Shown here: positions 1 through 64,000 of the stretch, piece after piece
Numbering within the stretch: the first letter of the stretch is position 1
Layout: the number at the start of each line of letters is the position of its first letter
Assembly: GCA_008273105.1 (NCBI GenBank)
Contig: GCA_008273105.1_4080.1
Direction: 5' to 3' (one strand)
Length of the DNA stretch: 64,000 bases
Source: a phage
Translations under genes and position numbers: made by a program
The notes under the pieces: generated by a model
The model's input: only the letters and a program-made list of their open reading frames with translations
What the model was told of the DNA's origin: nothing
Database searches by the model: none

Positions 1-211
1 TGTCACAGGCTTTTTGTAGTTTATCTACAATTTCTTTTTGGTCTTCACCAGATTTAATCTTATCAACAATATCAATAAGACATTTGGTAATATCCTTAAG
101 AACATCAACTGCTACAACATCGGATTCAACTTCAACTGAAAAACTTTCGTCTTCATCTCTTCCGGTAATTTCGTCTAACGCTTCAACTAGTTCACGATAA
201 TTATATTGCAT
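1..211 (-). CDS. hypothetical acidic protein, N-terminal part only (ORF runs off window start)
   Basis: ATG at 209-211 with GGAGA upstream; frame stays open to position 1. Confidence 0.4.
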   Translation of the reverse strand, partial: MQYNYRELVEALDEITGRDEDESFSVEVESDVVAVDVLKDITKCLIDIVDKIKSGEDQKEIVDKLQKACD

Positions 212-212
212 A

Positions 213-1193
213 TTATTTGTCTCCTAAAAATTTCTTGTATTTTTCTTGGAGACTTTCAAAAATATCTTCTACTTCTTCATCAGAATCATCTTCCAAGTCA
301 ATGTTACCTTCAGGTGAATCATCTTCTTCACTTTCATTAACATTTAGTGGGTTATCTCCTAATGCAGTGCCTGGGAATTTTGGTTCAAATTTATGAACAC
401 GATTTTCGTTCCCTTCATTATCATAATACTCAGGTTCTGGACGATTGTCAAGATCTTCATCTACAACACGTCTCCAATAAAATTGATTGCCTTTTGCAAT
501 TACAACAAAATGGTCACCTTCAACACCATTAGTCTTTAGTTGACCATCACGAACGGCATCAGCTTCTGTTTCATATGGACCATAATCAGTACTGTTAGAT
601 GGTTCTTCATCTTCAGAGATACTTAGATCTGGTAGAAATTGGGTATCTTTCATTTCTTTATCGGTAGCAGGATTACCCTCTACTGAAAAATCTTCGTCTT
701 CTTCTTCGTTAATACCAGCAAGAGATAGCATACGACTAAAATCGAATTCTTCTTCAATAATTTCTTCTTCTTCCTCATCGTCTTCTTCAACTGATTCTAG
801 TTGAGGTTGACCACTAAGGTCAAGAGAAAAATCTTCTTCACCTTCTACACCTGGTTCTGAAAATTCAGCATCCATACTAACTTCATCTGTGTCAGCACCA
901 AAATCACCAACATCAGCGGAAAGATCATCAACTGCCGCTGCTAGTGGGTCTTCAACTGAAGTTTCAATTCCACCAATTTCTTCTTCAGCACCAATAGAAT
1001 CGAGATCTAGTGGAGCAATAGGTGGAAGAGATGGAGTCATAGACCCCATAGATGGTACTGGAGCGGCAACTACTGGGTCTTGACGTTCAGCTTGACCAGC
1101 AAGAGCTAACATACGTGATAGAGTTTCCAAATCATCAGATTCTAAACCTGCGATATCGATTTTAACTTGTGCTTCATTAATTTTTTTAGCCAT
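213..1193 (-). CDS. hyper-acidic protein (D/E-rich), possible scaffold or internal virion protein
   Basis: 326-aa ORF, long EEDDEEEEE runs, co-oriented in tail/late block. Confidence 0.55.
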   Translation of the reverse strand: MAKKINEAQVKIDIAGLESDDLETLSRMLALAGQAERQDPVVAAPVPSMGSMTPSLPPIAPLDLDSIGAEEEIGGIETSVEDPLAAAVDDLSADVGDFGADTDEVSMDAEFSEPGVEGEEDFSLDLSGQPQLESVEEDDEEEEEIIEEEFDFSRMLSLAGINEEEDEDFSVEGNPATDKEMKDTQFLPDLSISEDEEPSNSTDYGPYETEADAVRDGQLKTNGVEGDHFVVIAKGNQFYWRRVVDEDLDNRPEPEYYDNEGNENRVHKFEPKFPGTALGDNPLNVNESEEDDSPEGNIDLEDDSDEEVEDIFESLQEKYKKFLGDK

Positions 1194-1215
1194 TTTAAAT
1201 AAATCCTTTTAGTTA

Positions 1216-2733
1216 TCAATCATTATTATTTAATGATTTTAAAATTTGCACTGTTTCATCCTTTTTACCTGAAAGTAAAATGTCAGCAGCAAGTAGAGAA
1301 ACCTCATCACCACGAGTTAGTAGTACTGTGATTTTTTTAGCATAAGGTGACTCTTTAATTTTAGAAGCTAATGATTGTACATCATCACCAGCAATTGTTT
1401 CAGATTTAGTTTCTGGTTCAGAAACTTCGTCTGGTTTTTGTTCAGATTCTGGTTCTTTCTTAGGTTCTTCTTTTGATTGAATTTGCTCAGTACCAGAGTC
1501 TACTTCAGGTGTTTCATCACTTTTAACTTCTTTATCTTGTTCATATTTGGCAAGTAATTTAGCAGCAGTTGCTTTTGGTATAAACTTACCATCAGCACTA
1601 ATGAATCTGTCACCACCAACATACGAATATTCTTTGCCTTGTTTGGATTTAACTTTTGTACCGATTTTCATAGCACCGGAATTGTTATGACGGAAAATAT
1701 CACGCTGTGCTGCTCGTTCAACACTTTTAGAAGCACTTGTGTTAAGTTGCTTTTTACTTTCGATATCATACCACAAGTTATTTTTCTTAGCGTATGTTTT
1801 TCCTTTAGAAGAAGTCATTCTATAACCGTCAGGAACAGTAATGCTTTCAAATTCTTCAATTTCTTCATCTGCTTCATTAATTGATTCTTTAGTTGCAAAT
1901 ACTGGCTGTTTAGCAGGGTGTGAAGCTTTATGTGGCTTTTCACCTGAACCAAAACGTTGCTCACTATGTTCTTGTTCACCCGTTAATGTAGGAAAATCAC
2001 TTGGGTTATTCTTAACAAATTGCTGATATGCATTAATAATTGCATGTGCATTTTGTTCTGGAATTACTACATTACCATCATTATCACAAAATTCTTTACC
2101 ATTCCACTCACAACGTGTATTGCCTTGAACTAAGGTTGATTTGATTGGAATTAGTTTATTTTTAGAAGCTAACTGACGAGCAATACGCATACCTTCATCT
2201 GATAGTTTACGGGTCATTGCTGGATCAACTGCTCGTCCTGATTTCATATCAACAAAACGGTGATTCTTTGGCACAAATTTAAAACCACTTACTTCCATAC
2301 CTGCTGGAATTGATATATCATCAGCATATGGTGGAAGAATGTAAAATTTTAATGCATTCCATTCTTTTTGTAGTGTTTCTTTAGAAACATTATATACTCG
2401 ATGATCATCTGCCATTAATTCAGTGATGAATTCACTTTCAGTTAATAGAATTCCATCTTTTGAATTGAAACGGTTTTCACCAATAAATGTACACTCTTTA
2501 CCTTCAACAATATATTTGTTACCAATCTTATATTCATTTGAAGCTAGATTGTGCTCGACAATCTGTTGTCGAGCACTTGCGTACATGGATGGGTATTTTC
2601 TAGGGTCTACCATTAACATATTATTGTCATTGAACCAGAATCCTTCAAGAAATACATATTTTGCACCAGTATGTGACGTATATACATATCCATTAGGAAC
2701 TGTGGTAGTTTCAGTACTGAAAAAATTATCCAT
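1216..2733 (-). CDS. hypothetical protein with internal tandem duplication
   Basis: 505-aa ORF; two copies of VP(N/D)GY...SxxGxxY and (Y/M)KIGxK...G(K/E)E modules; K/E-rich C-terminal region. Confidence 0.55.
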   Translation of the reverse strand: MDNFFSTETTTVPNGYVYTSHTGAKYVFLEGFWFNDNNMLMVDPRKYPSMYASARQQIVEHNLASNEYKIGNKYIVEGKECTFIGENRFNSKDGILLTESEFITELMADDHRVYNVSKETLQKEWNALKFYILPPYADDISIPAGMEVSGFKFVPKNHRFVDMKSGRAVDPAMTRKLSDEGMRIARQLASKNKLIPIKSTLVQGNTRCEWNGKEFCDNDGNVVIPEQNAHAIINAYQQFVKNNPSDFPTLTGEQEHSEQRFGSGEKPHKASHPAKQPVFATKESINEADEEIEEFESITVPDGYRMTSSKGKTYAKKNNLWYDIESKKQLNTSASKSVERAAQRDIFRHNNSGAMKIGTKVKSKQGKEYSYVGGDRFISADGKFIPKATAAKLLAKYEQDKEVKSDETPEVDSGTEQIQSKEEPKKEPESEQKPDEVSEPETKSETIAGDDVQSLASKIKESPYAKKITVLLTRGDEVSLLAADILLSGKKDETVQILKSLNNND

Positions 2734-2746
2734 GTGTTGATTCTCC

Positions 2747-3289
2747 TTAAGAAAGCATACGTAACAGTTGGTCGCGTTGCTCTGGACTTAATTTTTGTAG
2801 AGCATCAGGGATACTGGAACCTTGTGCTTTTGGTTGTTCTTGTTGTGCTGGTTGCTCAGTTGAGGTCGATTGTGATGGTTGTGATTCTGAACTTTCTTCG
2901 CCACCTTGTTGGTCACGGTAGTCATTCATTATATCACGAGCAGCATTTAATAGAGCAGTACCTACATCTTTTGGTGTAAAAGAACGACGAGGATTGTTCC
3001 CTAAATGTTTAATATCAAGATTGTTACCTTTAAAAAACTGTGCCACATCAGCGTAAGGTACTGATGGTTGAGCTTTACCATATTTACGTCCAACATAACG
3101 TTTAAACTCTGCCCATAAGCGGTTGGCTTCAGCACCAACTTCTTGTGCACCTTGTTCAATCTGTCCACTACCAAAAAAGCCTTTTACTTTTCCTTTTGCA
3201 CTATCAACTGCACTTTGTGAACGACTATAAGGACGAGCTTCATTTAACTCATTGTCTTCATAATCTAACATTTCATTAAGTATACTCAT
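2747..3289 (-). CDS. hypothetical protein
   Basis: 180-aa ORF in co-oriented array. Confidence 0.5.
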   Translation of the reverse strand: MSILNEMLDYEDNELNEARPYSRSQSAVDSAKGKVKGFFGSGQIEQGAQEVGAEANRLWAEFKRYVGRKYGKAQPSVPYADVAQFFKGNNLDIKHLGNNPRRSFTPKDVGTALLNAARDIMNDYRDQQGGEESSESQPSQSTSTEQPAQQEQPKAQGSSIPDALQKLSPEQRDQLLRMLS

Positions 3290-3292
3290 GTG

Positions 3293-3829
3293 TTAATCCT
3301 TTTTACCAAAACCAGCACTCATATATTGAGAGTATTTATTGTCTTTTTTCGATGCTTCAATTGCATCATCAACGGCAGTGTTTGCACGTTGTTGTCCAGC
3401 TAAGTCATAACTGTCTTCTGGTTTACCAAAATCCACTCCAATAACTGGTTCATCAACATCATCAAAATCGATATCATCTTCCAAATCAGTCATTTCAATT
3501 TGACGAGGTTCATCTTTACTACGAACACGAATCAATGCTTCTGTCATGCTTAGTAAATTGCCAATTTCATACATTAGTACATTTGATTGAACACCACGAT
3601 GACATTTAAAGTCAAACATCCAAATTTCACCACAATCTAATTCATAGAAATCTAATGGTTTTTCCATAAAAATTGTTTTCTTTAGTGCTCCAATTTCAAA
3701 CGCATCATAGCGATCCATTAGTCGCTGTGTTACTTTACTAAGTTGCTCAGGTGTTGGTTCAACTGCAAACTTAACTCGGTATTCATAAACTGGTTTCTTT
3801 TCAGTTAGGATTTGTTGTAATCTATTCAT
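3293..3829 (-). CDS. hypothetical protein
   Basis: 178-aa ORF in co-oriented array. Confidence 0.5.
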   Translation of the reverse strand: MNRLQQILTEKKPVYEYRVKFAVEPTPEQLSKVTQRLMDRYDAFEIGALKKTIFMEKPLDFYELDCGEIWMFDFKCHRGVQSNVLMYEIGNLLSMTEALIRVRSKDEPRQIEMTDLEDDIDFDDVDEPVIGVDFGKPEDSYDLAGQQRANTAVDDAIEASKKDNKYSQYMSAGFGKKD

Positions 3830-3856
3830 TTTAATAACTCCATAAGGTCGTTTAAG

Positions 3857-5964
<2,108 letters not shown>

Positions 5965-5975
5965 TCATTATCTCC

Positions 5976-6752
5976 TTAAAATCCTACACTACCAAAAACA
6001 CGATCAATGATATCTAAACCTTGATTGACATTTTCAGGTAAAAGTGAATTAATTCTGGTACTATACATTTCTTCAATATTATCAAATTGTATACAATTAT
6101 CTGGTTTGATAGTAACTACCATTTCAACTGGAGAACTTGAGCTATAATCTAATGAATCGTATGATATGTTTTGAATAACACATCCGGTTAAAACAAAGTA
6201 TTCCATAACACCAGCACTGTTATATGAAGAACCACCAATAAATTGATCTACTGCATTTACTAAGCCAGAATTATTTGTTGCAGCAGTTGCAGCATCTACT
6301 AGAGTATCTCTTCCTAGATTTCCTAGTGTATCATCTGAGTTACGTCCACTCAACATCTGTATAACCAAACCAAATTTATAAGAACCATAATCTTGGTCAT
6401 TTCTGGAAGTTATTCTACGTTGAAAGTCAAGTTGTTTTTGTAATTGTCGTGATAATGCTTTTGCTGATGCATTACCAACTGAATCACGGATAGATATTGT
6501 AATTGGTTCCCAATCATGACTACCTATATAGGAAGTATTAGTAGTAAATTGATATAGTTTATGAGTACTAAATGTTACAGTAGGTCTATCAATTTTATCA
6601 ACATCTAATGCGATGTGATCACGTTCATCTATATCAGTACCGAAATTATACACAATAACACGAAACTTGTATTTTGCTTTCGGTTGTAGCATTGAACGAT
6701 TACGCCCCGATGGTAAAGGAACGCCATATTTATTAATCATGTTATTTGCCAT
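5976..6752 (-). CDS. putative tail tube protein (paralog 2)
   Basis: Paralog of 6847-7533 (shared GVPL...QPKAKYKFRVI...RDSVGNASAKAL motifs); position after sheath gene. Confidence 0.55.
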   Translation of the reverse strand: MANNMINKYGVPLPSGRNRSMLQPKAKYKFRVIVYNFGTDIDERDHIALDVDKIDRPTVTFSTHKLYQFTTNTSYIGSHDWEPITISIRDSVGNASAKALSRQLQKQLDFQRRITSRNDQDYGSYKFGLVIQMLSGRNSDDTLGNLGRDTLVDAATAATNNSGLVNAVDQFIGGSSYNSAGVMEYFVLTGCVIQNISYDSLDYSSSSPVEMVVTIKPDNCIQFDNIEEMYSTRINSLLPENVNQGLDIIDRVFGSVGF

Positions 6753-6796
6753 AGCAACCTCTTTTTATTTTATAAGGCATTATACTTTATTTAGCA

Positions 6797-6825
6797 TAAA
6801 AAAAGCCCCGAATAGATTCGAGGCT
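6797..6825 (-). terminator. rho-independent terminator between tube paralogs
   Basis: Minus-sense 10-bp stem AGCCTCGAAT/ATTCGGGGCT (one mismatch) followed by T8. Confidence 0.55.
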
Positions 6826-6846
6826 ATATATTAAGTTTAAATAAAA

Positions 6847-7533
6847 TTAATTTTCGTAGAAGTTACTATCTGGTAGAGTAGTACTACTAATATTAGTTTG
6901 TGCACCAGAAATAGAGGTAGCAGTTGATGGATTACCGAAGCCACTAACTTCATCACCGAACGCTTCGCCATTTGGACCCAATTTAGCACAACCATCTGGT
7001 TGAACAGTCATTGAAATAACTTGTGCTTCACTTGAGGAATAATCCCAATCACCAAAGTTGCTGGATTCAATAAAGCAACCTTGACATACCCAAGTACTCA
7101 ATGTTCCTTCAAACAAGTTTGTTGTATTTTCACTATTAGAACCATCAAGCTCTTGAATCCACATTTCAAATTTAAATTGTGAATCTGTCATGCGAGATTC
7201 TTGACTGTAGTAGTTGAATTCTTTACGCATTTGGTTGTATAGTGCTTTAGCAGAAGCATTACCTACTGAGTCACGGAAAGCAACATCAATTGTATCCCAA
7301 GTGTACTTACCTTTATAGTGTGCAGAACTGTTGTAACTATGAACAGTAACATTTTCATGTGATACAGATACTGCCCCAACTGTATTGGTGTCTAGTGTAA
7401 TCATATTACCATCATCATTAGTACCAAAACCAAAGAAAATAACACGAAATTTGTATTTTGCTTTTGGTTGTTTCATAGAGATACGACCACCGCCAGCGAG
7501 CGGTACGCCATATCGATCAAGCATTGTAGCCAT
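6847..7533 (-). CDS. putative tail tube protein (paralog 1)
   Basis: 228-aa ORF directly downstream of tail sheath gene; paralog of 5976-6752. Confidence 0.55.
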   Translation of the reverse strand: MATMLDRYGVPLAGGGRISMKQPKAKYKFRVIFFGFGTNDDGNMITLDTNTVGAVSVSHENVTVHSYNSSAHYKGKYTWDTIDVAFRDSVGNASAKALYNQMRKEFNYYSQESRMTDSQFKFEMWIQELDGSNSENTTNLFEGTLSTWVCQGCFIESSNFGDWDYSSSEAQVISMTVQPDGCAKLGPNGEAFGDEVSGFGNPSTATSISGAQTNISSTTLPDSNFYEN

Positions 7534-7723
7534 TTATATTCTCCTATTATGGAATGACATCTTTATATTATTTATCTATCTGGAAGTATATTTTTAATTA
7601 ACTAAAGTGTCATCAACAGGGAACCAATTAATATTAACACAATATAAGTATCTTTTTCGTTTAGTGTGGTCAATATAGTTTACTGATATAGACCATTTTC
7701 CATTTGTGTATACTTCGTATTTT

Positions 7724-7849
7724 TCAATTATACCGACAATCTTCCAAATTTTTTAAAAATATATTTAGTATGTGTACTGATTCCAACTGAGTTAAAACTA
7801 TTTTACTGACATCTTGTATTGTTTTTTTTAGTATTTCTTCCATATCCAT
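7724..7849 (-). CDS. small hypothetical protein (41 aa)
   Basis: ATG preceded by AAAGGAA 4 nt upstream; below track size cutoff. Confidence 0.35.
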   Translation of the reverse strand: MDMEEILKKTIQDVSKIVLTQLESVHILNIFLKNLEDCRYN

Positions 7850-7894
7850 AATGTTCCTTTATAACATCAATATAAAGGTATTTAATTTTAATCA

Positions 7895-7920
7895 ATAAAA
7901 AAGGGAACCAAAAGGTTCCC
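7895..7920 (-). terminator. rho-independent terminator after tail sheath gene
   Basis: Stem GGGAACC/GGTTCCC with 4-nt loop, followed on minus strand by T6. Confidence 0.7.
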
Positions 7921-7928
7921 TTAGTGTT

Positions 7929-10592
7929 TTATTGAGTTTTCTCGATACGGATTGGTACGTAAATGAAGTTAATACTCTTAGTTGGTTGAATTGCAATATC
8001 CATCCAAAGTTCATTACGGTCAATACGCTCTGCGGTGTTGTTACTTTCATCACAAACCACTGCGAAGTTATAAAGACCCTGTTGTTGAACAATTTCAGCC
8101 AAGAAGCTATTAACTACACCACTAAATTCCTGACGAGTACTTGGAGTATTCAAACGGAATAGGAATGGTTCGGAAATAATTTCTAGTTGACGACGAATAT
8201 AAACAACTAAACGAGCAACGTTAACACGACTTAGTGCAGAAGTTTGATTAGCAGATAGAGTTTTATCTCCATAAACAAGCAAACCACGGTTAGGACGCAT
8301 TGCAATTGGGTTAATGTTGTTAGTATACATAACGTCACGTTGACCTTGGTTGTATACTACTGGTTGATATTCACCTTCGCTGTTGATAAAACCAGTACTT
8401 GCAGCGTTTGTTACAACACCACGAGTTGTACCAGCAGGTGGATACCATACATAACTAACACTATCACTGTATGCATATGTACGCATTGCAATAGTACTAC
8501 CAGGAACTGCAACTTCTTCACCATCAACGTTAGTACTTAGACACCAACCCATATACTGAGCAGCATAATCATAAGCAGTTGTACGACCAACTGAACCGTT
8601 ACTTGGTGCATTGTTAGCATTAGTAGCCCATTGTTGTACAGCACTACCGTTTCCGGTTGGATTCAAACGTGCTGGAACGTCAGTAACAATAAATGCAGTT
8701 TCTTTACGATCAGTGTTTAAAGTTACACATTCATCAAGTGTTTCAACGTAACCAGGTACACAAATTAGGTTAAAATCAATAAATTCAGAACGAATGTCAT
8801 CATTACCAATAATAACAGCAGCTAGTGCTTCAACTACTAGTTGACGTTGTGCAGCACGACCAAATAGGCCAGCACCATCAAGACTTACACCACTAACAAC
8901 TTCCCATTGACCATTAACCATTTTCTTAACAACACCTTCAGTGTTACCTAGGTCAACTGCAAGCATACCATTTTGATACAATGCCGCCGCAGGAACTTGG
9001 CTTGGGAAATTAAAGTCTTGGAAAATCATACCATTTAGTGTACTTTGGTCAGTACTGTCAAGTTTAACCCATTCACCATCAACGTTGCGATAGAAATCAT
9101 AACCATCAATGCCTTGAGACAAAGGACAAACCCAAATTAAACGGTCAGCCGCTGGTTCATCAACTTGTACATATTTGTTTTCTTCTTGTACTAGATCCCA
9201 ATCATCATTAGCAACATCAGCAACATACATAGTTACAGTTAAATTATCGGAGTTCCCGAAATCATACCAGAGAGTTCCTTCTTTTGCTACACTACGTGGT
9301 ACTGAATAACTAACACGGAAGTTATTAACGTTAATTAGAGAGTAGTTGTTACTATCTACAGTTAGTTTTTGTAGTTCAGATTCAGCAAAAATATCATCAC
9401 CACTTTGTGTGATTTTGAAACTGTAACCTTTTGTATTGGAAACAACTAAACCACCATTAGTTTCACGTTTAAATTTAAAACCATCGTTAATAATTTCAGC
9501 ATTTGCATTTAGATTATTGATGATAGTTTGGGTATTAATAACACCGCCTTGTGGAACTGCTAGTACTTTAACTGATTTATTCAAATAAACAAAAGTCATA
9601 TAGCTATCAGCACCTGCTTGTTCAATAATAGTTTCACCAAGTGGCAAAGCAGGAGCACTAATTGTTGTTAGTTTTGCACTTTGAATATAGAAAGAGAAAC
9701 TCTTACTATCTTCATCAAAACGAGATGCGATATAACTATTGTTTAGTACACCACTTTTCGCTTCAATTTCTTGGAATGAATTACCAGTATATGCTGGTAC
9801 AATATTCCAAACTTGAGTTAGGGATGCATAACGTTTAATAACAAAACGAGTACCAAAATAGTTTGAACCATTTTGGGTGTAACCATCACGAATCCAAATG
9901 TTACCTTTTTCTACAGTTGAGCCAACTGGAACTTTGTTAATTGGTGATAGGTAAGTTTCCATTTGCACTAGCCCAGAAGCAGAACGTTTATACATTAGCA
10001 TCTGACCATTGCTTGGTTTGTAACGTAGAACTAAATCATCAACATTTAAACCTACTAGACTTACATCTTCAACTTCTTCAGCACTTACAATAGTTACTGG
10101 CTTAAGTTGCCAATCATAAAAACTGCTTGGACTATCTTTCTTCGCTACATACGCTTCTACTTGTGATTGTGCGGTATCAAACCACAAAGTACCATTGGAT
10201 ACTGGGCCAGTTGGTGCTTCAGCACTTGGTGCTAGTTGTGCTAGATCGATATCAGCACGAATTACATATGCACGGTTAGTAATGCCTAGATAAGAATATA
10301 CTGCATGTAGGCCATATTCGTTTAGTTCATCACCTTGAACAACAGAACCGTTATTCATTTGAAAAATTGGTGTACCATAGGTATCAAGTGAGCTTTTTTG
10401 TGATGTTAGAAGCTGTAGTTTTCCAGCGTTTGCTTTAGTAGTTCCCGCAGCAATTGCACTGCTTCCTGGGACAAGTTTGTCTTCAGCAGTAGCGATTACA
10501 AATAGTGGTACAGTGCCAGGAGCAGCAGCGGTACTCATACTTTCATCAGTTACTGAAATGGAAACGCCAGGTGAGAGTAGATCTCCTGCCAT
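7929..10592 (-). CDS. tail sheath protein
   Basis: 887 aa; conserved sheath C-terminal domain (LVYGDKTL...RVNVARLVVYIRRQLE...); GGAGGA RBS. Confidence 0.85.
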   Translation of the reverse strand: MAGDLLSPGVSISVTDESMSTAAAPGTVPLFVIATAEDKLVPGSSAIAAGTTKANAGKLQLLTSQKSSLDTYGTPIFQMNNGSVVQGDELNEYGLHAVYSYLGITNRAYVIRADIDLAQLAPSAEAPTGPVSNGTLWFDTAQSQVEAYVAKKDSPSSFYDWQLKPVTIVSAEEVEDVSLVGLNVDDLVLRYKPSNGQMLMYKRSASGLVQMETYLSPINKVPVGSTVEKGNIWIRDGYTQNGSNYFGTRFVIKRYASLTQVWNIVPAYTGNSFQEIEAKSGVLNNSYIASRFDEDSKSFSFYIQSAKLTTISAPALPLGETIIEQAGADSYMTFVYLNKSVKVLAVPQGGVINTQTIINNLNANAEIINDGFKFKRETNGGLVVSNTKGYSFKITQSGDDIFAESELQKLTVDSNNYSLINVNNFRVSYSVPRSVAKEGTLWYDFGNSDNLTVTMYVADVANDDWDLVQEENKYVQVDEPAADRLIWVCPLSQGIDGYDFYRNVDGEWVKLDSTDQSTLNGMIFQDFNFPSQVPAAALYQNGMLAVDLGNTEGVVKKMVNGQWEVVSGVSLDGAGLFGRAAQRQLVVEALAAVIIGNDDIRSEFIDFNLICVPGYVETLDECVTLNTDRKETAFIVTDVPARLNPTGNGSAVQQWATNANNAPSNGSVGRTTAYDYAAQYMGWCLSTNVDGEEVAVPGSTIAMRTYAYSDSVSYVWYPPAGTTRGVVTNAASTGFINSEGEYQPVVYNQGQRDVMYTNNINPIAMRPNRGLLVYGDKTLSANQTSALSRVNVARLVVYIRRQLEIISEPFLFRLNTPSTRQEFSGVVNSFLAEIVQQQGLYNFAVVCDESNNTAERIDRNELWMDIAIQPTKSINFIYVPIRIEKTQ

Positions 10593-10686
10593 ATTAAATC
10601 CTCCAAAAATAATTGGTTATTCGAAATATATTCGTATAGTCTTATTTATTGAAGGATTTAATTGTCCAGTCCTTATTGTTTATAAT

Positions 10687-11313
10687 TTATGTATTAGAAT
10701 AAATAATGTCCATTGCTTTTTTATGTAAATCATCAATAGTACTGTTATTCTGTACAATTATATCAGGATTGTTTATTCCAATCCAAGCCCACTCAGATTC
10801 GTGTACTGATTCAAGTTCAACTGGTTTAATATTAATATCCCCTTTATTATAAGAGGCAGCCAAACCATACCAATGTGGTAGAACACGTTGAACTTCAATA
10901 ATAGTCCCATTATTCGATCTAATCATTTTTAATTCATTTGGAAAACGGCAATCAGTGATGATGATATTTCCATCTATGTCTTGCATTGATTTTTCTAAAC
11001 TGAATACCCAAATATCATTATGAAAATACTTACGCAAAATATTAGTACCATAATTCTGCAATACCCATCGAGGGGATACATCATTACGACCTAACTTATC
11101 ACACCAGTACTGATCCGGTTCTTCACGAATCTTACGACTTTCCTTAGTTGACCCCTCAAGCATTTCACGGTCCCATCCAAAGATGGCAGCAACTGAATCT
11201 TTTAGATTGGTTGCGAATGACATTCGTGTGTAACCATTATTAATAAAAGATTCACCAAATGTATCTTTACCACTTCCAATAGTTCCGTTAATTGCAATTA
11301 TTTGTCTTCCCAT
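10687..11313 (-). CDS. deoxynucleoside monophosphate kinase (T4 gp1-like)
   Basis: P-loop GTIGSGKDT; blocks resembling T4 gp1 as recalled (LQNYGTNIL, IITDCRFPNE...GTIIEVQRV). Confidence 0.7.
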   Translation of the reverse strand: MGRQIIAINGTIGSGKDTFGESFINNGYTRMSFATNLKDSVAAIFGWDREMLEGSTKESRKIREEPDQYWCDKLGRNDVSPRWVLQNYGTNILRKYFHNDIWVFSLEKSMQDIDGNIIITDCRFPNELKMIRSNNGTIIEVQRVLPHWYGLAASYNKGDINIKPVELESVHESEWAWIGINNPDIIVQNNSTIDDLHKKAMDIIYSNT

Positions 11314-11331
11314 TATACTACTCCATGTATT

Positions 11332-11601
11332 TTATATAATTTCTATTAAATCCTTTCCTACTAAACTTTCAAGTAATCCAAGAATTGACTCATTACCATA
11401 ATATATAGAAACATAAGTAATAAAAAATGTTTCCCCATCATCATCACGATATATACTCGCCCATGCATTTATTCGATCTCTACCGATAACATCAATGATT
11501 GAATCTTTGATAAATTTCCAGTACTTTTCAGTTGATTCGTAATCAAGCGTTGGTCTACCACAACGATATCTGTTATACGTTACATTTATGTTATTATTCA
11601 T
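11332..11601 (-). CDS. hypothetical protein
   Basis: 89-aa ORF; TATAAT-like box and AAAGGAAC RBS upstream. Confidence 0.5.
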   Translation of the reverse strand: MNNNINVTYNRYRCGRPTLDYESTEKYWKFIKDSIIDVIGRDRINAWASIYRDDDGETFFITYVSIYYGNESILGLLESLVGKDLIEII

Positions 11602-11645
11602 GACAAGTTCCTTTAGATTAATATTATCATTATATCACATAATAT

Positions 11646-11674
11646 GAAAAAGACTCCATATAGGAGTCCTTTTA
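11646..11674 (-). terminator. rho-independent terminator
   Basis: Stem GACTCC/GGAGTC, 5-nt loop, flanking A- and T-tracts. Confidence 0.5.
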
Positions 11675-11676
11675 AT

Positions 11677-12483
11677 TTAGCCAATAATCATACCGAGTGG
11701 TTCAGCACCATCTTGATAACGTTTCAAACGCTCTTTAAGCTGTTCTTGAAGCTGTAAACCTTCATTGCGTAAGGTATCACCATCCATAGAAAACGTTCCC
11801 TGTGGTCCAGGAAGCGATGCGAATTTAGCACGGTTACGACCCAACATTATCATTGCTTCGGATAAAGCCCAATCACGCAACCAAGGATAACTTTGCTGCC
11901 TTTGGAACAACAATGGTTCAGGAATATTATGATACACGTGTAATAGTACTTCTTCAGTACCTCGAATATCACGATCTATAATTAATTTTTTGGTCATTGG
12001 GTTAAATTGAAATATAATATCACGACCAAACATACGACCTACCAGTTCTTGGAACTGAAAACTAAAATCATATGTAGTTAGATCATATCCACCAGCATTT
12101 CGTGCTGAAGTCAATAAGTAAGTGTTGGTGAATGCTAGAGAAAACGGGTCTACTGAGTTCCCACTACCAGAACTTAAGTAACCATTACCATAACGATAAA
12201 TCTTTTTAACAATTTCAACTTCAGTTGGTAGCATATATACAGATTGTGAATCATAAAATTTCATATTTAAAAATGCTTCTTCTTTAGAAGCAGAACTCCA
12301 CGCTCTGTAATTCGATACCGCATTATCAATTGCAATTTCTAATTGACCATCAGTAATTTCTACCTCAACGGCCCCAGCACCCAACATTTGAGTGATAACA
12401 TCTTTCAGTTTTTCACGATGGTCAAAGTTAGGAGCATCAGGGTTTCCACCCATATAATCGTAAGACATAAAAAAGCACCTCAT
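11677..12483 (-). CDS. putative virion structural protein
   Basis: 268-aa ORF; true start probably Met6 (MSYDYMGG, GAGGTG SD upstream). Confidence 0.5.
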   Translation of the reverse strand: MRCFFMSYDYMGGNPDAPNFDHREKLKDVITQMLGAGAVEVEITDGQLEIAIDNAVSNYRAWSSASKEEAFLNMKFYDSQSVYMLPTEVEIVKKIYRYGNGYLSSGSGNSVDPFSLAFTNTYLLTSARNAGGYDLTTYDFSFQFQELVGRMFGRDIIFQFNPMTKKLIIDRDIRGTEEVLLHVYHNIPEPLLFQRQQSYPWLRDWALSEAMIMLGRNRAKFASLPGPQGTFSMDGDTLRNEGLQLQEQLKERLKRYQDGAEPLGMIIG

Positions 12484-12518
12484 TAATGTTTATATACATT
12501 ATTTAGAGGTGCTAATAG

Positions 12519-12737
12519 TTATTTTGAATTATACAAGCAGTACAGGTATACCAATGGAGTAAAATGTTCGGAATCTATTATATATATTAACTGAGTAACA
12601 TATATTCCATATAGATCTCGTGATTTATCTCTGTACATTAACAATGATTTATTTAAGTAAGGATCAACCCAGTACTTAATATCATTGTACTTCAACGTGT
12701 TGTTACGGTAACCTGATAGTTTTGAATTTTTATTCAA
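12519..12737 (-). CDS. hypothetical protein
   Basis: 72-aa ORF filling an otherwise non-coding gap. Confidence 0.35.
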   Translation of the reverse strand: MNKNSKLSGYRNNTLKYNDIKYWVDPYLNKSLLMYRDKSRDLYGIYVTQLIYIIDSEHFTPLVYLYCLYNSK

Positions 12738-13107
12738 TTTTCTTACAATTACTCAGTAAGTGAATGATATCATCAGCAGTGAATGGTCCCAATACCAGAA
12801 CTTCTTCACCATTTCCGAAAATGCTCAATGGCACTGATTGTTGACCAGCTAGATATTCAATTTGTTCCAGTTCGAAAATGTCATCAGCAGCATATACTAC
12901 CTGCTCCATTTCATTATCTTTAATCCATGACTGCCAATGTTCTTTAAACTTCTTAGCTTCGTATTCTTGAACATAGTTAGGTGATTCAGGGTTGTATTGA
13001 TGTAACATAGTCATCCCAGCCATTACTAATTCTTTAGGGGATGGTGTAGAATCTTTCAGTACTACGATAGCTTGGATAGTTTTTACTTTAACGTCATTAG
13101 CAGCCAT
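12730..13107 (-). CDS. hypothetical protein
   Basis: 125-aa ORF. Confidence 0.5.
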   Translation of the reverse strand: MAANDVKVKTIQAIVVLKDSTPSPKELVMAGMTMLHQYNPESPNYVQEYEAKKFKEHWQSWIKDNEMEQVVYAADDIFELEQIEYLAGQQSVPLSIFGNGEEVLVLGPFTADDIIHLLSNCKKIE

Positions 13108-13119
13108 TATATACCTCTA

Positions 13120-13437
13120 TTATAGAATGATTTTATTCTCAGGAACGAAAACTTTTGGAGTGTTTTCGATTGCTTTAATAGCATCAACATAAGCATCAAC
13201 TAATGCAGGGTTTGCATCACTAACACTAATAATGTTGGATTTATAAAAAATAACATTTTTCTCCATACTAACAAACTCTAGATAATCACGAAGAATGATT
13301 TCACCATTTTCGTCAGTCCCTAGTTGTGCTGGGTAGTTAACTACAACAGCTTCAGCAGAATCGGTTTGAAGAACTGCTAGTACTGGGCCAATGTTATTGA
13401 TGTTTAGTAGTTTAACGGTCATAGTCATTTTTGTCAA
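13120..13437 (-). CDS. hypothetical protein
   Basis: 105-aa ORF. Confidence 0.5.
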   Translation of the reverse strand: MTKMTMTVKLLNINNIGPVLAVLQTDSAEAVVVNYPAQLGTDENGEIILRDYLEFVSMEKNVIFYKSNIISVSDANPALVDAYVDAIKAIENTPKVFVPENKIIL

Positions 13438-13447
13438 GTCCTTTTGT

Positions 13448-13924
13448 TTATTTTAGAATGTATAAGTGTTTTTCTGCATTGACCAGTCGGTGATCAATGA
13501 TTTCTTTGATAACGTTCCAGTTACCGCCGCCCAAATCGGCTCCAATTTTCGGGAAGTGTACATGAACATCTCGATCAACTTTACAAAAATAATTTAGATG
13601 TTTGAACACATCGTCGATTGCATCATAACTGACATATTTAGCACCGTCATTACCGTACATTTTTTGGGTAATACAGTTTGCAATAATCAAATTATCGTTA
13701 ATTGCTGAATATGCAATTTGTCCAATTCTAAGAAATCCCATTTCCTTTTCATATGCTTTATAATCATCATATGCCATTGGGTAACGATTTCTTAGCTCTT
13801 TTGCAAAACCTGAACCCATTTTACCCTGTGCGTTACAACCATGAGCAATTATATGTATTGCTGTTTTATCATCTGTTACAGTACTGAATAATTCAAACAG
13901 ATTACCTCGGTGTTCATGAATCAT
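13448..13924 (-). CDS. macrodomain protein, TARG1/OARD1-like (ADP-ribose processing)
   Basis: IIAHGCNAQGKMGSGFAKELRNRYP and FPKIGADLGGGNWNVI match recalled OARD1 blocks (ISHCISEDCRMGAGIA..., MPRIGCGLDRLQWENV). Confidence 0.65.
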   Translation of the reverse strand: MIHEHRGNLFELFSTVTDDKTAIHIIAHGCNAQGKMGSGFAKELRNRYPMAYDDYKAYEKEMGFLRIGQIAYSAINDNLIIANCITQKMYGNDGAKYVSYDAIDDVFKHLNYFCKVDRDVHVHFPKIGADLGGGNWNVIKEIIDHRLVNAEKHLYILK

Positions 13925-13934
13925 TATATTCTCC

Positions 13935-13966
13935 GAAAAGAAAGGACTCTGTGGTCAGAGTCCTTA
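13935..13966 (-). terminator. rho-independent terminator
   Basis: 9-bp stem AGGACTCTG/CAGAGTCCT, 4-nt loop, T-rich tail on minus strand. Confidence 0.6.
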
Positions 13967-13973
13967 TTTTAAA

Positions 13974-14231
13974 TTATTCTTCTTCACCGAAACGTATTTT
14001 CTTTAATTCTTTTCGATGCTTTCTAGCTATTGTACTTTTGTGAAGTCTATTACTGCGTTTTGTGTCTTTTGTAATGTACCATGAATCTTCTGGTGCATCA
14101 TAATCACAAAATCCATCTTCCGTAATTGTTCCTAAAAATGCAGATTTTTTAGGAATATTAGTTTGAGCTTTAGCCTGAAATTGACCTTTTGCTAATTGTT
14201 CACGAAAACTGAGCATAATAGTATCTCCCAA
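13974..14231 (-). CDS. hypothetical protein (basic C-terminus)
   Basis: 85-aa ORF. Confidence 0.45.
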   Translation of the reverse strand: MGDTIMLSFREQLAKGQFQAKAQTNIPKKSAFLGTITEDGFCDYDAPEDSWYITKDTKRSNRLHKSTIARKHRKELKKIRFGEEE

Positions 14232-14262
14232 ATTGTTAAGAAGAACTTTTTGTTCTTCACAT

Positions 14263-14514
14263 TTATTTAGGGTTGCCAGAAACCTTCACATGTTTGATAA
14301 ATGCCAAAATATCATCTTTACTAAAAGATTTTACAATAAATTCGACAGCGGAATCATACTGTTCTTGTTTAGATAGATATTCTTTCATCTTGTTAATTTT
14401 AATCTGGGCTTTTTCTTTAGCTATTGAAATATCAGGAATTTTGAACTCTACTCCCAACGTATCAGCTAGTTGTTTTGCACGAGATGATACTTTTTCAATA
14501 TCCATTAGTTCCAA
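14263..14514 (-). CDS. hypothetical protein
   Basis: 83-aa ORF. Confidence 0.45.
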   Translation of the reverse strand: MELMDIEKVSSRAKQLADTLGVEFKIPDISIAKEKAQIKINKMKEYLSKQEQYDSAVEFIVKSFSKDDILAFIKHVKVSGNPK

Positions 14515-14753
14515 CGACCTTCTTTAAGACCTTCAATAAACCCAGTACAACCACCTGGTACATAAATGTCATTTACGAAAATTTGAGGAACTTGACGAAC
14601 TGGTTCACCACAAATTTCAGACAGTTTTGAACCATCGATACCTTCAGCAACAATATCTACAAACTCCATTTCAAATTTATTTTGTTCACATACAGCTTTT
14701 GCAGTGTCGCAAAATTTACAACCAGTCTTGCGACCATAAATTTTAACTTTCAT
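14505..14753 (-). CDS. nrdC: glutaredoxin/thioredoxin (T4 NrdC-like)
   Basis: MKVKIYGRKTGCKFCDTAK: CxxC redox motif in NrdC-like context; ~82 aa. Confidence 0.75.
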   Translation of the reverse strand: MKVKIYGRKTGCKFCDTAKAVCEQNKFEMEFVDIVAEGIDGSKLSEICGEPVRQVPQIFVNDIYVPGGCTGFIEGLKEGRWN

Positions 14754-14754
14754 G

Positions 14755-15156
14755 TTATTTCCTTCTATTTCTTTGAAAAGCTTTAACAGCTTTAATAATA
14801 CTGTTACACATTCGTTCAGTCAAATACTTTTGACATTCTCGTACATCAATGTACATGAACTTATCCAATTCTGGATGACTCTTACCATATCTATTAGTGT
14901 AAGTACTTTTACAAACTAATTCATCTGGTATTGGTTTGTCTTTGGCAGTATAAAAGAAAAGTACTAACCTTTTTCCCTTTCTATAGGATACATCACCAAG
15001 AAACAGAAGATCATCTTCATCGATTTCGTATCCTGTCTCTTCGAAACATTCACGTACAGCAGCTTCTTTGAAAGTTTCATTACCCTCAGCTTTCCCTTTA
15101 GGTAAATCCCAATGATTCTGTCCGTGTTGTATGTCCGATAAGTATCTGACCATCAC
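14755..15156 (-). CDS. Nudix hydrolase
   Basis: Canonical Nudix box GKAEGNETFKEAAVRECFEETGY. Confidence 0.8.
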   Translation of the reverse strand: MMVRYLSDIQHGQNHWDLPKGKAEGNETFKEAAVRECFEETGYEIDEDDLLFLGDVSYRKGKRLVLFFYTAKDKPIPDELVCKSTYTNRYGKSHPELDKFMYIDVRECQKYLTERMCNSIIKAVKAFQRNRRK

Positions 15157-15264
15157 GATAAAATATTATACCACAACTATAACGCATATCTTATCTCTTT
15201 GTCATCAATCGATGTTCAGATACTAATAATTATATCAGTTATTGGTTTTTTGTCCCACTATTTT

Positions 15265-16377
15265 TTAGAACATTTGTTTGATTGCTTCATAACGAAGTTC
15301 ACAAACAAAATCACGAATTTCTGACGTTTCAAGTTCACCATCTTTGACCATTTGCTGAATATCAGGCAATTCAACATCAGTATAACGATCATAAACTTTA
15401 ATAATTAGATCTTCAAGTTCTAAATCAATTTCTTTTCGCAAAATGAAGTATTCCAAAACTTTATAAAGGAATTCTTCACCTCCGTTATTTTTAATATTCA
15501 TATCCAATAAAATATTACCCATTTCAATAGGGGTCTTTTTACGGAATGTTTTGATATCATCACGGAAACGTTTGATATAATTACTAAATTTAACATACTT
15601 AACTGGAACTTTAATAGCACCGTTAAGTACTGAATCATTATTTACTTCTTCATTTTCAAGAAGAATAGACCACAGAAAATATGGTTTATATACATCCGTA
15701 CAGTTCTCTGCAATATAATCAATAAGGTCTAAATTCTTTTTGGTCAAAGATGTATTAAACACCTTTTCGTAATAACCAAATTTACTTAGCGTCTTAAGGA
15801 ACTTTGCAGGCTTTTCTTCGGAAAATGCTTTTTCGAATTCCACAAAAACACGGTCAGGAACAAGATGATTTAGCTCACCACTATTGACCATTCCAATAGC
15901 TAGTTCCTCAGTGCTTTCATGGATAGTAAAGTCTGAATAACGAGTAGCAAATCGAGCAAGACGTAACACACGTAATGGATCTTCTTTAAAATGGTCAGAA
16001 ACATGACGTAGTACCTTGTTCTTGATATCAGCTTTACCACCGTATGGATCAATGTGAATTTGTAGTACTGGATCATACGAAATTGCATTTATTGTTAGGT
16101 CACGGCGATACAAATCTTGTTCGAGTGTTACGCCTTTTGTATCCACTTCAAAGCCACCATATCCAGTACCAGTTTTACGCTCAGTACGGGCTAATGCGTG
16201 TTCATTACCTTCTGGACTTAGATATACAGGGAAATCCTTACCTACTTGCTTATAGCCAATACTTTGCAAGTACTTAATATCAGATTCAGTTGCTCCGACA
16301 ATGACATAATCTTTGTCTTTTGCACGAAGACCCATTAAACGGTCACGGACGTAGCCACCAACCAAATACTTTTTCAT
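15265..16377 (-). CDS. cca: tRNA nucleotidyltransferase (CCA-adding enzyme), head/neck domain only
   Basis: MKKYLVGGYVRDRLMGL...DKDYVIVG...ALARTERK...RRDLTINA...EDPLRVLRLARF closely matches class II CCA enzymes; shorter than E. coli Cca. Confidence 0.85.
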   Translation of the reverse strand: MKKYLVGGYVRDRLMGLRAKDKDYVIVGATESDIKYLQSIGYKQVGKDFPVYLSPEGNEHALARTERKTGTGYGGFEVDTKGVTLEQDLYRRDLTINAISYDPVLQIHIDPYGGKADIKNKVLRHVSDHFKEDPLRVLRLARFATRYSDFTIHESTEELAIGMVNSGELNHLVPDRVFVEFEKAFSEEKPAKFLKTLSKFGYYEKVFNTSLTKKNLDLIDYIAENCTDVYKPYFLWSILLENEEVNNDSVLNGAIKVPVKYVKFSNYIKRFRDDIKTFRKKTPIEMGNILLDMNIKNNGGEEFLYKVLEYFILRKEIDLELEDLIIKVYDRYTDVELPDIQQMVKDGELETSEIRDFVCELRYEAIKQMF

Positions 16378-16512
16378 ATTATTCCCCCATCAACCAATCA
16401 CGCAAACGTTCCCATAAGCCTTTGGGCTTATATTCTGGGTATTCATATTCATCAGTGCCTTGCTCGGAAACACCCCAATCTTCTTCTAACATAGCAATCA
16501 TAATGCCTCCAA

Positions 16513-16935
16513 TTAAATTAATCTGTCACGTAGACGGTCGTAATATTTTTCGTGTATAGCTAGTATACACTGATATGCAGAATAGTCAATGCCAAATGTA
16601 TCATCAATGAACATGTACTGATCAAGTGCTTCTGGCCCATTATCATCAACTGGTAATGTCCCTTCTTTTTTTGATAGGGTGTGCCACATCAACTCACTTT
16701 CAATATGGTGAGTTGCGTATGTCAATTCAATCTTACTTTTTCTTAGTAAAATTAACAATTCATCATTGTCGTCGAGTGCATTACGAAATTTAATACGAAC
16801 AGTACCCTGAAAATTATTAGTGTACATAACACGATGTTGATTATATGTAACTAAACCACGTCTTTCAGTACTGATTTCGTGTTCAGCAAAGTACTTTAAC
16901 GTTTCATTAAATTTTGGAATTTTAGTAACGTCCAA
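16513..16935 (-). CDS. hypothetical protein (paralog pair A)
   Basis: 140 aa; shares (Q/Y)xFIDDTFGIDxxxYQ motif with 16922-17338. Confidence 0.5.
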   Translation of the reverse strand: MDVTKIPKFNETLKYFAEHEISTERRGLVTYNQHRVMYTNNFQGTVRIKFRNALDDNDELLILLRKSKIELTYATHHIESELMWHTLSKKEGTLPVDDNGPEALDQYMFIDDTFGIDYSAYQCILAIHEKYYDRLRDRLI

Positions 16936-17338
16936 TCACATAATCCTCATAAAGTTTGTATACCCTCATTATACTCTGATATGTATCAAAGTCAATGCCA
17001 AAGGTATCATCAATGAACTGATATTGCAAAAACTCTTCCTCTGTAGCAGCAATAGGAAGAGTCCCGTTTCGTTGTTCTGTTGATTGAACATCCTCAATAT
17101 ACATCAACACTATACTTTCATCCAGATTTATATCTATCATAAAAACATCTTCACTATAAAATATGTTATATGTACGGATGAAGAGATTTCCTGTTCTATC
17201 ATAACTTGACACGTGTGTTTCATAATACATTTTATCTAAACTAAAGAACAAACCTGTACTATCTGGCTTTTTAGTATTTTTTAATTTAATTTCGATAGCA
17301 TCAATCATAGGTTTAATATCAAACTTTTTCATAGACAA
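16922..17338 (-). CDS. hypothetical protein (paralog pair B)
   Basis: 138 aa; paralog of 16513-16935. Confidence 0.5.
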   Translation of the reverse strand: MSMKKFDIKPMIDAIEIKLKNTKKPDSTGLFFSLDKMYYETHVSSYDRTGNLFIRTYNIFYSEDVFMIDINLDESIVLMYIEDVQSTEQRNGTLPIAATEEEFLQYQFIDDTFGIDFDTYQSIMRVYKLYEDYVIGRY

Positions 17339-17514
17339 ATCACATACTTATTACTATGTGGATCGTAACAATATGAATCATTTACCTTAATACCAGGCTT
17401 AAGTTCAATAGTTGTTCCTGTTTCTGTACTGGGTTCTGCATCACAATAAATCATCACACCAACCCCGACTAGTAAGGATATGATACATATAACTATACAT
17501 ATTGTATATTCCAT
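17329..17514 (-). CDS. small membrane protein
   Basis: 61 aa, N-terminal hydrophobic helix. Confidence 0.4.
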   Translation of the reverse strand: MEYTICIVICIISLLVGVGVMIYCDAEPSTETGTTIELKPGIKVNDSYCYDPHSNKYVICL

Positions 17515-17527
17515 AAATTTATCTCCA

Positions 17528-17923
17528 TTATAAAAAGTAATTATACAGTTTATTGTACAATATAAAAAGGTCTTTCACATTATCATAAGTAATATCAGAT
17601 ACATCATGAATTAATGATAACTGAAAAAATGAAGCTTCGTCTATTTCTGCTGGAATTATAACATCACCATCGTCTTCGTCCATTTTATTGGTGTAGTATT
17701 TTATGTGATCTACATTCAACTCAATAGAGAACGCAATGTTGGTTTTTGTATAATCTTCAATTAATCCAATATATTGAGATTTTTCATTAATAAAAAATCC
17801 AATCCCAACACAACGGTTATCTGGATATGGATAGTACCATCTATTAATAACTAGGTGTTCAGGTAAGTCCATATCATGTGTTGATATTAGAGATTTTACA
17901 ATTTCCATCCAGGAATAATTCAT
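17528..17923 (-). CDS. hypothetical protein
   Basis: 131-aa ORF. Confidence 0.5.
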   Translation of the reverse strand: MNYSWMEIVKSLISTHDMDLPEHLVINRWYYPYPDNRCVGIGFFINEKSQYIGLIEDYTKTNIAFSIELNVDHIKYYTNKMDEDDGDVIIPAEIDEASFFQLSLIHDVSDITYDNVKDLFILYNKLYNYFL

Positions 17924-17976
17924 AATTAAAACTCCATAAGAAAAGGGACAGAATTAATCTGTCCCTTTAGTATATA

Positions 17977-18309
17977 TTACTCTTCGTTTTCTGTCAAATC
18001 ATCAAGAACTGGGTGTTCTGGATGGTTTCGGCGGTGTAATTTAATGCTTTTGTCTTTACTGAATACAGTTTCCATCTTATCAAAAGATTCAACAATTGCT
18101 TTATACAAATCAGCATCATCAGCAGTTACTGATTTACTACCAGCAGTTAAAGTTACAGCATATTGAGTTTTATGCTCTTTCTTAACATGAACACCAATGT
18201 CTAGTACTGAAGAAGTACGGTACTTATCCAGACTTTTTGCTTCATTGTAAATAGCATCTTGGATTGCTGGAGTGATATCAACGTTGCCTTGAATATTTAG
18301 ATTTAGCAT
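17977..18309 (-). CDS. hpf: ribosome hibernation promoting factor / RaiA-family protein (short form)
   Basis: MLNLNIQGNVDITPAIQDAIYNEAKSLDKY...LYKAI aligns with recalled RaiA/HPF N-terminal signature (NITSKQMEITPAIRQHV...). Confidence 0.8.
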   Translation of the reverse strand: MLNLNIQGNVDITPAIQDAIYNEAKSLDKYRTSSVLDIGVHVKKEHKTQYAVTLTAGSKSVTADDADLYKAIVESFDKMETVFSKDKSIKLHRRNHPEHPVLDDLTENEE

Positions 18310-18325
18310 ACTTCACCTTCCTTTT

Positions 18326-19252
18326 TTAGAGTGAACTTAACAACAAATCTGCTCGGTTTGTAACTTGACGATACCATAAGGAATTCATAATTTCTTTTTT
18401 AAATTTCTTAGGGTTATCATTTTTCACACTTTTCCAAAGTTTATTAAACGTTGCTAATTTATCAACACCCATTGTATAGGACATTTCATAAAGAATACGT
18501 TGTTGTTCTTTGGTCAGATTTACTGCTTCTTTTTTCTGCATCAATAATAAAAAGTCATTATATGTTCTTTTCATATCTTGCATTAAAAGTTTATTGGCTT
18601 GAGCTTTGGTAATACCGTTTCTGTACTTAATCGCATCAGATTCTTTTCTACCCAAATAATGCCCATAACCTATTGTATAATTACCTTTCATGTCCTTGTA
18701 GGGATGAAATTTAGAATTGTGGAAAGGAACTCCGACTTTCCCACCAAGTAAACGGCGTTTGTTCTTGGACTGAAATTCAATTGAACCTTCAGCTTCTTTG
18801 ATGTGATTGACAATTTCTGGATCATTATAATCAAACAGTACAGTCACATCTGGTAACAATACGTTCTTCAAATCCTCTTTTGTTGGGATAAAGATACCCT
18901 GAGAAGTATGAAGAGTAGCATTTAAATTGATATTTTTCAACAAAATAACATACTCTTCAAGTTGTACATTTTTAGGTTTAAACTTTTTAGCAATAGAATA
19001 ATAACTATCACCAGGTTGAACCGTATAATGCTTCTCGCCGCGTGGAACATCCTTTGATATTTCTACCTTTGGTAATTCCTGCTTTTGAATTTGCGTAACT
19101 TGTGGTTTTAAATTGTGTACCTGACTTTCGTCCGATGATGATACACGATCATTTTGAGAAAAACCATAAAATCCAATCGCAGCGACAAGTACTGTGCAAA
19201 CTAGAACACCATAAGTAGTCTTAGTTTTCAGTGCTTTTTTCGCTTGTTTCAA
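18326..19252 (-). CDS. T4-type lysozyme with N-terminal signal anchor and LysM domain
   Basis: YKDMKGNYTIGYGHYLG and WYRQVTNRA match T4 lysozyme; LysM-like YTVQPGDSYYSIAKKF; likely TTG start at 19252 behind AAAGGAGG. Confidence 0.75.
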   Translation of the reverse strand: MKQAKKALKTKTTYGVLVCTVLVAAIGFYGFSQNDRVSSSDESQVHNLKPQVTQIQKQELPKVEISKDVPRGEKHYTVQPGDSYYSIAKKFKPKNVQLEEYVILLKNINLNATLHTSQGIFIPTKEDLKNVLLPDVTVLFDYNDPEIVNHIKEAEGSIEFQSKNKRRLLGGKVGVPFHNSKFHPYKDMKGNYTIGYGHYLGRKESDAIKYRNGITKAQANKLLMQDMKRTYNDFLLLMQKKEAVNLTKEQQRILYEMSYTMGVDKLATFNKLWKSVKNDNPKKFKKEIMNSLWYRQVTNRADLLLSSL

Positions 19253-19420
19253 AACGCCTCCTTTGTTGATTGTTAAGATGGGCAATCACAAAGATGGCAA
19301 AGAGGCCATTTGCAAAAGCCTCATCGGACTTTCTACAGTACAAAAACGTTCTTTTCAAATGTTTAAGTAGTATAGCATATTTTTATTTTATTACAAGACA
19401 TATTTACTGTAAAAACCACA

Positions 19421-19831
19421 TTAATCGTAGTAAGTTCTACCTACAGTGATGTGATATTTAAAGTACTTGGTTGGTAGTCCTAGTTCATTTCTAATATGTG
19501 TGATGAAATCATCTTCAAATTCAATGATAAAGAATGAACCTGGATTCTTTTTATCTTTTACTATCTCAATACAAGGATTGAACTTTATCTTTACTTTCAT
19601 TCCATCGTACTTTTTCCAGTACTCTGGATTTGGTGGCACTTCACCACGAACGATACTGACATGTGCTCCCCATTGTGGGTCTTTAATATCAATATGTAAG
19701 TCAGTTCTGATGAAGTACTGGTAGTATCGAACCAACTGTAATGGAAGTTGTAGTACTAACCAGAAGTCCTTCTTCTTTTTCATAGTGCCACGATCTGGAT
19801 CATACACCAGAGTTCCTTCCATTTCAATCAT
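19421..19831 (-). CDS. hypothetical protein
   Basis: 136-aa ORF; sigma70-like TTTACA-17-TAAAAT just downstream. Confidence 0.5.
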   Translation of the reverse strand: MIEMEGTLVYDPDRGTMKKKKDFWLVLQLPLQLVRYYQYFIRTDLHIDIKDPQWGAHVSIVRGEVPPNPEYWKKYDGMKVKIKFNPCIEIVKDKKNPGSFFIIEFEDDFITHIRNELGLPTKYFKYHITVGRTYYD

Positions 19832-19838
19832 ATGTTAC

Positions 19839-20042
19839 CTATAAAATTACATATATGTTTTTATTTTCAATACGAACATATGTTTCCAAAACATCTTTCG
19901 GAATTTTATTACTTGTTTTGAACCATGTAGTATTCTCTACTAAAACAAAAGTTTCACCTTCAGTTTCACCAAATGTACTTAGTGCATAAATGAAGTAATT
20001 GGGTGATGCACTACAATATATATCAGCATTAATTTCAATCAT
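19839..20042 (-). CDS. hypothetical protein
   Basis: 67-aa ORF. Confidence 0.4.
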   Translation of the reverse strand: MIEINADIYCSASPNYFIYALSTFGETEGETFVLVENTTWFKTSNKIPKDVLETYVRIENKNIYVIL

Positions 20043-20045
20043 ATT

Positions 20046-20177
20046 TTACACCACAATAAAGCTTAATACAACGAGTGTAATAAACACACCCACAATGGCA
20101 GTCATTTCTGGATTTGCATCATATGTGTAGCGTATGCATTTTAGAAAATCTTTACCAAATTTCTTTAGTCCATTCAT
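20046..20177 (-). CDS. small membrane protein (43 aa)
   Basis: ATG with AAGGAA RBS; C-terminal hydrophobic helix; below track cutoff. Confidence 0.45.
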   Translation of the reverse strand: MNGLKKFGKDFLKCIRYTYDANPEMTAIVGVFITLVVLSFIVV

Positions 20178-20188
20178 ATATTTTCCTT

Positions 20189-20545
20189 TTATTTCTTGTG
20201 TAAAGGTTCATCACTTTCATAATAAATTGTATCATTATTTCGCTCTATAGTAAAGCTCTTTTGACACAACTCTTCAGCTAAACCCTTTGCATAGTTTAAT
20301 ACATCTCGGTTGAGATATACTTCTTCTTTTGGAAAGCGTGGGTACTGAATAATACGAGCACACATCCCACTTTCAAGACCACCAGTGTAGATATATTCAC
20401 AGGGAATTAATTGTACACAAAAGCCATGCTTAAACGCAAATTTTCTTGTGTATTCTCTTGCTGTTTGAATATCACCAGCAATATGGATATTCCAGTACTG
20501 TGTCTCCACTGTACCTTTATCGATGTATTTCATACTCATCTCCAA
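20189..20545 (-). CDS. hypothetical protein
   Basis: 118-aa ORF; start may be Met5. Confidence 0.5.
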   Translation of the reverse strand: MEMSMKYIDKGTVETQYWNIHIAGDIQTAREYTRKFAFKHGFCVQLIPCEYIYTGGLESGMCARIIQYPRFPKEEVYLNRDVLNYAKGLAEELCQKSFTIERNNDTIYYESDEPLHKK

Positions 20546-20562
20546 TTATAGCACTAAAAATC

Positions 20563-20952
20563 TCACTTTCCCAACTCTTCTATGATTCTTTTTATTGAAT
20601 CATGGTTTTCCAGACATAAAGTACTGTAATTTCTGCCAGTTTTTTCATTGAGGTCGTCGATTTCAATCATAAGATATCCATATGTAATATCTTGAACCCT
20701 ACTTCGTTTTACCCTTGAGTACAGTCTGATGGGTACAGATACACGAGTATTCAAAAAGAATTCTGATAAATCATAACGATATACCAGGTATTCATTCTTG
20801 TAACGTTTACGACTGTACGATTCTAAACACTGTGGAAAACGTCTATCAAACATACTACTTCTTAGTTGAAGTATGATTGGATCTAACTTATGTGAGTAAT
20901 ATTTTTTGATTATTTTATCAAATCTTTTTACGTGTCGTTTACGCCATCTCAT
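20563..20952 (-). CDS. hypothetical basic protein
   Basis: 129-aa ORF. Confidence 0.5.
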   Translation of the reverse strand: MRWRKRHVKRFDKIIKKYYSHKLDPIILQLRSSMFDRRFPQCLESYSRKRYKNEYLVYRYDLSEFFLNTRVSVPIRLYSRVKRSRVQDITYGYLMIEIDDLNEKTGRNYSTLCLENHDSIKRIIEELGK

Positions 20953-21446
20953 GTTCTAACTCCTTTCAATAATACAATAGGAAAATACTGTGTATCTGTA
21001 TCAGAAATACTATTACAGTACTCAATTATTTCTTGATGGAGTGTGTTTATATAAATGCTAGGATATGGAATTGGTGTTTGTATTAGTCCAGAACTATAAA
21101 CACAATCAGTTCTTTGACAATCAATATAGTGTGTTGTTGGTATACCTTTACCACGTTCCTCAACTACAATTGAGTACGAGTCAGCAATAAAAATGAACGC
21201 ATTGTTAATTGATACATATTGTAGGGAATACACATCATCATGAACTTCAATCAAAGGACCATCAAAATACATCAATACCGAACGGCGATAACCTAACACA
21301 TCACTCATTGCATCGAACTGTTCTTGTGATGAAAGATAACAAAAACACGTATCACGACATACGTCAATAAAACGCTTAAATGTTTCTGTTTCTATAAGCA
21401 TATAATTTTCCTTAAAAAAGACCCCACATAGTGAGGTCAAATACAT
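20949..21446 (-). CDS. hypothetical protein
   Basis: 165-aa ORF; ATGA overlap with downstream gene. Confidence 0.5.
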   Translation of the reverse strand: MYLTSLCGVFFKENYMLIETETFKRFIDVCRDTCFCYLSSQEQFDAMSDVLGYRRSVLMYFDGPLIEVHDDVYSLQYVSINNAFIFIADSYSIVVEERGKGIPTTHYIDCQRTDCVYSSGLIQTPIPYPSIYINTLHQEIIEYCNSISDTDTQYFPIVLLKGVRT

Positions 21447-21671
21447 TTAATCGTTATCATCATCCAATGCGTCACGGTAAACATAATAAACATGTGCACC
21501 TAGCAGAGCAATAAGTACAATAAAGATTAACCAGAATGGTACAAAATGCAGTACTAGAGAAAACGCCAGTACTGTAATAACCATTACAACTGAACTGAAA
21601 ATAAGACTTACTGCTTTTTCAAATCCAGATAGTAATTTTTTAAAGATTTTTTTCATAAATGAATCAACCAT
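21447..21671 (-). CDS. small two-helix membrane protein
   Basis: 74 aa, two hydrophobic segments, acidic C-terminus. Confidence 0.45.
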   Translation of the reverse strand: MVDSFMKKIFKKLLSGFEKAVSLIFSSVVMVITVLAFSLVLHFVPFWLIFIVLIALLGAHVYYVYRDALDDDND

Positions 21672-22014
21672 TTTTAATCCTCAAGAAAGTATGCTTACAT
21701 TTTAGTTTATTACCATAGAATGAAATAGGAACATTAAACATTTCAATCTTATCTTCTTTCAACAAACGTAGAATATCAGGATCGTTTTTTGTTTGAATGC
21801 AATGAAGACCATTAACCTGAATTTCTAAACCTTTCTTTAGATATTCATAAATTTTTTGACGACGCATCCCACCATAACTATCATTATGTACCACATCACG
21901 TAATTCTTTATATTCTTGCTTCAATGCTCGGTCTACAAGTGTTCCATCTTTCTTCCTGATCTCTGCAATACATTTATATTGATTTGAACCTCTAAGAGCC
22001 ATGTTGTACCTCAT
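21664..22014 (-). CDS. hypothetical protein
   Basis: 116-aa ORF. Confidence 0.5.
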   Translation of the reverse strand: MRYNMALRGSNQYKCIAEIRKKDGTLVDRALKQEYKELRDVVHNDSYGGMRRQKIYEYLKKGLEIQVNGLHCIQTKNDPDILRLLKEDKIEMFNVPISFYGNKLKCKHTFLRIKNG

Positions 22015-22471
22015 TAGGGTATTTTTTCATCAATTCGTGTAAACGCTGAATCTCTTGTTCTTTTTTTCTATCACTCTCGTATTTTCGAGAAAGTTTCTTT
22101 TTTGTATTTGCTTCTTCTAATCTAATATCAGTACAGAATTTGTCATTTTTAAAAAAATTGATACGCAATGCATCGAAAACAGACTTGAAATCGTTTCCTA
22201 ATTCTTTAGACGTGTCAGTATGATTATGAAAATACATATTATTTGTCATATTTACATGTTCAATTACTGCACCATTGTGCGTTACGATAAACATTATATC
22301 TCCATACTGTTCACGTGGTTCTGTACGATACAGATATATATGTTGACGTAAATAATCTTTTAATTCATGTTCAATGCCACTTTGTTCATAACTTTGATAT
22401 ACTAAAACCTCACCATCAGTTGAACTGTTGTCAGATTCATATGGTTCGCGGATAATTATAAGATTATACAT
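21992..22471 (-). CDS. hypothetical protein
   Basis: 159-aa ORF. Confidence 0.5.
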   Translation of the reverse strand: MYNLIIIREPYESDNSSTDGEVLVYQSYEQSGIEHELKDYLRQHIYLYRTEPREQYGDIMFIVTHNGAVIEHVNMTNNMYFHNHTDTSKELGNDFKSVFDALRINFFKNDKFCTDIRLEEANTKKKLSRKYESDRKKEQEIQRLHELMKKYPNEVQHGS

Positions 22472-22479
22472 ATTACTCC

Positions 22480-22761
22480 TTATACCGGAGATACGGTACT
22501 CAACATTAGTAAAGCTGTATTTTCATCAATTTCATGATAGTTGTCGCATACAAGTGTTTCCAACAAATCAGGATGATAATAATAATGTTCATAATCAGTA
22601 TCATTAGGAATATGATGATATACAAATACAATATCAAAAACATCATCATCATTTTCACTCTTGAAACGCTTTAATTCATCGACACTTTCAACAAAGCCAT
22701 ATTCTTCAAAAGCAGTTGTACCATCTGGTAGTTTCATCCATGCACTTGCAACAATTTTCAT
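22480..22761 (-). CDS. hypothetical protein
   Basis: 93-aa ORF. Confidence 0.45.
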   Translation of the reverse strand: MKIVASAWMKLPDGTTAFEEYGFVESVDELKRFKSENDDDVFDIVFVYHHIPNDTDYEHYYYHPDLLETLVCDNYHEIDENTALLMLSTVSPV

Positions 22762-22778
22762 AAATTTGTGAATCCTTA

Positions 22779-23363
22779 TTATTTTGTAATGTTTAGTTTA
22801 GAAACGAAGTATTCTTTGGCTTCTTCATATGTCATTGAAGTATACATAGGATTCCATTTATCGTCAAGATCAGTAAGTACTTTAACTTCCATTACATCTT
22901 CTGGTGTATAGAATTGCCATGTATTGTGATCTGGCTCATAGTTAGGGTCCAGTACAAAAACCGTACCATCCTGACCATAAACTTCTCCATCCTCTAATAG
23001 CTCACGGAAGAAATCTTCTCCAGTAGTTGGGTCTTCGTATGCATTATAAAAACGAAAAACTACATTCTCAACATCAGTTCGGGTAGTACCATCTTCTTCA
23101 TCATATTCTACCAAACGGTCCTGATGAAATACTAGGTCAATAGCACCAATGCGAGGTTTATTATGTGGAGTTTTGATTTCTTGCTGGGAATTATAATCAA
23201 TACGTTCAGTACTGATGAATACTCCGCTAGGGGTAATTTCAATACCAGACACATTTTCTGGTGAATAATAAGCGTCACACATGTCATCAATGTGCATGTG
23301 CTCATGATACACTTCCATTTCAGGATTCTGCAACAACAGTGCTGCTAAGTCTTTTGCTTTCAA
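22779..23363 (-). CDS. hypothetical protein (dispersed paralog 1)
   Basis: Starts MKAKDLAALLLQNPEMEVYH; paralog of 24099-24716. Confidence 0.55.
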   Translation of the reverse strand: MKAKDLAALLLQNPEMEVYHEHMHIDDMCDAYYSPENVSGIEITPSGVFISTERIDYNSQQEIKTPHNKPRIGAIDLVFHQDRLVEYDEEDGTTRTDVENVVFRFYNAYEDPTTGEDFFRELLEDGEVYGQDGTVFVLDPNYEPDHNTWQFYTPEDVMEVKVLTDLDDKWNPMYTSMTYEEAKEYFVSKLNITK

Positions 23364-23752
23364 TCTTCAATCTCCATAGAATTATCATCATCATAATCAT
23401 CACTGGTGTACTTAGTTTTTACCTCAATACCATTCTCATGTAGATATGTGATAAAACCATTACCATAAACGAATTGATTATAATATGTATTTTCTTCTAC
23501 ATGTGCATCATAATCATCTTCATAATATGTGGGTATTGTAACATCATGACCTACACTTTGCAAGTACTGGAACAATTCTTTCAGTACTACTTCGATATCA
23601 CCTTCTTCTGTACCATAACAATAAGCAGGTTCACCGTGAGTGAATTTGAAACCTTTACAGGAAACTGTATAAATGTCACTCATTTGTATACCACAATCAT
23701 CACATTCATGTATAGAACAATGCTGGTGGAATTTAATCTTTTTGATTTGCAT
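23360..23752 (-). CDS. hypothetical Cys-rich protein
   Basis: 130-aa ORF; HQHCSIHECDDCG cluster. Confidence 0.5.
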   Translation of the reverse strand: MQIKKIKFHQHCSIHECDDCGIQMSDIYTVSCKGFKFTHGEPAYCYGTEEGDIEVVLKELFQYLQSVGHDVTIPTYYEDDYDAHVEENTYYNQFVYGNGFITYLHENGIEVKTKYTSDDYDDDNSMEIED

Positions 23753-24092
23753 TTAGAAAATCCTGTAAAGATGTAGTAGACATTGGACTATCAGCACCAT
23801 CATACCACAGTGATGTATATGGCTGAACTGAACTAATATCAATACAGAATCCTTCACGCTCACATTTTCGAGCGAATTCTTCAGTAGTTAGTTTGTTACC
23901 AAAAGAAATCTCAAATTCATAACTAGACATATCAATATCAGTACTGTAAATCAATGCACCATCATATGTAATATGGAGTTTAGAATCTGCGTCAAAAAGA
24001 CGATCTGAAATAGCTTCATAATCATCTTCAGGAACTGCTTCAATAAGACGTGCCATTAGTCCAGATGTTACGCGGTAATCACTCATGTTCAA
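23733..24092 (-). CDS. hypothetical protein
   Basis: 119-aa ORF. Confidence 0.5.
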   Translation of the reverse strand: MNMSDYRVTSGLMARLIEAVPEDDYEAISDRLFDADSKLHITYDGALIYSTDIDMSSYEFEISFGNKLTTEEFARKCEREGFCIDISSVQPYTSLWYDGADSPMSTTSLQDFLNANQKD

Positions 24093-24098
24093 CCTCTT

Positions 24099-24716
24099 TT
24101 ATTTTTTAATTTTATCAATCATAGAAGGTGATACTTTTACATTGAATTCAGAATCAGGAAAATCTTTAGAAAATGAATCAATTTGTTCTTGTGAAAGTTC
24201 TTCTTTTTGTGGAAATAACATTTTAACTAAATTTTTACCACATTCAATTGCTTCATCATACGACATAGTTTCCCATGTTCCATGCCAAGTATTAGGTTCA
24301 TATTCTGTCAGTACAGAAATGAAATCAATATCATCGGGTGTATACCAAACAGCATTTTGATTCCCTGATGGTGCTGATTGATTTTTACCTAATAAAACAA
24401 TTGGCTTTTCATAAGGAATGTTAAATATCAACCCAGATTCTAAGTTAAGAACAGTTTGAATAGATGAACCCTCCAATTTTGGAGTAATAGTACCATCCTT
24501 AAAGAAAATTTGTACATGACCCAAGAGCGGGGTTTCGTATGGTGTAAGTACATTTTCAGAAACTGATGTGGGTTTTACCGTTGTGAAAATGCCAGATGGG
24601 GTGACCATTAATTTATTATCAAAATTCTGATAATGCAAGTCACTCTCTGCATCATAATGATAAATTTCTAGATTTGGTTGAGATAGTAGTAATTTTGCTA
24701 AATCATGAGATTTCAT
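24099..24716 (-). CDS. hypothetical protein (dispersed paralog 2)
   Basis: Start set at MKSHDLAKLLLSQPNLEIYH (GGAGAAATAAA RBS), matching N-terminus of 22779-23363. Confidence 0.55.
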   Translation of the reverse strand: MKSHDLAKLLLSQPNLEIYHYDAESDLHYQNFDNKLMVTPSGIFTTVKPTSVSENVLTPYETPLLGHVQIFFKDGTITPKLEGSSIQTVLNLESGLIFNIPYEKPIVLLGKNQSAPSGNQNAVWYTPDDIDFISVLTEYEPNTWHGTWETMSYDEAIECGKNLVKMLFPQKEELSQEQIDSFSKDFPDSEFNVKVSPSMIDKIKK

Positions 24717-24726
24717 TTTATTTCTC

Positions 24727-24757
24727 CAAAAGAAAAGGAGAGTCACAATGACTCTCC
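24727..24757 (-). terminator. rho-independent terminator
   Basis: 8-bp stem GGAGAGTC/GACTCTCC, 5-nt loop, TTTTCTTTT tail on minus strand. Confidence 0.6.
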
Positions 24758-24764
24758 ATATATT

Positions 24765-25205
24765 TTATTGTAAAACTTTAAGTTTGTAAAGTGTTCCTTC
24801 AACAAAACTCATAATATCTTCTAATGTGTTTACACTGCCGTAATCACCTGATTCTTCAAGCATATCATGAATTGCTCTACATTGCTCAACATATTCTTCA
24901 AGAATTGGTACACAATCTTCAATTGGTGTAAAACGGTAACTATTACCAGTTCCAACTTGTAAAGCACCACGATTATTCATGATACCTTCAACAAATGCGT
25001 CTACATATTCTGGTAATTCTTTATATAGTTCATCTAATTGTAAATGCTTTGTATAAAAATGACATTGTAAGTGCCAGTTATGTGCAGCAGAACTTAAAAA
25101 CAAACTATTTTCAATAAAAGTTAATAGTACTTCATCATATGAATTATCTTCTTCAGTACTTCCGATAAAGTCCATTACGTGTCGTAAATCATTAATATCT
25201 TCCAT
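24765..25205 (-). CDS. hypothetical protein
   Basis: 146-aa ORF. Confidence 0.5.
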   Translation of the reverse strand: MEDINDLRHVMDFIGSTEEDNSYDEVLLTFIENSLFLSSAAHNWHLQCHFYTKHLQLDELYKELPEYVDAFVEGIMNNRGALQVGTGNSYRFTPIEDCVPILEEYVEQCRAIHDMLEESGDYGSVNTLEDIMSFVEGTLYKLKVLQ

Positions 25206-25237
25206 AATATCTCTCCTTAGAGTTATTCTCTTATTAT

Positions 25238-25666
25238 TTAGTTAATAATAAAGGTAATTTCAGGATTCATTTCAGAAACTGCATTGCGTTTACTTCTATC
25301 CCATAGTATTCTGTTATTATACAAAGAAGAATCACATACTACAAGTAAGCAATTTCTTAATCTACTTACAGTACTTTGATTATTTAAATCAGTTTCTGAA
25401 ATAAAAAATACATTTTCAGGAACTACTAAAGGAATAGATTTATCAAAAAACAAAACTACAATAGGTCTTGTTGTATGAACTGATTTAACGAAATCCAAAA
25501 TACTATTATAAAAATTAGTTTCTTTAGTAATTACTGACGGATCTTTAATTCTTTTCAAATATTGCTGTGGTAATTGATGTTCGTCTTTTATCTGAAACTC
25601 AAAATATTCTTTGAATAACATTTGTGTTAATTCGGATTTATCGGATATTTTCGTTGTGTTACTCAT
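25238..25666 (-). CDS. hypothetical protein
   Basis: 142-aa ORF. Confidence 0.5.
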   Translation of the reverse strand: MSNTTKISDKSELTQMLFKEYFEFQIKDEHQLPQQYLKRIKDPSVITKETNFYNSILDFVKSVHTTRPIVVLFFDKSIPLVVPENVFFISETDLNNQSTVSRLRNCLLVVCDSSLYNNRILWDRSKRNAVSEMNPEITFIIN

Positions 25667-25868
25667 TCACTTCGTTCTCTCGTAACTCAAGAAGTCACTG
25701 CGTTTACTTCGTAAACTAGTTCCTTCTGAAAATGATAATGTACTTTAAAAACTTGACGGGATTTGTTGAGGACTATTACATCCCCCCGCAGGGGAATGAA
25801 GGTAATAAAAAAGAGACAATTAAGTCTCTCTTGACGATGATGGCATCGGATATTATCGAATTGCGAAT

Positions 25869-25898
25869 TTCTCAAATTTTGGACGGATCTTTCTTGTA
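25869..25898. repeat. 30-nt motif copy 1 (TTCTCAAATTTTGGACGGATCTTTCTTGTA)
   Basis: Direct repeat of 26021-26050; embedded in 13-bp hairpin 25870-25912 with CTTTCTTGTA in the loop. Confidence 0.7.
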
Positions 25899-26020
25899 CC
25901 AAAATTTAGAGAGCGAAAGCGGGTTGCTCGGTTTCTCTCTATCGCAGTCATATGCAACGGTCGCTGGTCTTTTCATCAACAGCACTCAGTACTAACTCTA
26001 TTCGATCAAAGTAGTACTTG

Positions 26021-26050
26021 TTCTCAAATTTTGGACGCAACTTTCTTGTA
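26021..26050. repeat. 30-nt motif copy 2 (TTCTCAAATTTTGGACGCAACTTTCTTGTA)
   Basis: 28/30 identical to copy 1; different 8-bp stem (GGACGCAA/TTGCGTCC, 26033-26062) again places CTTTCTTGTA in the loop. Confidence 0.7.
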
Positions 26051-26356
26051 AAAATTGCGTCCGCTATCCTTGAACTCCCTTAGCAAATCTGGTAAGGTGC
26101 GAACCTTATACATCTATCTAGGAACTCTCTGTATGCTTATCGGAGTTCTTTATACAGCCGTGTCGCCGTGATTCGTGGTCTTACATCGTGTTTGTTTGAA
26201 TGCCAGTACTCTAACAGGTTTCTTCTGCTGTTCGCTACAACGGTAAAGCTCATCTATCCTTTACATTTTCAAGAGAAGTAGGTTCTCAGTGTCCATTTTT
26301 CAATGTCCGTTGTCATTTTCTATATACATTATATCATTGGAACATATAATGTCCCA

Positions 26357-26755
26357 TTACATGTATACTTTTTTTAAATCCTTAGAACAACGATCAAAAA
26401 TTGTGTTTATGAATTCAACATCTTCGATAATATTCGAATCGTTAGCAACATTTTCATTTCTTGTCGTGTTCCTATATGTGTGTTCAGGATGATTGTATAC
26501 CACCTTGACTACATTATTTAGGTCTATAAAATTTGACGTTTTTTGCGTATATGAAGCCTGAAGCTTGATGAGTTTACCATCATTCTCAAGATTGGTTTTA
26601 TGAATTAGTTCTTCAATACCAGTTAAATGGCTATAGCTATCTTTTTCTTTTACAAAAGTAATAGTAACAAGAACTGCTTTCTCATCTCCCATATCGGAAA
26701 TGTTTTTTACAGCACTGATAATTTCTAAGTTTGAAAAATCTAATTCTTTAAGCAT
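26357..26755 (-). CDS. hypothetical protein
   Basis: ORF 26357-26833 trimmed to Met27, which abuts the upstream stop (TAAAATG coupling). Confidence 0.45.
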   Translation of the reverse strand: MLKELDFSNLEIISAVKNISDMGDEKAVLVTITFVKEKDSYSHLTGIEELIHKTNLENDGKLIKLQASYTQKTSNFIDLNNVVKVVYNHPEHTYRNTTRNENVANDSNIIEDVEFINTIFDRCSKDLKKVYM

Positions 26756-26756
26756 T

Positions 26757-27113
26757 TTACAAATATTTCCACAAAGTTCGATAAGTGATAATTTCTTCTC
26801 TGGTAACAGAAACTTCATTGCACTTAACACCATCAGTTTCAGTACTGAATGGTTGTACTGGTCTATCTTCTGTTAAACCTCGTTCATAAGTACAATGATA
26901 AAACTTATTTGTGCTCATGTCAAGAAATACGAGATCAAATTCTTCAGTCCACCTTCTGTGCCCTTTGCTTTCATTGCAGATGATTTTATATTTTACATCT
27001 GGTTTAAAAGTTTCAGTACTGTCATCCCATGCACCATAGTCAGTATATTCATCATTTTCATCTAACTCTGCTAGATGCCACATTAATTGTGGTAAAAAGA
27101 TTTTAGATTTCAT
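26757..27113 (-). CDS. hypothetical protein
   Basis: 118-aa ORF with GGAGAAAATAA RBS. Confidence 0.5.
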   Translation of the reverse strand: MKSKIFLPQLMWHLAELDENDEYTDYGAWDDSTETFKPDVKYKIICNESKGHRRWTEEFDLVFLDMSTNKFYHCTYERGLTEDRPVQPFSTETDGVKCNEVSVTREEIITYRTLWKYL

Positions 27114-27123
27114 TTATTTTCTC

Positions 27124-27153
27124 CAAAAAAAAAGACTTGAATACTCAAGTCCC
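27124..27153 (-). terminator. rho-independent terminator
   Basis: Stem GACTTGA/TCAAGTC, 4-nt loop, T9 on minus strand. Confidence 0.6.
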
Positions 27154-27165
27154 TATAATATCATA

Positions 27166-27777
27166 TCAATCATGTTTATTCAATTTCTTCTGTTCTTTTT
27201 TCAAAGCTTTCATATGACGACCAAACTCTCGAACATGCCATAGATGATCGGTTTCCCATAATTCTTGACGTAACCTACGTTCTTCTAGTAGTTTCGACTT
27301 GTCAATGTTATTTTTCTTTTTTTGTACATTAAAGAAATTATTCATATGTTCTTGGAGAAGATTACGACCTTTAACTTTCTCAAGAAACTCATCAACTGTT
27401 TCAGTTTTATTCGAACGTAGTTGATTACATCTGGAGCACATAGTATTAAAGTTTGACTCTAAATCAGGTCCACCCTTAGATGCCAGATGATTATGGTCAA
27501 CTGTCATTAAAACTTCATAAAGACCACATACAGCATATACATTTAAATGTGGTTTACCATATACTGGATCAGAACATAATGAACGTTCAATGCGTACTTC
27601 AGTAGCTTCAATCCCACATGCCACGCATTTTGGATTCTTAACAAAAGTAAGAACTTTTTGTGGGAAATATCGAAAAGTAATACCATTTAAAGTGTAGCGT
27701 TTCATCTTAGTACTTCGTTGATTTAATTCGTCAAGAAGTGATAATTTTGTCGTATAGTAAACATGATATTTGTTCAT
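27166..27777 (-). CDS. HNH endonuclease
   Basis: CVACG...DHNHLASKGG...N...CSRCNQLRSN HNH/Zn-finger motif; start at MNKYHVYY with AAGGAA RBS. Confidence 0.7.
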   Translation of the reverse strand: MNKYHVYYTTKLSLLDELNQRSTKMKRYTLNGITFRYFPQKVLTFVKNPKCVACGIEATEVRIERSLCSDPVYGKPHLNVYAVCGLYEVLMTVDHNHLASKGGPDLESNFNTMCSRCNQLRSNKTETVDEFLEKVKGRNLLQEHMNNFFNVQKKKNNIDKSKLLEERRLRQELWETDHLWHVREFGRHMKALKKEQKKLNKHD

Positions 27778-27778
27778 T

Positions 27779-28087
27779 TTATTCCTTGATATTGATTTTA
27801 ATATCTTTACCTTGTAAATCACGAATAGTTTTAATCAATGCGTCGTGTTTTAAAGCACATTCATTGTAGACTGCATCCCAACGAGTAAGTACTTTAAGAA
27901 TTTCTGCACCATCATAACCTTTAAAACCATTTTTGTCAATCATAATTTTTTGTGGTAGAGGTGTATCATCATCACATCTTTCTAACAGAATTTCTTGTTT
28001 AATTGGTGCGGGGGATTGTAGTTTTACTTGCTCGGCACACCCACTTATAATTAAAAAAGAAATCATTGGAACTAATAATTTTTTCAT
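27779..28087 (-). CDS. o-spanin-like outer-membrane lipoprotein
   Basis: MKKLLVPMISFLIISGC signal peptide with lipobox; immediately follows i-spanin-like gene. Confidence 0.6.
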   Translation of the reverse strand: MKKLLVPMISFLIISGCAEQVKLQSPAPIKQEILLERCDDDTPLPQKIMIDKNGFKGYDGAEILKVLTRWDAVYNECALKHDALIKTIRDLQGKDIKINIKE

Positions 28088-28458
28088 TTGAATTTATTCC
28101 TCGCTGCTTGAGAATTTTGTTTTAGTTCATTCAGTACTTTTACACCATCTTCATCTAAACATACATTCTTATAAACTTCACGTTCTACAATAAAAGGAAC
28201 CTTTGTTTCAATAACTTTAGCATTATCTTCCATGATTTTTTTAGTTTCAATGTAATTTTTTGCATTTTCTTGTTGCATTTTATCCAAGGCGGTATCAACT
28301 TTTTTAGCTATTTGTTGCTCTATGCTTTGTTGATATCCACTGTAATAAGTATTAGCTTCCCAACCAGCATAAGCTGAACCGCCAATTAATAATACAAAAG
28401 AAATTGGTTTCCAAAATGGAATAAGAATTTTTGAAACAATTATTTCTAACATACTCAT
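28084..28458 (-). CDS. i-spanin-like inner-membrane protein
   Basis: N-terminal TM helix followed by coiled-coil periplasmic region; ATGA overlap with lipoprotein gene. Confidence 0.6.
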   Translation of the reverse strand: MSMLEIIVSKILIPFWKPISFVLLIGGSAYAGWEANTYYSGYQQSIEQQIAKKVDTALDKMQQENAKNYIETKKIMEDNAKVIETKVPFIVEREVYKNVCLDEDGVKVLNELKQNSQAARNKFK

Positions 28459-28494
28459 AATAATATCTCCTATAGTTGATGATATTATTTAGAG

Positions 28495-28508
28495 TATACA
28501 ATTGTATA
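28495..28508. promoter_or_regulatory. 14-bp perfect palindrome TATACAATTGTATA upstream of spanin genes
   Basis: Dyad-symmetric site ~35 nt upstream of i-spanin start. Confidence 0.3.
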
Positions 28509-28511
28509 GTT

Positions 28512-28931
28512 TTACAACATTTTTTGAATATGTTCTACTAGTTCATACAGCTTCGTTTCATTATTCTCGAACTTTTCATCAACTTCAACATTGAATTTTT
28601 CTTCTAGTTCCATGACCATTTCAATCCAATCAAGCCAATCAAAATTGAATTTTTCTTCGACTTCCAATTTAGTAAGATTGAAGTTCGCTGATACCTCATT
28701 CTCTGATGTATCACAGTAACGAGTAGTGATGAATTTGACAATTTCTTTTTCAACATCGTTTAATTCACGAGTTTGATATTCGGGCTGAAGATACCACCAT
28801 TCTCCCTTATTAATAGATTCCAATTCTTGTTTGATTTCATGCATTACTTTATAACGGTCAGTACTTTTATCAATAGAATTTACTTCTTGGTTCAATACAT
28901 GTAGTGCATTTTTAATACGTTCATTTAACAT
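28512..28931 (-). CDS. hypothetical acidic protein with ACP-like helix motif
   Basis: DWLDWIEMVMELEEKFNVEV resembles ACP helix II (DSLDTVELVMALEEEF) but Ser is replaced by Trp. Confidence 0.45.
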   Translation of the reverse strand: MLNERIKNALHVLNQEVNSIDKSTDRYKVMHEIKQELESINKGEWWYLQPEYQTRELNDVEKEIVKFITTRYCDTSENEVSANFNLTKLEVEEKFNFDWLDWIEMVMELEEKFNVEVDEKFENNETKLYELVEHIQKML

Positions 28932-28943
28932 TTTATCACCTTA

Positions 28944-28973
28944 TAAAAAAGAGAACTCCATATGAAGTTCTCT
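28944..28973 (-). terminator. rho-independent terminator after 929-aa gene
   Basis: 8-bp stem AGAGAACT/AGTTCTCT, 8-nt loop, T6 on minus strand. Confidence 0.6.
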
Positions 28974-29004
28974 GATTATACATAATTACTTTTTCTATGT
29001 CAAG

Positions 29005-31794
29005 TTATAAATCACGGAAACGATTTGGTGTGTTTAAGCGGTACATTGAGTATAATCCCAATCCACGCATAATCTCACCTGCCCAGAAACCAAAAAACAT
29101 ACCATTATCAGTACCTTCTCTAACTGCTGGACTCCATGAACCATTCATTGGTGAACCTGGATTTACAATAACATAATTCTTTTGAAGTTCGAGAACTAAG
29201 TTATCAGCGAGTGTTGTTAGACCTTCTATTTTACATCCAGCCAATCCAGCAGCACAAGCCCCAGCTAACCACAACCCACACATATGACCTGTAAAGTCCC
29301 AATCTGGACCTTCAACTGTGCCATCTTTATTGAAGATTGTTGGTGAACGACCATCATTATCTTTTTGAAATTGAATTAAAAAGTGAATCCAATTCTCACA
29401 AAATTCAACAAGATCTGCTGGTGGTTCAATTCCTCTCTCTGCGAGTTCTTGCCATGCTCTGGCAGCCCCAAAGAACGCACGTGGTTCATACCCACTCCAT
29501 GCTTGATCACCCCAATGTAGCATAGTAAATGTATCTGGTTCACCATATTTTAAGTTATCCCAGCGGTTCCAAACATATGCTTGTGCACACGGACCAACAG
29601 TACCGAATTGTTGAGTAAACCATGTTTGGGAATCTTTCATAAAGCTTAACATGTTTCCTAAGCGTGTGTTATCTACTGGCTGGTCTTTAAAACAATATAT
29701 CACAGGATATTGATAACCTGGATACGGTAAACCACGCCATCCTGAATACTGGTTCGCATACGGGTCAGTGATGTTAGAAAATGGTATTGTTCCTGGTGTG
29801 TAATGCAATGAGTTTAACAAATAATCTTTGATTACACAATCCCCTAACTGTGCAGTATATGGTGATTCACCTGCAATTGTTATTGAAAATGTCATAGTAT
29901 AGTCATCACCGTCAGCATCCGTGTATAATTCTGGAATGTCATTAATACAATACCAATCAATTATTGCAGCAACACCATCTACTGGGGTTGTATCAGGTAA
30001 AATAGTAATATCTTCTAGTTCACTATAAACTGGTGCATCTGGTCTTGGGTCAGAACTTGGATGATTTGGCTGATACCCAGATAAACGTAATGTATCGGGA
30101 CTTAGTGTGATTGTAGTCCATTCCCCGTGTGTTGCAGGAATCATCCACCACCATCTCCAACCATTATCATCTACAATTCTTATATTGTAATCATCTTCAT
30201 ATGAACGATAGGTAAAAGATTTAACTTCAGACTTATTTGTTGCTAATAGCCAAAATCCAATAACAGCACCATCATCTTCACCACAAACTAACTGATTAAT
30301 GGTATCGCGGCGTGTAACTAATATATCAGTACTATATATCATTTCGGACGTAGCTGCACCATAAGGAACAACAATTCTACTATCAGCAATTATATAAGGG
30401 GAACCATCTGCTTTCTTTTCTCTAACAAATGCACTTAAAGGTGTTAATGAATGTGTGATATTTTGGTCTTTACTTTCCGGTAAGCCACAACGATAACGAA
30501 CAACATCATGGTCATTTTTTGTTTTTGACAATTCCAGTACTGGTTTAAATGATAACGGCTTACCATCATCACATACACCACCATAGTCTACAAGTAATTT
30601 AGAATCAGCATTGACCCTGAACCAAATAGCTTGTTGTTCCATTGTACTTTGTGCACTTTGGTCTTGCCTGATAGTAATATATCCTAGAGAATTTCTACCA
30701 AACTTAGCAATAGCATCACTTGGATAAAAATATTCATAGGAAATACCATCAGTGAATGGTGTGGTTACAATTGTACTTTGTCTGAAAAATTTATCTCTGG
30801 AGTCAATATCACCATAAGCATAACACGTTAGTAGTGAACATTTCCAACCCAAATAATGTTTTCTTTCTTTTGTTATTTTATATAACAAATAAGAAGCATC
30901 ACTAAACCACAATTCTGCATCTGATGCGTTATCCGCAAATTCCAAATCAATTGGAACATGAAGTGGGCGGTTGTGTTGCATTTCATTTCGTTGAATTATC
31001 ACACCACCATATTCTACTGGTTGACGATTTGCAAAATTTAATTTATATACACCATTAATTGTTGTATTCTTTAATTGAACAGTTCCTTTTTCAGATTCGT
31101 CAAAACCTTCTGCTAAAATATTACCATCCCAGTCGATTTTTCTACCCATGAAATCGATAATCCAGTCAACATCATATTGTTCACCTGGTGTATCCCAATC
31201 AACACTACCATCTGGTAATAATGCTTTTACTGACGCATTTATTTGGTTCCATGCTAAAGCACCTTTGAATGCAAATGTTACTTTATCCAAGAACTGACCA
31301 TAATAAGGTGCACCATGTGGTATTTTACATTGTCCATTTGTAAATGTAAATTCTACACCCTTGAAACCACCATGTGTAGGCCATCCATCATCAGCTAAAG
31401 GCCAGTTAGCCAATATAGGTTCTTTGGCATTAACTATCCAGTTACATTGTAGTGGTGTAGGTGGATCTGGTAATTCACGTCCAGCATAAAAGTACTGATG
31501 ATATGCGTCCCAGTACCACTTTGCCTTATCTAAAAACATTGGATCATTTGTTGCCAGATACGCATAAATGTATCCTAAAATTAATAGACTTTGACCTTCT
31601 GTTGTCCCGTCACCGTTTGGTTGACCTTCCATTGCAGAATAGTTAATAAAATGACGGTTGTTCGCCAAAACACCCTGATTATTCACCACATAATGTTGTA
31701 CTGTTGGGTCTATTGTATCACCAGTATTTCTTTCAATAAATTTGTGATGCCCATAAAGAAGTTGTACAATATTATCAATATTATTGTTTAACAT
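29005..31794 (-). CDS. large hypothetical protein (929 aa), possibly virion-associated with glycoside-hydrolase-like region
   Basis: Long Trp/Tyr/Gly-rich ORF; call is weak, from composition only. Confidence 0.55.
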   Translation of the reverse strand: MLNNNIDNIVQLLYGHHKFIERNTGDTIDPTVQHYVVNNQGVLANNRHFINYSAMEGQPNGDGTTEGQSLLILGYIYAYLATNDPMFLDKAKWYWDAYHQYFYAGRELPDPPTPLQCNWIVNAKEPILANWPLADDGWPTHGGFKGVEFTFTNGQCKIPHGAPYYGQFLDKVTFAFKGALAWNQINASVKALLPDGSVDWDTPGEQYDVDWIIDFMGRKIDWDGNILAEGFDESEKGTVQLKNTTINGVYKLNFANRQPVEYGGVIIQRNEMQHNRPLHVPIDLEFADNASDAELWFSDASYLLYKITKERKHYLGWKCSLLTCYAYGDIDSRDKFFRQSTIVTTPFTDGISYEYFYPSDAIAKFGRNSLGYITIRQDQSAQSTMEQQAIWFRVNADSKLLVDYGGVCDDGKPLSFKPVLELSKTKNDHDVVRYRCGLPESKDQNITHSLTPLSAFVREKKADGSPYIIADSRIVVPYGAATSEMIYSTDILVTRRDTINQLVCGEDDGAVIGFWLLATNKSEVKSFTYRSYEDDYNIRIVDDNGWRWWWMIPATHGEWTTITLSPDTLRLSGYQPNHPSSDPRPDAPVYSELEDITILPDTTPVDGVAAIIDWYCINDIPELYTDADGDDYTMTFSITIAGESPYTAQLGDCVIKDYLLNSLHYTPGTIPFSNITDPYANQYSGWRGLPYPGYQYPVIYCFKDQPVDNTRLGNMLSFMKDSQTWFTQQFGTVGPCAQAYVWNRWDNLKYGEPDTFTMLHWGDQAWSGYEPRAFFGAARAWQELAERGIEPPADLVEFCENWIHFLIQFQKDNDGRSPTIFNKDGTVEGPDWDFTGHMCGLWLAGACAAGLAGCKIEGLTTLADNLVLELQKNYVIVNPGSPMNGSWSPAVREGTDNGMFFGFWAGEIMRGLGLYSMYRLNTPNRFRDL

Positions 31795-31795
31795 A

Positions 31796-32332
31796 TCATA
31801 CTCCTGCTCTAATTAATGCACCGTACCATGTAACTCCTTTATCATATGTTTCTAATGAAATAATATCTTTTTCACCAATTTCATAAGAAAGAACAACTGG
31901 TCTGTTATATGACCATTTAACATTAGAACCCCAATTAACTAGGTTTGAACCTGTTTGTTGTGTTAATAGGATGGTAATTGAATAAACTTCAGTAGGAGCC
32001 GCACCAATCGAAATAGTAGTATTTCTATCAGATAAATTAATATTAAAAACAGCATTGCCCGACAGTGGATTAATTAAAATATTATTAGAACTTAATACAT
32101 TATATAACTTATTACTTGCACTATCATATAATGTTACCCATTCTGTTTCATGATTCTCGTTAGTAGCTTTAGCTTTTATCTTAACATTATTTTCAGAATC
32201 AGTCATTCCAGTCCATCCAGATATAATAAAAGAACTGTTTTTATTAGTTCCGAATGATGCAATCACAGAATCACTAAGAGAACTATCTTCACCATCAATA
32301 GATCCGAGTACTGACAATGTTAAAACCATCAT
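31796..32332 (-). CDS. hypothetical protein
   Basis: 178-aa ORF; 38-nt overlap with upstream ORF in +1 frame. Confidence 0.5.
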   Translation of the reverse strand: MMVLTLSVLGSIDGEDSSLSDSVIASFGTNKNSSFIISGWTGMTDSENNVKIKAKATNENHETEWVTLYDSASNKLYNVLSSNNILINPLSGNAVFNINLSDRNTTISIGAAPTEVYSITILLTQQTGSNLVNWGSNVKWSYNRPVVLSYEIGEKDIISLETYDKGVTWYGALIRAGV

Positions 32333-32486
32333 TTTTAATGTCTACACCAGTTGCACCTGAAAAATTATTTTGAAATTTAATAACTCCGGTAGTGTGGATA
32401 TCTGTGAAAATTTGTTGTGCCATACTTAATCCTTGTGTTAATTTATATTGAGTATTTATTGAGTGTAATGGCATTTTTAGTACCAT
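32295..32486 (-). CDS. small hypothetical protein (possibly N-terminal part of 31796-32332 via frameshift)
   Basis: 63-aa ORF, weak RBS. Confidence 0.3.
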   Translation of the reverse strand: MVLKMPLHSINTQYKLTQGLSMAQQIFTDIHTTGVIKFQNNFSGATGVDIKNDGFNIVSTRIY

Positions 32487-32500
32487 TACACTTGTATATG

Positions 32501-34771
32501 TTACTTATACCATTGCATTTCTCTAATATCAATGATAATTTTTGATGCTAACTTGATGTTTGGTTTTTTAGGAAGTACTGATTTCTTATATAGAACATCA
32601 CGAATGTATTGTACTTTATCATCGAAATATTCTAAGACTTCTTCATACTTCCATTTACCATTACGAATATCCATCAACATTTGTGCATCTGGTCGTTTAA
32701 CTTGAATAATTCCACTTTGTAATGCTTCTTCTGCACTATTCAAAAGTCGGATTGTGTGCATAGCATGTTTACAGTTTCCATGTAATGCAGTTTTACCATT
32801 TCTACGAGTAACCAGTGTACCGTTCGGAACTGAAAAACAAACAGTTCTGTAGTTAGTTACTGGAATTTTTTCAAGATTTTGTTTCATGTTTATTTTTTCT
32901 GATTTAGGTTTCATATTGATATGAACTTGATACATTTCAATATAACCAAAATTAGTTTCGTTTGTGTATGGTCCCCATTTCGATGTTTCATAACCGCACA
33001 GTAATGCTAGTTTTTGAACATCATCAGCTAATAATGAATTAGCAGTATAATATACATATGTGTCATCATGATTGACCAAATTACGTTTTGTACCATCACC
33101 TTGCAACAAACCTTTTAGCAGAAAATCCATTTTTCGTTTTGTTAAATCAAATGCCCAATTTGGAATTCTTTTATTATATGATCCATGCCCACAATCATTA
33201 TATAATGCTTCAGCCACTTCACGTGGAAATACAAATCTTGATTCATCATTTGATTGGTAATCTTTTCTTTCGTTAATGTATTCCTGAAATATCATTTGTC
33301 CAGATTGTTTGTATTTTGATAAAGCACAACGCATACCAGGACTGGCTTTTGATTGTGAAATGTATAATGATTTTACTTTTCCATCTCTAAAACTTATACT
33401 ACCATCTGAAAGAAACCATCCCATCAGTTGAAGATAAACTTTGATATCCATATAGTCAATTGGGCTTTTTTTATCTTTATATTCCTTTGTTATTGGAGAT
33501 AATGTATTCAAAATTTTATAAGTTTCTTTTAATTGTGCTGCTTCAACAAATTGCCATTCTGACATATCTTTTTGCTGATTACGTGCATAATTCTTAACAT
33601 ACATTCTGTGATTTGCAGTCACTAACGTATCTTGGTGATGACCAGTGAAATGGTAAAGATTTCCATTGTATAAATTATCAAAACGTTCTGTGTATTTTTG
33701 ATACTCTATTTTGTGATTTTTATCAAAAGTCGCTAATAGATCTTTATCAGTGATGTCGTCAAATAATTTCCAACCATCTTTAGTTAAGAATTCAGTATCA
33801 AAACTATAACAGTCGTATCCGTGTTGTGATTCTAAAATAGCACGTTTGGCATTACGATTTTCTTTCCATTTATGATAACTTTTCCTATTCTCACTATTTT
33901 CCTGATATTCTTTTTCGTTAAATTTGACAATTAGTTCTGGTTTAGTTTTCAACTCTTCAGTACTACGCTCTTTAGAAAAATAACGCAATGATCCATCACC
34001 GTTGATAGTGCTTTCATTCGGATTTTTAATAATCGCAAAAATGTTTTCTCCGTAATGAATTAGTTCATAACCATTATTAAAATTCAATAAATTGAAATCA
34101 CGATCAAGAATTTTTTCAGTAGTGTAGTTATGCACTAATCTTACAAAATGATATTGCTTTAATGGATTTTTCGAAACTAACTGCAATGACGTATCACGCA
34201 TATATTTTTCAAAATCAATCTTTTTAGCATTAAATGGATGTAAGTTGGATGTATCTAAACGTTCAACAAGATACTGTGGGAATGAATCATACATCCACGC
34301 AAGAACCTCATCGACAGGGTGTTCTTCTAAAATCTCATTTAATCGTTTTTCAGCAATACGCTCTTTATCCATCCAACCGTGATGATTTGTCATACGCTTA
34401 ATCTGATTATATGCATATCCAGTGTATGAAAATGCAATCTTGGAACTAAGAAGTTTTTGGTTAAATGAACGAAGATAGTCATAAATCTCAGTACTTTCTA
34501 CAATGTGTTCTGGATCGACCCATAGTGATTCCAATATATTAGGGTTGGCTTCAGTGTATAATTTTAAATACTGATTTAACTCATAGAATTTAGTATCTTC
34601 TTCATTTTTATCAGCTACTTCTTTGACCTTATAGAATGGCGTAAGAATAAATTCTTTATTAGCAAGAAAAATACCACGATAATCAGTATCACTTTCAGGT
34701 GTACTGGTTCCGTAGGCTTGTGACCCAGCCAAGTGTTTCACTATTGTTTGTTCAACATATTGGTTATTCAT
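32501..34771 (-). CDS. Pol-beta-superfamily nucleotidyltransferase interrupted by an intein
   Basis: N-terminal HLAGSQAYGTSTPESDTDYRGIF (GS...SDxD NTase motif); in-frame ~346-aa intein; C-extein CKHAMHTIRLL... Confidence 0.7.
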   Translation of the reverse strand: MNNQYVEQTIVKHLAGSQAYGTSTPESDTDYRGIFLANKEFILTPFYKVKEVADKNEEDTKFYELNQYLKLYTEANPNILESLWVDPEHIVESTEIYDYLRSFNQKLLSSKIAFSYTGYAYNQIKRMTNHHGWMDKERIAEKRLNEILEEHPVDEVLAWMYDSFPQYLVERLDTSNLHPFNAKKIDFEKYMRDTSLQLVSKNPLKQYHFVRLVHNYTTEKILDRDFNLLNFNNGYELIHYGENIFAIIKNPNESTINGDGSLRYFSKERSTEELKTKPELIVKFNEKEYQENSENRKSYHKWKENRNAKRAILESQHGYDCYSFDTEFLTKDGWKLFDDITDKDLLATFDKNHKIEYQKYTERFDNLYNGNLYHFTGHHQDTLVTANHRMYVKNYARNQQKDMSEWQFVEAAQLKETYKILNTLSPITKEYKDKKSPIDYMDIKVYLQLMGWFLSDGSISFRDGKVKSLYISQSKASPGMRCALSKYKQSGQMIFQEYINERKDYQSNDESRFVFPREVAEALYNDCGHGSYNKRIPNWAFDLTKRKMDFLLKGLLQGDGTKRNLVNHDDTYVYYTANSLLADDVQKLALLCGYETSKWGPYTNETNFGYIEMYQVHINMKPKSEKINMKQNLEKIPVTNYRTVCFSVPNGTLVTRRNGKTALHGNCKHAMHTIRLLNSAEEALQSGIIQVKRPDAQMLMDIRNGKWKYEEVLEYFDDKVQYIRDVLYKKSVLPKKPNIKLASKIIIDIREMQWYK
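32774..33811 (-). mobile_element. intein with LAGLIDADG homing endonuclease domain
   Basis: Block A CYSFDTEFLTKDGWK; LAGLIDADG-like LMGWFLSDGSISF and LLKGLLQGDGT; C-terminal ...ALHGN then Cys+1; boundaries approximate. Confidence 0.75.
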
Positions 34772-35169
34772 AGATAAATTGTTAACTCCTTTAAGAAACC
34801 GTTATAATAACGATTAAAGTCATGTTCTAATGTTTTATAATCATCAAAACTAAAACCTAAATTGATAATTGTATCTTCTTGAAAGAAAGTTTCTTCATTC
34901 ATACATTCAATTGGTTCGTAATTAATTCCACCTTTAAAAACTTTTGTAAAAAATATTCCATCATTATTAATTTCAACATACATAAAATTATTTTCTGGGT
35001 CACGAGGGCAGACGATATTCAGTGAACTATTTCCACTCGTGTTGTACTCATAAGAAATTATATCAAAAGAATCAATACCATAACACTTAGATTTTTCTTT
35101 ATCACCAAATACTTTTCTATCTGTACTCATATTGCGTATAGTGCTGTAGATATCATCAACTGTAGTCAT
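34768..35169 (-). CDS. hypothetical protein
   Basis: 133-aa ORF. Confidence 0.5.
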   Translation of the reverse strand: MTTVDDIYSTIRNMSTDRKVFGDKEKSKCYGIDSFDIISYEYNTSGNSSLNIVCPRDPENNFMYVEINNDGIFFTKVFKGGINYEPIECMNEETFFQEDTIINLGFSFDDYKTLEHDFNRYYNGFLKELTIYL

Positions 35170-35171
35170 CG

Positions 35172-35681
35172 TTAACCACCATACTTTGACTTGTATGTTT
35201 CAAGTGATAAAGAAATACGATTTTGCTTTTTAATTCTTTCATCAATATCCTTTGAATTCTTCACACTTCGGTATACGTCAGCTAGTAAATTATAATCTTC
35301 TTTATTTGAGCTATGCTGTGCCCAACCTATCTCTGTTTTAATACGAACATTTGCTTTATTTGACGAGTAAAAGAAACTGAATCCATTGGACCCATCAAAA
35401 ATATCAAAAGTATCTACCCAATCACCATAAGGAAAGCTCATTGGAACTGACTCATGGTCTATTGTGATATCCGATAAATTTTTTGAACAGTACTTCGCAA
35501 AGTGATAAACGATTGGATCACATTTTGATAATTCGTATTTGTATTCAATGATAGTTTTTCTATTAGCATCATTGATAGCATATTCTTTTATCAATGGACT
35601 TTTTTTGATGATAAGAGTCCATAGAAACGATTCTAATCCTGTTTCATCAACTTTTTGTTTCTTTTTGAAAAATGAAATCAT
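35172..35681 (-). CDS. hypothetical protein, tandem paralog family member 3
   Basis: Shares KSxxLK...TDxDR(K/R)...KYxLSK and W...FxG motifs with the two upstream genes. Confidence 0.55.
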   Translation of the reverse strand: MISFFKKKQKVDETGLESFLWTLIIKKSPLIKEYAINDANRKTIIEYKYELSKCDPIVYHFAKYCSKNLSDITIDHESVPMSFPYGDWVDTFDIFDGSNGFSFFYSSNKANVRIKTEIGWAQHSSNKEDYNLLADVYRSVKNSKDIDERIKKQNRISLSLETYKSKYGG

Positions 35682-36199
35682 TTATATAAACCCTTAATTT
35701 TCTGTCTATTATGTATATCATTTTGCTGGATTTTCAATTTAGTAAGGTTGTTTCTTACACCTTCAACACCACGCATTATTTGTAACATAATTAGTGATTC
35801 GTCATATGTTAGGACATTGCTATTATTATCGATATATACTTTCACTCCACTTTCAAGATAATCATTTTCTTTGGAGTTAAAGTTTCTAATAACAAACTTA
35901 ACGCCATTTGATGCATCACTGAAAACATATCGTTCCGCACCGTAGAATGTTTTTCCACGAAATAAACCGCCGTCTTCCCACTTCCAACGACTAGATTCAT
36001 AATCATTAACGTAATCAATGATTAAAGAAAGTAAAGGGTGTTTGCTCAATTTATATTTTGCATCTAACAGGATACGTCTATCATTATCTGTGGTGATAAT
36101 ATCCTTTAGTGAGTAGCTTTTAGATATAATTTTAAAGATAATTTCATGCCAAATTAAAGTACTGTTTTGTTTTCCAACTGATCCAAAAAACATATCCAT
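35678..36199 (-). CDS. hypothetical protein, tandem paralog family member 2
   Basis: Paralog of 35172-35681 and 36206-36772. Confidence 0.55.
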   Translation of the reverse strand: MDMFFGSVGKQNSTLIWHEIIFKIISKSYSLKDIITTDNDRRILLDAKYKLSKHPLLSLIIDYVNDYESSRWKWEDGGLFRGKTFYGAERYVFSDASNGVKFVIRNFNSKENDYLESGVKVYIDNNSNVLTYDESLIMLQIMRGVEGVRNNLTKLKIQQNDIHNRQKIKGLYK

Positions 36200-36205
36200 T
36201 CCTCA

Positions 36206-36772
36206 TTAGTATAAATCAGTAATGTCTTTGTATGCATTAATCTGTTTTTGTTGTAATGAAAGTTCATTGAGTTTAGTTACCATCTTATCTACACCAACAC
36301 GTGTATAGAAAATAATTAATGAATCTAAATTGCCTAGAGTAATTCTTGAACTGTAAGTTGAAAGTTTTCTTGCATAAACATAAATTTCTTCTTCACTTGG
36401 TAAACGTTTCTCAATCTGCAAGATTTCCTCACCATTCGGCTCATAATCGATTTCAAATTCAACTCCCATCACTGTGTCTTGAATGCGATCTGTATATGAA
36501 CCACCGTAAAAATACTCTCTTGGTTTGGCTCTCCAACGAGGACTAAATGGGTCAGATGCGTATTCTTTTACAAATTTGTAAAAGGACATTTTACTGAGCA
36601 TATACTTCATCTCAATTAGTGCTTTGCGGTCATCATCAGTTTTAAACTCTGCTTTGAGCGATGGACTTTTACACAGTAACTTAACTAAATTGTTGTACAT
36701 CTTTAATGTACGTTGTTCTTTCATTTCTTTGATTTTGTGACGTTTTGGTGGCGGTAATAAAGATTTGACCAT
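36206..36772 (-). CDS. hypothetical protein, tandem paralog family member 1
   Basis: Paralog; AGGAGG RBS; first gene after fibre-gene terminator. Confidence 0.55.
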   Translation of the reverse strand: MVKSLLPPPKRHKIKEMKEQRTLKMYNNLVKLLCKSPSLKAEFKTDDDRKALIEMKYMLSKMSFYKFVKEYASDPFSPRWRAKPREYFYGGSYTDRIQDTVMGVEFEIDYEPNGEEILQIEKRLPSEEEIYVYARKLSTYSSRITLGNLDSLIIFYTRVGVDKMVTKLNELSLQQKQINAYKDITDLY

Positions 36773-36805
36773 AATTTCCTCCTATTTTTATTCAATTATA
36801 CACAT

Positions 36806-36835
36806 AAAAGAAAAGCCCGTCAATAGACGAGCTTT
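36806..36835 (-). terminator. rho-independent terminator after fibre gene
   Basis: Stem GCTCGTC/GACGGGC (one mismatch), 4-nt loop, TTTTCTTTT tail. Confidence 0.55.
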
Positions 36836-36839
36836 AAAT

Positions 36840-39569
36840 TTATTTCCAACGTGTACCTGGACCTGATGGTACACCAGTACTGGCAGGTATCGCTGAACCA
36901 CGTTTCGTTGTACTTGGACGATATGTCAAAAAACGAGTTACTTTTTCTGTATCAATTGAAGTTATTCCTGAAGTTCCAGTAACTATCTTACCAATGTAAG
37001 TGCTAGTTAAAGATTCATCAATTGTTTCAGTACTAATAACATATGACGCTTTCTTAGTATTCCTGTTCATTTGTATATACAAATAGAACGTAGTATTAGC
37101 TGGATTACTTTTTACAGTACTTAAATCAACACTTTGTATAGGTAGTCTGTCGAAAATTCCACCTAAAAACACCGGAACTTCACGTGTAAAGTACACTGAG
37201 AATCCTTGTGCAACGTCTTGTGATACTACCACAATCTTTTCTTTAACGCTACCATTTCCACTAATTAAACCATCCATTTCAGCAGATGTTGTACCAAAAA
37301 CGCTGAATACAGATTTGGTTTGATAGTCAGAATCTTGAAAATTGTAATATCCAAAACCAACACCAGGAATAACACCATGTTGATATGCTGCACCAAGTTG
37401 GATGTAACTAGATGATAAAAAACGATTTGATGTTATGACACCATCTACTGTTTTAGCTATCATCATCTTAAATTGTGCATTACCTGGTTGTGAAAATTGA
37501 TGAACGGCATCAACACCAATGTAACCAAATCCTGAATATTTTGCAACAGTTAGACCAGTACAACGTTTCATATATGCTTCAGTAATAATTCCTGTAACAG
37601 AACTCAGTGTTTCATATCTAGTACTCACCAATGTAGCTGAAGTTATGTTAGTTCCAGATAATACAACATCAACTTCGGCATAGATTGCATAACCTTGGTT
37701 ATTGTTAAGATTATATGCTGAAACTACTGCGATGGATTTAGAAAAAGTATTATCAGGTACATAATATAATACAATTTGTCCAGATAGTGTACCAACAATG
37801 CCAGAGTTTCCTATATTAGCAAAAATATCTTGTTTTAATGATTCTAATACCGTTGGTTCTATTGTATATGTTTCATCAAATTCTAAAGTATCTGGATTTA
37901 ATAATCCACCACTTGTTTTATATACACCTTCAATGAATGATGTTCCATAGCATCTAACACTACCATCGGTATCAACAAGAGAAATCATAGCAGTGTATGT
38001 AAAATCATCGCCTATTTGTTTACGATTAGATTGTGGTGCAAAACCATTTAATGTAGTATTATTTTGAACTGAGTTATATTGATATGTTGGTTGTGAACCT
38101 ATTTCAGAAAAAACAGTATTATTATAATTATATGTTACATCATCATACGTACCAGAACATGCTAATAATATTTTTCTATTATCGATGAAACGTACACCTA
38201 AAAGGTTTGCACCAACAGCACTACCAAAAACTGGTAAAACGTTTGCATTTATAACGTTACTTGCGGTTCTAGTACTGGCAACCCATGAATCAAACGGTGT
38301 ACCACTAACCTTATATCGTTGTAGACCATAAAATTCAGTTGAACTCCATCTAAATTTAGATGCAAATACCAAACCATCTTTAGTTTGACATAAACCACCT
38401 GCGTTTCCTAATACACCAGCAGCAGTTGTCCCTGTGAAGTTGACCATATTAATTTCAAATGGGTTAGAAACTTGAAATCCATTATTATATGAAACAGTTG
38501 CAGGTGCACGAGCACTACCATCTAGTGACATAGATTTTGAGTTTATATTATAAACAAAACTTATTCCAGTACCATAAACTGTTGAAATATACAAAGGTGT
38601 AACCATTCGATGTGTTGGATATAAAGTTACACGTATTTTTGATAAATCAGGACTAACGTTGGCTTGAATGTTAAAGTCTGTATAGTCTGAAAATTCTACA
38701 CGTGATACTGGTGATGTAACTTCGAATAATGAATCCGAGCTAGTACCAACACTATATAATTTATCGAACACTCTTATGTTATTAGATGCAGAATAACTTG
38801 TGTTTCGAACAGTTTGACCTGATAACCCAGTAACTTTTGTTAATGATGCCATTGAGCTTGCTTTCACATCACTTAGCTCTACTGTATAAATTGAAAGTGC
38901 TAATCCTAAATTAGAAACACTTTTATCTTTACACCAAATATAAACCTTTGTCCCAACAATATGTGTATATATTGGCATATCATTACCAAAAGAAGTACTT
39001 GGCACTTTAGCATGAATATGTGATATTTCGTTAAATGTGCCATTGGTTATAGTAAAAATATAATTATCTTCAGTACTTAAACATCCAAGCATCTCATAAC
39101 CATTAGAGCCAATAAAATACTTAATATTTTCAGTACTACTCATAATTGAAGGTTTATACATTGAATTGGTTGAAATAACACTTTCTTGTGAAATCATAGT
39201 TATATTTCGGAGATCTCGTATAAATGAATAATAAAAACCTTTAGTACTACCATTGGTTCCGCTACGCAGAACAACGGCGGTTCCATCATCTTCAATAATT
39301 GTTGGCTGAACTACTTGGTCACTTGACATAGGTGTAGCACCTTCATACGATCCACTTACGTTTAATGGTAAGTAATCCATTTCTCCTACACGTGATATAG
39401 GCAACATATCTAAAATACTTTGAACTTCTGAACGCTTATATATTGGATATTGAACAATTCCAGTATTGGCATTCGGTGAGGTTCCATTAAAAGTACGCAT
39501 AGCGTACCTTTGTCCAATTGCCAAGTTCCCAAGGATCTCGGCACTTCCTATAATTCGTTTTGATGACAT
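36840..39569 (-). CDS. putative tail fibre / receptor-binding protein (paralog A)
   Basis: ~910 aa from MSSKRIIG (AAGGAAAATAAAG RBS); N-terminal LRSGTNGS and C-terminal GTSGIT...TYRPS...GxPSxxGT modules shared with 40185-42881. Confidence 0.6.
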   Translation of the reverse strand: MSSKRIIGSAEILGNLAIGQRYAMRTFNGTSPNANTGIVQYPIYKRSEVQSILDMLPISRVGEMDYLPLNVSGSYEGATPMSSDQVVQPTIIEDDGTAVVLRSGTNGSTKGFYYSFIRDLRNITMISQESVISTNSMYKPSIMSSTENIKYFIGSNGYEMLGCLSTEDNYIFTITNGTFNEISHIHAKVPSTSFGNDMPIYTHIVGTKVYIWCKDKSVSNLGLALSIYTVELSDVKASSMASLTKVTGLSGQTVRNTSYSASNNIRVFDKLYSVGTSSDSLFEVTSPVSRVEFSDYTDFNIQANVSPDLSKIRVTLYPTHRMVTPLYISTVYGTGISFVYNINSKSMSLDGSARAPATVSYNNGFQVSNPFEINMVNFTGTTAAGVLGNAGGLCQTKDGLVFASKFRWSSTEFYGLQRYKVSGTPFDSWVASTRTASNVINANVLPVFGSAVGANLLGVRFIDNRKILLACSGTYDDVTYNYNNTVFSEIGSQPTYQYNSVQNNTTLNGFAPQSNRKQIGDDFTYTAMISLVDTDGSVRCYGTSFIEGVYKTSGGLLNPDTLEFDETYTIEPTVLESLKQDIFANIGNSGIVGTLSGQIVLYYVPDNTFSKSIAVVSAYNLNNNQGYAIYAEVDVVLSGTNITSATLVSTRYETLSSVTGIITEAYMKRCTGLTVAKYSGFGYIGVDAVHQFSQPGNAQFKMMIAKTVDGVITSNRFLSSSYIQLGAAYQHGVIPGVGFGYYNFQDSDYQTKSVFSVFGTTSAEMDGLISGNGSVKEKIVVVSQDVAQGFSVYFTREVPVFLGGIFDRLPIQSVDLSTVKSNPANTTFYLYIQMNRNTKKASYVISTETIDESLTSTYIGKIVTGTSGITSIDTEKVTRFLTYRPSTTKRGSAIPASTGVPSGPGTRWK

Positions 39570-39585
39570 CTTTATTTTCCTTAAT

Positions 39586-40173
39586 TTACCAACCAATTGT
39601 ACCAGTTTCTGATGGTTTTCCAGTACTGACTGGGAATGAAGAACCTTTTTGTGTAACACTAGGTCTATATGTACTAAATCTGGATACTTTATTAATGTTT
39701 ATATTTGTAATACCACTTGTACCAACGGTCAGTGTTCCAATAAACATTATAATTTCAGATTCTTGTATTTGTGTTGGTGATATTTTATAAATTGGTTCAC
39801 CGAGAACTAACGTTGCATATACGTATTGTGTTTGTGTTCCAGATGAAACAGTTGAAGCAAAAATAGAAACTGCTGGAAATTTATAAAGATAACCACCAAT
39901 AAATGATGGTATCTGTCTATTAAATGTAAGACTATAGCCTGATGAAGTAATATTTAGACTAGCGTCATCATACAATTCTCCGTATTGTGTAAGTGGTAAT
40001 CCATTGACAATAAAGTTAACTTCATCTTTGGTAATAGAGGGGAATGTACATTCCCCATTTGAATTTGTTGGGTAATAAGTCATATTATTACCTAATACAC
40101 CAAGACCAGTACTTTTACCCTGAACTGTAACTTGTTGCATTGCCTTAAGGTCTGCTCTTATTTTATATGCCAT
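39586..40173 (-). CDS. putative short fibre-like protein sharing C-terminal module (paralog B)
   Basis: 195 aa; C-terminus VGTSGITNININKVSRFSTYRPS...GKPSETGTIGW matches both large neighbours. Confidence 0.55.
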   Translation of the reverse strand: MAYKIRADLKAMQQVTVQGKSTGLGVLGNNMTYYPTNSNGECTFPSITKDEVNFIVNGLPLTQYGELYDDASLNITSSGYSLTFNRQIPSFIGGYLYKFPAVSIFASTVSSGTQTQYVYATLVLGEPIYKISPTQIQESEIIMFIGTLTVGTSGITNININKVSRFSTYRPSVTQKGSSFPVSTGKPSETGTIGW

Positions 40174-40184
40174 TATGTAATCCT

Positions 40185-42881
40185 TTACCAGTTTATGGTT
40201 CCTGTTTGTGATGGTAGACCGTAGCTAACTGGGAACGATGAACCTGCTGATTCAAGTGAAGCACCAAATATATCTAAACGGGAACGTTTTTGTATATTAA
40301 TTGTTTCGATTTGAATTGCATTAGTTTGAATTGTACCTATCCAAAAAATATTATATGCAGTTGTTCCTGTTTCAGAAATAACATCAGTAGTTATGTAATA
40401 GTTTGCCAATCCTTGTTCCAATTTAACATATACATAAAATGTTGTATTTGCTGGATTAGACTTAATAGTTCTCAAATCAATATTTGAAACTGGTAGTGAA
40501 AATGACTTACCTGAAAGAATAACTGGTGTTTCCTCTGTAAAATATACAATAAACCCTTGAGCAACGTCCTGGGATACTACGTTAATTGGGCTACCTTGTG
40601 CAGTCCAGTTATTATAGTCGGCAATCGTTGTTCCATATTTTTTGAATGTCATTTTATTTGAGTAATCCATTGGTTCAAAAATTCCAAAACCAATACCAGG
40701 TAATGCTGCTGGTTGACTTCCTTGTTCATAACTGGCATGAGATCCAGTAATTATAAAACTTGTAAATTGTGCAGTTGATTTAGTTACATATGCTCTAAAT
40801 TGATGAGTTGCAGTATTACCTATTGTTGGATGTGATAATGGGTCAGAACCACCAATGAAGTAGAATGAACCACCATCATATATTGTCAAACCAACAGAAG
40901 AAGATGCAATCGAACCATTCCCAGTTGGTGTAAAGTTATCACCATACGTATTCTCAAGTACTAAACGCTTAAATGTAATAGATGTAATATTACCAACTCT
41001 AGTATTGACATTAACTTCAGCAATTCTAATATAGTTTCTATAATCATTAGTAATTGTACTCAACATAACAAAAGCTGGAATGTCTGTTTGTTGTGGAACA
41101 AATAGTGTCATATCACGGTATGCTTGTGCTGATAAATTCCAATCACTTAGAACTTTGGCATATTCAGTATTTCTAAAATTGTCCAGTACTGATTGTGTAA
41201 CGCTTATAATTCCTGTGCCATTTAAGTTTTTATCATAGGATAATGATTGTGAATAACGTTGCCCAACCATAAAAATACCACCATTGGTTGTGACAGTTGA
41301 CCCAGAAATACTACTAATAAAAATTCTATTATTTGCATTATCATCAACATTAGCACGTTCAACTGTAGGTTCATAACCTTGTATTGTTCCTAAAGATAAT
41401 GATTTAAATGTAAAATTAGGAGTACTTTTATGAACTGCATATGATGGTCTAAATCCACCACTACCTGATGCACGTGAATATTGTTTAGTACTGTTATCTG
41501 GTAGTAATTCTACACCATTAATAAATGAACCAACCGCTGAACCAAAAGACGGGCGAACTATACCACCTTTGAAGTCAGTAGAAAGTACAGCACGGACATT
41601 CAGCATACTATAAACTATTTGAATAGGAAACTTAGCTTTTTGCATAAGTAATGGTTCTGCTAAGTTTGGACATGCAGTACAAAATGCTTCACCTGAATTT
41701 AAATAAAAATATGAACTATAAATGTTTCTTGCATTTGCATGGTTATACAATGGATCGTTATTTAAAACGTTACCAGTAGGAACTAATGCCGAACCAGTAT
41801 TAGTTATAACTAATGGTGCTTGATATGAACCAATATCGTTACCCGCATCTAATGTACATTGTTTAGTACTCATATTGAACACAAAACTGTAACTATGCTG
41901 TGGACGTGTATTATATGTTGCCATTGTAAACCAAGCATCCCCGTTCATTCTAAAGCGGAAATTCTGCGTTCCTGGCTGCTGTGCAACATATAAATCAATT
42001 GATGTCATGTAAATCCCAATACCACGTAGATTTTGTGGAACATACACATAAGGTTTATCAGCAATATTTGTTGATGTTACCTGATTAGTAATAACCATAT
42101 TATTTTGTGCAGAATATGTCGTGTTATAAAATGTTTTAGTAGTCCATCCAGTAATTCGAGTTGCAGTATAAGTACCATTGCTTATATTATAAACAACTTT
42201 AACAACAACTAATTGTAGTTGGTTATTTTCATTAAGTACGTTAAAAACATATATAGAACCATCTTCTGCCATCATAGCATATTCAATACCACCTTCAGGT
42301 GATATATCTGCTTGGTTAACGAAAAAACCAGTATGCAATTTATCATCTAATGTACCATTGGTAATTGATATGAACAAACCATTAGTACTGTTAGAAGTAT
42401 CAATATATCTACCGAGTAAAATATTTGGATCAGTATTATATAAACCAATCGCAACTCTATTTGAACCAAAAAACCCAGGCTTGTATTGACGACTAGTGTT
42501 AATTGTACGGCTCATGTCATCAACTGATAATGCGTTAGCCAAATATGAATAAAATAATCCCTCAACACTACCGTTTGTCCCACTACGTAAAAGTACTAGT
42601 GTACCATCGTTTTCTAATAAAATTTTATTTCTACGTTGTGACTGGTTTTCTGATGCACCATTGAAATCCCCAGAAACACCCGCAGGTAGATAGTTTTGTG
42701 AACCATAATGGGAGATTGGCATCATACTTACTATATCTAGTACTTCATCTCTGGAATAAGTATCTAATTCCAAGTTACCGTTGGAATCAAAAACTTGTTC
42801 ATTTATTCCTTGAATTGTTCTTTTACCATTAACTGTCACATTATGTGTGACATCTAAGCCACCATATATTTTCTTTGACAT
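40185..42881 (-). CDS. putative tail fibre / receptor-binding protein (paralog C)
   Basis: 898 aa; shared N- and C-terminal modules with 36840-39569; late-promoter-like motif upstream. Confidence 0.6.
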   Translation of the reverse strand: MSKKIYGGLDVTHNVTVNGKRTIQGINEQVFDSNGNLELDTYSRDEVLDIVSMMPISHYGSQNYLPAGVSGDFNGASENQSQRRNKILLENDGTLVLLRSGTNGSVEGLFYSYLANALSVDDMSRTINTSRQYKPGFFGSNRVAIGLYNTDPNILLGRYIDTSNSTNGLFISITNGTLDDKLHTGFFVNQADISPEGGIEYAMMAEDGSIYVFNVLNENNQLQLVVVKVVYNISNGTYTATRITGWTTKTFYNTTYSAQNNMVITNQVTSTNIADKPYVYVPQNLRGIGIYMTSIDLYVAQQPGTQNFRFRMNGDAWFTMATYNTRPQHSYSFVFNMSTKQCTLDAGNDIGSYQAPLVITNTGSALVPTGNVLNNDPLYNHANARNIYSSYFYLNSGEAFCTACPNLAEPLLMQKAKFPIQIVYSMLNVRAVLSTDFKGGIVRPSFGSAVGSFINGVELLPDNSTKQYSRASGSGGFRPSYAVHKSTPNFTFKSLSLGTIQGYEPTVERANVDDNANNRIFISSISGSTVTTNGGIFMVGQRYSQSLSYDKNLNGTGIISVTQSVLDNFRNTEYAKVLSDWNLSAQAYRDMTLFVPQQTDIPAFVMLSTITNDYRNYIRIAEVNVNTRVGNITSITFKRLVLENTYGDNFTPTGNGSIASSSVGLTIYDGGSFYFIGGSDPLSHPTIGNTATHQFRAYVTKSTAQFTSFIITGSHASYEQGSQPAALPGIGFGIFEPMDYSNKMTFKKYGTTIADYNNWTAQGSPINVVSQDVAQGFIVYFTEETPVILSGKSFSLPVSNIDLRTIKSNPANTTFYVYVKLEQGLANYYITTDVISETGTTAYNIFWIGTIQTNAIQIETINIQKRSRLDIFGASLESAGSSFPVSYGLPSQTGTINW

Positions 42882-42915
42882 TATATATCCCTTATAAATT
42901 AGATATTAGTTAATG

Positions 42916-42923
42916 TATTTATA
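42916..42923 (-). promoter_or_regulatory. T4-type late promoter-like motif (TATAAATA on minus strand)
   Basis: Exact TATAAATA ~40 nt upstream of fibre gene start, just after the nrdG terminator. Confidence 0.4.
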
Positions 42924-42930
42924 TACATAA

Positions 42931-42953
42931 TAAAAAAGCACCCAACGGGTGCT
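42931..42953 (-). terminator. rho-independent terminator after nrdG
   Basis: Stem GCACCC/GGGTGC, 3-nt loop, T6 on minus strand. Confidence 0.65.
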
Positions 42954-42957
42954 TATG

Positions 42958-43428
42958 CTAAAAATCTTTATTTTTATATAGTATTCTTTGATTATTTGAA
43001 CCACGGAAAGGTAATTTTAAATTCTTTTCGGACTCAATAAACTTACCATCAACTAATACATCTAAGTACTGAAGTATATCTTTAGCATGATTTTTCATAA
43101 TCTCATCTAAAGTATACCCACTCCAGCACCAAATAGTTTTACTAGGATAAGTTTCTTTAACTACTTTGCATAGATTTAAAACTTCATCTATATTCTTTTT
43201 CATTAATGGATCGCCGCCTAGAAGTGACAAACCACTAACATATGGTTTTTTTAGTTCCTGTAGTATAATCTCAACTGTTTCAGTACTGAACAATTGACCA
43301 CTTCTGTAATCCCATGCTTCTTCATTGAAGCAACCATCACATCCGTGCGAACACCCACTAACAAATAAAGAGCAGCGAACGCCCTCTCCATTTACTAAAT
43401 CATCCTTGATTATCGTCTGGTAATTCAT
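42958..43428 (-). CDS. nrdG: anaerobic ribonucleotide reductase activating protein
   Basis: NGEGVRCSLFVSGCSHGCDGCFN radical-SAM Cys cluster typical of NrdG; adjacent to nrdD. Confidence 0.85.
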   Translation of the reverse strand: MNYQTIIKDDLVNGEGVRCSLFVSGCSHGCDGCFNEEAWDYRSGQLFSTETVEIILQELKKPYVSGLSLLGGDPLMKKNIDEVLNLCKVVKETYPSKTIWCWSGYTLDEIMKNHAKDILQYLDVLVDGKFIESEKNLKLPFRGSNNQRILYKNKDF

Positions 43429-43732
43429 CTAATATTGCACTCACTATTTCGACAAGAACATCGCCGTGACATGATTTTGGTTTACAGAAACAACCAAGGC
43501 GTTTCCCTGCGAGTTCAAGTAATTCATCAATCTTAACTTCTCCACAAGAAATACGTTCAATAATGTATTCTCTGAATTTTTCAATTGATTCTTCTCTTGT
43601 ACTAACAATGAACTCGGCTTTGGTTTGTTTATCTTTAATATGGGTAAATGGGTTTCCCCATTTAGACCCACGTCCAATATACACATCATACGGTTCTTTG
43701 TATTTGTTAACCACAATTGGCTTTAAATCCAT
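43400..43732 (-). CDS. conserved phage protein, DUF4326-like (name recalled, unverified)
   Basis: DVYIGRGSKWGNPF...CFCKPKSCHGDVL motif. Confidence 0.5.
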   Translation of the reverse strand: MDLKPIVVNKYKEPYDVYIGRGSKWGNPFTHIKDKQTKAEFIVSTREESIEKFREYIIERISCGEVKIDELLELAGKRLGCFCKPKSCHGDVLVEIVSAILDELPDDNQG

Positions 43733-43740
43733 AATTTACC

Positions 43741-45609
43741 TTATTTGTGCTGAATACGCTCGCAACACTCTTGTTGCTTGCCTTTATTGAAGCCACGCGA
43801 AGAAGGATTACCCAAGTACCCAGAAACACGACGAATCACTGAGATTGTCTTCTCATTACGATTATCACATACAGGACAGTGGAAACCATGTTTATCGACA
43901 CTGAACTCACCCTGGAAGCCACATTCATAACAATGGTCAACTGGTTGGTTAATACCAAAATATGGTATCTTAGTGTACGCATAGTTAACTAATGTTTCAA
44001 GTGCTTGAATGTTGTTTGCTAAGTTTGGAGATTCAACATAACTGATGTTTCCACCGTTACTTAGGTAAGCAAACCCTTCTTCATAACTCCATTTATCAAA
44101 TGGAGAACTTTCTACCCATACTGGTTGATGGAAGGAATTTGTGATGTAATCACGTTTTAGTACTGAAGGATATTTTGCTTCAATGCAACGTGCAAATTTA
44201 TAACAAAGTGACTCTGCTGGCGTTCCATATAGACTAAAAGCTATATTACTCTCTTTTTTGAACTCATCGCATTTTACTTTCATATAATTCAGTACTGACA
44301 TACAAAACTCCTTACTGATAGAACCAGTGAGGATTTCTGAACATTCAACAAGTCCAACATAACCAATACTAATACTAGCATAACCATTGTAAAATAGCTT
44401 GTCAATGGTTTCTTCTGCACCTAAACGTGCTAATGCACCTTCCATGAACAAAATTGGATTTTGCTTTGCTTTAGTGCCTTTTAAACGCTCTACGCGGTTC
44501 ATCTGAGCACGATATGCAATATTCATATGCTCGTCTATCTTATCAAAAAACTCTCCGTCAGAAGTACTCTCAAGAGCAATTAGAGGTAAATTGATAGAAA
44601 CCACACCTAAATTGAAACGACCGTTGTATTGTTCATTTCCATTTGAATCTTCCCATTTTCCTAAGAATGAACGACAGCCCATCGGTGTTACAGCAGTACT
44701 ACTACTTCCAGTCACTTTGTGATTTAATGGTACTGAAACAAAGTCAGGGTAGATTCGTTTTGATGCACAACGCATAGCTAACTGTTTAAGGTCATAATTA
44801 CTATCGTTGGTATTCATGTTTATACCATCTTGTAAAAAGAAAATTACTTTAGGAAACACTGGAGTAATCTTATCTTTACCTAAACCATTCTCATGGACTT
44901 TTAAGTACTGTTCAGTGATTAATTTGCCAAATTTAGAAGTGTTAAGACCTAAACTAAGAGAAATAAATGCAGCTTGACCATTAGTACTAATCATTGAATT
45001 AGTTTGGTAAAGTAATGTTTGGCAGCCATCATACACTTCTTTACGTAGTTCTTCTTCAATGAATTCATCACTTAGATTATATTTCTTTTGTTTTTCTAAC
45101 AGCTTATCCCATGACTTTTGAACGTAAGGTTCTAATCCGACATCAATGTGAGCCAAAGATTGACCACCATACTGGGAACTGGCAACAGCTTGGACAATTT
45201 GTGTCAGTACTGTGCAAGCTACACTGAAACTTTTTGGTTCTTCAATTTTAGCACAACCAATAGTGAAGCCGTTTTTAAGCATATCAGGATAGTTAACCAA
45301 GCAACAATTGGTCAATGGGCTAATATAGTAATCTAAATCATGAATATGACCATATCCATCATTATGCCATTGCATTAACTCGGTGGGAATAACATCTTGT
45401 GAATAATGCTTAGATAGAATACCTGCTAGTAAATCTCTATGTGTATTGACGCATTTTGCATCTTTATTAGCGTTTTCATTAGTAAGATCAGTATTACTCT
45501 GATTTAGGAAATTTGTTACATCGGTATATAATTTATCTAATTGCATTGTACATTCCTTGTATTTTGAAATCATCTGGGGGTGAAGATATTTAATATCACC
45601 AGACAACAT
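43741..45609 (-). CDS. nrdD: anaerobic ribonucleoside-triphosphate reductase (class III), large subunit
   Basis: 622 aa; C-terminal glycyl-radical motif RRVSGYLG; four-Cys site CYECG...CPVCD. Confidence 0.9.
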   Translation of the reverse strand: MLSGDIKYLHPQMISKYKECTMQLDKLYTDVTNFLNQSNTDLTNENANKDAKCVNTHRDLLAGILSKHYSQDVIPTELMQWHNDGYGHIHDLDYYISPLTNCCLVNYPDMLKNGFTIGCAKIEEPKSFSVACTVLTQIVQAVASSQYGGQSLAHIDVGLEPYVQKSWDKLLEKQKKYNLSDEFIEEELRKEVYDGCQTLLYQTNSMISTNGQAAFISLSLGLNTSKFGKLITEQYLKVHENGLGKDKITPVFPKVIFFLQDGINMNTNDSNYDLKQLAMRCASKRIYPDFVSVPLNHKVTGSSSTAVTPMGCRSFLGKWEDSNGNEQYNGRFNLGVVSINLPLIALESTSDGEFFDKIDEHMNIAYRAQMNRVERLKGTKAKQNPILFMEGALARLGAEETIDKLFYNGYASISIGYVGLVECSEILTGSISKEFCMSVLNYMKVKCDEFKKESNIAFSLYGTPAESLCYKFARCIEAKYPSVLKRDYITNSFHQPVWVESSPFDKWSYEEGFAYLSNGGNISYVESPNLANNIQALETLVNYAYTKIPYFGINQPVDHCYECGFQGEFSVDKHGFHCPVCDNRNEKTISVIRRVSGYLGNPSSRGFNKGKQQECCERIQHK

Positions 45610-45682
45610 TATAGCGTCAGAACAGGTTATTTCTCTTGACCTATATCAAGGAAAAGTCACATTGCTTTTTATTTGCACAAAT

Positions 45683-45710
45683 AGAAAAAGCACCACAAGG
45701 GTGCTTTTAA
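45683..45710 (-). terminator. hairpin terminator upstream of nrdD
   Basis: Stem AAAAGCACC/GGTGCTTTT, 5-nt loop, U-rich tail on minus strand. Confidence 0.5.
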
Positions 45711-45823
45711 AGTACTGCTAATATAACAACTGCCCAAATTAGCAGTAATACATTGGTTGGTGCGGAAAAAAGCATATATGCAGCAAGTGCACTGCAACCT
45801 ATGACAAGTTTAGCTAGTCTCAT
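45707..45823 (-). CDS. small hydrophobic peptide (38 aa)
   Basis: ATG then hydrophobic stretch; below track cutoff. Confidence 0.25.
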   Translation of the reverse strand: MRLAKLVIGCSALAAYMLFSAPTNVLLLIWAVVILAVL

Positions 45824-46046
45824 CTGGACTCCATGTAATAGTTACTGTGAACGTCCCTTCTTGAAAACCAAACTCATCTTGTGGGATTTGTTCAGCTAAT
45901 GGGTTAAATCTTGAATCGAAGGCTTCATGCACATCTCTCTGAATATCATAGAGACTTTCACCATCGTATTCTTTTTTAAAGATTTCATTCTGCATTGATA
46001 CGTAACGACCCTCGTATTCTGTCTGGATAGCCATCAAATAGTTCAA
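45810..46046 (-). CDS. hypothetical protein (possible frameshifted continuation of upstream ORF)
   Basis: 78-aa ORF overlapping 45985-46395 by 62 nt. Confidence 0.4.
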   Translation of the reverse strand: MNYLMAIQTEYEGRYVSMQNEIFKKEYDGESLYDIQRDVHEAFDSRFNPLAEQIPQDEFGFQEGTFTVTITWSPDETS

Positions 46047-46395
46047 TAAGTTGGTTTAACGCATAAGAACTGAAGAATGGATTATTCTTTGCAATTTCTA
46101 TTCGTTTTTCAATATCCATTAATATAATCTCTGGTCTACTGAAATTACCTTTACGTCTATATGTTAGTAAACGCTCTTTGTGTCCGTTGAACTGAAATTC
46201 AAAATATGTTGATGATGTATAATCACTTCCATCAGGAATCGGAATTGAGAAATCAACATTGTACTTATAACCAAATGCAAAAAAATAACCACCATCTTCG
46301 AACGGTATAGTTGTATCATTTAGGTGGAAATCTATTTCATCTCCTAATATATCAAATATCTTGGTACTTAGAGACATAAAATCATCGGCTAACAT
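45985..46395 (-). CDS. hypothetical protein
   Basis: 136-aa ORF. Confidence 0.45.
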   Translation of the reverse strand: MLADDFMSLSTKIFDILGDEIDFHLNDTTIPFEDGGYFFAFGYKYNVDFSIPIPDGSDYTSSTYFEFQFNGHKERLLTYRRKGNFSRPEIILMDIEKRIEIAKNNPFFSSYALNQLIELFDGYPDRIRGSLRINAE

Positions 46396-46403
46396 TTTTT
46401 ACC

Positions 46404-46622
46404 TTATTTTATAACTCGACAGTAGTACTGAATAATGTAAGGAAATAATGGATTATTCACGTATGTAGCGAAATTAGCTATTGTAACTTTTTTATAGTAC
46501 GAATTATGAATTGTTATAAGAGTGTGGGGATCTATTGATTCTCTATTAGAGAGTTCAACATAACGCCCACACTTCATATAAGCCTTACCATAATAATCGT
46601 AAATTATGTCATATTTTTCCAT
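46404..46622 (-). CDS. hypothetical protein
   Basis: 72-aa ORF. Confidence 0.45.
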   Translation of the reverse strand: MEKYDIIYDYYGKAYMKCGRYVELSNRESIDPHTLITIHNSYYKKVTIANFATYVNNPLFPYIIQYYCRVIK

Positions 46623-46982
46623 TTATTCTGGATCTTTGTTTTTATCAACTGTGTTGTTTTTATTCAAATCAATTTGTAAAGCCATTGCAGCTTCAGCATT
46701 TTCTTCATGTGTGCCATTGAATTTATACCCATTCTTAATGAGATTCACTGTGTAGTACTTATTGTAAAGAAATGCCCACACGACCATTGCAATTGTACCC
46801 ACAATCCAAAATGACACTGCGTTGAGGATGAAGTAAATTACAAATGCACCGATGAACGTAATAAAGTCACCACGAAACAATGCAGGGAACGGTCCAAAGA
46901 ATAATGTTGTCCATGAGAATCCAAAGAAACCATCTTTGCGTTGTCCTACATTTTCATTTTTTAAAGAAATAGTTTTAGCCAT
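46623..46982 (-). CDS. membrane protein
   Basis: 119 aa, two hydrophobic helices. Confidence 0.5.
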   Translation of the reverse strand: MAKTISLKNENVGQRKDGFFGFSWTTLFFGPFPALFRGDFITFIGAFVIYFILNAVSFWIVGTIAMVVWAFLYNKYYTVNLIKNGYKFNGTHEENAEAAMALQIDLNKNNTVDKNKDPE

Positions 46983-46991
46983 TTTAATCTC

Positions 46992-47216
46992 CTACTTATT
47001 ATTTGGGTTTGGTATACAGTACACATATACTAGATTACTAAAGTGTTCAGTACTGGAATATTTTGCTAACTCAGTAATGTGAAAGTTCTTGTCATAAAAC
47101 CTTCCACTATTGAATGTTGTTATTTGGCAACAATGTATAGGTCTGAAAATATAATAATAAAATATATCATTTTCAACTACAACAGTATGGTTTGTATAAC
47201 GCTCGATTTTCTTCAT
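46992..47216 (-). CDS. hypothetical protein
   Basis: 74-aa ORF. Confidence 0.4.
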   Translation of the reverse strand: MKKIERYTNHTVVVENDIFYYYIFRPIHCCQITTFNSGRFYDKNFHITELAKYSSTEHFSNLVYVYCIPNPNNK

Positions 47217-47581
47217 GTGTGGATAATTTCCTTAACCCCGTATTCCATAATTGCTAATGTGCAAATTTCACATGGTTTAGCAGGTACAGGAATACCATCT
47301 TTACTTATCCGTGCAATCAGTAAAGTATGAACATCAGCACGTGCAGCTAATAAGCAAGAAATTTCAGCATGGAGAAATTCACCTTGTGGACGTCCAGCAC
47401 GAATTGCAAAACCTTTCTGTACTGGATGTGTCTGTGTATAAGAATTTGTGCGTGTTGCCAGTACTCGACCTTTTTTATCCAGTGCACGAGCAATCACACG
47501 ATACCGCTTGTAGTTCCCTACTTGCTCAATGGGTGGCATCCGGCGTAATTCTTCAACAAGTTTCTCCAATTTACTATTCAT
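47213..47581 (-). CDS. small cytidine-deaminase-fold zinc-dependent deaminase
   Basis: HAE(ISCL) ... PCEIC zinc-binding motifs in a 122-aa protein. Confidence 0.6.
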   Translation of the reverse strand: MNSKLEKLVEELRRMPPIEQVGNYKRYRVIARALDKKGRVLATRTNSYTQTHPVQKGFAIRAGRPQGEFLHAEISCLLAARADVHTLLIARISKDGIPVPAKPCEICTLAIMEYGVKEIIHT

Positions 47582-48204
47582 AAGTCTAAGTCTATACCCT
47601 TTTCAAGTGATTTTTCTAGAACCCAAAGTTTACATTCTTCACTCTCCAAATGTATCTTTGCCTCTTGCTGTTCTTCTATTGTACAAGACTTTATGAATGC
47701 ACGCAAGGCTTGGATTGTATTTTTTAAATTTTTTATGTCATCGATGATTTTTTCTTTGGTTTCTTCATCGATTACACATGAACTCCAACTGTGTCGTTCC
47801 TCCCAAACTGTTTTAGCGGGATTATATATTGATTGTGATGCATTGAATGAATGTATTTTATGAAATTTATCATCTGCTTCCTGTTGGGTATAATCCCCAT
47901 ATGTGTTCAGAACATTTTTGTATAATTCATCAATGGCCTCTTCATACGTATCACCACCACAATCCAATTGATAATCATGTGCTTGTACCCATTCGTCGTC
48001 TTGCTCAATATACATTGGTGAAAGAAATTCTACCCAAAATTGAGTCTTTGTATTCAATGCTTTGAAATCTTCAATTCGATTTGTCATTGGACACACATCA
48101 TGAGGTTCTATATCAATCCTAGCTGGAACCATATCTTTGTTTATGAATTTAGGATGACCCAAAATCCACCAGTACTTTTCCGATGTAGTCATAGTAATCT
48201 CCAA
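47578..48204 (-). CDS. hypothetical protein
   Basis: 208-aa ORF. Confidence 0.5.
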   Translation of the reverse strand: MEITMTTSEKYWWILGHPKFINKDMVPARIDIEPHDVCPMTNRIEDFKALNTKTQFWVEFLSPMYIEQDDEWVQAHDYQLDCGGDTYEEAIDELYKNVLNTYGDYTQQEADDKFHKIHSFNASQSIYNPAKTVWEERHSWSSCVIDEETKEKIIDDIKNLKNTIQALRAFIKSCTIEEQQEAKIHLESEECKLWVLEKSLEKGIDLDL

Positions 48205-48238
48205 TTAAAAAGTACTGCACACGATGGCAGTACTGATG

Positions 48239-48598
48239 TTAAACGTAACGTTTCTTTTTATAATCATACCCTACTGCTTTGTAAAAGTCAAACAAAGAAG
48301 CATGTTCAAATGTAGGTAATAGATCATATGGGTGCTGATAGTTCGCAATACCAACAATAGCCATCATTGATTCAGCAGTTCTTACGTTCTCACTATCCCA
48401 TTCATCTAAACGCCAAAGTGAGCAAAGTACCTCTCGTTCATGTTGCTTACCCAGAAAGAATCCAGCTTCACGGTCACGAAATGCACCTACACTGACAGTA
48501 CTTTTGTACCAGTCTTTTTCACCATATAATGGCATACGGATAATATGTTTTTCTTTAGCTTCTCCAAAGCGATGAAGAAATGCTACATAATCACTCAT
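48239..48598 (-). CDS. hypothetical protein
   Basis: 119-aa ORF. Confidence 0.5.
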   Translation of the reverse strand: MSDYVAFLHRFGEAKEKHIIRMPLYGEKDWYKSTVSVGAFRDREAGFFLGKQHEREVLCSLWRLDEWDSENVRTAESMMAIVGIANYQHPYDLLPTFEHASLFDFYKAVGYDYKKKRYV

Positions 48599-48765
48599 AA
48601 TTTATAACCCATTACAGGTTTGGTATGATCCGGTTCGTAAGACTTTTCAGTACTGAACCCTCTGAAATTTCCACGTCCTGGATTTGGACAAGCCATCCCT
48701 TGTATTGAATGCTTACCCTTATCTTTGCCACAATTTTTACATTTGTAGCCAATTACTTCTTTCAT
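48595..48765 (-). CDS. small Cys-rich protein (56 aa), possible zinc ribbon
   Basis: YKCKNCGKDKGKHSIQGMACP; ATGA overlap with downstream gene; below track cutoff. Confidence 0.35.
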   Translation of the reverse strand: MKEVIGYKCKNCGKDKGKHSIQGMACPNPGRGNFRGFSTEKSYEPDHTKPVMGYKL

Positions 48766-48992
48766 TGTGCATCCTTCGGAACAGTATTAAGACGTTTGCG
48801 ATTCACAATCTTCCTGCACATGAGGTTAAGATCTTGCCCATGACGCATAGTATGACATGCGTATAGTGTTCCTTGATGATTTAGTTTTGTTAAACCTTGA
48901 CGGATGATTTCAGCATCCATCTCATCAACTTTAGGAGCACATCCACTCAGAAATACAATAGAAGAAATAATAAAAATATATAATAATTTCAT
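48762..48992 (-). CDS. small lipoprotein
   Basis: MKLLYIFIISSIVFLSGC signal peptide with lipobox. Confidence 0.5.
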   Translation of the reverse strand: MKLLYIFIISSIVFLSGCAPKVDEMDAEIIRQGLTKLNHQGTLYACHTMRHGQDLNLMCRKIVNRKRLNTVPKDAQ

Positions 48993-48995
48993 AAT

Positions 48996-49175
48996 TTAAT
49001 CACCTATACATAAGTACTCGATTGATGGTTTACCATTAACTAACACAATTCCAGTGTGAGTTAATACACAGTTGTCGGGAGCTTCTTCAAATACTGATAC
49101 GTAAATGTATGAACCATTACTAACTGAACAAGATAATACCATAAGAACTGCGATTAGTACAAGTAAAAATTTCAT
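48996..49175 (-). CDS. small putative lipoprotein (59 aa)
   Basis: MKFLLVLIAVLMVLSC signal peptide with lipobox-like VLSC; below track cutoff. Confidence 0.4.
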   Translation of the reverse strand: MKFLLVLIAVLMVLSCSVSNGSYIYVSVFEEAPDNCVLTHTGIVLVNGKPSIEYLCIGD

Positions 49176-49181
49176 ATGAAC

Positions 49182-49829
49182 CTACTTTTTTGATTTATGT
49201 AATGCAATTTGTACTCGCGTAATGAACTCACGCTCTACTTCATCTGAATTAACACCATCGTATTGTGTTTTGAATAGTTCCATAGCTTTGATAGCCATTT
49301 GCACTGAAATTTCAGTAATACTTTCAGTATTGGTAGTCTCAAATACATTTCTGATGGATAGTTCACCATCATCAGCATGTTCTTGTTGAACCGTGTTGTT
49401 TTGTTCATCAATGTAACGTAAAGCTTTGTACTCTGCTTTTGTTAGATTTTCATACCAACGTGGGTGGTGGAACAAATCATGCATTGTAACTTTTGCTGCT
49501 TCCATGAGAAGTAATAGCTCTTCATTTCTGCGAATATGTTTTTCTTCACCTTTATGATTTTTGTAAGTATATGCACAACGCATAATGGCTAATCGAACTT
49601 CACCTGCTTTGGTGATAGTGTATGAATGTATTGCATTATCATAATCACTTTCCCATTTCTGACCAGCATATTCGTACCAAAGTTCATTAGTTTCCCATTT
49701 AATGAAATCAAATTCTAACAAACTGTCAATCAACTTAGCCAAATTACCACTGTACTCACGGCTAATGATATTGAAACCACCATTGTACTTTGCAAGGTAC
49801 AGAATCTTTTCTTGAGTTACATTTTTCAT
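49182..49829 (-). CDS. hypothetical protein
   Basis: 215-aa ORF. Confidence 0.5.
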   Translation of the reverse strand: MKNVTQEKILYLAKYNGGFNIISREYSGNLAKLIDSLLEFDFIKWETNELWYEYAGQKWESDYDNAIHSYTITKAGEVRLAIMRCAYTYKNHKGEEKHIRRNEELLLLMEAAKVTMHDLFHHPRWYENLTKAEYKALRYIDEQNNTVQQEHADDGELSIRNVFETTNTESITEISVQMAIKAMELFKTQYDGVNSDEVEREFITRVQIALHKSKK

Positions 49830-50167
49830 TACATGTAATCCTTGATGTATTTTAGCAGTTTAGATTTCTCTTCGGTACTTAATGATTTCTTGTTCATTAA
49901 GTGTTTCATTTCTTGACGTTCAATTTCTTCACATCTTTTAGATTCAGCTTCAATTCGTGTATTATATTCTTCGTCAGTTTCTTCTCTGGTCCAAATTACA
50001 TTGTATCCATGAAAACCGCCGTAACCACTGTCTGGTGAAAGACTAATGTGACCGTTATATTCAGCACGATACTTATTAAGAGTGTCAATAAAGGTATCAA
50101 TGCCACACGGTTCAATTTCAATATAACCAATCACTACAGTAACGTCAATTTTGTTCATAAAGTTCAC
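49829..50167 (-). CDS. hypothetical protein
   Basis: 112-aa ORF. Confidence 0.5.
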   Translation of the reverse strand: MNFMNKIDVTVVIGYIEIEPCGIDTFIDTLNKYRAEYNGHISLSPDSGYGGFHGYNVIWTREETDEEYNTRIEAESKRCEEIERQEMKHLMNKKSLSTEEKSKLLKYIKDYM

Positions 50168-50185
50168 CTATAAAATTAGGGAGCA

Positions 50186-50743
50186 TTAGCTCCCTTTGTA
50201 TTGATGTTTACGTTTAGTACTGTATTTCCAGCCAGTACTATGTCTTGTTCTGATATCGTCCCAATACGATGGTAATGAACGCATCTTACGTCTTCCACGT
50301 ATATCAGGTTCCCCCTCATCCTTCAGTACTGCACAAGCCATACGACGCTCTTGTTGTGTCTTAGGACGCTTGTATCGGGAGTGGTTATGTTTGTACATAT
50401 ACGAACGCTTATGTCGCCATTCCGTATCACGAGCTTTACGTTTATGTTCCCAGTACTCATTATAGAGTATCATGTATTCACCCATAAGTAAATCAGGAGA
50501 TACAAGTAATCCTTTTTCAGTACAAAGATAATAACCCACAAACTTTTCTGGAAACATTTCGTAATAGAAACGGTTCTTCCAAAATGTTTCACGATTCTTT
50601 TTGTTGAATTCAGCTAAATCGAATTTCATCTTACTGTGGAAACGGTCTATACCGTCATGTTCCGCAATGTACTCTAACAGATTATCAATAATCTCAACTT
50701 TACCAGAATCGTGATACAACGTAAATGTTTGGTCAAAAAACAT
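50186..50743 (-). CDS. hypothetical protein with highly basic C-terminal tail
   Basis: 185 aa; R/K-rich C-terminal 60 aa. Confidence 0.5.
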   Translation of the reverse strand: MFFDQTFTLYHDSGKVEIIDNLLEYIAEHDGIDRFHSKMKFDLAEFNKKNRETFWKNRFYYEMFPEKFVGYYLCTEKGLLVSPDLLMGEYMILYNEYWEHKRKARDTEWRHKRSYMYKHNHSRYKRPKTQQERRMACAVLKDEGEPDIRGRRKMRSLPSYWDDIRTRHSTGWKYSTKRKHQYKGS

Positions 50744-50837
50744 ATGAAATCTCCTTTAAGTTAAAATAACCTAATGGAAAGTCATTCTTCCTTTAATACA
50801 TGTTCTCATGATTTGTTCCTTTTGTCAAGATATAGAT

Positions 50838-50866
50838 ATAAAAAATCCCTGCCAACAGACAGGGAC
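50838..50866 (-). terminator. rho-independent terminator
   Basis: Stem TCCCTG/CAGGGA, 8-nt loop, T-tract on minus strand. Confidence 0.5.
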
Positions 50867-50969
50867 GAAAAACTGAAATAACACATGGAGTTCTTTTTAA
50901 TTTAATAAAAAGTATTATTATTCTTATAAAAGTATTTATTAAGAACTCCACAATATGTCTTCAAATGAA

Positions 50970-51158
50970 TCAAAAACCTTTCTGAGCTACTAGTTCACGG
51001 TACTGTGCACGAGTTAGTACACCTTGTTTGCGTAGAGCTTGAAGACCGGATAGGGTTTCACTCTTACGTTGTTCGTACATACGTTGTTCTTTAGATTGAA
51101 TAACTTTCTCTTTCTTAACTTTTGCTACTGGTTCTTTTTTCTTAGGTTGTTTAGCCAT
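50970..51158 (-). CDS. small basic protein
   Basis: 62 aa, Lys-rich N-terminus. Confidence 0.45.
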   Translation of the reverse strand: MAKQPKKKEPVAKVKKEKVIQSKEQRMYEQRKSETLSGLQALRKQGVLTRAQYRELVAQKGF

Positions 51159-51226
51159 TTTATATCTCCTTCTGTATTATGATAACAACATTATATCATG
51201 TATGGGACATAATGTCCCATACAATA

Positions 51227-52666
51227 TTACATATTTTCTTCAGCAAATTCTGCAAGTGGTGAACGAACAACACCTTCTAGTTCGATGACACGACAACCTG
51301 CCCAATCTTTAAACTTCTCAGTTACATATGTCAAACCACTGTTAACAGGACTAATAAACTTACTGTCAATCTGACTCAAGTTACCCATAATTACTACTTT
51401 ACAGTTTAATCCTGCTCGTGTCAAGATTGTTTTAGCTTGTGCAGGTGTAATGTTTTGGAATTCATCAACTACTAGAATAGTGTTGGTGAATGAACGTCCA
51501 CGTACAAAGTTTAGTGCTTTAAATTGAATAACATTACGTTTCATAATCTCTTCAATACTACCTTGAGGGTTAGCATCATCTTTATGAAGAAACTCTAACG
51601 CGTCAATTGCGGCTCCACAGAATGGAATCACTTTTTCTGCTTCTGAACCTGGCAAGAAACCAATATCTTCAAACTGTGAGTCTTGAGTTTTAGAGAAGAT
51701 GATTCGGTCGTATTTACGTTTTTCCAGTACTAATTCTAATGCAGTAGCAATCGTAATTAGTGTTTTACCAGTACCAGCAGAACCTAGCAGTACTGTTAGA
51801 TGTACATCAGGATCGAGAATACTGTTGATGGCGAGTGCTTGTTGGATATTCTTTGCTTTAATATCCCATACTTTAGCACGTAAAGCTACTGATTGTCCAA
51901 TATCTTGGAATACCAAAATATCTTCTGGTGTTAGTGTTCCATCATCTTCCTCAATTGCTGATTGACCTTCGTACACAAATAATACGTCTGCATCATCATA
52001 TAGATAATCACCGATGCATAGATTTTGTGGAAGCAAATGTTCAATCAAGCTTTTAGAAATGTAATGATACAAACGACGACCAACTTGTTCGGATTGAATA
52101 TTAGTATTGGTTAAGTTGCTATATACTTCCCAAAAATTAATTTCCAAATGGTGTTGACCAATGTGAATCAAATCACTATCACCAATAACAATATCATGGC
52201 GATAATCTTGTACCTCGACACCATAACTTAGTGCTTTGATACGCATGTTGATATCACGAGTTACCAGTACTGATTCTGTTGCTAAAGCTACCAGAATGAT
52301 TTTATCATCAGGTACTGTGCTTTTGAGAAGGGTTTGAACTTTCTCTTCTGAACCTTTAGTACGAATTAGTGCTTCAGCTTCTTCGTTTGTAATAACAAAC
52401 AATTTGCTATCAGGATTCATATTGGTATGAACATCAGCAATATTAACACCAGTACTACTAATCTCATCATGTGATGCATCTGCAATAATTGCTTCAATGT
52501 TACGAATAGCAACACGAGCATCGCGTGAAACATCTACATTACGACTCTTAATTGAATCCAATTCTTCCAGTACTGTAAATGGTAGAATGATTGCAGCACC
52601 ATCAAAAGCAATAGATGCATTAGGGTCAGATAGTAGTACGTTTGTGTCAATTGTATATTTTTTCAT
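51227..52666 (-). CDS. phoH: PhoH-like ATPase with N-terminal PIN domain (YlaK-type)
   Basis: Walker A LLGSAGTGKT in PhoH-like C-terminal half; N-terminal PIN-like acidic residues. Confidence 0.8.
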   Translation of the reverse strand: MKKYTIDTNVLLSDPNASIAFDGAAIILPFTVLEELDSIKSRNVDVSRDARVAIRNIEAIIADASHDEISSTGVNIADVHTNMNPDSKLFVITNEEAEALIRTKGSEEKVQTLLKSTVPDDKIILVALATESVLVTRDINMRIKALSYGVEVQDYRHDIVIGDSDLIHIGQHHLEINFWEVYSNLTNTNIQSEQVGRRLYHYISKSLIEHLLPQNLCIGDYLYDDADVLFVYEGQSAIEEDDGTLTPEDILVFQDIGQSVALRAKVWDIKAKNIQQALAINSILDPDVHLTVLLGSAGTGKTLITIATALELVLEKRKYDRIIFSKTQDSQFEDIGFLPGSEAEKVIPFCGAAIDALEFLHKDDANPQGSIEEIMKRNVIQFKALNFVRGRSFTNTILVVDEFQNITPAQAKTILTRAGLNCKVVIMGNLSQIDSKFISPVNSGLTYVTEKFKDWAGCRVIELEGVVRSPLAEFAEENM

Positions 52667-52726
52667 AAAACATCCTTGAGTTATGAGTACATCCTTGTAC
52701 TCGACTAATGTTATTGACTCGGATTA

Positions 52727-53029
52727 TTACATATTTGGTTCGTATTCAACATAGCAACGTGAACCTCGAACCTTTTCTTCCCAGCACTCCTGGTAAACAA
52801 GTTGACCAATTGAAACTGGTTCTCTTGATAGTCCATTACGTACTTCACCACTTTGGGTTTTATACATAAATGAACATTTGGACTCGCTACATTGTCCTAA
52901 ACTAACAACTTCTGCGGTATTGTAGTGAATGTTGGTACGCTTAGTGTTCTCGTGATACTGTCCGAACCAAAGAACTCCTGCACCTAACAGAACAGTACAA
53001 ATAAGACTTTTGATGTGTGTTTGAATCAT
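52727..53029 (-). CDS. small secreted/membrane Cys-containing protein
   Basis: 100 aa, N-terminal hydrophobic signal-like segment. Confidence 0.5.
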   Translation of the reverse strand: MIQTHIKSLICTVLLGAGVLWFGQYHENTKRTNIHYNTAEVVSLGQCSESKCSFMYKTQSGEVRNGLSREPVSIGQLVYQECWEEKVRGSRCYVEYEPNM

Positions 53030-53346
53030 AATGAGTTAAATCCATTGTTTAAGTATGTTTCAATATTAATTTTACCAACAGGATTACTACTGTGAACAAA
53101 GTACTCAAACGGTTCTTTAATATTATTATCAAACATATAATCAATAAGAAACTTAGCAAAAGAATATCCAGTCTTTTCGTCTTCGCTCACATCACCCAAG
53201 TCATGGTCGAATGATACAAATGCTGGAATTCCATTTTCAATAACATATTCACATGCACTTTTAAAGTCACGACATACCACCATATCTTGGTTTGGATAAT
53301 ATAGATTTGCATCACGAATATCATCCAAAAACATTGAGTAAGACAT
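53026..53346 (-). CDS. hypothetical protein
   Basis: 106-aa ORF. Confidence 0.5.
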   Translation of the reverse strand: MSYSMFLDDIRDANLYYPNQDMVVCRDFKSACEYVIENGIPAFVSFDHDLGDVSEDEKTGYSFAKFLIDYMFDNNIKEPFEYFVHSSNPVGKINIETYLNNGFNSL

Positions 53347-53355
53347 GTTAAACTC

Positions 53356-53907
53356 CTATAGATAACTAATTAGTAAGTTTTCTTTTTGAACCAGATACTC
53401 CAATTCTTGTTTTGCTGTACCGATGAAGTTCTGTGTCATAAGATTATTATATCCCGCTTCTCGATTTTGTCCCTTAGAATAACGCGAAATATGACATAAA
53501 TTTACACCAGCAACTTCTGCACTTGCATGTTTAGCATTAGTGTATCCATCTCTAATGTGTTTCAACTCGTCATAGGTTACTTCATAGCTAAAACTGTGAC
53601 TGTTTGCACCTGGGTAAATTTCAAAAGTTTTGAGTGGTCGAAGATGGGAAACAAAAATATTGTAATCCATTTCTTCTTGAACTTCACGACGCAACGCATC
53701 TTCTAGTGAGATATCAGTACTTTCTACGGTTCCACCACATCCACCAAGAAGACCATCCCATCGTAATTGCAGTAATACTAAATTTACTTCTGGTATATCA
53801 TTCAACTCATAGTTTTTGTAAGGGTTGCATTTTCTTGCAAAGAAATAACAAAATACAAAATTTGCACGTGTGCCATATTCACCAAAGGGAACTTCTTTAA
53901 CACTCAT
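53356..53907 (-). CDS. Nudix-like hydrolase (non-canonical spacing)
   Basis: GGCGGTVE...DALRREVQEE: REVxEE core present but the following Gly is absent and spacing is longer. Confidence 0.45.
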   Translation of the reverse strand: MSVKEVPFGEYGTRANFVFCYFFARKCNPYKNYELNDIPEVNLVLLQLRWDGLLGGCGGTVESTDISLEDALRREVQEEMDYNIFVSHLRPLKTFEIYPGANSHSFSYEVTYDELKHIRDGYTNAKHASAEVAGVNLCHISRYSKGQNREAGYNNLMTQNFIGTAKQELEYLVQKENLLISYL

Positions 53908-54662
53908 TTCATACGTTCCTTAATTATAGTCTCTAGATGCGGTATTGCTTTGGTTGCTGGCTTGATAACTTTTTCATTAAACAAAAAATCATTATCATTT
54001 TTACGAATGTTAACATTAACACTATAACATGGTAATGCTGCTGCTAATCTCGACCATACCAGTACTGTATCGCTACTACCAATTACAATAACTGTATCAT
54101 TTTCATTAAGAGATTTCAACACATTATTTCGTTCTTCGTAAATTGGTAAGCGAATACCATCAACATAACGATGATATTCTCCAATCATTACTACATTTGG
54201 TTTGGCAAAAACATCATGTTTTGGTATGTATGGTTCGTATCCGCAGTTAATAACATTATAATCATCAGAATTGATACTATAATTTTCAATAACTTCACAC
54301 AAGTTTCCATGAAGTTTAAGCTCATGACCACCAATACGAGTATAAAGATCGTCCATGTTAGAAGTCATATGAAGGAAGCAATCACCATATTGATCTTCTA
54401 ACGATTTTATAAAATAATGCATTGCATTTGGTTCGCATTGTCCCAATTTTACACGTAATGTATTATAGAAAGAATGAACAACATGATATTTTGTAGTTAA
54501 ACTAGCAATGTTACATACATCATTAATTTTAAATGTATCCCACAAACCATCATCAAATCGAAAAGGTTCCATACCACTTTCAACAGAAAGTCCTGCACCT
54601 GATATAATCAGTAATCGCTTTTTACCTTCATTGCTTATAAATTTTTCTGATATCATATTCAA
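53904..54662 (-). CDS. SIR2-family (sirtuin-like) NAD-dependent protein
   Basis: ISGAGLSVESGMEPFR, TSNMDDLY...LHG (catalytic His), KPNVVMIGE, VIGSSDTV match recalled CobB/Sir2 blocks. Confidence 0.75.
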   Translation of the reverse strand: MNMISEKFISNEGKKRLLIISGAGLSVESGMEPFRFDDGLWDTFKINDVCNIASLTTKYHVVHSFYNTLRVKLGQCEPNAMHYFIKSLEDQYGDCFLHMTSNMDDLYTRIGGHELKLHGNLCEVIENYSINSDDYNVINCGYEPYIPKHDVFAKPNVVMIGEYHRYVDGIRLPIYEERNNVLKSLNENDTVIVIGSSDTVLVWSRLAAALPCYSVNVNIRKNDNDFLFNEKVIKPATKAIPHLETIIKERMK

Positions 54663-54665
54663 TCC

Positions 54666-54860
54666 TTATAAAAAAACAATTAAATATATTGATAATAACA
54701 GAATGATTCCAATATGATAGGCATACATAAAATTATTATCTTTGTGATAACCATTGGATTTCAAGTCCCTATATAAGCATTTAGCATTGTTATAAATTAC
54801 AACAATAGAAAAAACTATAAAAAAACTCAAAACCCATTCATAAATTGTGTATGCCATCAT
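54666..54860 (-). CDS. small membrane protein
   Basis: 64 aa, two hydrophobic helices. Confidence 0.4.
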   Translation of the reverse strand: MMAYTIYEWVLSFFIVFSIVVIYNNAKCLYRDLKSNGYHKDNNFMYAYHIGIILLLSIYLIVFL

Positions 54861-54887
54861 CTATTCTCTCTTATAATATTAGTACTT

Positions 54888-55481
54888 TTAATATTTTAAA
54901 ACATCAAACTCTTCGCTTACGCTTGTTACATTATCACTAACAATTTTAAAAATTGATTTGATACGTTCGTGTAGTGGTTTTTTAGATTCGTTCTCAACTT
55001 CAATATATGCTTGCATTGCTGCAATTGCATGATATGTCCCACTACCTACTGCGGTAATTCTTGTTTTAGGTTGTAGTACTGAAAAGTCTTCTTGAACTTC
55101 ATAGATTGTATGATTGTGGAGAATGATAAATTGTCCACCACCTACATCTTGTGATGCATCTCGTGCACCCCATTCTTCTTTAAACATTTGACGAATGATT
55201 GGAATAACTTTAAGAACCAAATATTGTGAAAATGTTTGACTAGCATCTTGTTCAGGTAAATTAAGGTTATAATTTAACAACTGACCCATACGAAATGATG
55301 TAGTATAACCCAATGCCATTACTTCTTTAGTTCTAGTTAGTCCATCATCATGTAACTTGATAAATTCTTTCTCGAATACCTTTGGCTCAGTTTGAACAGT
55401 TTTTGTAAATCCATTGCTTCCTAACTTATCCCCAGCAATAAAAGAACTTACTCCGTCAGTGTGTGCAATAATACAGGTCAT
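54888..55481 (-). CDS. HslV/proteasome-like Ntn hydrolase
   Basis: From internal Met: MTCIIAHTDGVSSFIAGD... and V(L)QP...ITAVGSGTYHAIAAMQA align with recalled HslV; GGAG RBS and ATGA overlap support start at 55481. Confidence 0.6.
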   Translation of the reverse strand: MTCIIAHTDGVSSFIAGDKLGSNGFTKTVQTEPKVFEKEFIKLHDDGLTRTKEVMALGYTTSFRMGQLLNYNLNLPEQDASQTFSQYLVLKVIPIIRQMFKEEWGARDASQDVGGGQFIILHNHTIYEVQEDFSVLQPKTRITAVGSGTYHAIAAMQAYIEVENESKKPLHERIKSIFKIVSDNVTSVSEEFDVLKY

Positions 55482-55738
55482 AAAATAGCTCCAATTGCAA
55501 ATAATGTTGTGTATAAGATATAAATTAGTGCTCCTAACAACATTAGGCACACCAAGTATGAAGTTGATAGTACATAATAAATTATTGCTTCGAATTTTGA
55601 ATTGAACTTCATTGTAGTTGGATCAATAAAGCCATTACGATAATCTTTGTAAATGAAAACTGTTAGAAAAATAACTGTAGCATACATTACTACAGTAGCA
55701 TAAAAAATAATAGATGTCAAGTTTTGGATGTTTGTCAT
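55478..55738 (-). CDS. small multi-helix membrane protein
   Basis: 86 aa, three hydrophobic segments. Confidence 0.45.
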   Translation of the reverse strand: MTNIQNLTSIIFYATVVMYATVIFLTVFIYKDYRNGFIDPTTMKFNSKFEAIIYYVLSTSYLVCLMLLGALIYILYTTLFAIGAIL

Positions 55739-55808
55739 AGTTATATAATCTCAATATAATTAATAACAAAGGAAGTACATCATAATCATCCTGTTATTTT
55801 AATTATTT

Positions 55809-56417
55809 TTATTGTTTGACTGAACCGTAAAAAACCAGTTCTGGTTTTGTTAATATTACAACATCTTCACCACGAGAACGACTAACTCTAAATAGAACTT
55901 CTGGTGGGATTCCATTTGCTGCATATAGTGAAAAAAGGAAACCTACCTTTGTTGCCATTTCTTCGGTAAAAGTTGATAGCTGTCTTACAGACACAAATGA
56001 ATTATCACCATCAGTAACATTACTTTTAATCGAAATGTTATGAAGACCCAGTACTGAGCGATTTGTCATATATCGCTTTTCGGGAGATACACTAAAGAAT
56101 ACCACAGTACATGCTGAATTGCAATACCTAGAAACAATTAAATTTATCCCATTGTCTCTAACAAAGTTTGCCATTCGAATACCTGCATCAAAATCACCAC
56201 CAGGAGATGTAATTGTGATGGTATCATAGTGTTCTTTATCATACAACTCTATCATTCTCTTGAGTGACCCATCTGTAATATCTGATATGAAATATACATT
56301 TCGGGTTTCAGGATTATACTTTATCACATTTTTACTTTCAATACCAGCACTGGCTGGAAAATTTATTAACAATAGAAACATCGCTGCTTGTATCACTTCA
56401 AGCCATAGTCTTTTCAT
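55809..56417 (-). CDS. secreted ClpP/crotonase-fold serine-protease-like protein
   Basis: Signal peptide MKRLWLEVIQAAMFLLLINFPASA; ITSPGGDFDAGIRM, NSAC and LGLHN align with ClpP active-site blocks; GAGGA RBS before Met6. Confidence 0.55.
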   Translation of the reverse strand: MKRLWLEVIQAAMFLLLINFPASAGIESKNVIKYNPETRNVYFISDITDGSLKRMIELYDKEHYDTITITSPGGDFDAGIRMANFVRDNGINLIVSRYCNSACTVVFFSVSPEKRYMTNRSVLGLHNISIKSNVTDGDNSFVSVRQLSTFTEEMATKVGFLFSLYAANGIPPEVLFRVSRSRGEDVVILTKPELVFYGSVKQ

Positions 56418-56432
56418 ATAACAAGTCCTCAA

Positions 56433-56642
56433 TTTTGTTTAGGAAGATATAAATAATATAGTACTTAAACACTTAAGTCAAACTTTTTCTGTACTTAACT
56501 CAAATTTTTAAAAATAAAACTTAAGGTGTACAGTTTATAACAGATCATATCATACCACTGATGTTTTGTCAACTAGTTCATGGTGCATCTGATGTAAAAA
56601 ACAAATATATTTCATACTTATATTTAAAAAAGGAAATAAAAT
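56433..56642. promoter_or_regulatory. divergent AT-rich intergenic region, including plus-strand TATAAATA at 56448-56455
   Basis: 210-bp gap between divergently oriented genes; AGGAA RBS before plus-strand ATG. Confidence 0.4.
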
Positions 56643-57020
56643 ATGAAAGCTATCGCAGCACAAGGTAAACTACCATTCAATATCGGCGGGTTTTGTGTAA
56701 CCGCAGCTAATATAAACGGTGAATTGAAATATAACTTGAACATCTTTAATCAACGTTCTAGTTGTGTTTACGATCTCATTGATACTGATTTTAATGTTTA
56801 TCGTTTTGTAACTATCACTAGTTATGATAAAGATAAAATTAGATTAGATGCATCTAAAACAGCATTGGAAATTGCACCAACTCTAGCCAAAAACACTTTT
56901 TGTATTAAGATTGACGATAGTGCATTTGCCGAATCATTCCAGTTTCATAAAATTAAATTGAGTACTGGTGCGATGAAATATCACCCTTGGGATTTGTATT
57001 ATTGTAACCTCCCTGGTTAA
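56643..57020 (+). CDS. hypothetical protein; lone plus-strand gene (moron-like)
   Basis: 125-aa ORF with AGGAA RBS, own upstream region, ends at bidirectional terminator. Confidence 0.6.
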   Translation: MKAIAAQGKLPFNIGGFCVTAANINGELKYNLNIFNQRSSCVYDLIDTDFNVYRFVTITSYDKDKIRLDASKTALEIAPTLAKNTFCIKIDDSAFAESFQFHKIKLSTGAMKYHPWDLYYCNLPG

Positions 57021-57021
57021 C

Positions 57022-57050
57022 AAAAAAGGAGCCATACGGCTCCTTTTTTT
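57022..57050. terminator. bidirectional rho-independent terminator
   Basis: A6-GGAGCC-ATAC-GGCTCC-T7 between convergent genes. Confidence 0.8.
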
Positions 57051-57306
57051 ATTCTACAGTATTAAGCTTCTGACAAATCATATCAGCTTCTACTCGGTCT
57101 TTATAATAAATGGTAAATCCAAATCTACTTGTTACCCTTTTCTCACTACGGTGTATACAGTTTACAATATAGTACTTATTATTTTGTGCAGAAAAACGAA
57201 CTTCATAATTTCGAAAAGAAGTATTAGGTTCATCCATAGCAACTATATATAACATAAAAATGAAAAACACTGTTATTAGAAAAGCAATAATAATTATTAC
57301 TGTCAT
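57049..57306 (-). CDS. small membrane protein
   Basis: 85 aa, N-terminal TM helix. Confidence 0.45.
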   Translation of the reverse strand: MTVIIIIAFLITVFFIFMLYIVAMDEPNTSFRNYEVRFSAQNNKYYIVNCIHRSEKRVTSRFGFTIYYKDRVEADMICQKLNTVE

Positions 57307-57782
57307 TTATCAAGACCCTTATCATAAATGCAATTAACAATAATTCCAGCATCTTCCAGTACTTTAATAGCTTCTGGTGGTGTACGAGGATAATTTTTGA
57401 GATAAATTACACGTGAAATCCCACTACCTGCGATCAACTTAGAACAAGTATAACATGGTTGTAGTGTTGTGTAAAGAGTAGCACCTTGACGTTCAGTAGG
57501 AGAACTATAGAGTAAAGCGTTCATTTCAGCATGGATTTCATGAATATTACTCCACTCATGATGTTCATGCTTTGCTTCATCACTAACCCAGTCTTGAAAA
57601 CACCCATCATTGACTAAGTGTTGATTCACGTCACAACAATTTGGTTGTTTTGATGGAGTACCATTGTAACCAGTACTCAATACTCGGTTATTTTTAACAA
57701 TAACACAACCAACTTTTTGTGAAATACATTTACTTTCCTCAGCAACTACTTCTGCTATCTTCAACCAAGTCGTATGTTTCAT
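57303..57782 (-). CDS. cd: dCMP deaminase (T4 Cd-like)
   Basis: MKHTTWLKIAEVVAEESKC..., HAEMNAL, PCYTCSKLI zinc motifs; start at Met5 behind GGAG. Confidence 0.8.
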   Translation of the reverse strand: MKHTTWLKIAEVVAEESKCISQKVGCVIVKNNRVLSTGYNGTPSKQPNCCDVNQHLVNDGCFQDWVSDEAKHEHHEWSNIHEIHAEMNALLYSSPTERQGATLYTTLQPCYTCSKLIAGSGISRVIYLKNYPRTPPEAIKVLEDAGIIVNCIYDKGLDK

Positions 57783-58263
57783 TATAAGCTCCAATACTTA
57801 ACAATGCGTTTTTACACAAATCATGAATTTTCATAACTCGAATATAGTTTAACACATCTGTTTCATTAATTTCAAATGGTTTATCTGCATATGTGGACCA
57901 CGTTTGATTTAATTCAATAACAAATGTAATTTTATCTGTATCCATAATATTATCACAAAATCTACGAAAATCTTGCTCTTCATCGGAAAGTCTGAAATTT
58001 AAATCATTTTTTAAACCATTAACTGTGAAGCAAATACCAGTACTGTAACCGATGCAAATATCTTCAATATCATATAATCCATAAATTAATTTAGAGATAA
58101 ACGTGCTATATTTGTTTCTATGATAATAGTTTAATATTTCTTGTTTAATATTAATTTCAATATCAGTAGTTTTTTGTAATGTAAGTTTAATTAATTCTAA
58201 TGTCTTGATTATGTTATCTAACCAGATATTAGTATCATCTATACTTAGGTGTGTGTATTTCAT
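57739..58263 (-). CDS. hypothetical protein
   Basis: 174-aa ORF. Confidence 0.5.
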   Translation of the reverse strand: MKYTHLSIDDTNIWLDNIIKTLELIKLTLQKTTDIEINIKQEILNYYHRNKYSTFISKLIYGLYDIEDICIGYSTGICFTVNGLKNDLNFRLSDEEQDFRRFCDNIMDTDKITFVIELNQTWSTYADKPFEINETDVLNYIRVMKIHDLCKNALLSIGAYNETYDLVEDSRSSC

Positions 58264-58789
58264 TATGTCCCTCTAGATTCCAATCATCAACGAGTTTAGA
58301 ACAAACTTCCATATGATTATAGTACTTTTCATCCAATACATACGGTTTATTATGATATTGTCGTACATCAGTGAATATATCATAATTTCTATATATGAAT
58401 GACATATTTTTATGCATTAATTCTATAGTTTTCCAAATTTTCTCAATATCATATAGAATTGTTTCTAATGACAAACCTGTTAACTTGGAAATTCTTTCAA
58501 CTTTAAACCCTGATAACATCATAGTACTGTTGTGTTTAGTTAAGTAACTATATCCAATAGAACTATGTATTAACTCAATACTATCAGTGTATGTGATTGT
58601 TTTTAGAAATGATTTTATATTTCTATTAAACCAATACCACTTTTTGTTTTTATTATAACAACTATACCATTTCTTCAATATATCAATTGCTTCAGAATTA
58701 ATTTTTAAAGCAAATTCATCAATTAAAAACATATGATGGTAAAAAATATCACTTTGTTCTTCAGTTAAATTATATTGCTGCATATTCAC
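58235..58789 (-). CDS. hypothetical protein
   Basis: 184-aa ORF. Confidence 0.5.
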   Translation of the reverse strand: MNMQQYNLTEEQSDIFYHHMFLIDEFALKINSEAIDILKKWYSCYNKNKKWYWFNRNIKSFLKTITYTDSIELIHSSIGYSYLTKHNSTMMLSGFKVERISKLTGLSLETILYDIEKIWKTIELMHKNMSFIYRNYDIFTDVRQYHNKPYVLDEKYYNHMEVCSKLVDDWNLEGHNEIHTPKYR

Positions 58790-58909
58790 CTACCCTAGTA
58801 ACAATGATTCCTTGGGTATTTAGCTCATATAGATCAAAATATGATCAATGGAAAATTGATATACAGCAATAAAAATAGGAATCCCATGATAGGATTCCTT
58901 TTCACAATA

Positions 58910-59356
58910 TTATTTTTGATATGGGGTGTACTGATATTTTTCACAATCAGCGACAGTTAGAACACCTTCATCATAACCATATTGAAGTACAAGGTCAAAT
59001 GCTTTATCAACCATAGCAACAACATCTTTATAACGAACAATCTTATGAGATTGATTCTCAACTGCTTTCATAATCCCCATTAGCAACCAGCGACCTTCAT
59101 CGGTGTGTAATTTAGCAAAGCGTGGACGCTTTGTCGCTGCCATAATATCAGTCCATTCAGCTTTAAAAATGTGTGGACGTTTTGGAATATCATATAGTGT
59201 AGTAGGGAAAGTTACATTATTTTTCTTCATTGCTTCTGCTTGTGCTGCACGATAGCCCTGACGATATAATGGATGCTGCATTTTTAGCTGTTCAGCACTT
59301 AGAACTACTTTTGCTTTGTATGCGTCATAACCATCTTTATATTGTGCATTGGACAT
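58910..59356 (-). CDS. hypothetical protein
   Basis: 148-aa ORF. Confidence 0.5.
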   Translation of the reverse strand: MSNAQYKDGYDAYKAKVVLSAEQLKMQHPLYRQGYRAAQAEAMKKNNVTFPTTLYDIPKRPHIFKAEWTDIMAATKRPRFAKLHTDEGRWLLMGIMKAVENQSHKIVRYKDVVAMVDKAFDLVLQYGYDEGVLTVADCEKYQYTPYQK

Positions 59357-59357
59357 A

Positions 59358-59648
59358 TTATTCTTTTACCTCATCAGTTTGAATGTATTTTTTGTCAGAG
59401 AATGTACCGTGTTCTTTACGCACAGCTTCTGCATGTTGAACCGCATCAACTGGATTAATGTTCTTTTTAATTAGTACTTCCTTCATTAATTCAAGTACAA
59501 TTGCAAAACCATTCAGCACACGCTCAGATTCATCTACATTTTTTAATTCAAGTGCTACTGCACTAATTTGATCGAACGCAACATTAATAAAATCGGAATC
59601 TTCTAATACATTTGCTACTTCCGTATTATTACGTACTAGTACTTTCAT
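59358..59648 (-). CDS. hypothetical protein
   Basis: Start moved to Met10 (MKVLVRNN) behind GGAGA. Confidence 0.5.
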   Translation of the reverse strand: MKVLVRNNTEVANVLEDSDFINVAFDQISAVALELKNVDESERVLNGFAIVLELMKEVLIKKNINPVDAVQHAEAVRKEHGTFSDKKYIQTDEVKE

Positions 59649-59696
59649 ATAATCTCCACAAAGATGATGCCCCATATTGAGGCATCACAATCTATC

Positions 59697-60392
59697 TTAC
59701 ACCCACTCTTCTACACCGCCGCGACGCTTAACTAAGTACTTACCTTCTTCGTTACGTGGTCCAAGAATAATACCATCAATGAAACCATGTTCACCATATT
59801 CAAGTGCTTCTTCTGCATTTAACCACAAATCGCGGTCAGCATCTTTTAGTAATTGTTCATGTGATACACCTACAGCTTCTGCAATTTCTTTGGTCAACAA
59901 TGTATTCAGTGCATCAGAATGTTGTAGGGAAATCTTCTGGTCTGTAATTAGACCTTGTGTACCAGAACTTACTTGGTGACACATGAAGTATGAGCGTTTA
60001 CCACCTAAACGGAAACCTTTAGTCCCAATAACAGATTGTGTATAGCAACCCATTGATGCTGCATAACCCATAACTACAGTGCGAATTGGGGAAATACAAG
60101 ACTTAGCAACATCTGCAATACCCAAACCTGCGTGTACTGAACCACCCGGTGAACTAATGTAGAATGTAATAGGGGAATCACCTTGTGAGTCTAACCATAC
60201 CAATTGTTGTTTGATGATATGTGCCATTTGATCATTGAAATCAGTATCAAGGAAAATGATACGGTCTTGCATCATACGAGATGCTAGATCATATGTACGT
60301 TCTGAACCATTAACTTTCTCAACTACGTAAGGAATAGAAATGTTACGTACTTCGCCATTAGCATAACCACCAAACATGAATTGTTCAACCAT
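59697..60392 (-). CDS. clpP: ATP-dependent Clp protease proteolytic subunit homolog
   Basis: ISSPGGSVHAG, GYAASMG (Ser), MCHQV (His), DRD (Asp): catalytic triad appears intact. Confidence 0.8.
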   Translation of the reverse strand: MVEQFMFGGYANGEVRNISIPYVVEKVNGSERTYDLASRMMQDRIIFLDTDFNDQMAHIIKQQLVWLDSQGDSPITFYISSPGGSVHAGLGIADVAKSCISPIRTVVMGYAASMGCYTQSVIGTKGFRLGGKRSYFMCHQVSSGTQGLITDQKISLQHSDALNTLLTKEIAEAVGVSHEQLLKDADRDLWLNAEEALEYGEHGFIDGIILGPRNEEGKYLVKRRGGVEEWV

Positions 60393-60456
60393 TGTTAATT
60401 TCCTCTATTATTTCGTTGTAGTGAGTATTATATCACTAAGATTTAAAATGTCCAAA

Positions 60457-60861
60457 CTATTTTACTGGAATATTTGAAAAGAAATCAGTCATCCAATACG
60501 CCGTTTCTTTGTTGAATAATACTGGATCAAACTTAAGTAACTCAACATGACTTGTATCATACACGCTTGTATCGGTAATGTCAAACAAAGTTTTAGTACT
60601 GAATAGTGGATTACTCACTAGAAAGTAGTAATCAGCAGTAGTGCTAATGTCATCATAAAACACACCGTCATACCATCCATCATCATATACATAAACAGAA
60701 TCGTCATGAAGATAGTAAACTTCTATATGTAAACTCAAGTTCTTCATGGTTTCAATCATTTTTGCCGTATGAGGATTTAACTTATTGACATTTTCAAACA
60801 CATAAGAGTGTTTTTTATTCATATCAACAAATGAAAATATTCGTACTGAACGTATATTCAT
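60457..60861 (-). CDS. hypothetical protein
   Basis: Start moved to Met13 (MNIRSV) behind GGAG. Confidence 0.5.
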   Translation of the reverse strand: MNIRSVRIFSFVDMNKKHSYVFENVNKLNPHTAKMIETMKNLSLHIEVYYLHDDSVYVYDDGWYDGVFYDDISTTADYYFLVSNPLFSTKTLFDITDTSVYDTSHVELLKFDPVLFNKETAYWMTDFFSNIPVK

Positions 60862-60862
60862 A

Positions 60863-61246
60863 TTACTCCAAATAAACAAGTGAATTAATGAAATCATATT
60901 TCAATTTATCATCAACATAATTCAAATCAACTTTAATCATCGGAGCATGGGAACGTATAGACAGTGTTTCCATAAAGTACTGATTAAGTTTGTATGTATG
61001 GAAAAGATGAATATCTCGTTTCAATACCACCATTACTTCCCCGAACAGATCACAGAGTTCAACTTCAGTGTTAGTTGGGTCAAACCCATAACGATTCTTT
61101 AATGTACGTGGTTCTTTATTTCGATAATAATGCACAGCTTTATTACTATTCACTAACAAGTGATGATATGCATTACTATAAACTGAGCAAATAACTCGGC
61201 TTGGATAATTGGTATATTCTGGTAGTTCAAAATAAATTAATGACAC
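60863..61246 (-). CDS. hypothetical protein
   Basis: 127-aa ORF. Confidence 0.5.
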   Translation of the reverse strand: MSLIYFELPEYTNYPSRVICSVYSNAYHHLLVNSNKAVHYYRNKEPRTLKNRYGFDPTNTEVELCDLFGEVMVVLKRDIHLFHTYKLNQYFMETLSIRSHAPMIKVDLNYVDDKLKYDFINSLVYLE

Positions 61247-61258
61247 AATATCCTCTCA

Positions 61259-62050
61259 TTAAATTTCAAATACAAATTTAGGATTGTAATCAAAATTCTC
61301 ACAAGCTCCACTGTATGATTCATAGCCTCGTGGATTACAAATGATACGTGTCTTACCAATGTGGTAGTCAAAACTACTATGAACATGACCATGAATCCAA
61401 ACATCAGCACCCAAATCTTCAATGTACTGATCCATATCGGAACAGTAACAACCATTCAGTGAATCATTTTTATATTTTGGTGAAACACTTTGATAACTTG
61501 GTGCGTGATGGGTAACCACGATTACCTTGAAATCATTATCATGCATAAAGCGAACTGTGTCAATAGAATTTTTGATAAATTGTTTATCTTTGTGATGCAT
61601 AAACTCAGTATCATCTGGTGTCAGTTTCTTACGCCAAGGCTCTGATGTTGTTCCATGACGGATATGTTTGTAATCGTTCATCTTCAGACGAGCATCAAAC
61701 TTCGTCAAAGAATTACCTTTATCGAAGTCTGTCCACAGAGTACTACCAACAAGCAGTACTCCATCCAGCCATACAAATTTGTTTTGCAAAAAGATGAAAT
61801 TAGGAATCTCATCTTGCATATCGGACAGTACTTTATGCGTTTTGTGGATATTGGAACCATAATATTCATGATTGCCAGGAACCAGTACTACATTCTTAAA
61901 CTGCTTACATAGTGATTCTATACCAGTACGGTAACGACTGCGTTTAACTTCATCGAAGTCCCCAGCAATAATCAGTACTGTATCACTGTAATCACCACTA
62001 TGGAGGTAATCAGTACCACCGTGTACGTCAGACGTTACAACAAATTTCAT
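61259..62050 (-). CDS. calcineurin-like metallophosphoesterase
   Basis: SDVHGG, AGDFDE, GNHE, GHVH metal-binding motifs. Confidence 0.7.
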   Translation of the reverse strand: MKFVVTSDVHGGTDYLHSGDYSDTVLIIAGDFDEVKRSRYRTGIESLCKQFKNVVLVPGNHEYYGSNIHKTHKVLSDMQDEIPNFIFLQNKFVWLDGVLLVGSTLWTDFDKGNSLTKFDARLKMNDYKHIRHGTTSEPWRKKLTPDDTEFMHHKDKQFIKNSIDTVRFMHDNDFKVIVVTHHAPSYQSVSPKYKNDSLNGCYCSDMDQYIEDLGADVWIHGHVHSSFDYHIGKTRIICNPRGYESYSGACENFDYNPKFVFEI

Positions 62051-62069
62051 AATTACCTCCTATAAGTGT

Positions 62070-63488
62070 TTAGCCAAGTGATTCAATGATACTGTTTGAG
62101 AACACCTCAACAGCACTATCACGAATTTCTAAAATACGAGTATAGTCGTCACAAGTGTTTTTGTCAAATCTAAATTCAATAAACACTGGTAAGAACAGTG
62201 ATGGCTCACCAGTACGCTTGTCGAATACAATGTCATTACACTCAACTGTAACCACTTTACCAATAAGTTCTTGCATTCTTTCCCAAATGGTTTTAAATGT
62301 CCATTCAGCATCTTTCTCTTTGATACCAGTACCCACATTAACTTTCAATGAACCACAAGCACTTTCCAGTTGTAAAGAACCTAGGCTTCCTTTACGTTTA
62401 CCTTCACCTTCATTGAAACCAACAATACGCAAGTCTAGTTGCATTTTCAATTTCATTTTCAACTGCTTCGGAGAAGTGTGAGATTTCCAGATACCATCTT
62501 CACATTTCAGTACTGAACCCTCTTCACCTTCGTTCATTAGTTCACTATTGTACTCAAATGCTTCTTTGATGTTTAGAACTTTACGGAATCCAACCATACG
62601 AACAAAATCACTATTGAGTTCGTTAATTGCATCTACTAAGATCTCGCGACGTTCTTTACGTTTTACATCCCATACACCTTCACAAAATGCATCATATGGA
62701 ACAACATCCCATAGAACGAATACAGTACGCATTGCTTCATTCTGACTGATGCTATCTTTACCAGCTTTCTGAATTATACCGTTGCCAGTAGTGCGTGGGA
62801 GAATGGTTTCCCCATCATTGTCCAGTACTACACCTTCCCCCATAAAGACCACACCACTACTAAAACGTTCATCTTTACTTTGGATGATGTGAGCAAGACC
62901 TGCCATCTCACCATCACGACAACCCAGGAAGTCGTATAGTTTACCATTACGGGATGTAGAAGTTAATGAACCATTAATAACAACGTGGTTCAAGTACTGA
63001 CCATCCATTTTCACTTCTGATATAGCGTAACCATAATCTTTGAAGTTGATGTTCTTTGCAGTCTTTTTGTCAATCAAAGAACAACGCATATATGGTTCGT
63101 CTTTAATAAAGCCTTTACCAAATACATCATTGCAGTTCTTTTCTTGAATACCACAATCAAGGTTTTTAGTAAGCATTTTACGGAGAACTTCCTGATCATC
63201 TTCAGATACAGAACCCAGTACTGAAGCAATGAAATCACGCCCCGCATTTCCTGTCACATCACGCTTGTAAATGCATTCTAGCTTATCAATTGCTTCATCT
63301 AACGTCATATGTTGATATACGTCATCAGCGGCAGGGAGCTTCTTATAGCCACTAACGATAGAAGGGTCTAGAGTATATTTCAGTACTTTTTGTAAAGTTA
63401 CATTATCTTTATTTTGTTCAAGAATAGCTTTTTTGCCTAGTGTACTGCTAGTATTTTTAATGCTTTCAAGAATTGCTAAAATGCTCAT
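62070..63488 (-). CDS. ATP-dependent DNA ligase (T4 gp30-like)
   Basis: N-terminus matches T4 ligase as recalled (…GKKAILEQNKDN…); KMDG motif I, EGSVLK motif V, LFLPVFIEFRFDK motif VI. Confidence 0.85.
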   Translation of the reverse strand: MSILAILESIKNTSSTLGKKAILEQNKDNVTLQKVLKYTLDPSIVSGYKKLPAADDVYQHMTLDEAIDKLECIYKRDVTGNAGRDFIASVLGSVSEDDQEVLRKMLTKNLDCGIQEKNCNDVFGKGFIKDEPYMRCSLIDKKTAKNINFKDYGYAISEVKMDGQYLNHVVINGSLTSTSRNGKLYDFLGCRDGEMAGLAHIIQSKDERFSSGVVFMGEGVVLDNDGETILPRTTGNGIIQKAGKDSISQNEAMRTVFVLWDVVPYDAFCEGVWDVKRKERREILVDAINELNSDFVRMVGFRKVLNIKEAFEYNSELMNEGEEGSVLKCEDGIWKSHTSPKQLKMKLKMQLDLRIVGFNEGEGKRKGSLGSLQLESACGSLKVNVGTGIKEKDAEWTFKTIWERMQELIGKVVTVECNDIVFDKRTGEPSLFLPVFIEFRFDKNTCDDYTRILEIRDSAVEVFSNSIIESLG

Positions 63489-63499
63489 TGTATATTCCT

Positions 63500-64000
63500 T
63501 TATAGATAATACTTTCCAATATAAAGTGGATTACTAATTGATAGTTGAACGTGACACGGCTTATCTTGGTAGTAACGAGAACTTGATGTTTTGCGTTCAT
63601 TTGGTGGGAAGAATGGGGAACGATAGCCATTCCATGTACTAAATGATGAGTGTTCATTAATATCAACATCCATTACCATAATCCCATTATCATCAATTTG
63701 AACTGGATATGCACTAAAGCGTTCAAATTTATCATTATAATGGATATTATAATCTCCACTACGCCCATAATAACTACGCGTTGTATTATTACTTACACCA
63801 AAAAATACGCGATATGTTTGTTCATTATCTTTAGTCATAAATGGTACGTTCTCGTTGAAACGTCCATTATTCATAAGATCATCAACATTTATTTCTTCAT
63901 ATTTAATTTTTAGGTCTTTTGCTTTAAATGATTTATTGTGTACCAGTACTGGAATGTTAGATTCACCTAATGGGTTATGTCTGTTTGTTCTATAGCTTTG
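63500..64000 (-). CDS. hypothetical protein, C-terminal part (ORF open to window end)
   Basis: Frame of 63500-63874 stays open in-frame through 64000, so the true start is probably beyond the window. Confidence 0.45.
   Translation of the reverse strand, partial: QSYRTNRHNPLGESNIPVLVHNKSFKAKDLKIKYEEINVDDLMNNGRFNENVPFMTKDNEQTYRVFFGVSNNTTRSYYGRSGDYNIHYNDKFERFSAYPVQIDDNGIMVMDVDINEHSSFSTWNGYRSPFFPPNERKTSSSRYYQDKPCHVQLSISNPLYIGKYYL

Follow-up and report, generated by a model that had tools for sequence, protein, structure and literature searches.

A 690-bp gap in a RaK2-like jumbo-phage genome as the probable gene for a large structured RNA of a new family

The locus and its transcription unit

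The window—that is, the whole 64-kb stretch of phage DNA analysed here—contains at 25667-26356 a gap of 690 bp, for which an earlier note on this DNA had recorded no credible ORF on either strand. That reading was borne out: the longest ORFs of the gap, with 87 aa on the plus and 71 aa on the minus strand, had no PHROGs or Pfam match, unlike the two flanking ORFs; the indels within the gap are not multiples of three, and the small ORFs are not conserved. GenBank leaves the gap unannotated in many records and carries spurious small ORFs in others, such as 121Q gp516 and JP4 CDS0603-0606. The gap has a G+C content of 40-46% and its flanks one of 25-30%, and among the TH47-type phages the gap is 96% identical against 92% for the coding flanks; the cross-genus alignment of the gap gives identities of 66-72%. 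An element on the minus strand occupies the whole of this interval, its main parts being the following:

26356-26328, minus strand: promoter, TGGGACA-N14-TGATATAAT
26356-26350, minus strand: -35-like TGGGACA, followed by a 14-nt spacer and the extended -10
26336-26328, minus strand: extended -10, TGATATAAT, with TG; promoter score 10/12
25752-26321, minus strand: leader and conserved ncRNA core, about 570 nt (alignments A1, A2 and A3)
25658-25751, minus strand: A+T-rich stretch, followed on its 3' side by an extension that bears C-GAA-G triloop hairpins
25716-25702, minus strand: triloop hairpin GUUUAC-GAA-GUAAAC
25686-25658, minus strand: hairpin GUUAC...GUAAC, overlapping the start codon of the downstream ORF (25666-25664)

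Transcription is predicted, from the promoter sequence, to start near 26321 on the minus strand. The arrangement TG(A/G)(A/G)AC-N14-TGnTATAAT lies 50-75 nt upstream in nearly every family copy examined, with a weaker -35 in the two RaK2 copies, and the coding strand of the window has 13 further TGnTATAAT sites. The family profile matched the window at 25729-26298 with E = 1.5e-164 (nhmmer), and the MFE z-score of the ncRNA region was -3.3. The ncRNA is predicted to be some 580-650 nt long, with a core of about 570 nt and, if the 3' hairpins are included, up to about 650 nt; related hairpins are present after most family copies, and we infer that this extension belongs to the same RNA as the core. 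The sequence ACGAAGTGA occurs once in the window. Neither the strand, nor the promoter, nor the filling of the whole gap by one element figured in the earlier note.

As to where the transcript ends, the b-copies of the family close with a canonical terminator—CCAGC...GCUGG plus a U-run—and have no gene downstream on the same strand, so that the transcription unit is autonomous. The a- and c-copies have no terminator directly past the core and run into the downstream genes.

Conserved fold and sense strand

Homologues were searched for with nhmmer and pattern scans, which yielded 82 unique copies; the structure counts refer to 46 aligned sequences (A3) and 89 base pairs, three pseudoknots included, leaving aside the outer part of hairpin Hf and helix Hx, both of which MAFFT misaligns. 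From 5' to 3' the paired and invariant elements are:

26307-26313, minus strand: 5' strand of pseudoknot PKL, leader ACAACGG; partner 26237-26243, the stem-II hairpin loop
26234-26281, minus strand: 5' hairpin (26281-26254), GAUGAG junction and stem-II hairpin (26249-26234), whose loop forms PKL
26122-26231, minus strand: domain with closing helix 26231-26227/26158-26154
26217-26214/26169-26166, minus strand: helix inside that domain
26148-26143/26127-26122, minus strand: hairpin inside that domain
26075-26084, minus strand: Shine-Dalgarno-like segment GCUAAGGGAG, core AAGGGA invariant (A3), apparently single-stranded
26075-26072/26023-26020, minus strand: helix enclosing the site-2 module, 4/4 pairs covarying
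26021-26062, minus strand: site-2 module (26021-26050) in hairpin GGACGCAA/UUGCGUCC (26033-26062)
25995-26011, minus strand: hairpin whose loop AUCGAAU (26006-26000) enters pseudoknot Ha
26006-26000/25861-25855, minus strand: pseudoknot Ha, AUCGAAU/AUUCGAU, partners 140 nt apart
25855-25984, minus strand: central domain, helices 93.5-100% paired
25984-25980/25966-25962, minus strand: central-domain hairpin
25958-25954/25927-25923, minus strand: pseudoknot PK2, GUUGC/GCAAC, covariation at 2/5 pairs
25946-25942/25866-25862, 25939-25935/25919-25915 and 25912-25909/25873-25870, minus strand: central-domain helices
25869-25898, minus strand: site-1 module, at the tip of a 13-bp hairpin (25870-25912)
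25805-25828, minus strand: optional hairpin GAGAC/GUCUC, then a U-run; 5/5 pairs covarying
25777-25800, minus strand: conserved 10-bp hairpin UUCAUUCCCC-UGCG-GGGGGAUGNA
25752-25765, minus strand: 3' tail CAAAUC(C/U)CGUCA(A)G, invariant columns in A3

All seven pairs of PKL change on both sides, with 92% of the cells paired; Ha is 99.7% paired and covaries at six of its seven pairs; and the helices of the 26122-26231 domain are 94-100% paired with 4-5 covarying pairs each. That domain contains the near-invariant consensus CACGGCAAUGCGGC, which in the window reads CACGGCGACACGGC, and UGAG and CG are invariant in the region of the 5' hairpin and its junction (A3). In copies of the Mimasvirus type, the 3' tail and the leader UUGAYGAG are complementary. 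Over the complete set, the 89 pairs were 96.0% canonical versus 78.2% after shuffling; 62 changed on both sides, where the 500 shuffles averaged 42.9 and none reached 62; and the covariation score was 0.478 versus 0.163, with slid controls pairing at 39-44%. On the strength of this alignment the RNA is predicted to adopt a compact multi-domain fold with at least three pseudoknots—PKL, Ha and PK2.

In the minus sense we counted 277 G·U cells versus 42 A·C, and alternations between G·U and Watson-Crick pairs are numerous within the helices, which alternation identifies the minus strand as the RNA sense. The internal G·U within A3 columns 515-536 (GU 36, AU 10) is one instance; others are the one-sided U·G to C-G changes in the 10-bp hairpin (UG 32, CG 14; and CG 38, UG 7), which are valid on the minus strand only. 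Read from the other strand, one helix would contain three A·C mismatches in each of the b-copies of GAP32, CBB and L098. The plus strand, for which RNAalifold gave 29 compensatory pairs and many G·U pairs, was overturned as the RNA sense by helix-by-helix inspection, the promoter survey, and the pair counts including G·U versus A·C; the per-strand MFE and alifold energies were ambiguous in this respect. Both the CCCC/GGGG hairpin and the terminator-like hairpin described earlier are real and conserved (25777-25800 and 25813-25828, respectively), the second with its U-run, though terminator-like on the minus strand only; it is, moreover, missing in 16 of the 46 copies and, despite its terminator-like form, internal to the conserved RNA.

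The 30-nt direct repeat recorded in the earlier note does lie at 25869-25898 and 26021-26050, with 28 of 30 positions identical; when a 29-nt consensus with three mismatches allowed was used, these two sites were the only ones in the 64 kb, and 100 shuffles gave no match. The two stems assigned to the repeat are likewise present: at site 1, TCTCAAATTTTGG (25870-25882) pairs with CCAAAATTTAGAGA (25899-25912) over 13 bp with one bulge, and at site 2 the arms 26033-26044 and 26051-26062 are 92% complementary, with an 8-bp core GGACGCAA/TTGCGTCC. The two modules of the window are therefore paired in different ways, and the sequence, with consensus GUACAAUAUAGAUCCGUCCAAAAUUU, is kept whatever its pairing. 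Conservation of the motif at the nucleic-acid level, as had been proposed, is borne out. The repeat pair, by contrast, though real here is not typical, most family members carrying a single module: of the 46 copies, 24 have it at site 2 alone and 13 at site 1 alone, while four have it at both sites and five at neither. Judged from these copies, the module is a sequence-conserved, optional element at one or the other of two predicted RNA hairpin tips. Some leaders contain related AGATACAAC sequences the other way round; a long-range helix between leader and module, to which the complementarity of UUUUAGAUACAACU in the Mimasvirus a-copy leaders to the internal module had pointed, fails in the other subfamilies.

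A promoter, a covarying structure, strand-specific G·U pairing and the lack of coding potential, all expected of a stand-alone ncRNA gene, were found here, and a terminator in the b-copies only. We put at about 0.9 the probability that 25667-26356 constitutes the promoter and the gene for a large structured ncRNA, transcribed from the minus strand and one of a family of such RNAs.

Paralogues in jumbo phages and copies in bacterial islands

Homologues were present in all the RaK2-like jumbo phages examined, with 2-5 diverged copies per genome under the same type of promoter. The genomes of Asteriusvirus, to which PBECO4, 121Q and phAPEC6 belong, have three paralogues, of which the window copy is one; no second copy was found within the 64-kb window. 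The copies are dispersed, with conserved positions and one orientation throughout, and the paralogues are held at syntenic positions without homogenising. Intact genes, of different families from one locus to the next, flank the a, b and c loci, and across the family loci we found neither a consistently adjacent gene nor a partner protein, ligand or target. The a-, c- and x-copies are followed by same-strand genes, which differ from copy to copy; the strong terminator of the b-copies is followed by opposite-strand genes; and in the c/d copies a U-run hairpin is placed before the core. In the copies displayed, an A+T-rich stretch lies past the conserved 3' tail.

Structurally intact copies were also found in rare integrative islands—of E. 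coli, of Silvania, and in two metagenome contigs—where the neighbours of the RNA are integrases, cI-like repressors and defence genes; in PLSDB no plasmid copy was found. E. coli LR-29-1 and EEC_W5 are among the island-bearing strains. Of the family pairs, 92-96% are retained in the four copies from islands, with 9-13 compensatory changes, and in the E. coli island the RNA segment alone resembles phage DNA. In three of the four islands a cI-like S24 repressor gene lies ahead of the RNA and is convergent with it, so that transcription of the RNA is directed at the repressor.

Possible functions

For the function of the RNA we tentatively favour, at somewhat less than even odds, an action in trans as a folded molecule or RNP scaffold. 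Under such a model, the host RNA polymerase would transcribe the ncRNA from the extended -10 promoter; the unpaired invariant segments—GCUAAGGGAG, GAUAGAC, CACGGCAAUGCGGC, and the GAUGAG/CG junction—might, together with the module loop, give a partner from phage or host a surface to bind; and the RNA could serve as a scaffold, a sponge or an RNA-protein enzyme. Having several copies of the gene would provide dosage or somewhat differing specificities, and the islands would carry a copy either for exploiting the partner or for jamming it when a jumbo phage infects. Large RNAs rich in pseudoknots and with invariant loops, such as RNase P, tmRNA, OLE, ROOL and GOLLD, have in general turned out to be ribozymes or else RNP or RNA-only assemblies. 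The phi29 pRNA is likewise a phage-encoded structured RNA with loop-loop pseudoknots and part of a phage machine, but has 174 nt and is single-copy in a small podovirus, and nothing in the present analysis connects the jumbo-phage ncRNA with packaging. Counting against an action in trans are the lack of an identified partner or consistent neighbour gene and the continuation of the a- and c-copies, unterminated after the core, into downstream genes; in addition, since the paralogues are syntenic and not homogenised, a position-dependent role in cis fits better than a dosage-driven one in trans.

The islands themselves might, as an enterobacterial family, be satellites or phage-triggered defence elements of the RaK2-like phages, with an essential RNA captured that would represent a new catalytic or self-assembling class, which proposal we regard as rather doubtful. 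The capture would then serve for switching on, for replication or for spread by the phage, or else for jamming it, in a helper-parasite relationship so far unrecognised; the order read in that sense is integrase, RNA and cI-like repressor, plus the defence cargo.

An origin of the transcribed type, in which a structured pre-primer RNA hybridises by its 3' end to the A+T-rich DNA past the core and primes the leading strand, is an unlikely alternative, though one with several points to its credit: the 2-5 dispersed copies, with conserved positions, one orientation and their own promoters; the A+T-rich stretch past the 3' tail; and the islands, which captured the RNA segment alone and would keep it for amplification by the replisome of the infecting phage. 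ColE1 RNA II, of about 550 nt, is a promoter-driven non-coding transcript of similar length, although no antisense regulator like RNA I was found for the jumbo-phage ncRNA. T4 offers the precedent for several promoter-type origins: it has at least five, among them oriF and oriG, in which a promoter with a sigma-70-like -10 is combined with an A+T-rich unwinding element and which make plasmids replicate in infected cells (PMC3016281). The dispersed origins and downstream A+T-rich DNA of T4 recall the ncRNA copies, and ColE1 RNA II and the T4 origin transcripts are, like the ncRNA element, portable into other replicons. For the T4 R-loop origins, however, about 100 bp are enough, and neither the sequence nor the fold of the RNA has to be a particular one (PMC3016281), so that a 570-nt RNA with three pseudoknots is not predicted by them; their A+T-rich element is adjacent to the promoter, whereas here it lies some 570 nt away. 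Furthermore, the element is more G+C-rich than the genome, and the GC skew has no inflection at the locus, which test is a weak one for phages that replicate by recombination.

We consider about equally unlikely a promoter-proximal element acting in cis, which would alter the polymerase that transcribes it or the message that follows, through antitermination of the put/EAR type, protection of the 5' end, or regulation at the start codon downstream, and serving in the islands as a phage-triggered switch. The fixed distance from one promoter class, the same-strand genes after the a-, c- and x-copies, the 3' hairpin overlapping the start codon at 25666, and the U-run hairpins inside or just before the RNA, evidently read through, all agree with such a role, as does the convergence with the S24 repressor in three of the four islands, where read-through could silence that gene. 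HK022 put and EAR, too, are structured RNAs just past a promoter, have more than one paralogous copy per genome, and are followed by terminator-like signals that are read through. Yet the b-copies stop at their terminator before opposite-strand genes, the downstream genes vary from copy to copy, and the core could not suppress the U-run hairpin of the c/d copies because that hairpin precedes it; known antiterminator RNAs, moreover, have 70-120 nt, the present RNA being five to eight times larger than put/EAR, to which no similarity was detected.

The earlier note had left three options—an iteron origin, a packaging site, or a structured ncRNA—of which covariation, pseudoknots and promoters strongly support the last. 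An element acting as DNA only, through protein-binding iterons or through cruciforms that would be an origin or packaging site, and with no functional RNA, is very improbable: the conservation of the module irrespective of pairing and its inverted relatives in leaders would suit it, but the excess of G·U over A·C and the compensatory long-range pseudoknots are the signature of a single-stranded RNA of one sense, and five family members lack the module. Iterons of the T4 oriE or plasmid R6K gamma type do not fit a motif that is usually single (one module in 37 of 46 copies, none in five), that lies at optional RNA hairpin tips, and whose two repeats here are 152 bp apart and differently paired; an origin function, if any, would possibly reside in a transcribed pre-primer RNA rather than in an iteron array. 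A packaging site is unlikely because of the 2-5 dispersed copies per genome, which argue against a unique site.

Hardly credible at all is a decayed or unrecognised protein gene, or a divergent tmRNA, group I/II intron, hammerhead, ROOL or GOLLD, for which only the GenBank ORFs and the tmRNA-like and hammerhead-like resemblances given below could be adduced, against the negative ORF, Rfam and ARAGORN results. With Rfam 15 (4227 models), neither strand of the window gave a match at the gathering threshold anywhere along its length, and a scan of 25400-26600 that admitted E values of up to 10 gave only chance snoRNA/lncRNA matches far below thresholds; no described family was matched in Rfam, ARAGORN or the literature searched. 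ARAGORN found no tmRNA in the window or the family loci, nor was there an Rfam tmRNA match. On the opposite strand, GACGGGAUUUG matches what we take to be an 11-mer from the 5' part of E. coli tmRNA, and the 16-mer CGAAAGCGGGTTGCTC had in IMG/VR one match inside a real tmRNA; since the 11-mer falls on the strand opposite to the RNA, some 25 of the 47 matches of the 16-mer are unrelated (an integrase gene, for example), and both programs were negative, these likenesses are due to chance. The hammerhead core has an invariant CUGANGA ... GAAA around three stems, which CAGAUGAG-stem-CGAA recalls; this candidate was rejected because the equivalents of G5/A6 and A13/A14 vary in A3, that region being invariant only at UGAG and CG, and Rfam gave no match. 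Group I and group II introns had no Rfam match either, and the genes flanking the a, b and c loci are complete and of different families. A mini-ORF driven by GCUAAGGGAG was discarded, with no conserved start codon after it in A3 and an AUG following in some Mimasvirus copies only; so were a CsrA-type sponge, no GGA following the GUACAAG that presumably resembles the CsrA SELEX consensus, and a ToxI-like type III toxin-antitoxin RNA, with neither a tandem repeat array nor a conserved neighbour gene. The Pseudomonas phage PA5oct, a jumbo phage related to the RaK2 group, produces transcripts of 0.24-0.62 kb detected by RNA-seq, ncRNA001-004 (PMC7318152), of which ncRNA004 has a comparable 3' end—a hairpin, UUAUUAC, then a C/G-rich hairpin; homology was not significant, however (nhmmer best E = 0.035 over 48 nt).

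The nearest likeness in kind is to ROOL, GOLLD, OLE and raiA, likewise of 0.5-0.8 kb with many covariation-backed helices, pseudoknots and invariant unpaired nucleotides; ROOL and GOLLD share the phage or prophage association, and the function of such ornate ncRNAs was also unknown at first description. The present RNA matches none of their Rfam models, and differs from them in its hosts, which are virulent enterobacterial jumbo phages, in its 2-5 diverged paralogues per genome at fixed positions, and in its copies in integrative islands.

The ncRNA would be a new class without known relatives, although its mechanism may in the end prove to be a variation on one already known. Large RNAs that combine several pseudoknots with invariant loops form a small group, the members of which have repeatedly proved to be ribozymes, RNP cores or RNA-only assemblies. 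RaK2-like phages are under development as therapeutic agents targeting E. coli, Klebsiella, Salmonella, Cronobacter and plant pathogens, and the RNA is a core feature of this clade of 350-kb phages; if the origin reading were true, it would be the first conserved origin determinant for the group. The capture by islands with the fold preserved indicates a portable element, which we read as being used by bacteria or mobile elements against or alongside these phages, and the islands offer a definite starting point for work on satellites of jumbo phages or on decoys made of RNA, no example of either having been described so far to our knowledge.

The locus and the sense of its RNA

The source of the window is an Asteriusvirus-type jumbo phage with a genome of ~350 kb; across 25500-26500 the sequence is the same as in phages ECO103 4-12-1, EC22.5-2, and JP4 (100% identity) and nearly the same as in PBECO4 (99.7%). 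The gap at 25667-26356 is surrounded by minus-strand genes and has a G+C content of 40-46% versus 25-30% in the flanks; the earlier note had found no credible ORF there, and indeed the two longest internal ORFs match no protein family. The small "hypothetical protein" CDSs annotated within the region on either strand (121Q gp516, L001 3341-3496; JP4 CDS0603-0606, L002 3188-3754; similar ones in other records), being unconserved and overlapping the RNA, are probably spurious.

Features of the locus (window coordinates)
25238-25666, minus strand: downstream ORF, phrog_35272
25765-25752, minus strand: conserved tail CAAAUC(C/U)CGUCA(A)G, followed by an A+T-rich stretch
25958-25954 with 25927-25923, minus strand: pseudoknot PK2 of the structure model
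26006-26000 with 25861-25855, minus strand: pseudoknot Ha of that model, 99.7% paired, 6 of 7 pairs covarying
26313-26307 with 26243-26237, minus strand: pseudoknot PKL of that model
26356-26350 (TGGGACA) and 26336-26328 (TGATATAAT), minus strand: promoter, scoring 10/12 in the promoter scan, TG included
26357-26833, minus strand: upstream ORF, DUF7325, phrog_9016

Read mechanically, the ORF at 26357-26833 encodes 158 aa, the DUF7325/phrog_9016 match beginning at residue 27 and the 121Q annotation giving 132 aa; its real start is probably at about 26755, which would leave little or no overlap with the ORF upstream, 26757-27113.

That the predicted RNA is read from the minus strand is settled by four lines of evidence, namely promoters, wobble pairs, leader-loop pairing, and orientation. 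With respect to the first, nearly every copy is preceded on the minus strand, at a distance of 50-75 nt, by TG(A/G)(A/G)AC-N14-TGnTATAAT, which appears to be of the "divergent RpoD-like" type with a TGAAACG -35 that was described in phages CBB and GAP32 (PMC5259590). The wobbles in covarying helices are G·U in the minus sense only (pair counts GU 36/AU 10; UG 39/CG 7 (two separate pairs); UG 32/CG 14; AU 30/GU 16), while the plus-strand reading places three A·C mismatches in one helix for each of the GAP32, CBB, and L098 b-copies; over the whole model, 277 G·U cells stand against 42 A·C. PKL is formed by the 5′ leader and the loop of a hairpin; all 7 of its 7 bp covary, and the transcript must therefore start upstream of the leader. 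Finally, the a- and c-copies, two of the paralogue types, are co-oriented with the adjoining genes. Neither the per-strand MFE nor the alifold energies decided between the strands, and the plus-strand reading, for which RNAalifold had given 29 compensatory pairs and many G·U, was overturned by those four lines.

TGnTATAAT is found at 16 sites in the window, where 8.8 are expected; 13 lie on the minus (coding) strand, namely 51188-51220 and 12 others, e.g., 2928, 5030, 10757, 11629, 15165, 15229, 35057, and 60427. The site at 51190 is 83% identical over 35 nt to the ncRNA promoter region, and these recurring extended -10 sites look like a phage promoter class, apparently the "divergent RpoD-like" one known from CBB.

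Predicted structure, 3′ end, and the 30-nt module

Structure counts were taken from a hand-built model of 89 pairs in 18 helices on an alignment of 46 family sequences in the RNA sense.

Support for the structure model
Canonical pairs: observed 96.0%; shuffled 78.2%
Pairs changed on both sides: observed 62; shuffled mean 42.9, with 0 of 500 shuffles reaching 62
Covariation score: observed 0.478; shuffled 0.163
3′ partners slid by 1-3 columns: pairing 39-44% versus 96.0% observed; covariation 0.05-0.09

The single-sequence MFE z-score is -3.3, and the invariant, apparently unpaired segments of the alignment include GCUAAGGGAG (26084-26075), GAUAGAC, CACGGCAAUGCGGC, and a GAUGAG/CG junction. Both the CCCC/GGGG hairpin and the terminator-like hairpin (25813-25828) that had been described earlier are present; the latter with its U6-8 (25828-25805) is internal to the conserved RNA, optional, and missing in 16 of the 46 copies, and transcription reads past it, since the next hairpin still has C-to-U changes opposite G. 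Within the first ~45 nt after the promoter, the c- and d-type paralogues have a strong hairpin plus U6-7 right at the predicted start, ahead of the leader; next comes AAUUGAGAAAAA, which could pair with that U-run. This hairpin, a possible attenuator or 5′ stabiliser, was seen in the 121Q c-copy (L014/L062) and in L102, L116, L119, L120, L122, L126, L129, and L082.

Beyond the A+T-rich stretch after the tail come C-GAA-G triloop hairpins (within 25658-25751; loop motif ACGAAGUGA), with related ones after most copies; we infer that they are part of the same RNA. The last one in the window covers the start codon (25666) of ORF 25238-25666, and ACGAAGTGA is found once in the window. Mimasvirus- and Eneladusvirus-type copies also carry a conserved AUUCUUUGACAUUCGAAGAAUGGCAAAUC in the 3′ region, and in some copies a T4-late-promoter-like TATAAAT immediately follows the core. 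In b-copies the unit then stops at a canonical CCAGC...GCUGG terminator with a U-run, beyond which that strand has no gene; this shows the unit to be autonomous.

The two 30-mers of the window are, as the earlier note had it, 28/30 identical and differently paired, each within a stem that does exist; they are the sole matches in the 64 kb, versus none in 100 shuffles. In the RNA sense they read GUACAAGAAAG(A/U)U(C/G)CGUCCAAAAUUU, the family consensus being GUACAAUAUAGAUCCGUCCAAAAUUU. There are two optional hairpin extensions, and the module lies at the tip of one of them.

Occurrence of the module among the 46 aligned copies
Site 2 only (26021-26050 in the window): 24
Site 1 only (25869-25898 in the window): 13
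Both sites: 4, namely the four Asteriusvirus a-copies aligned, the window's included
Neither site: 5

An iteron array is thus rejected, 37 of the 46 copies having a single module and 5 none: of the earlier interpretation the structured ncRNA stands and the iterons fall, the module lying at one hairpin tip in most copies. One and the same sequence is shared between sites, between paralogues, and between genera; the module is therefore sequence-specific, perhaps serving to bind a partner or to make a tertiary contact. The b-copies of UE-S1 (L063) and 121Q (L016/L061), which are 94% identical, differ by the presence of a 26-nt module and by linked changes in the adjoining helix (GAAAGC to GGAAGC, with UCUCUC to UCUCCC), a difference that suggests exchange or gene conversion between paralogues.

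Among known RNAs, cmscan of the whole window against all 4227 Rfam families gave none at gathering thresholds, and of the locus, on both strands and at E up to 10, chance matches only; ARAGORN found neither tRNA nor tmRNA. A tmRNA, group I intron, group II intron, hammerhead, iteron origin, and ToxI-type RNA were each rejected for want of a defining feature. The four ncRNAs proven by RNA-seq in the related jumbo phage PA5oct (PMC7318152) gave nothing significant against the family in nhmmer (best E = 0.035); by eye, the 3′ end of ncRNA004 (L113 617-1235), with a hairpin, UUAUUAC, and a C/G-rich hairpin UUCCUUCCC-AAAC-GGGGAGGAA, is arranged like the window RNA at 25828-25777. No account of the element turned up in the literature searched; it represents a large class of RNA not described before.

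Copies in phages and in bacterial islands

In TH47-type phages the gap is more conserved than the flanking genes (~96% versus ~92% identity); it is alignable at 66-72% identity to Mimasvirus, Eneladusvirus, Kaldavass, and Munch-like phages, and a core of ~50 nt can still be recognised in Klebsiella RaK2 and K64-1. The paralogues came to light through Serratia phage BF, Salmonella phage 7t3, and phage EJP2, where the best match fell at another locus. The window has one copy only; phage 121Q has three, in a single orientation.

Copies in phage 121Q
Copy a: the window's copy
Copy b: between baseplate hub genes and endonuclease VII
Copy c: in the neighbourhood of nrdB and a gene for a methyltransferase

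Matches to a pattern that specifies 24 bases number 44 in IMG/VR, and all belong to RaK2-like contigs; RaK2 has 2 copies, 121Q has 3, and GAP32, CBB, BF, and fHe-Yen9-04 have 4-5 each. Loosening one spacer by a base gave 56 metagenome loci, and 82 distinct full-length copies were gathered in total. Since the paralogue types group together across genera, the duplications date far back, and the copies have escaped homogenisation.

The RNA is also present in 2 of 5426 complete E. coli genomes (blastn; 75.8% identity over 480 nt). When one genome per species was scanned, a single further copy came up, in Silvania hatchlandensis. Two metagenome contigs carry others; the PLSDB plasmids contained none.

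Copies in bacterial islands
NZ_AP027515.1 3478976-3479465 (L132 8911-9501): E. coli LR-29-1
NZ_JAMGZK010000045.1 (L133 7756-8283): Silvania hatchlandensis
L150 2510-3126 and L152 2531-3060: metagenome contigs, flanks 48-51% G+C

The LR-29-1 island (~10.7 kb, between ffs and ybaA) contains an IS3-split tyrosine integrase, hypothetical genes, the candidate defence system PDC-M45 (DuOB, DUF488, mSLOG/DUF4326), and the RNA with its own TGTGATATAAT promoter; phage-like DNA is limited to the ~545-nt RNA, which is closest to the BF b-copy (80.6%). Around it lie ~2 kb of nearly ORF-free DNA (L132 8217-8645 and 9500-10208) rich in AGTAC(T) repeats, with a palindromic ATCGATCGTTAT repeat near 9930-9975. 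The other three islands share the order integrase (two have a large serine recombinase, the third a tyrosine integrase), RNA, and convergent cI-like S24/HTH repressor; that of Silvania also encodes a UvrD/GajB-like helicase and a DarT homologue next to an ADP-ribosylglycohydrolase. The four island copies retain 92-96% of the family pairs, and 9-13 compensatory changes set each apart from the BF b-copy; Ha and PK2 are found in all four, PKL is complete in two and partial in one, and one copy keeps the full TGAAACG-N14-TGGTATAAT promoter.

Candidate functions

As the leading possibility, to which we assign a probability of about 0.4, the RNA would act in trans as a folded RNA, an RNP scaffold, or a sponge, a reading favoured by the complex fold, the invariant loops, and the module, and by the autonomy of the b-copies and island copies. 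That it is instead a transcribed origin or pre-primer RNA seems unlikely: several dispersed, position-conserved copies with promoters and an A+T-rich stretch after them would suit an origin, for whose portability T4 offers a precedent, but T4 origins require no RNA fold (PMC3016281). We consider a cis-acting transcription or translation element equally doubtful. In its favour, the RNA is constantly associated with a promoter, terminator-like hairpins are read through, the start codon that follows is overlapped, and island copies converge on repressors; against it, the b-copies lack a downstream operon and the sheer size of the RNA is hard to accommodate. A DNA-only element, a decayed ORF, or a known RNA family are, even taken jointly, very improbable.

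At the level of sequence, the family is shown to be an autonomous, promoter-driven, minus-strand, pseudoknotted predicted ncRNA, portable between phages and islands. The link between a phage ncRNA and bacterial integrative islands is unexpected, and the islands that bear the RNA are possibly satellites of jumbo phages or defence islands triggered by a phage.

Follow-up and report, generated by a model that had tools for sequence, protein, structure and literature searches.

A probable class 1-type intein with a nested LAGLIDADG endonuclease in the RlaP-family nucleotidyltransferase gene of an Escherichia coli jumbo phage

The question raised by this locus is why a phage nucleotidyltransferase gene carries 346 codons that are missing from its closest relatives, and whether the additional segment is an intein capable of splicing and homing. 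The gene (32501..34771, minus strand; 756 aa and a stop codon) lies in a 64,000-nucleotide stretch of DNA, hereafter the window, and was delineated with the ORF list and Pfam. The full-length protein matches both RlaP (PF10127, 56.5 bits) and LAGLIDADG_3 (24.6 bits). The carrier is an Asteriusvirus (121Q/PBECO4-like) jumbo phage of E. coli. A megablast search with positions 30000..38000 returned 19 Asteriusvirus records with 98–99.8% identity and 87% query coverage, and the uncovered 13% is a 1038-bp insert. The nearest phages, ELP-22, E9.1, UB and JP4, have 99.8% identical flanks and lack the insert, the borders of which fall precisely at codon boundaries. The insert occupies 32774..33811 (minus strand; residues 321–666), which reproduces exactly the in-frame insertion of about 346 aa proposed in the original prediction. 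Once it is removed in silico, the remaining protein matches the 410-aa nucleotidyltransferase of ELP-22 with 100% identity, and three nucleotides in 1233 differ. Sixteen contigs from independent sequencing runs carry the exact 756-aa protein, and six loci that were examined do not differ by a single nucleotide in this gene; hence, the insert is not an assembly artefact. The contigs also show that the allele is in circulation. The six independent intein-bearing loci are also identical over 4–6 kb around the intein.

The host protein is a member of the RlaP family, in agreement with its initial description as a Pol-beta-type nucleotidyltransferase. The spliced protein scores 60.3 bits against PF10127 (Pfam gathering cut-off of 23), and the match to phrog_388 runs from end to end (residues 3–409). 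The N-extein (aa 1–320; 33812..34771, minus strand) contains the catalytic core with the Pol-beta motif GSQAYG...SDTD (G16, S17 and D30 are invariant in homologues) and ends with ...HGYD. The −1 codon GAC (33812..33814, minus strand) encodes Asp320, invariant in 39 intein-free homologues. The C-extein (aa 667–756 and the stop codon; 32501..32773, minus strand) begins with Cys+1 (codon TGT, 32771..32773, minus strand) and continues with the conserved KHAMHTIRLL helix; K322, H326 and R329 of the host protein are likewise invariant. The comparison with intein-free homologues placed the insertion site between Asp320 and Lys322, and Cys+1 and KHAMHTIRL come directly after residue 666, so that the host protein is indeed split just before its KHAMH...RL segment. 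In the model of the intein-free protein, this site is the start of helix 321–340. A PDB sequence search with the spliced extein gave no match, and a fold search gave weak matches only, to kanamycin nucleotidyltransferase and other Pol-beta nucleotidyltransferases. Pseudomonas RlaP has been reported to add one or two NMP at RNA 3′-OH ends (PMC12776372), and by analogy the phage enzyme may function in RNA repair.

The inserted segment could in principle be an ordinary nucleotidyltransferase domain or a free-standing endonuclease gene fused to the host gene, with no intein involved. The sole support for this is that Pfam Hint and intein-splicing models gave no match to the single intein sequence at E ≤ 1. 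Such a reading has almost no probability, as the 790 homologues of the host protein found at E ≤ 1e-10 are overwhelmingly 350–450 aa long and lack the segment, it is missing at exact codon boundaries from relatives whose flanks are 99.8% identical, and the predicted structure is that of an intein. In the AF2 model of the segment (pLDDT 95.4, pTM 0.93), the endonuclease region shows a helix-strand pattern and Hint strands lie on both sides of it. The top Foldseek matches are all whole-chain matches to endonuclease-containing inteins (TliVMA, PI-SceI, PhoVMA and PI-PkoII, E down to 2e-15), followed by I-DmoI, hedgehog Hint (1.7e-4) and mini-inteins; I-SceI and I-AniI were matched as well. The four top-matching inteins share the two-domain architecture (E 1e-15 to 1e-10, TM 0.54–0.62 over the whole chain), but are only about 10–12% identical to the phage intein, end with a penultimate His and reside in other exteins; PI-PkoII has an Asp at F:4 and PI-SceI has an additional DNA-recognition region.

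Profile searches point in the same direction. The intein alone exceeds the threshold of Pfam LAGLIDADG_3 (PF14528; 27.3 bits, cut-off 22.5) and matches intein-bearing NCBIfam and PHROG families. A profile of the clade of related inteins matched the solved inteins PI-PkoII (2.9e-20; 65.8 bits for the endonuclease region), TliVMA/PhoVMA (about 1e-11) and AceL NrdHF (1e-10), while the single sequence found only AceL NrdHF in the PDB, weakly and over AceL residues 12–79. The proposed check by Hint and LAGLIDADG profiles was thus positive for LAGLIDADG_3 and for solved inteins, but negative for the Pfam Hint models; because of the latter, the Hint assignment depends on the profile of the clade, the predicted structure and homology to inteins already described. 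A C-terminal profile of blocks F and G weakly matched the KlbA intein in the PDB and did not return AceL (crystal form C124A), so the spacing comparison with AceL relies on the residue numbers of the published paper.

All the intein features lie on the minus strand. The intein starts with CYSFDTEF... (precursor residue 321) in splicing block A, CYSFDTEFLTKDG (33773..33811), the Cys1 nucleophile being present in 37/37 clade members covering that position. Block B, DTLVTANHRMYV (33596..33631), includes the TANH sequence and contributes Thr65 (T/S in 37/39 of the clade alignment), His68 (39/39) and Met70 at B:12 (31/39). The LAGLIDADG homing-endonuclease domain, recognised by Pfam, profile, model and Foldseek, covers intein residues ~111–300 (32912..33481). 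Its first motif, LMGWFLSDGS (33398..33427), carries the acidic Asp136, in a column that is D/E in 40/40 clade sequences; the second, LLKGLLQGDGT (33089..33121), carries Asp239, with Asp in 39/40. Block F, RTVCFSVPNGTLVTRR (32801..32848), has Cys325 at F:4, where standard inteins have Asp. In alignments, the column of this cysteine holds the block F Asp in PI-PkoII (a stretch below threshold) and in the Mja KlbA intein; three clade members show a VYDLTVP-type Asp in the same column, and F:4 Cys is kept throughout the nucleotidyltransferase subgroup. Block G, NGKTALHGN (32774..32800), contains the penultimate Gly345 and the terminal Asn346; the ...LHGN end is precursor residue 666. The Asn is kept in 40/40 clade sequences, and the +1 residue is C, S or T across the clade. 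The predicted hallmarks (Cys1 in block A, two LAGLIDADG motifs, a terminal Asn and Cys+1) are all present, and the catalytic residues, with C/S/T at +1, are conserved in the clade.

Two usual but not obligatory class 1 features are absent: the penultimate His, replaced by Gly345, and the F:4 Asp, replaced by Cys325. Both are usual aids to Asn cyclisation and step coordination, and their lack could mean that the intein is degenerate and does not splice, leaving the nucleotidyltransferase effectively inactivated. We consider this very unlikely. The penultimate Gly, which had been called atypical, is so for inteins generally, but it is the norm in this clade (39/40 sequences, across many exteins) and hence no sign of decay; the F:4 Cys, too, is a conserved state of the subgroup. 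The penultimate His is dispensable for splicing (Chen et al. 2000, cited in PMC5050341). The RDF intein, assayed by Kelley et al. along with terminase inteins, has the same layout and splices fully with a penultimate Gly, and restoration of His (G316H) slows splicing (PMC5050341). The AceL NrdHF intein has neither of the two His residues (block F and penultimate) and splices within minutes (PMC7891396). Finally, in the comparison with Escherichia virus TH47, dN/dS is 0.04–0.05 for the Hint parts and 0.05 for the exteins, which implies that both are under selection. For an intein that does splice, translation would give a 756-aa precursor in which an N-terminal thioester arises at Cys1, the N-extein is transferred to Cys+1 and cyclisation of Asn346 releases the 346-aa intein; a normal Asp320–Cys peptide bond would then seal the 410-aa nucleotidyltransferase.

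The presence of a class 3-like F:4 Cys beside a class 1 Cys1 is an oddity of this intein. When tested for class 3 (WCT) membership, it does not show the missing nucleophile, since Cys1 is present and conserved, and the trio Trp B:12/Cys F:4/Thr G:5 is represented by Met70/Cys325/His344, of which Cys alone fits. Among solved Hint domains, that of the split intein AceL NrdHF (PDB 6zgq) is nearest in sequence; AceL NrdHF is an atypical class 3 intein (“MCT”) from a putative phage contig and tolerates Met at B:12 (PMC7891396). The two share His68 and Met70 at identical positions and the F:4 Cys, and both lack the block F His and the penultimate His. They differ in that AceL NrdHF lacks an N-terminal nucleophile (Ala1) and carries Thr at G:5 (Cys1 and His in the E. 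coli phage intein), uses the F:4 Cys as the obligate first nucleophile, and is naturally split, with a GIY-YIG endonuclease gene rather than a LAGLIDADG domain. The clade of phage inteins found in nucleotidyltransferases, RDF-phosphoesterases, ThyX and other proteins has in common Cys1, B:12 Met, F:4 Cys and the Gly-Asn end, along with the lack of the block F and penultimate His. It is conceivable, but rather improbable, that this clade is a mechanistic and evolutionary bridge between classes 1 and 3, and that Cys325 either stands in for, or adds to, the usual branch-point nucleophile (cf. AceL Cys124) or pairs with Cys1 or Cys+1 in a redox switch. The redox variant, if true, would mean that maturation of an RNA-repair enzyme is gated during infection.

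The intein has described relatives. Tblastn aligned 100% of its length with the NT intein of mycobacteriophage gp3 at 33.6% identity (E 1e-47), and the junctions of Alice gp3, HGWD/C...MHGN/TK..H..RL (slashes mark the junctions), are at the homologous site. The NT allele is documented in nucleotidyltransferases of cluster C1 mycobacteriophages (PMC5050341), including Bixzunavirus Alice, Cali, ET08 and others (Kelley et al. 2016, PMC5050341; Gosselin et al. 2025, 10.1101/2025.01.02.630785). It shares with the E. coli phage intein the host family (PF10127/IPR018775), the site HG[YW]D/[CT]K..H..RL, Cys1, TxNH, the F:4 Cys, the ...HGN end and the LAGLIDADG endonuclease, with about one third of residues identical. 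The differences are the +1 residue (Thr in cluster C1, Cys here), a region of ~130 aa that the E. coli phage extein has in addition, and the carrier, which is an actinobacteriophage in one case and a Gram-negative jumbo phage (Asteriusvirus, ~30% GC) in the other. By sequence homology, the intein studied here is the known NT allele in a new host rather than a new type of element. Homologous inteins at the matching site were also found in Pectobacterium phage DU_PP_I, Prevotella phage Lak-B9 and ~20 metagenomic proteins. A distant clade member is the RDF (metallophosphoesterase) intein of cluster A1 mycobacteriophages (Bethlehem gp51, Switzer gp53), which is alike in Cys1, the TANH block B, the F:4 Cys, the penultimate Gly and the terminal Asn (...TGN), and unlike in its extein and site, about 22% identity and a +1 Ser. 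At the DNA level, a similar intein occurs in only one other phage record among 50,697; none was found among 5,426 complete E. coli genomes, and a tblastn search of the window revealed no second copy.

Phage TH47 (MT446416.1, an unannotated “UNVERIFIED” record) carries the intein at the same site in the same genus. The inteins are 89.6% identical in amino acids and 88.4% in nucleotides (88% vs. 79% and 72% for the two exteins), while the exteins as a whole are only 77% identical in nucleotides. Intein dS is 0.56 and extein dS is above 2. Each carrier has a near-identical intein-free relative: ELP-22 for the phage studied here (99.8%, PBECO4/ELP-22 lineage) and vB_Ec-M-J (EcMJ) for TH47 (97.9%). 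Since their exteins fall in different lineages, the two phages are not simple vertical relatives. The intein dN/dS of 0.09 implies purifying selection, and the far greater similarity of the inteins than of the exteins indicates horizontal spread, as judged from the sequence comparison. A TH47-like donor was considered and rejected, since it would have left far more differences in the flanks. Compositional foreignness was also rejected, with a GC content of 30.5% for the intein against 32.2% and 30.8% for the exteins. As for a co-conversion tract, the three nucleotides that differ from ELP-22 all lie within 140 bp of the junction, and two of them match the TH47/EcMJ states; this is suggestive of a tract, although three differences are too few to establish one.

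These data also bear on whether the endonuclease is active. An intein that splices but has an inactive endonuclease could be a vertically inherited passenger, kept because its imprecise loss would destroy the nucleotidyltransferase. Consistent with this, dN/dS of the endonuclease part (0.13) is somewhat above that of the Hint parts, and decay does occur in the clade, where the second motif has degenerated in P0006 (QGNGT) and P0014 carries a deletion. We nevertheless regard a vertical passenger as unlikely, as both LAGLIDADG acidic residues are intact in the E. coli phage, a dN/dS of 0.13 still corresponds to strong purifying selection, and intein divergence far below that of the exteins, together with near-identical intein-free relatives, argues for transfer after the host lineages had split. 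The locus very likely represents a genuine full-size class 1-type intein, composed of a Hint domain with a nested LAGLIDADG endonuclease, in an RlaP gene, and it is probably active. Splicing, DNA cleavage and the target site are what we infer from these features. Once freed, the endonuclease would cleave the intein-free allele (...CACGGATACGAT/TGTAAACATGCT...) carried by a related co-infecting phage, and repair off the intein-bearing copy would spread the element by homing. The corresponding empty site of ELP-22 is centred on CACGGATACGAT/TGTAAACATGCTATG; RaK2 and P0048 have variants of it with Arg and Leu at +1, respectively, and PBECO4 and 121Q are further intein-free members of Asteriusvirus.

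By the standards of intein biology the element is ordinary, and its value is modest. It adds E. coli jumbo phages to the carriers of an allele documented in actinobacteriophages, and when the copies from Pectobacterium, Prevotella Lak and metagenomes are included, one intein/target-site pair is found to circulate among phages of very different bacterial phyla. With the phage as the filled site and its intein-free relatives (99.8% identical) as the empty one, culturable coliphages naturally provide a matched pair, which is convenient for measuring homing and co-conversion in phage crosses. As the host is an RlaP-family nucleotidyltransferase with a putative RNA-repair role, it is possible in principle that splicing sets the timing of an anti-defence function or gates it. 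The gene is properly annotated as a nucleotidyltransferase that contains an intein; the label “HNH endonuclease”, given to several of its mycobacteriophage homologues, is wrong.

The 1038-bp segment at 32774..33811 (minus strand) encodes residues 321 (CYSFDTEF...) to 666 (...LHGN) of a 756-aa nucleotidyltransferase (NTase) precursor, listed as ORF 32501..34771 on the minus strand. Cys+1 and KHAMHTIRL follow directly after ...LHGN. The original prediction of an insert within this ORF is borne out with identical coordinates, and its description of the sequence (Cys1 start, LHGN end, Cys+1 and KHAMHTIRL) was right in all details. Megablast matched the region 30000..38000 to 121Q/PBECO4-like E. 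coli jumbo phages of the genus Asteriusvirus; 19 records span 87% of it at 98–99.8% identity, and the remaining 13% is the 1038-bp segment. Phage ELP-22 is collinear with the entire 64-kb window at about 98% identity, with two interruptions: the 1038-bp insertion and, near 49 kb, a difference in an unrelated cassette. The ELP-22 counterpart gene is annotated as a 410-aa “nucleotidyltransferase”, and the window protein without residues 321–666 is 100% identical to it. Hence, this comparison with an intein-free homologue, proposed earlier as a check, fixes the borders to the codon level; the sole ambiguity is that intein and C-extein alike open with TGT.

The spliced gene differs from that of ELP-22 at 3 of 1233 nucleotides, all within about 140 bp of the site: the third base of the −1 Asp codon (33812..33814), gene position 828 and C-extein position 138. 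The −1 codon is GAC in the window, in the intein-bearing Escherichia virus TH47 (MT446416.1) and in the intein-free phage vB_Ec-M-J, versus GAT in ELP-22. These differences may be a remnant of co-conversion, three sites being too few to tell. Independent public sequencing runs yielded 16 contigs that encode the exact 756-aa protein, and the 2271-nt gene is identical across the six loci examined, while their flanks vary by 2–28 mismatches per 3 kb. The intein-bearing allele is therefore real and circulating.

In Pfam searches, the insert scores above the gathering threshold for LAGLIDADG_3 (27.3 vs. 22.5) and the exteins match RlaP (PF10127; 60.3 vs. a cut-off of 23). Phrog_388 “nucleotidyltransferase” spans residues 3–409 of the spliced protein, and the insert matches the intein-bearing parts of PHROG and NCBIfam models for thymidylate synthase, PhoH, the PolII large subunit, DnaB and GyrA. 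An alignment of 40 relatives (hereafter the clade) was used as a profile against solved structures and as AlphaFold2 input. The profile search retrieved PI-PkoII (2.9e-20), the Thermococcus and Pyrococcus VMA inteins (about 1e-11), the AceL NrdHF intein (1e-10), the KlbA intein and PI-SceI. The AlphaFold2 model is very confident (pLDDT 95.4, pTM 0.93) and features two alpha/beta repeats between beta-rich N- and C-terminal parts. The best whole-chain Foldseek matches in the PDB were TliVMA, PI-SceI, PhoVMA and PI-PkoII; matches to I-DmoI and I-SceI covered the middle, and those to hedgehog Hint domains and mini-inteins the ends. These results support the interpretation of the insert as an intein with a LAGLIDADG endonuclease, whose splicing, cleavage and target site are predicted.

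Its catalytic residues are present and conserved in the clade: Cys1 (37/37), the acidic residues of the two LAGLIDADG motifs, Asp136 (D/E in 40/40) and Asp239 (39/40), and the C-terminal Asn346 (40/40), followed by Cys+1, where the clade has C, S or T. Block B contributes Thr65 and His68 (His in 39/39). The penultimate Gly, previously regarded as atypical, is indeed there; however, 39 of the 40 clade sequences have it before their terminal Asn irrespective of extein, so that it is a family trait and no lesion. The RDF intein of cluster A1 mycobacteriophages, a 317-aa clade member, has the same layout (C1, TANH, ...VWCLRVPNG... and ...HLTGN, then S). It splices to completion, and restoring the His (G316H) makes the precursor build up (Kelley et al., PMC5050341). 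The AceL NrdHF intein, whose Hint domain is the nearest in sequence among those solved, likewise lacks the block F and penultimate His residues and splices within minutes (PMC7891396).

Cys325, at block F position 4 (F:4), aligns with the usual block F Asp of KlbA (IYDLTV) and, in a sub-threshold stretch, of PI-PkoII (VYDLSV). In class 3 inteins, the F:4 Cys is the first nucleophile. The window intein falls outside this class, given its strictly conserved Cys1 and the Met and His that occupy B:12 and G:5. The AceL “MCT” class 3 intein closely parallels its combination of Cys1, Met (B:12), Cys (F:4) and no assisting His, except at position 1. Three clade members have Asp in the Cys325 column (VYDLTVP or VYDVTVP), which argues for splicing via Cys1; a genuinely hybrid or redox-gated mechanism is conceivable but improbable.

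RlaP is the commonest NTase of its kind in jumbo phages (PMC7824862). Pseudomonas PF10127 enzymes extend RNA 3′-OH ends by one or two NMPs and are proposed partners of RNA ligases in the repair of damaged tRNA (PMC12776372). No RNA ligase is annotated in this stretch, judging by the ELP-22 annotation. A tRNA nucleotidyltransferase (CCA-adding enzyme) gene, placed at about 15266..16378 by collinearity with ELP22_0312 (ELP-22 annotation), shares the window with the RlaP gene, so that by annotation and family the phage appears to encode at least two RNA 3′-end repair NTases.

As predicted, the intein lies just ahead of a conserved KHAMH...RL segment. In 39 intein-free homologues, the site falls between Asp320 and Lys322, both invariant, as are His326 and Arg329, which lie one and two turns of the helix beyond it; AlphaFold modelling of the protein without the intein (pLDDT 91.8) places residue 321 at the start of a long helix (321–340). 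Given this position, the unspliced precursor would very likely be inactive. Most of these homologues have Thr (28) or Cys (7) at +1, the others Leu (2), Arg (1) or Gly (1), and thus a splicing intein can be accommodated by most alleles but not by a few. Non-nucleophilic +1 residues occur in the Klebsiella phage RaK2 NTase (L007; Arg, HGYD then RKFAMH) and the database proteins P0048 and P0123 (Leu). Such alleles may resist productive invasion, as an intein could not splice there.

Tblastn of the insert against 50,697 phage genomes gave full-length matches (33.6% identity, E 1e-47) in about 90 mycobacteriophages of cluster C1, lying within their gp3 “nucleotidyltransferase”. The insertion point in Alice gp3 is the same (HGWD, C...MHGN, TKTGYHALRL vs. 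HGYD, C...LHGN, CKHAMHTIRL in the window). This “NT” intein was catalogued with 23 cluster C1 examples (Kelley et al. 2016, PMC5050341), and a 2025 preprint (10.1101/2025.01.02.630785) re-surveyed NT inteins, describing near-identical copies that sit in divergent exteins at single localities. In many C1 records, gene 3 is labelled “HNH endonuclease” (e.g., MK359359.1 Colt, MK359314.1 Ewok), a wrong label for an NTase that harbours a LAGLIDADG-type endonuclease.

The same intein occupies this site in Pectobacterium phage DU_PP_I (Certrevirus), Prevotella megaphage Lak-B9 and about 20 proteins from metagenomes, some of them in Promethearchaeota, Nanoarchaeota or “Glassbacteria” bins. For three of these NTases (P0008, P0012 and P0025; attributed to Promethearchaeota, on a 557-kb contig, and to Nanoarchaeota and “Candidatus Glassbacteria” MAGs), either viral contigs were binned into MAGs or the allele extends to archaea and CPR bacteria. 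The Rak2-like jumbo-phage NTase P0139 (686 aa), from an ENA metagenome contig, carries at this site an intein of the DU_PP_I type, not of the window/TH47 type; therefore, more than one lineage of the family has invaded jumbo-phage RlaP genes. Remoter clade members reside in ThyX, terminase, RDF phosphoesterase, primase/helicase, NAMPT and RNR. Prevotella phage Lak-A1 (L020, 1501..2613) has a related intein (25.9% identity, ...VWCGN then S) in a different extein ending in a Cys-rich segment. We found no paper mentioning an intein in Asteriusvirus nucleotidyltransferases, and the sole other database copy is in the TH47 record, which has no annotation. The element is thus a known intein allele, and what is new is its host record, E. 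coli Asteriusvirus jumbo phages.

The window and TH47 genes were compared codon by codon and by sliding-window identity. Nucleotide identity is 78.6% in the N-extein (dS 2.1, saturated; dN/dS 0.048), 88.4% in the intein (dS 0.56; dN/dS 0.09) and 71.5% in the C-extein (dS saturated, neither dS nor dN/dS computable), rising and then dropping at the two junctions. Within the intein, dN/dS is 0.04–0.05 for the Hint parts and 0.13 for the endonuclease part. These values and identity steps indicate purifying selection on splicing and endonuclease parts alike, and an intein ancestor much more recent than that of the host genes. The TH47 extein is 97.9% identical to that of intein-free vB_Ec-M-J, and the window extein 99.8% to that of ELP-22. 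Filled sites paired with near-identical empty ones would be expected of homing or of repeated precise loss, homing being the simpler reading. Neither phage is the direct donor of the other's intein, as the two inteins are 11.6% diverged. Base composition gives no sign of a recent arrival from a distant genome (intein GC-content 30.5% vs. 31–32%).

The interest of the element is moderate to low, and lies mainly in the spread of one intein/target pair across phyla, in near-isogenic filled and empty sites at hand in culturable coliphages, and in active-site residues mixing class 1 and class 3-like features.

A free-standing HNH endonuclease gene (27166..27822, minus; Pfam HNH 25.7 bits vs. a cut-off of 21.4), about 5 kb from the intein and also present in ELP-22 (ELP22_0281), is a candidate second selfish element. 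The only other break in collinearity with ELP-22, at 48953..49168 (ORF 48996..49175, minus), replaces about 1.6 kb of ELP-22 (ELP22_0249–0251, one of which encodes a 323-aa protein with a WGR domain at its C-terminus) with about 216 bp; the protein encoded by the latter is 59 aa long, and its N-terminus is hydrophobic and lipoprotein-like.

Follow-up and report, generated by a model that had tools for sequence, protein, structure and literature searches.

Three paralogous proteins of a late-type cassette in an Asteriusvirus-type jumbo phage are candidate host-recognition proteins of the tail periphery

What role do three neighbouring genes with a common 3'-terminal coding module play in a jumbo phage, when almost all records call their products hypothetical (two call a family member a 'minor tail protein')? 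The question is raised by a 64,000-nucleotide stretch of phage DNA (the window: NCBI GenBank assembly GCA_008273105.1, contig GCA_008273105.1_4080.1), which carries the three open reading frames, designated A, B and C, on its minus strand, where the preliminary description had placed them. The annotations and literature examined give no function, fold or role to their orthologs in phages CBB, GAP32 and phAPEC6, and a search of the literature on Asteriusvirus receptor-binding proteins (RBPs) turned up nothing relevant. The reading favoured here, at a probability of roughly 0.55, is that A, B and C are virion paralogs of a PBECO4/121Q-type (Asteriusvirus) jumbo phage, that they serve as peripheral tail or baseplate proteins in host recognition, and that they are expressed from one late cassette. 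The features of the locus, in the order of transcription, are these:

42936-42954, minus strand: terminator-like hairpin directly past the nrdG stop codon, AAGCACCCGTTGGGTGCTT and then a T run
42916-42923, minus strand: T4-type late-promoter-like motif TATAAATA, 35 nt upstream of the ORF A start codon
40185-42881 (stop codon included), minus strand: ORF A, 898 aa, long paralog, ortholog of CBB gp147
42657-42881, minus strand: ORF A N-terminal segment, aa 1-75, a low-confidence beta stretch, a helix (44-53) and the conserved P-x-S-x-Y-G motif
40599-42656, minus strand: ORF A predicted beta-propeller body, aa ~76-761, boundaries approximate
40269-40598, minus strand: ORF A C-terminal shoulder-like beta-sandwich, aa ~762-871, its fold assigned by way of the ORF B model
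40188-40268, minus strand: ORF A conserved C-terminal tail, aa 872-898, with the invariant Trp last
39586-40173, minus strand: ORF B, 195 aa, headless mini paralog
39952-40173, minus strand: ORF B N-segment, aa 1-74
39664-39951, minus strand: ORF B predicted shoulder, aa 75-170
39589-39663, minus strand: ORF B tail, aa 171-195
36840-39569, minus strand: ORF C, 909 aa, long paralog, ortholog of CBB gp149
39345-39569, minus strand: ORF C N-segment
~37248-39344, minus strand: ORF C body
~36843-37247, minus strand: ORF C predicted shoulder and tail
36812-36835, minus strand: terminator-like hairpin directly past the ORF C stop codon, at the end of the cassette

For ORF C, the most likely start codon is an ATG at 39569, preceded by AAGGAAA; the protein is then 909 aa long. 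The alternative GTG at 39659 (939 aa) overlaps ORF B and lacks a ribosome-binding site, and is probably wrong.

A and C are homologous from end to end (BLASTP, 28% identity, E 1e-63). Residues 77-192 of B align to 787-906 of C (43% identity, E 6e-24), residues 77-195 of B align to 774-898 of A (36% identity, E 9e-17), and at its other end B resembles the N-terminus of A over ~85 residues from the start (E 4e-7). These end-to-end and terminal matches make the three proteins paralogs, as the CBB paper already lists CBB_147-148-149. The sharing of a C-terminal module by the three neighbours, which had been noticed by eye, is borne out by the pairwise alignments and by the motifs GTSGIT, TYRPS, LLRSGTNGS and a Pro/Gly-rich end with terminal W, all of which are confirmed; the tail of A has invariant G880, G888, P890 and W898. 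The module is not of low complexity, a caution that had been attached to it: at E <= 1e-3, a B-family profile matches 426 cluster representatives in a set of 1.84 billion proteins (the clusters are drawn at 50% identity and almost all are unannotated), and in the window these three ORFs are its only matches. Two other points of the preliminary description need amendment. The N-terminal block ascribed to the two large proteins is indeed shared by A and C but is not confined to them, since B has it too. The central regions of A and C, held to differ and hence to suggest module shuffling, align throughout in BLASTP and, on that basis, are diverged homologs and not unrelated modules. Shuffling does apply to the wider family, in which the module is joined to varied partners: in family member P0195 it is followed by Big_2 and then by a GP38 adhesin domain (PF05268, E 2.4e-16), and other members carry extra C-terminal domains past the Trp.

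ORF B is more than the C-terminal module: it is a long paralog with its middle deleted. (What this means in terms of an alignment of 48 sequences is that B is made up of ~70 aa from the N-terminus and ~120 aa from the C-terminus of a long form.) Its ortholog in CBB, gp148, is a middle paralog of full length (916 aa), relative to which B has lost about 720 aa. B remains intact at 195-196 aa in diverged relatives, its dN/dS of 0.28-0.36 is close to the values for A and C, and it is under purifying selection. Every conserved element of the long forms is kept in B, the terminal tail included, which suggests that it makes the same structural contacts as they do. Small genes follow many tail-fibre genes and encode chaperones or adaptors. 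Might B, likewise, be not a virion subunit but an assembly chaperone or adaptor that pairs transiently with A and C by means of the module common to all three? Small size and a location between two large paralogs are in keeping with such a role, as are the frequency of mini forms across the family at large (62 of its 148 best representatives) and the lack of an annotation for B in phAPEC6, which put it outside the MS search of that phage. The proposal is nevertheless unlikely: the full-length ortholog of B in GAP32 is a virion protein, the retention of all long-form elements speaks against it, and similarity to known fibre chaperones was not found in Pfam and PHROG profile searches.

Signals bracketing the three genes point to late expression. 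Chance alone would put 11.7 copies of TATAAATA in the 64-kb window, which has only 2; the motif fits the late promoter predicted for structural genes of CBB and GAP32 (given as ATAAATA in the CBB paper), and ATAAATAC is kept at the corresponding position in five diverged relatives. The hairpin on the nrdG side, which also precedes the A orthologs of CBB, 7t3 and ph0011, parts the cassette from the nucleotide-metabolism genes, and the hairpin on the ORF C side coincides with a sharp return to 87-98% identity with ph0011. The best reading of these motifs is that A, B and C are transcribed late as one cassette, which has a late-promoter-like motif of its own and lies between terminator-like hairpins. 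The genes nearby are nrdD, nrdG and a nucleotidyltransferase. That A, B and C might be non-structural proteins tied to these genes, as the genomic neighbourhood alone would suggest, is very improbable in view of this separate transcription unit with its late-type promoter motif, of the RBP-like and propeller folds predicted for the products, and of virion MS in two phages.

The presence of these proteins in virions rests on that published MS. Gp323c of phAPEC6, the counterpart of A (99.7% DNA identity), was detected by 4 peptides covering 5.6% of the protein (PMC7247149, Table 1). In GAP32 virions, counterparts of CBB_148 and CBB_149 (the orthologs of B and C) were detected; they are marked GAP32-MS in the CBB supplement, and this is the reason for the label 'structural protein' on CBB_147-149, none of which is listed in the MS of CBB virions itself (CBB paper, Table 4). 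The B and C proteins are not annotated in the phAPEC6 record, so that Asteriusvirus B and C lie outside the published MS searches. The check by virion proteomics that had been proposed for these proteins thus comes out in favour of virion association in two phages, phAPEC6 and GAP32. PHROG profiles place A and C with phrog_3573 (E 1.7e-274 and 4.7e-267) and B with phrog_26864 (E 4.4e-115), full-length matches to jumbo-phage proteins that have no assigned function.

The prediction for A is of a compact, globular, all-beta propeller protein (AF2 mean pLDDT 87.4, pTM 0.80), and so the first characterization of the group as fibre-like does not hold; the C-terminal tail of A (aa 872-898) falls below pLDDT 50 in the monomer. 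In the ORF B model, the shared C-terminal module is a beta-sandwich of the shoulder type, like that of the p2 RBP, SPP1 gp22 and TssK, and is of the fold class that includes the 1358 RBP and the TssK N-terminal domain; the same model also resembles a phi812 baseplate protein. The body of A has, as predicted, the propeller fold of glycosidases and lectins (GH33 sialidase, GH43, GH130, AAL-type lectin), although Foldseek with full-length A returns only low TM-scores, to assorted propellers. All of these fold matches are to be read as matches of predicted monomer models at 5-13% sequence identity. Pfam has no match to A, B or C. PDB sequences, searched with single sequences and with profiles, yielded no relevant match (the sole one, to an antibody Fab, is due to chance), and no homology to the solved shoulder-domain members was detected. 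Asp-boxes and other recognisable catalytic or lectin motifs were not found in the A and C propellers.

Taken together, the shared ends look like an attachment module, and A, B and C are, on the best reading of these models, late-expressed receptor-binding-type tail proteins that are globular rather than fibrous. The putative attachment parts of each protein would be the N-terminal ~70-aa segment (a short beta stretch, one helix and the P-x-S-x-Y-G motif) and the C-terminal ~100-aa shoulder-type sandwich, which is followed by a very conserved, Gly/Pro/Ser-rich tail of ~25 aa ending in the invariant Trp. Between N-segment and shoulder, A and C have a predicted beta-propeller body of ~690 aa. If propeller lectins, sialidases and the RBP of phage phi11 are a guide, this body would bind or possibly cleave a surface glycan. 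B can be thought of as the third paralog from which the propeller body has been deleted in frame, so as to leave the attachment parts alone; kept by selection, it presumably fills the same structural position without a head. The proteins may trimerise, they may be attached by way of a common adaptor, as had been suggested, N-segment and C-module may fold into one shoulder domain, and the tail may be a neck or docking element that becomes ordered only in the oligomer. Location on the phage tail is likewise proposed.

A different place on the virion has also to be considered. The unusual hairs of phAPEC6 and CBB, whether whiskers or capsid fibres, have no proteins assigned to them, A is a virion protein with no assigned function, and its N-terminal 45 residues and C-terminal tail are unmodelled and could extend. 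That A, B and C are parts of these hairs, the nearest counterpart of the fibre-like characterization, is nonetheless improbable, for the predicted structure is compact and made of beta elements throughout, and has none of the coiled coils, beta-helices or collagen-like repeats from which hairs of ~119 nm might be built; internal sequence repeats were not found in A or C, and homologs also occur in phage groups for which the literature examined mentions no such hairs.

The cassette is hypervariable. Against phage ph0011 it is 49-68% identical between flanks that are 86-98% identical, with sharp edges, and mosaicism is also seen against 121Q and PBECO4. Central bodies diverge faster than ends. 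Such variability between close relatives is as expected for determinants of host range. On the other hand, identical cassettes are present in phages isolated on E. coli O157 and on Salmonella Typhimurium, so that no simple link of cassette to host is visible.

Divergence is also what weighs against an essentially architectural role, in which all three proteins would be scaffold of the baseplate or tail periphery, comparable with TssK or with the outer-baseplate framework proteins of phiKZ, and the propellers would be platforms for protein-protein contacts with no direct binding to a receptor. The resemblance to TssK and to the phi812 baseplate protein fits this role, as do low MS abundance and the multiplicity of accessory framework proteins in the big baseplates of jumbo phages (PMC13250141). 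The N-terminal propeller blades and the shoulder are, moreover, conserved as far as phage EL gp114/gp115, beside a baseplate assembly gene, which could point to a structural and not an adaptive role for the first blades. A cassette that is much more diverged than its flanks and is swapped as a block would be unusual for an internal scaffold, however, and bodies that evolve faster than attachment ends, a family member with a GP38 adhesin fused to the module and a locus equivalent to the RaK2 tail-fibre cluster also argue against it. A scaffold role is accordingly a serious minority possibility, and host recognition by the cassette, still annotated as hypothetical, is plausible; the hypervariability, the synteny with the RaK2 fibre cluster and the fusion to GP38 in a relative lend it indirect support.

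The number of genes is constant as well. Exactly three places per record match the family in Asteriusvirus, in CBB/GAP32-type phages and in Yersinia/Erwinia relatives, and a distant metagenomic phage again has long, long and short members in tandem. These observations, together with exchange of the cassette as one block, are compatible with a pseudo-threefold heterotrimer in which A, B and C come together through their paralogous shoulder modules as two headed subunits and one headless one, in place of three distinct homotrimers. This arrangement is doubtful enough to be put forward only tentatively; if true, a heteromeric shoulder-type RBP with an inserted head and a stump as third subunit would be a new design for host recognition by phages.

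Therapy and biocontrol are uses under consideration for PBECO4/121Q-type jumbo phages, whose hosts are E. coli O157, avian pathogenic E. coli and Salmonella and whose host-recognition proteins have hardly been assigned. A bounded, hypervariable and apparently late-expressed cassette would be a target for engineering host range and for explaining host differences between nearly identical genomes. While paralogy was already in the literature, the fold and the candidate host-recognition role are proposed here as plausible and new. They suggest that the shoulder-type attachment domain of siphophage RBPs and of T6SS TssK also exists, rearranged, in jumbo myoviruses, and that headless versions appear to be a recurrent and selected state; the 426 clusters of the family would gain a working annotation.

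The shoulder fold anchors the RBP of lactococcal phage p2 and the T6SS protein TssK to baseplates, and TssK is a baseplate scaffold rather than a receptor binder. The p2 RBP (PDB 2WZP), the 1358 RBP, SPP1 gp22 and TssK have no detectable sequence similarity to A, B or C. In the p2 RBP and TssK the shoulder is N-terminal, and a neck and C-terminal head follow in the canonical order; A, B and C instead carry the sandwich at the C-terminus, and only the tail comes after it. The presumed head of A and C is inserted upstream of the sandwich, in contrast with the downstream head of p2-type RBPs, and the hosts are Gram-negative and the phage a jumbo myovirus. (The order of module and then head is found only in distant members of the family, such as P0100, P0101 and P0195.) Identity to the phi11 RBP (PDB 5EFV), the AAL fucose lectin and the GH33, GH130 and GH43 enzymes is 5-10%, a match of general fold only, and the Asp-boxes and catalytic signatures of such proteins are not found in A and C.

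Tandem paralogs with a common attachment domain are also known from phiKZ, another jumbo phage, whose gp131-gp135 share such a domain, differ elsewhere and form a hetero-oligomeric fibre base; gp131 has a propeller (PMC13250141). In phiKZ it is the N-terminus that is shared and the C-terminus that holds the propeller, unlike in A and C. An A/C profile has no match in the 12-32 kb and 105-195 kb regions of phiKZ, the second of which covers gp131-gp135. Comparison of profiles with phiKZ gp26 and with gp27 (898 residues, a protein of the outer-baseplate framework) gives a probability of about 0.1% for each, so that the equal length of gp27 and A is a coincidence.

The position directly downstream of nrdD-nrdG is occupied in RaK2 by gp526-gp534, experimentally shown to be tail-fibre and depolymerase genes (PMC10253068), a cluster that encodes several virion host-recognition proteins. 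No homologs of A, B or C were found in the terminal 50 kb of RaK2, whose proteins are tailspike-type depolymerases in branched long fibres, whereas A and C are predicted propeller proteins. Direct orthologs in the same order after nrdG (A/gp147, B/gp148 and C/gp149 of CBB) are CBB gp147-gp149 and GAP32 gp143-gp145, with phAPEC6 gp323c. CBB and GAP32 have three full-length paralogs (902-916 aa), of which the middle one is cut to 195 aa in the Asteriusvirus lineage.

Every gene of this region is encoded on the minus strand. Escherichia phages JP4, PBECO4, phAPEC6 and others match it at 99.4-99.8% identity; they are Rak2-like jumbo myoviruses of 350 kb (Asteriusvirus). Records of the JP4/PBECO4/phAPEC6 type carry three neighbouring related genes, ORFs A, B and C (together the A-B-C cassette), as hypothetical proteins. 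The features referred to below are:

42954-42936, minus strand: terminator-like hairpin after nrdG
42923-42916, minus strand: TATAAATA, between the nrdG hairpin and the start of ORF A
40185-42881, minus strand: ORF A, 898 aa
39586-40173, minus strand: ORF B, 195 aa
36840-39659, minus strand: ORF C as listed from a GTG; an ATG start at 39569 gives 909 aa
36835-36812, minus strand: terminator-like hairpin after ORF C
50939, 42922, 32459, 10649, 7575, 6733, 3864 and 3339, minus strand: ATAAATA sites

ORF C most likely encodes 909 aa, because the ATG has a good ribosome-binding site (AAGGAAA) and the GTG start (39659) lacks one and runs into ORF B.

Pairwise comparison aligns A with C from one end to the other (28% identity, E 1e-63); the preliminary description, which had the central regions simply differing, is not borne out on this point. 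Its shared C-terminal module is real: the final ~120 residues of B align with the C-terminal end of C (43% identity, E 6e-24) and with that of A (36%, E 9e-17). The N-terminal block, described for the two large proteins, extends to B, whose initial ~70-85 residues align with the N-terminal end of A (E 4e-7). Alignments of 25 to 48 sequences present B as an N-module and a C-module separated by a single ~720-residue gap. The similarity is not a matter of composition or low complexity: a search of 1.84 billion proteins with a B-family profile recovers 426 cluster representatives. Among the window's ORFs, no family members were found besides A, B and C.

The origin of B is suggested by Pectobacterium phage CBB, where nrdD...nrdG are immediately followed, at the corresponding position, by three paralogs of full length: gp147 (902 aa), and gp148 and gp149 (916 aa each). 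A metagenomic CBB-like contig has the same order (902-914-912). BLAST scores make gp147 the ortholog of A and gp149 that of C, while gp148 is that of B, being the best match of B's N-module and C-module alike. Because the CBB middle gene is full length, B would most simply be a middle paralog that has lost its ~720-aa centre in frame. B is not a decaying remnant: copies in phages Turkey5, 7t3 and ph0011 have diverged to 44-63% identity and yet are intact at 195-196 aa, and its dN/dS (0.28-0.36) is in the same range as that of A (0.13-0.36) and C (0.19-0.41). Within A and C, the central body changes faster than both ends.

The AlphaFold2 model of A (43-sequence alignment; mean pLDDT 87.4, pTM 0.80) is confident and nearly all beta, poorly defined only at residues 1-55 and 872-898. 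This predicted globular fold weakens both the earlier designation of these proteins as fibre-like and the alternative that they are fibre or hair components. The AlphaFold2 model of B (pLDDT 75.5, core about 90) has a single helix (49-58), then a beta-sandwich (62-166) and a tail predicted to be disordered (171-195). It resembles the cyanophage A-1(L) fibre, phage 1358 RBP, SPP1 gp22, HFTV1 fibre gp42, TssK and a phi812 baseplate protein, which have in common the shoulder, a beta-sandwich domain of the p2 RBP/TssK type. The shoulder seats trimeric RBPs and TssK on the baseplate. The alignment of B with p2 covers 118 residues, whereas the sandwich has ~95, so that the N-terminal helix is probably part of that domain too, and the predicted propeller of A and C would then be inserted into it. 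The tail, with 9 of 25 positions (near-)invariant, terminal Trp included, is the most conserved stretch of the family and yet is left unmodelled in the monomer prediction, which would fit a neck or docking element ordered only in an oligomer or on a partner.

That A, B and C are virion proteins is held with high confidence. The counterpart of A in phAPEC6, gp323c (98.6 kDa), was identified by virion proteomics from 4 peptides (5.6% coverage; PMC7247149), and according to the CBB supplement, virion MS of GAP32 detected the counterparts of CBB_148 and CBB_149. (CBB's own virion MS did not detect CBB_147-149.) ORFs B and C are both unannotated in the phAPEC6 record (MK817115.1), where 8001-11334, corresponding to window positions 36840-40173, carries only a 114-nt ORF (gp322c) inside ORF C; they were therefore beyond the reach of that proteome.

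Signals that suggest late expression surround the cassette, with terminator-like hairpins after nrdG and after ORF C and a late-promoter-like motif ahead of ORF A. The CBB paper reports a gp55-like sigma factor and predicts ATAAATA as late promoter of structural genes; the coding strand of the window has this motif at just 8 sites. TATAAATA is much rarer than chance would have it, with 2 copies in the 64 kb where 11.7 are expected, and ATAAATAC is kept at equal distance upstream of A orthologs in CBB, 7t3, ph0011, Turkey5 and a metagenomic relative, in surrounding DNA that differs. The ATAAATA at 32459 lies upstream of a gene pair (29005-32332, minus strand) for a 178-aa and a 929-aa protein, neither with a Pfam match. 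The latter (phAPEC6 gp314c, an MS-detected putative tail fibre) is named either tail fibre or 'tail formation protein GpI', depending on the record, and the two may be a second candidate adsorption-related pair near the cassette.

The best-supported reading is that A, B and C are phage receptor-binding-type proteins; we put the probability of a host-recognition role at about 0.55. The A-B-C cassette would be expressed late and encode three paralogous proteins of the tail or baseplate periphery, attached through the shoulder-type module; the propeller body of A and C would recognize the host surface, and B would be a headless paralog retained by selection, although it may instead be a chaperone. 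The main rival, a purely structural baseplate scaffold, is considered unlikely. An A-B-C heterotrimer, suggested by recurrent triads and block exchange, is a further possibility of low probability.

Support for a host-interaction role comes from the divergence and mosaicism of the cassette, from the RaK2 locus and from the wider family, all described below. Against ph0011, identity falls to 49-68% exactly over A-B-C, the change being abrupt on both sides (near 43,000 and 36,900) and the flanks standing at 86-98%; at the protein level nrdD has 94% identity and the downstream genes 86-98%, whereas A has 52%, B 44% and C 50%. The window's nrdD is 99.6% identical to that of 121Q and ~95% to PBECO4/JP4, its cassette 99.7% to PBECO4/JP4 and 94.4% to 121Q. 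These opposite affinities (36840-45600) point to a recombination junction between nrdD and ORF A, and the genome is mosaic. Directly downstream of ORF C, three small tandem paralogs (35172-36772, minus strand; 169, 173 and 188 aa; 30% identity, E 5e-15; no Pfam match) show 86-96% identity to ph0011 and no more than 27-36% to Turkey5, a variation pattern unlike that of the cassette. Between nrdD and nrdG lies a 110-aa DUF4326 protein (43400-43732, minus strand; 29-nt overlap with nrdG), a slot taken in relatives by different small genes, for example a 120-aa ORF resembling pyruvate formate-lyase in 7t3 and ph0011. An RlaP-type nucleotidyltransferase (32501-34771, minus strand; 756 aa, against ~410 aa in JP4, phAPEC6 and ph0011) has a LAGLIDADG-type insertion (Pfam LAGLIDADG_3, residues 551-610), which looks like an intein or homing-endonuclease insertion in this phage and not its closest relatives.

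Paralogy (CBB_147-148-149 are listed as paralogs in the CBB supplement, and it had therefore been noted) and virion association are known from the literature. Limited literature searches suggest that several findings are new: the assigned folds, the origin of B by deletion and its selection, the boundaries and hypervariability of the cassette and its late-promoter motif, its synteny to the RaK2 fibre cluster, and the mini, long and extended architectures across the family.

Jumbo phages carry the family widely: CBB, GAP32, Goslar, EL (gp114/gp115), Erwinia, Yersinia, Serratia and Aeromonas phages, and SPN3US-like phages. The best 148 representatives include 62 minis (<= 260 aa), 72 long forms with the C-end module and 10 with domains beyond the Trp; in one of these ten (P0195) the module is followed by Big_2 and then by a domain of the GP38 tail-fibre adhesin type (PF05268, E 2.4e-16). 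In a contig of a distant metagenomic phage (Logan ERR3569152, 1-6795), long-long-short members stand in tandem: a long one truncated where the contig ends, a long form of 981 aa, and one of 361 aa that has an additional C-terminal domain beyond the conserved Trp. An unrelated 481-aa protein comes after them.

EL gp114 (1184 aa) and gp115 (1193 aa; phage EL stretch 2836-10027), which adjoin a baseplate assembly gene, have the P-x-S-x-Y-G motif in common with A and C, as well as the initial propeller blades and, at the C-terminus, shoulder and tail, but have a ~270-aa N-terminal extension and a different centre. In RaK2 the gene order is nrdD, nrdG, ORF524, ORF525w, then gp526-gp534, for which experiments have shown that they form the long tail fibres (PMC10253068). 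The RaK2 proteins occupy the matching locus but are not homologous to A, B or C, and the locus looks like a slot for whichever adsorption proteins a lineage uses.

Follow-up and report, generated by a model that had tools for sequence, protein, structure and literature searches.

To judge from sequence comparisons, the small deaminase encoded by the phage DNA analysed here (a single stretch of 64,000 nucleotides, hereafter the window) belongs to a separate subfamily of the CDA superfamily that falls outside every described clade, and the reading of its function that we rank first, albeit tentatively, is that of an unregulated deaminase of free deoxycytidine nucleotides. Thousands of phage genes of this mini-deaminase family have been automatically annotated as "dCMP deaminase" or "TadA", labels that rest on domain-level similarity only; our analysis sets the family apart, as it lacks defining features of both dCMP deaminase and TadA and has shed the C-terminal portion of the fold. 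The gene itself and its "dCMP deaminase" label were already available in GenBank. We found no earlier publication that treats the family as an entity of its own beside the known clades, nearly confined to phages, or that describes the truncation or hairpin at its C-terminus, the signature motif, the extreme basicity or the repeated co-occurrence with a canonical dC-nucleotide deaminase. Our literature search likewise returned no experimental work on family members, except that PHIKZ260 of phage phiKZ is transcribed from a primary start site of its own in early infection (PMC8244752).

The source of the window is an Asteriusvirus, a Rak2-like jumbo myovirus and coliphage, with bases 46000-49000 being 99.4% identical to Escherichia phage 121Q. 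The mini-deaminase shows 100% amino acid identity to gp490 of 121Q, which is labeled "dCMP deaminase" in GenBank, as are its counterparts in phages GAP32 and CBB; the CBB genome paper had remarked on two CMP/dCMP deaminases (PMC5259590). The gene lies in a seven-ORF minus-strand unit that ends right before nrdD and has terminator-like hairpins at both sides. The relevant features of the window are:

47213..47581, minus strand: mini-deaminase coding sequence, 122 aa, an ATG-started ORF orthologous to 121Q gp490
47578..48204, minus strand: ORF of 208 aa, function unassigned (phrog_16370), upstream of the deaminase with an ATGA stop/start overlap
46992..47216, minus strand: ORF of 74 aa, downstream, its own start overlapping the deaminase stop (ATGA)
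48211..48234, minus strand: terminator-like hairpin directly upstream of the 208-aa ORF (consensus match only)
45686..45708, minus strand: terminator-like hairpin ahead of nrdD (consensus match only)
43741..45609, minus strand: NrdD, the anaerobic ribonucleotide reductase; in Rak2-like phages it belongs to a conserved deaminase-(Tmk)-NrdD-NrdG gene neighbourhood
57303..57782, minus strand: canonical T4 Cd-like dCMP deaminase, 121Q gp469, with motifs GYNG, HAEMNAL and QPCYTC

The first of the two hairpins is likely to be the 5' boundary of the transcription unit and the second the 3' boundary of the seven-ORF unit holding the deaminase; five such sites were found against 1.5 +/- 1.3 expected, all of them matches to the consensus only. 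The canonical enzyme gp469, annotated "CMP/dCMP deaminase" in 121Q, is a possible functional partner of the mini-deaminase. A six-frame scan of the whole 64 kb for the pattern [HC]xE...PCxxC recovered just two ORFs, namely the gp490 ortholog and the Cd-like one (57303-57794), which shows that the motif pair did not arise by chance. Comparison with the ortholog from SP27, in which 39 of 366 nucleotides differ, reveals 36 changed codons, 32 synonymously and four non-synonymously, and indicates that the gene is under clear purifying selection. A chance ORF is thereby ruled out, given also the conservation of the protein over more than 1,000 sequence clusters.

In a Pfam scan the protein scores 29.4 bits against PF00383 (cut-off 25), and PHROGs assigns it to phrog_174 "dCMP deaminase", a broad group. 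None of the NCBIfam deaminase models comes near its own cut-off for the window protein, PADLOC returned no defence-system match for it, and a search of the PDB sequences with the single sequence gave noise only, so that a family profile was needed. The AlphaFold2 model, built on an alignment of 23 sequences, has a pLDDT of 91.9 and comprises, in order, a helix (3-14), two strands (28-34 and 40-45), an extra helix (53-61), a helix that starts from the HAE motif (72-80), a strand (86-92), a helix that starts from PCxxC (105-114) and a final strand (118-121) with no element beyond it. The elements expected at the level of PF00383 are all present, with [HC]xE opening helix-2, PCxxC opening helix-3 and a beta-sheet core of order 2-1-3-4. 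The first-pass annotation had read this locus as a 122-aa zinc deaminase of the CDA fold with HAE and PCxxC motifs. The ORF and both motifs (H71-A-E73 and P103-C-E-I-C107) are confirmed, the fold assignment is borne out by the Pfam score, the confident CDA core of the model and structural matches, and in this predicted four-stranded core the zinc ligands, whose misplacement had been named as the ground for abandoning the assignment, lie at the positions that the fold requires. The residues concerned are encoded as follows:

47363..47371, minus strand: codons H71-A72-E73, opening helix-2 and supplying the zinc-ligand His and the catalytic proton-shuttle Glu
47261..47275, minus strand: codons P103-C104-E-I-C107, opening helix-3 and supplying both Cys zinc ligands
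47417..47446, minus strand: cap motif codons N46 to Q55, family motif N-S-Y-x-K-T-H-P-x-Q
47309..47311, minus strand: codon R91, near-invariant Arg right after strand-3

By analogy with the equivalent insert of dCMP deaminase (PMC3239186), the N-S-Y-x-K-T-H-P-x-Q segment would cap the active-site pocket, and R91 is a candidate contact for phosphate or a polyanion. The only cysteines of the protein are C76, C104 and C107; its pI is 9.7 and its net charge +8. We regard the ORF as a real gene whose product is predicted to be catalytically competent as a zinc-dependent hydrolytic deaminase with a minimal CDA core, the Zn/Glu catalytic centre being intact on a confidently predicted fold.

An exhaustive profile search recovered 4,528 clusters at 50% identity with E<=1e-3, and 1,087 with E<=1e-10; the best 150 clusters are all 96-166 aa long. 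The protein is detected by tblastn in 196 phage records, and the carriers include every Rak2-like genus, phiKZ-like Pseudomonas phages, T4-like cyanophages and Aeromonas phages, with phiKZ gp260 (PHIKZ260), GAP32 gp134 and 121Q gp490 as named members. Metagenomic members of the family are likewise found in phage contexts. As a check on cellular genomes we scanned one genome each of 185,579 prokaryotic species with patterns: one signature pattern of the family had no match in this set, and the pattern NSYxKTHP[LV]Q matched at five loci, each of which lies on a MAG contig 0.7-8 kb long. The family is thus almost confined to phages.

Across 150 members E73, C104 and C107 are invariant, and H71 (149), P103 (149), N46 (147), R91 (147) and A72 (144) nearly so. 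The cap residues H52, P53 and Q55 are retained in 137, 135 and 132 of these, respectively, a strong conservation for proteins that are only about 35% identical to each other. The same members share the zinc motif A-K-P-C-x-I-C and a C-terminus of the form V-x-Y-T. The tail after PCxxC is bimodal: of 199 members, roughly every second one terminates at strand-4, 15-17 residues further on, and the remaining ones carry 10-14 extra residues. In the AlphaFold2 model of one such longer relative, P0049 (pLDDT 88.7), the strands 125-130 and 133-138 form a tight antiparallel beta4-beta5 hairpin with no helix-4. The family is also strikingly basic, with a median pI of 9.64, 91% of members above 9 and a median net charge of +9, as against pI values of 6.2-7.7 for the canonical Cds of the same phages (6.2 for that of the window). 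The window protein displays every character of the family, namely a length within 96-166 aa, the cap motif, the R after strand-3, A-K-P-C-x-I-C, a pI above 9 and, as the family's C-terminus either stops at strand-4 or adds a short hairpin, an end at the former.

Gene neighborhoods link the family to nucleotide metabolism. In Rak2-like phages the order 208-aa ORF, mini-deaminase, Tmk (in GAP32-like phages), NrdD and NrdG is kept, with Tmk, NrdD and NrdG lying 1-6 kb past the deaminase across the genera and a homolog of the 208-aa ORF directly upstream in all Rak2-like phages examined (loci L014-L020 and GAP32). Beyond these, Pfam and PHROG scans of the ORFs flanking the gene here and in other phages return nothing but ORFans, together with a DSP phosphatase and proteins resembling homing endonucleases and HU. 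A canonical dC-nucleotide deaminase frequently accompanies the family: in the window the canonical Cd is 10 kb away, phiKZ combines PHIKZ260 with a Dcd-type dCTP deaminase (PHIKZ214), thymidylate synthase and thymidylate kinase, and in two metagenomic phages (L025 and L026) the mini-deaminase gene overlaps that of a canonical 152-aa Cd by 32 nt. At two further loci, a Cd is found 6 kb away (L023) and NrdA/B nearby (L024). A domain fusion at locus L027 was rejected as an apparent frameshift. The complete genome of Aeromonas phage 4L372D encodes the mini-deaminase as its only HxE...PCxxC protein, and also thymidylate synthase, dUTPase, NrdAB and NrdD. When 30 viral loci were scanned for ThyA, ThyX and Dut motifs, none came to light within 10 kb; on one metagenomic contig a thymidylate synthase lies 9 kb from the mini-deaminase. 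The carrier genomes checked all have a GC content of 34-42%, well below that of their hosts. As to tRNAs, 4L372D has a single one, tRNA-Thr(UGU), and none is present in the window or in the phiKZ segment, which rules out an A34 editor of phage tRNAs.

Searching the family profile, rather than a single sequence, against solved structures identified the cyanophage S-TIM5 dCD (4P9C) as the best solved relative (E 1.9e-10), with a match over the full length and an equally long insertion separating strand-2 from helix-2. Other dCMP deaminases recovered were the S. mutans dCD (2HVV, E 3e-7) and human DCTD and T4 Cd (2W4L and 1VQ2, E 3e-6). The nearest characterised relatives at the profile level are dCMP deaminases. 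T4 Cd contacts the dC moiety through V24, N40, A105, E106 and P131 (PMC12697855), and in our alignments counterparts of all these are present as V29/I30, N46, A72, E73 and P103. Nevertheless, most of what distinguishes the DCTD clade is missing. Its hallmark is a helix-4 between strands 4 and 5, which makes strand-5 parallel (the Helix-4 division; PMC3239186); the modeled mini-deaminase has neither and stops at strand-4, ending at T122 where DCTDs place an aromatic wall residue. Its similarly long insert contains a single helix (53-61) and no Cys, and second-zinc ligands are absent, although human-type DCTDs likewise have no second zinc site (PMC12697855). The motif of the DCTD allosteric site is G(Y/W)N(A/G) (PMC12088426), which reads GYNG in the window's own Cd, as opposed to R44-T45-N46-S47 in the mini-deaminase and G-x-N-S in the family consensus. 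The "NA" that follows HxE in DCTDs is replaced by HAE-I-S-C here and by HAE-I-[AS]-A in the family; strand-3 of the window protein reads TLLIAR. Conversely, the K-T-H-P-x-Q cap motif is peculiar to the mini-deaminases, whose high pI also differs from the roughly neutral values of the DCTD clade.

The first-pass annotation had set this protein apart from the T4 Cd-like enzyme of the same window, and the distinction holds. The mini-deaminase is about 40 residues shorter; BLASTP detects no similarity between the two (E 14), ruling out a simple duplicate of Cd; their pI values are 9.7 and 6.2; and helix-4, strand-5, the second-zinc ligands, G(Y/W)N(G/A) and the strand-4 aromatic residue are all missing. 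The profile search against deaminase clades proposed at the same time places dCMP deaminases nearest, yet the hallmarks of the DCTD, CDA/BSD and TadA clades are lacking.

We infer that the substrate is an anionic cytosine compound, and on our preferred reading the enzyme would convert dCMP, dCDP and/or dCTP to the deoxyuridine forms. AT-rich lytic phages would thereby gain, beside a canonical, feedback-regulated Cd or Dcd, another path from dC to dTTP that is not under allosteric control. Catalysis would take place in a minimal core of helix-1, strands 1-2, the capped insert, helix-2 with HAE, strand-3, helix-3 with PCxxC and strand-4, at which the protein ends; residues K50, T51, H52 and Q55 of the conserved cap, together with R91 and K102, may bind the phosphate, and the open active site might be completed by homo-oligomerisation, by analogy with other deaminases of about 13 kDa. 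The proposal is favored by the conserved catalytic residues and the purifying selection, by the counterparts of the dC-contacting residues of T4 Cd, by the resemblance of the profile to dCMP and dCTP deaminases, whose models outnumber TadA among the NCBIfam matches of 104 members, by the synteny with nucleotide-metabolism genes, by the early transcription start of the phiKZ ortholog and by the situation in 4L372D, where the sole HxE...PCxxC protein accompanies thymidylate synthase, dUTPase and ribonucleotide reductases. A dC-to-dT flux is expected to matter to the carriers, as their GC content is lower than that of their hosts, and the retention of the cap motif among such divergent proteins suggests one universal small ligand. 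The absence of the DCTD allosteric apparatus implies that the enzyme would be unregulated, which could account for its presence beside a regulated Cd or Dcd. Lys and Arg accumulate around the site of triphosphate-specific DCTD-like enzymes (PMC12088426), and the basic character of the family is accordingly compatible with a nucleotide substrate. The phosphate level itself is not predictable, since this specificity shifts easily even in canonical members (PMC12697855).

Several observations weigh against a nucleotide substrate. The activity would be partly redundant with the canonical Cd here and with the Dcd-type enzyme in phiKZ; the helix-4, strand-5 and aromatic wall residue which shape the DCTD pocket are gone along with the allosteric motif; and the 30 viral loci show no thymidylate synthase or dUTPase motif within 10 kb. 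Furthermore, a charge of +8 exceeds what a nucleotide site needs and resembles that of nucleic-acid binders, and truncated folds are otherwise known from toxin deaminase clades (PMC3239186). The latter two features, an AID-like charge and a toxin-like C-terminal truncation, together with the missing lid, speak for the main rival explanation, a polynucleotide deaminase, which we hold to be possible but less probable than the nucleotide enzyme. Here the protein would be a highly basic mini-editor that flips a base of RNA or ssDNA into its open active site, the targets being host or phage tRNA, mRNA, rRNA or single-stranded DNA, and its purpose would be host takeover, adjustment of decoding or counter-defence instead of nucleotide supply. 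Phage "dCMP deaminases" have indeed been demonstrated to act on ssDNA (bioRxiv 10.1101/2024.12.05.627091). It is conceivable, though on balance doubtful, that the gp490/phiKZ gp260 family represents such a four-stranded, lid-less phage editor of about 12-14 kDa that is active early in infection, in which case it would complement and not duplicate the nucleotide-level dC deaminase of the phage.

A deaminase of nucleosides or free bases, comparable to the homotetrameric CDA of about 130 aa or to blasticidin-S deaminase and feeding salvage by thymidine kinase, is improbable. There is a likeness to these enzymes: they are single-domain proteins of about 120-135 aa, they yield the longest structural alignments (93-94 residues; Foldseek TM 0.5-0.56), and their beta4-beta5 hairpin recurs in the longer family members, which places the family topologically into the division with a C-terminal hairpin, together with CDA, BSD and several toxin clades. 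However, the mini-deaminases have HAE where CAE is usual (HAE is an acceptable minority form), T and not R follows PCEIC so that PCxxCR is absent, and no Glu ends a strand-5, an element which the strongly basic window protein lacks altogether. TIGR01354 gives 13.8 bits against a cut-off of 113.65, and the abundance of conserved basic residues suggests that the substrate is negatively charged.

Less probable still is that the protein serves as a partner or subunit of Cd, in the manner of ADAT2-ADAT3 or of the two domains of CDADC1, or that it deaminates 5-methyl- or 5-hydroxymethyl-dC nucleotides. Its catalytic residues are all intact, which does not fit a degenerate partner, the two genes are 10 kb apart in 121Q, and 4L372D has the small gene without a Cd. 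As for modified dC, 70% of the 5mC-selective deaminases of modified contigs lie within 3 kb of a thymidylate-synthase homolog (bioRxiv 10.1101/2024.12.05.627091), whereas no thymidylate-synthase-like gene is found in cis at the 30 viral loci scanned. Finally, an ordinary orthologous dCMP deaminase, that is a short duplicate of Cd, hexameric and with dCTP as activator and dTTP as inhibitor, as GenBank states, is suggested by the annotations in 121Q, GAP32, CBB and others, by the phrog_174 match and by the profile matches to dCMP deaminases, but is very improbable given that most synapomorphies of the DCTD clade are absent, that TIGR02571 (ComEB; a weak match in 19 of 104 members) and all other NCBIfam deaminase models fall far below cut-off for the window protein, that its own phage's Cd is dissimilar by BLASTP, and that without helix-4 the inter-subunit allosteric site cannot form.

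Whether the substrate is a nucleotide or a nucleic acid, a widespread annotation would be corrected. If the family acts on nucleotides, it would provide a minimal, unregulated route to dTTP, explaining both how AT-rich phages of GC-rich hosts rebalance the pool and why the enzyme is retained beside a regulated Cd or Dcd. Should nucleic acids prove to be the target, the family would be among the smallest natural nucleic-acid deaminases, offering a compact base-editor scaffold, and would constitute a new kind of phage enzyme for host takeover or counter-defence.

Comparison with the remaining deaminase clades also sets the family apart. The commonest weak NCBIfam matches among 104 members are to anti-phage dCTP deaminase (42), tetrameric CDA (24), ComEB (19) and TadA (10). 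With the family profile, the TadA-like tRNA deaminase of M. capricolum (6L2M) is recovered at E 5e-8 and classical TadAs at 7e-5 to 4e-4. TadA and ADAT2 are marked by EPCxMC, by helix-4/strand-5 and by two extra C-terminal helices which contact the anticodon loop via E and F (PMC3239186). In contrast, the mini-deaminase has A-K-P-C-E-I-C, no helix-4, strand-5 or C-terminal helices, and a long cap insert that TadA does not possess; NF008113 is weakly matched by only 10 of the 104 members.

The anti-phage dCTP deaminase model NF041025, the most frequent of these partial matches, reaches E 8e-9 at best, over the region from HAE to PCxxC. This 437-position model describes a bacterial defence protein with an N-terminal domain, from which the mini-deaminase differs, the window protein scoring 11.6 bits against a cut-off of 400. 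With the MafB19 clade of toxin deaminases, which are marked by an N closing strand-2, HxE, a Gly opening strand-4 and a C-terminal hairpin, and which come with trafficking domains and an immunity gene, it shares N46, HAE and G115, and 60 of the 104 members match PF14437 at E<0.01. This model is not clade-specific, given that the canonical Cd scores 57.5 bits on it; the window protein attains 14.6 bits (cut-off 27) and, unlike the MafB19-like toxins, stands alone with no toxin context. A truncated C-terminus of the deaminase fold is otherwise seen in toxin clades, and the loss of these fold elements is shared with the XOO_2897, YwqJ, BURPS668_1122 and OTT_1508 clades (PMC3239186). A small, basic, stand-alone catalytic domain likewise recalls the truncated toxin deaminases, including DNA deaminases of the DddA/SsdA type.

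A further parallel is offered by mSCD-B5 and its relatives, phage "dCMP deaminases" with selectivity for 5mC/5hmC and activity on ssDNA, which demonstrate that one protein can use both nucleotides and ssDNA (bioRxiv 10.1101/2024.12.05.627091). Like the mini-deaminases these are phage-encoded PF00383 proteins, and in the mSCD-B5 group annotation and real substrate range are at odds. The two groups differ, in a comparison made by description, in that none of the 30 mini-deaminase loci has a thymidylate synthase within 10 kb.

In the window, the 122-aa mini-deaminase lies in a run of consecutive minus-strand ORFs (46992-48204) encoding a 208-aa protein, the deaminase and a 74-aa protein, in which each junction is an ATGA stop/start overlap. 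These overlaps suggest that the three ORFs are translationally coupled. The 208-aa protein (phrog_16370), for which a Pfam scan gave no match, is the constant upstream neighbor of the deaminase in every Rak2-like phage examined. The deaminase and a set of small ORFan genes together form a seven-ORF unit, which sits immediately upstream of nrdD on the minus strand and is flanked by two terminator-like hairpins:

48211-48234, minus strand, terminator-like hairpin, consensus match
45686-45708, minus strand, terminator-like hairpin, consensus match

Such terminator-like sites are commoner than expected, with 5 found as against 1.5 +/- 1.3 in shuffled sequence.

Two IMG/VR metagenomic phage contigs show a mini-deaminase gene in direct tandem with that of a canonical dCMP deaminase:

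L025:7622-8402, both genes on the same strand, mini-deaminase and canonical dCMP deaminase
L026:3670-4456, both genes on the same strand, mini-deaminase and canonical dCMP deaminase

In these contigs the gene for a 117-aa hairpin-type mini-deaminase has a 32-nt overlap with that for the 152-aa canonical enzyme, which displays the motifs GYNG, HAELN and SPCVPC. This juxtaposition of two different CDA-fold deaminases may be a sign of a functional pair or complex.

The catalytic motif is HSE rather than HAE in PHIKZ260 of phiKZ (L013:46758-47117) and in 4L372D_072 of Aeromonas phage 4L372D (L009:31060-31431). The PA7 ortholog is annotated as 144 aa as against 119 aa for PHIKZ260, and start codons are therefore annotated inconsistently among these orthologs. 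For the canonical Cd of the window, the longest ORF (57303-57794, minus strand) begins with TTG and encodes 163 aa. In the 121Q annotation, as in the first-pass annotation, the start is the ATG at 57782, giving 159 aa. In a further IMG/VR contig (L027:9971-10603) a family member continues past 'PCSICEGG' into about 100 unrelated residues, which most likely reflects a frameshift or sequencing error and not a real domain fusion.

The genome of 4L372D (MK813939.1; L009 1-20300, L012 35455-38662) carries a repeated block of about 23 small genes, in which genes 001-023 recur in inverted orientation as 024-050, with a third copy at the right end (241-251); either the repeats are long and inverted or terminal, or the assembly is at fault here. 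Two tRNA enzymes of the same phage (L011 45423-47854), namely a Thg1-like tRNA-His guanylyltransferase along with a tRNA nucleotidyltransferase, accompany only one tRNA gene (Thr-UGU), which suggests a role in host tRNA repair or maturation.

The window also has genes for three proteases resembling ClpP/ClpQ, for a Sir2-like protein, PhoH, glutaredoxin and a Nudix hydrolase, and for a protein with a macro (Appr-1-p processing) domain, possibly a cluster of NAD/ADP-ribose-related counter-defence functions; this gene set was placed in the window via 121Q 218420-223604 and 258289-259994 (loci L001, L007 and L008). In a Logan metagenomic phage contig (L004:3650-6914), a 101-aa family member occurs alongside a NAMPT-like enzyme and a fusion of NMNAT with Nudix, a gene content that resembles the known phage NAD+ reconstitution pathway.
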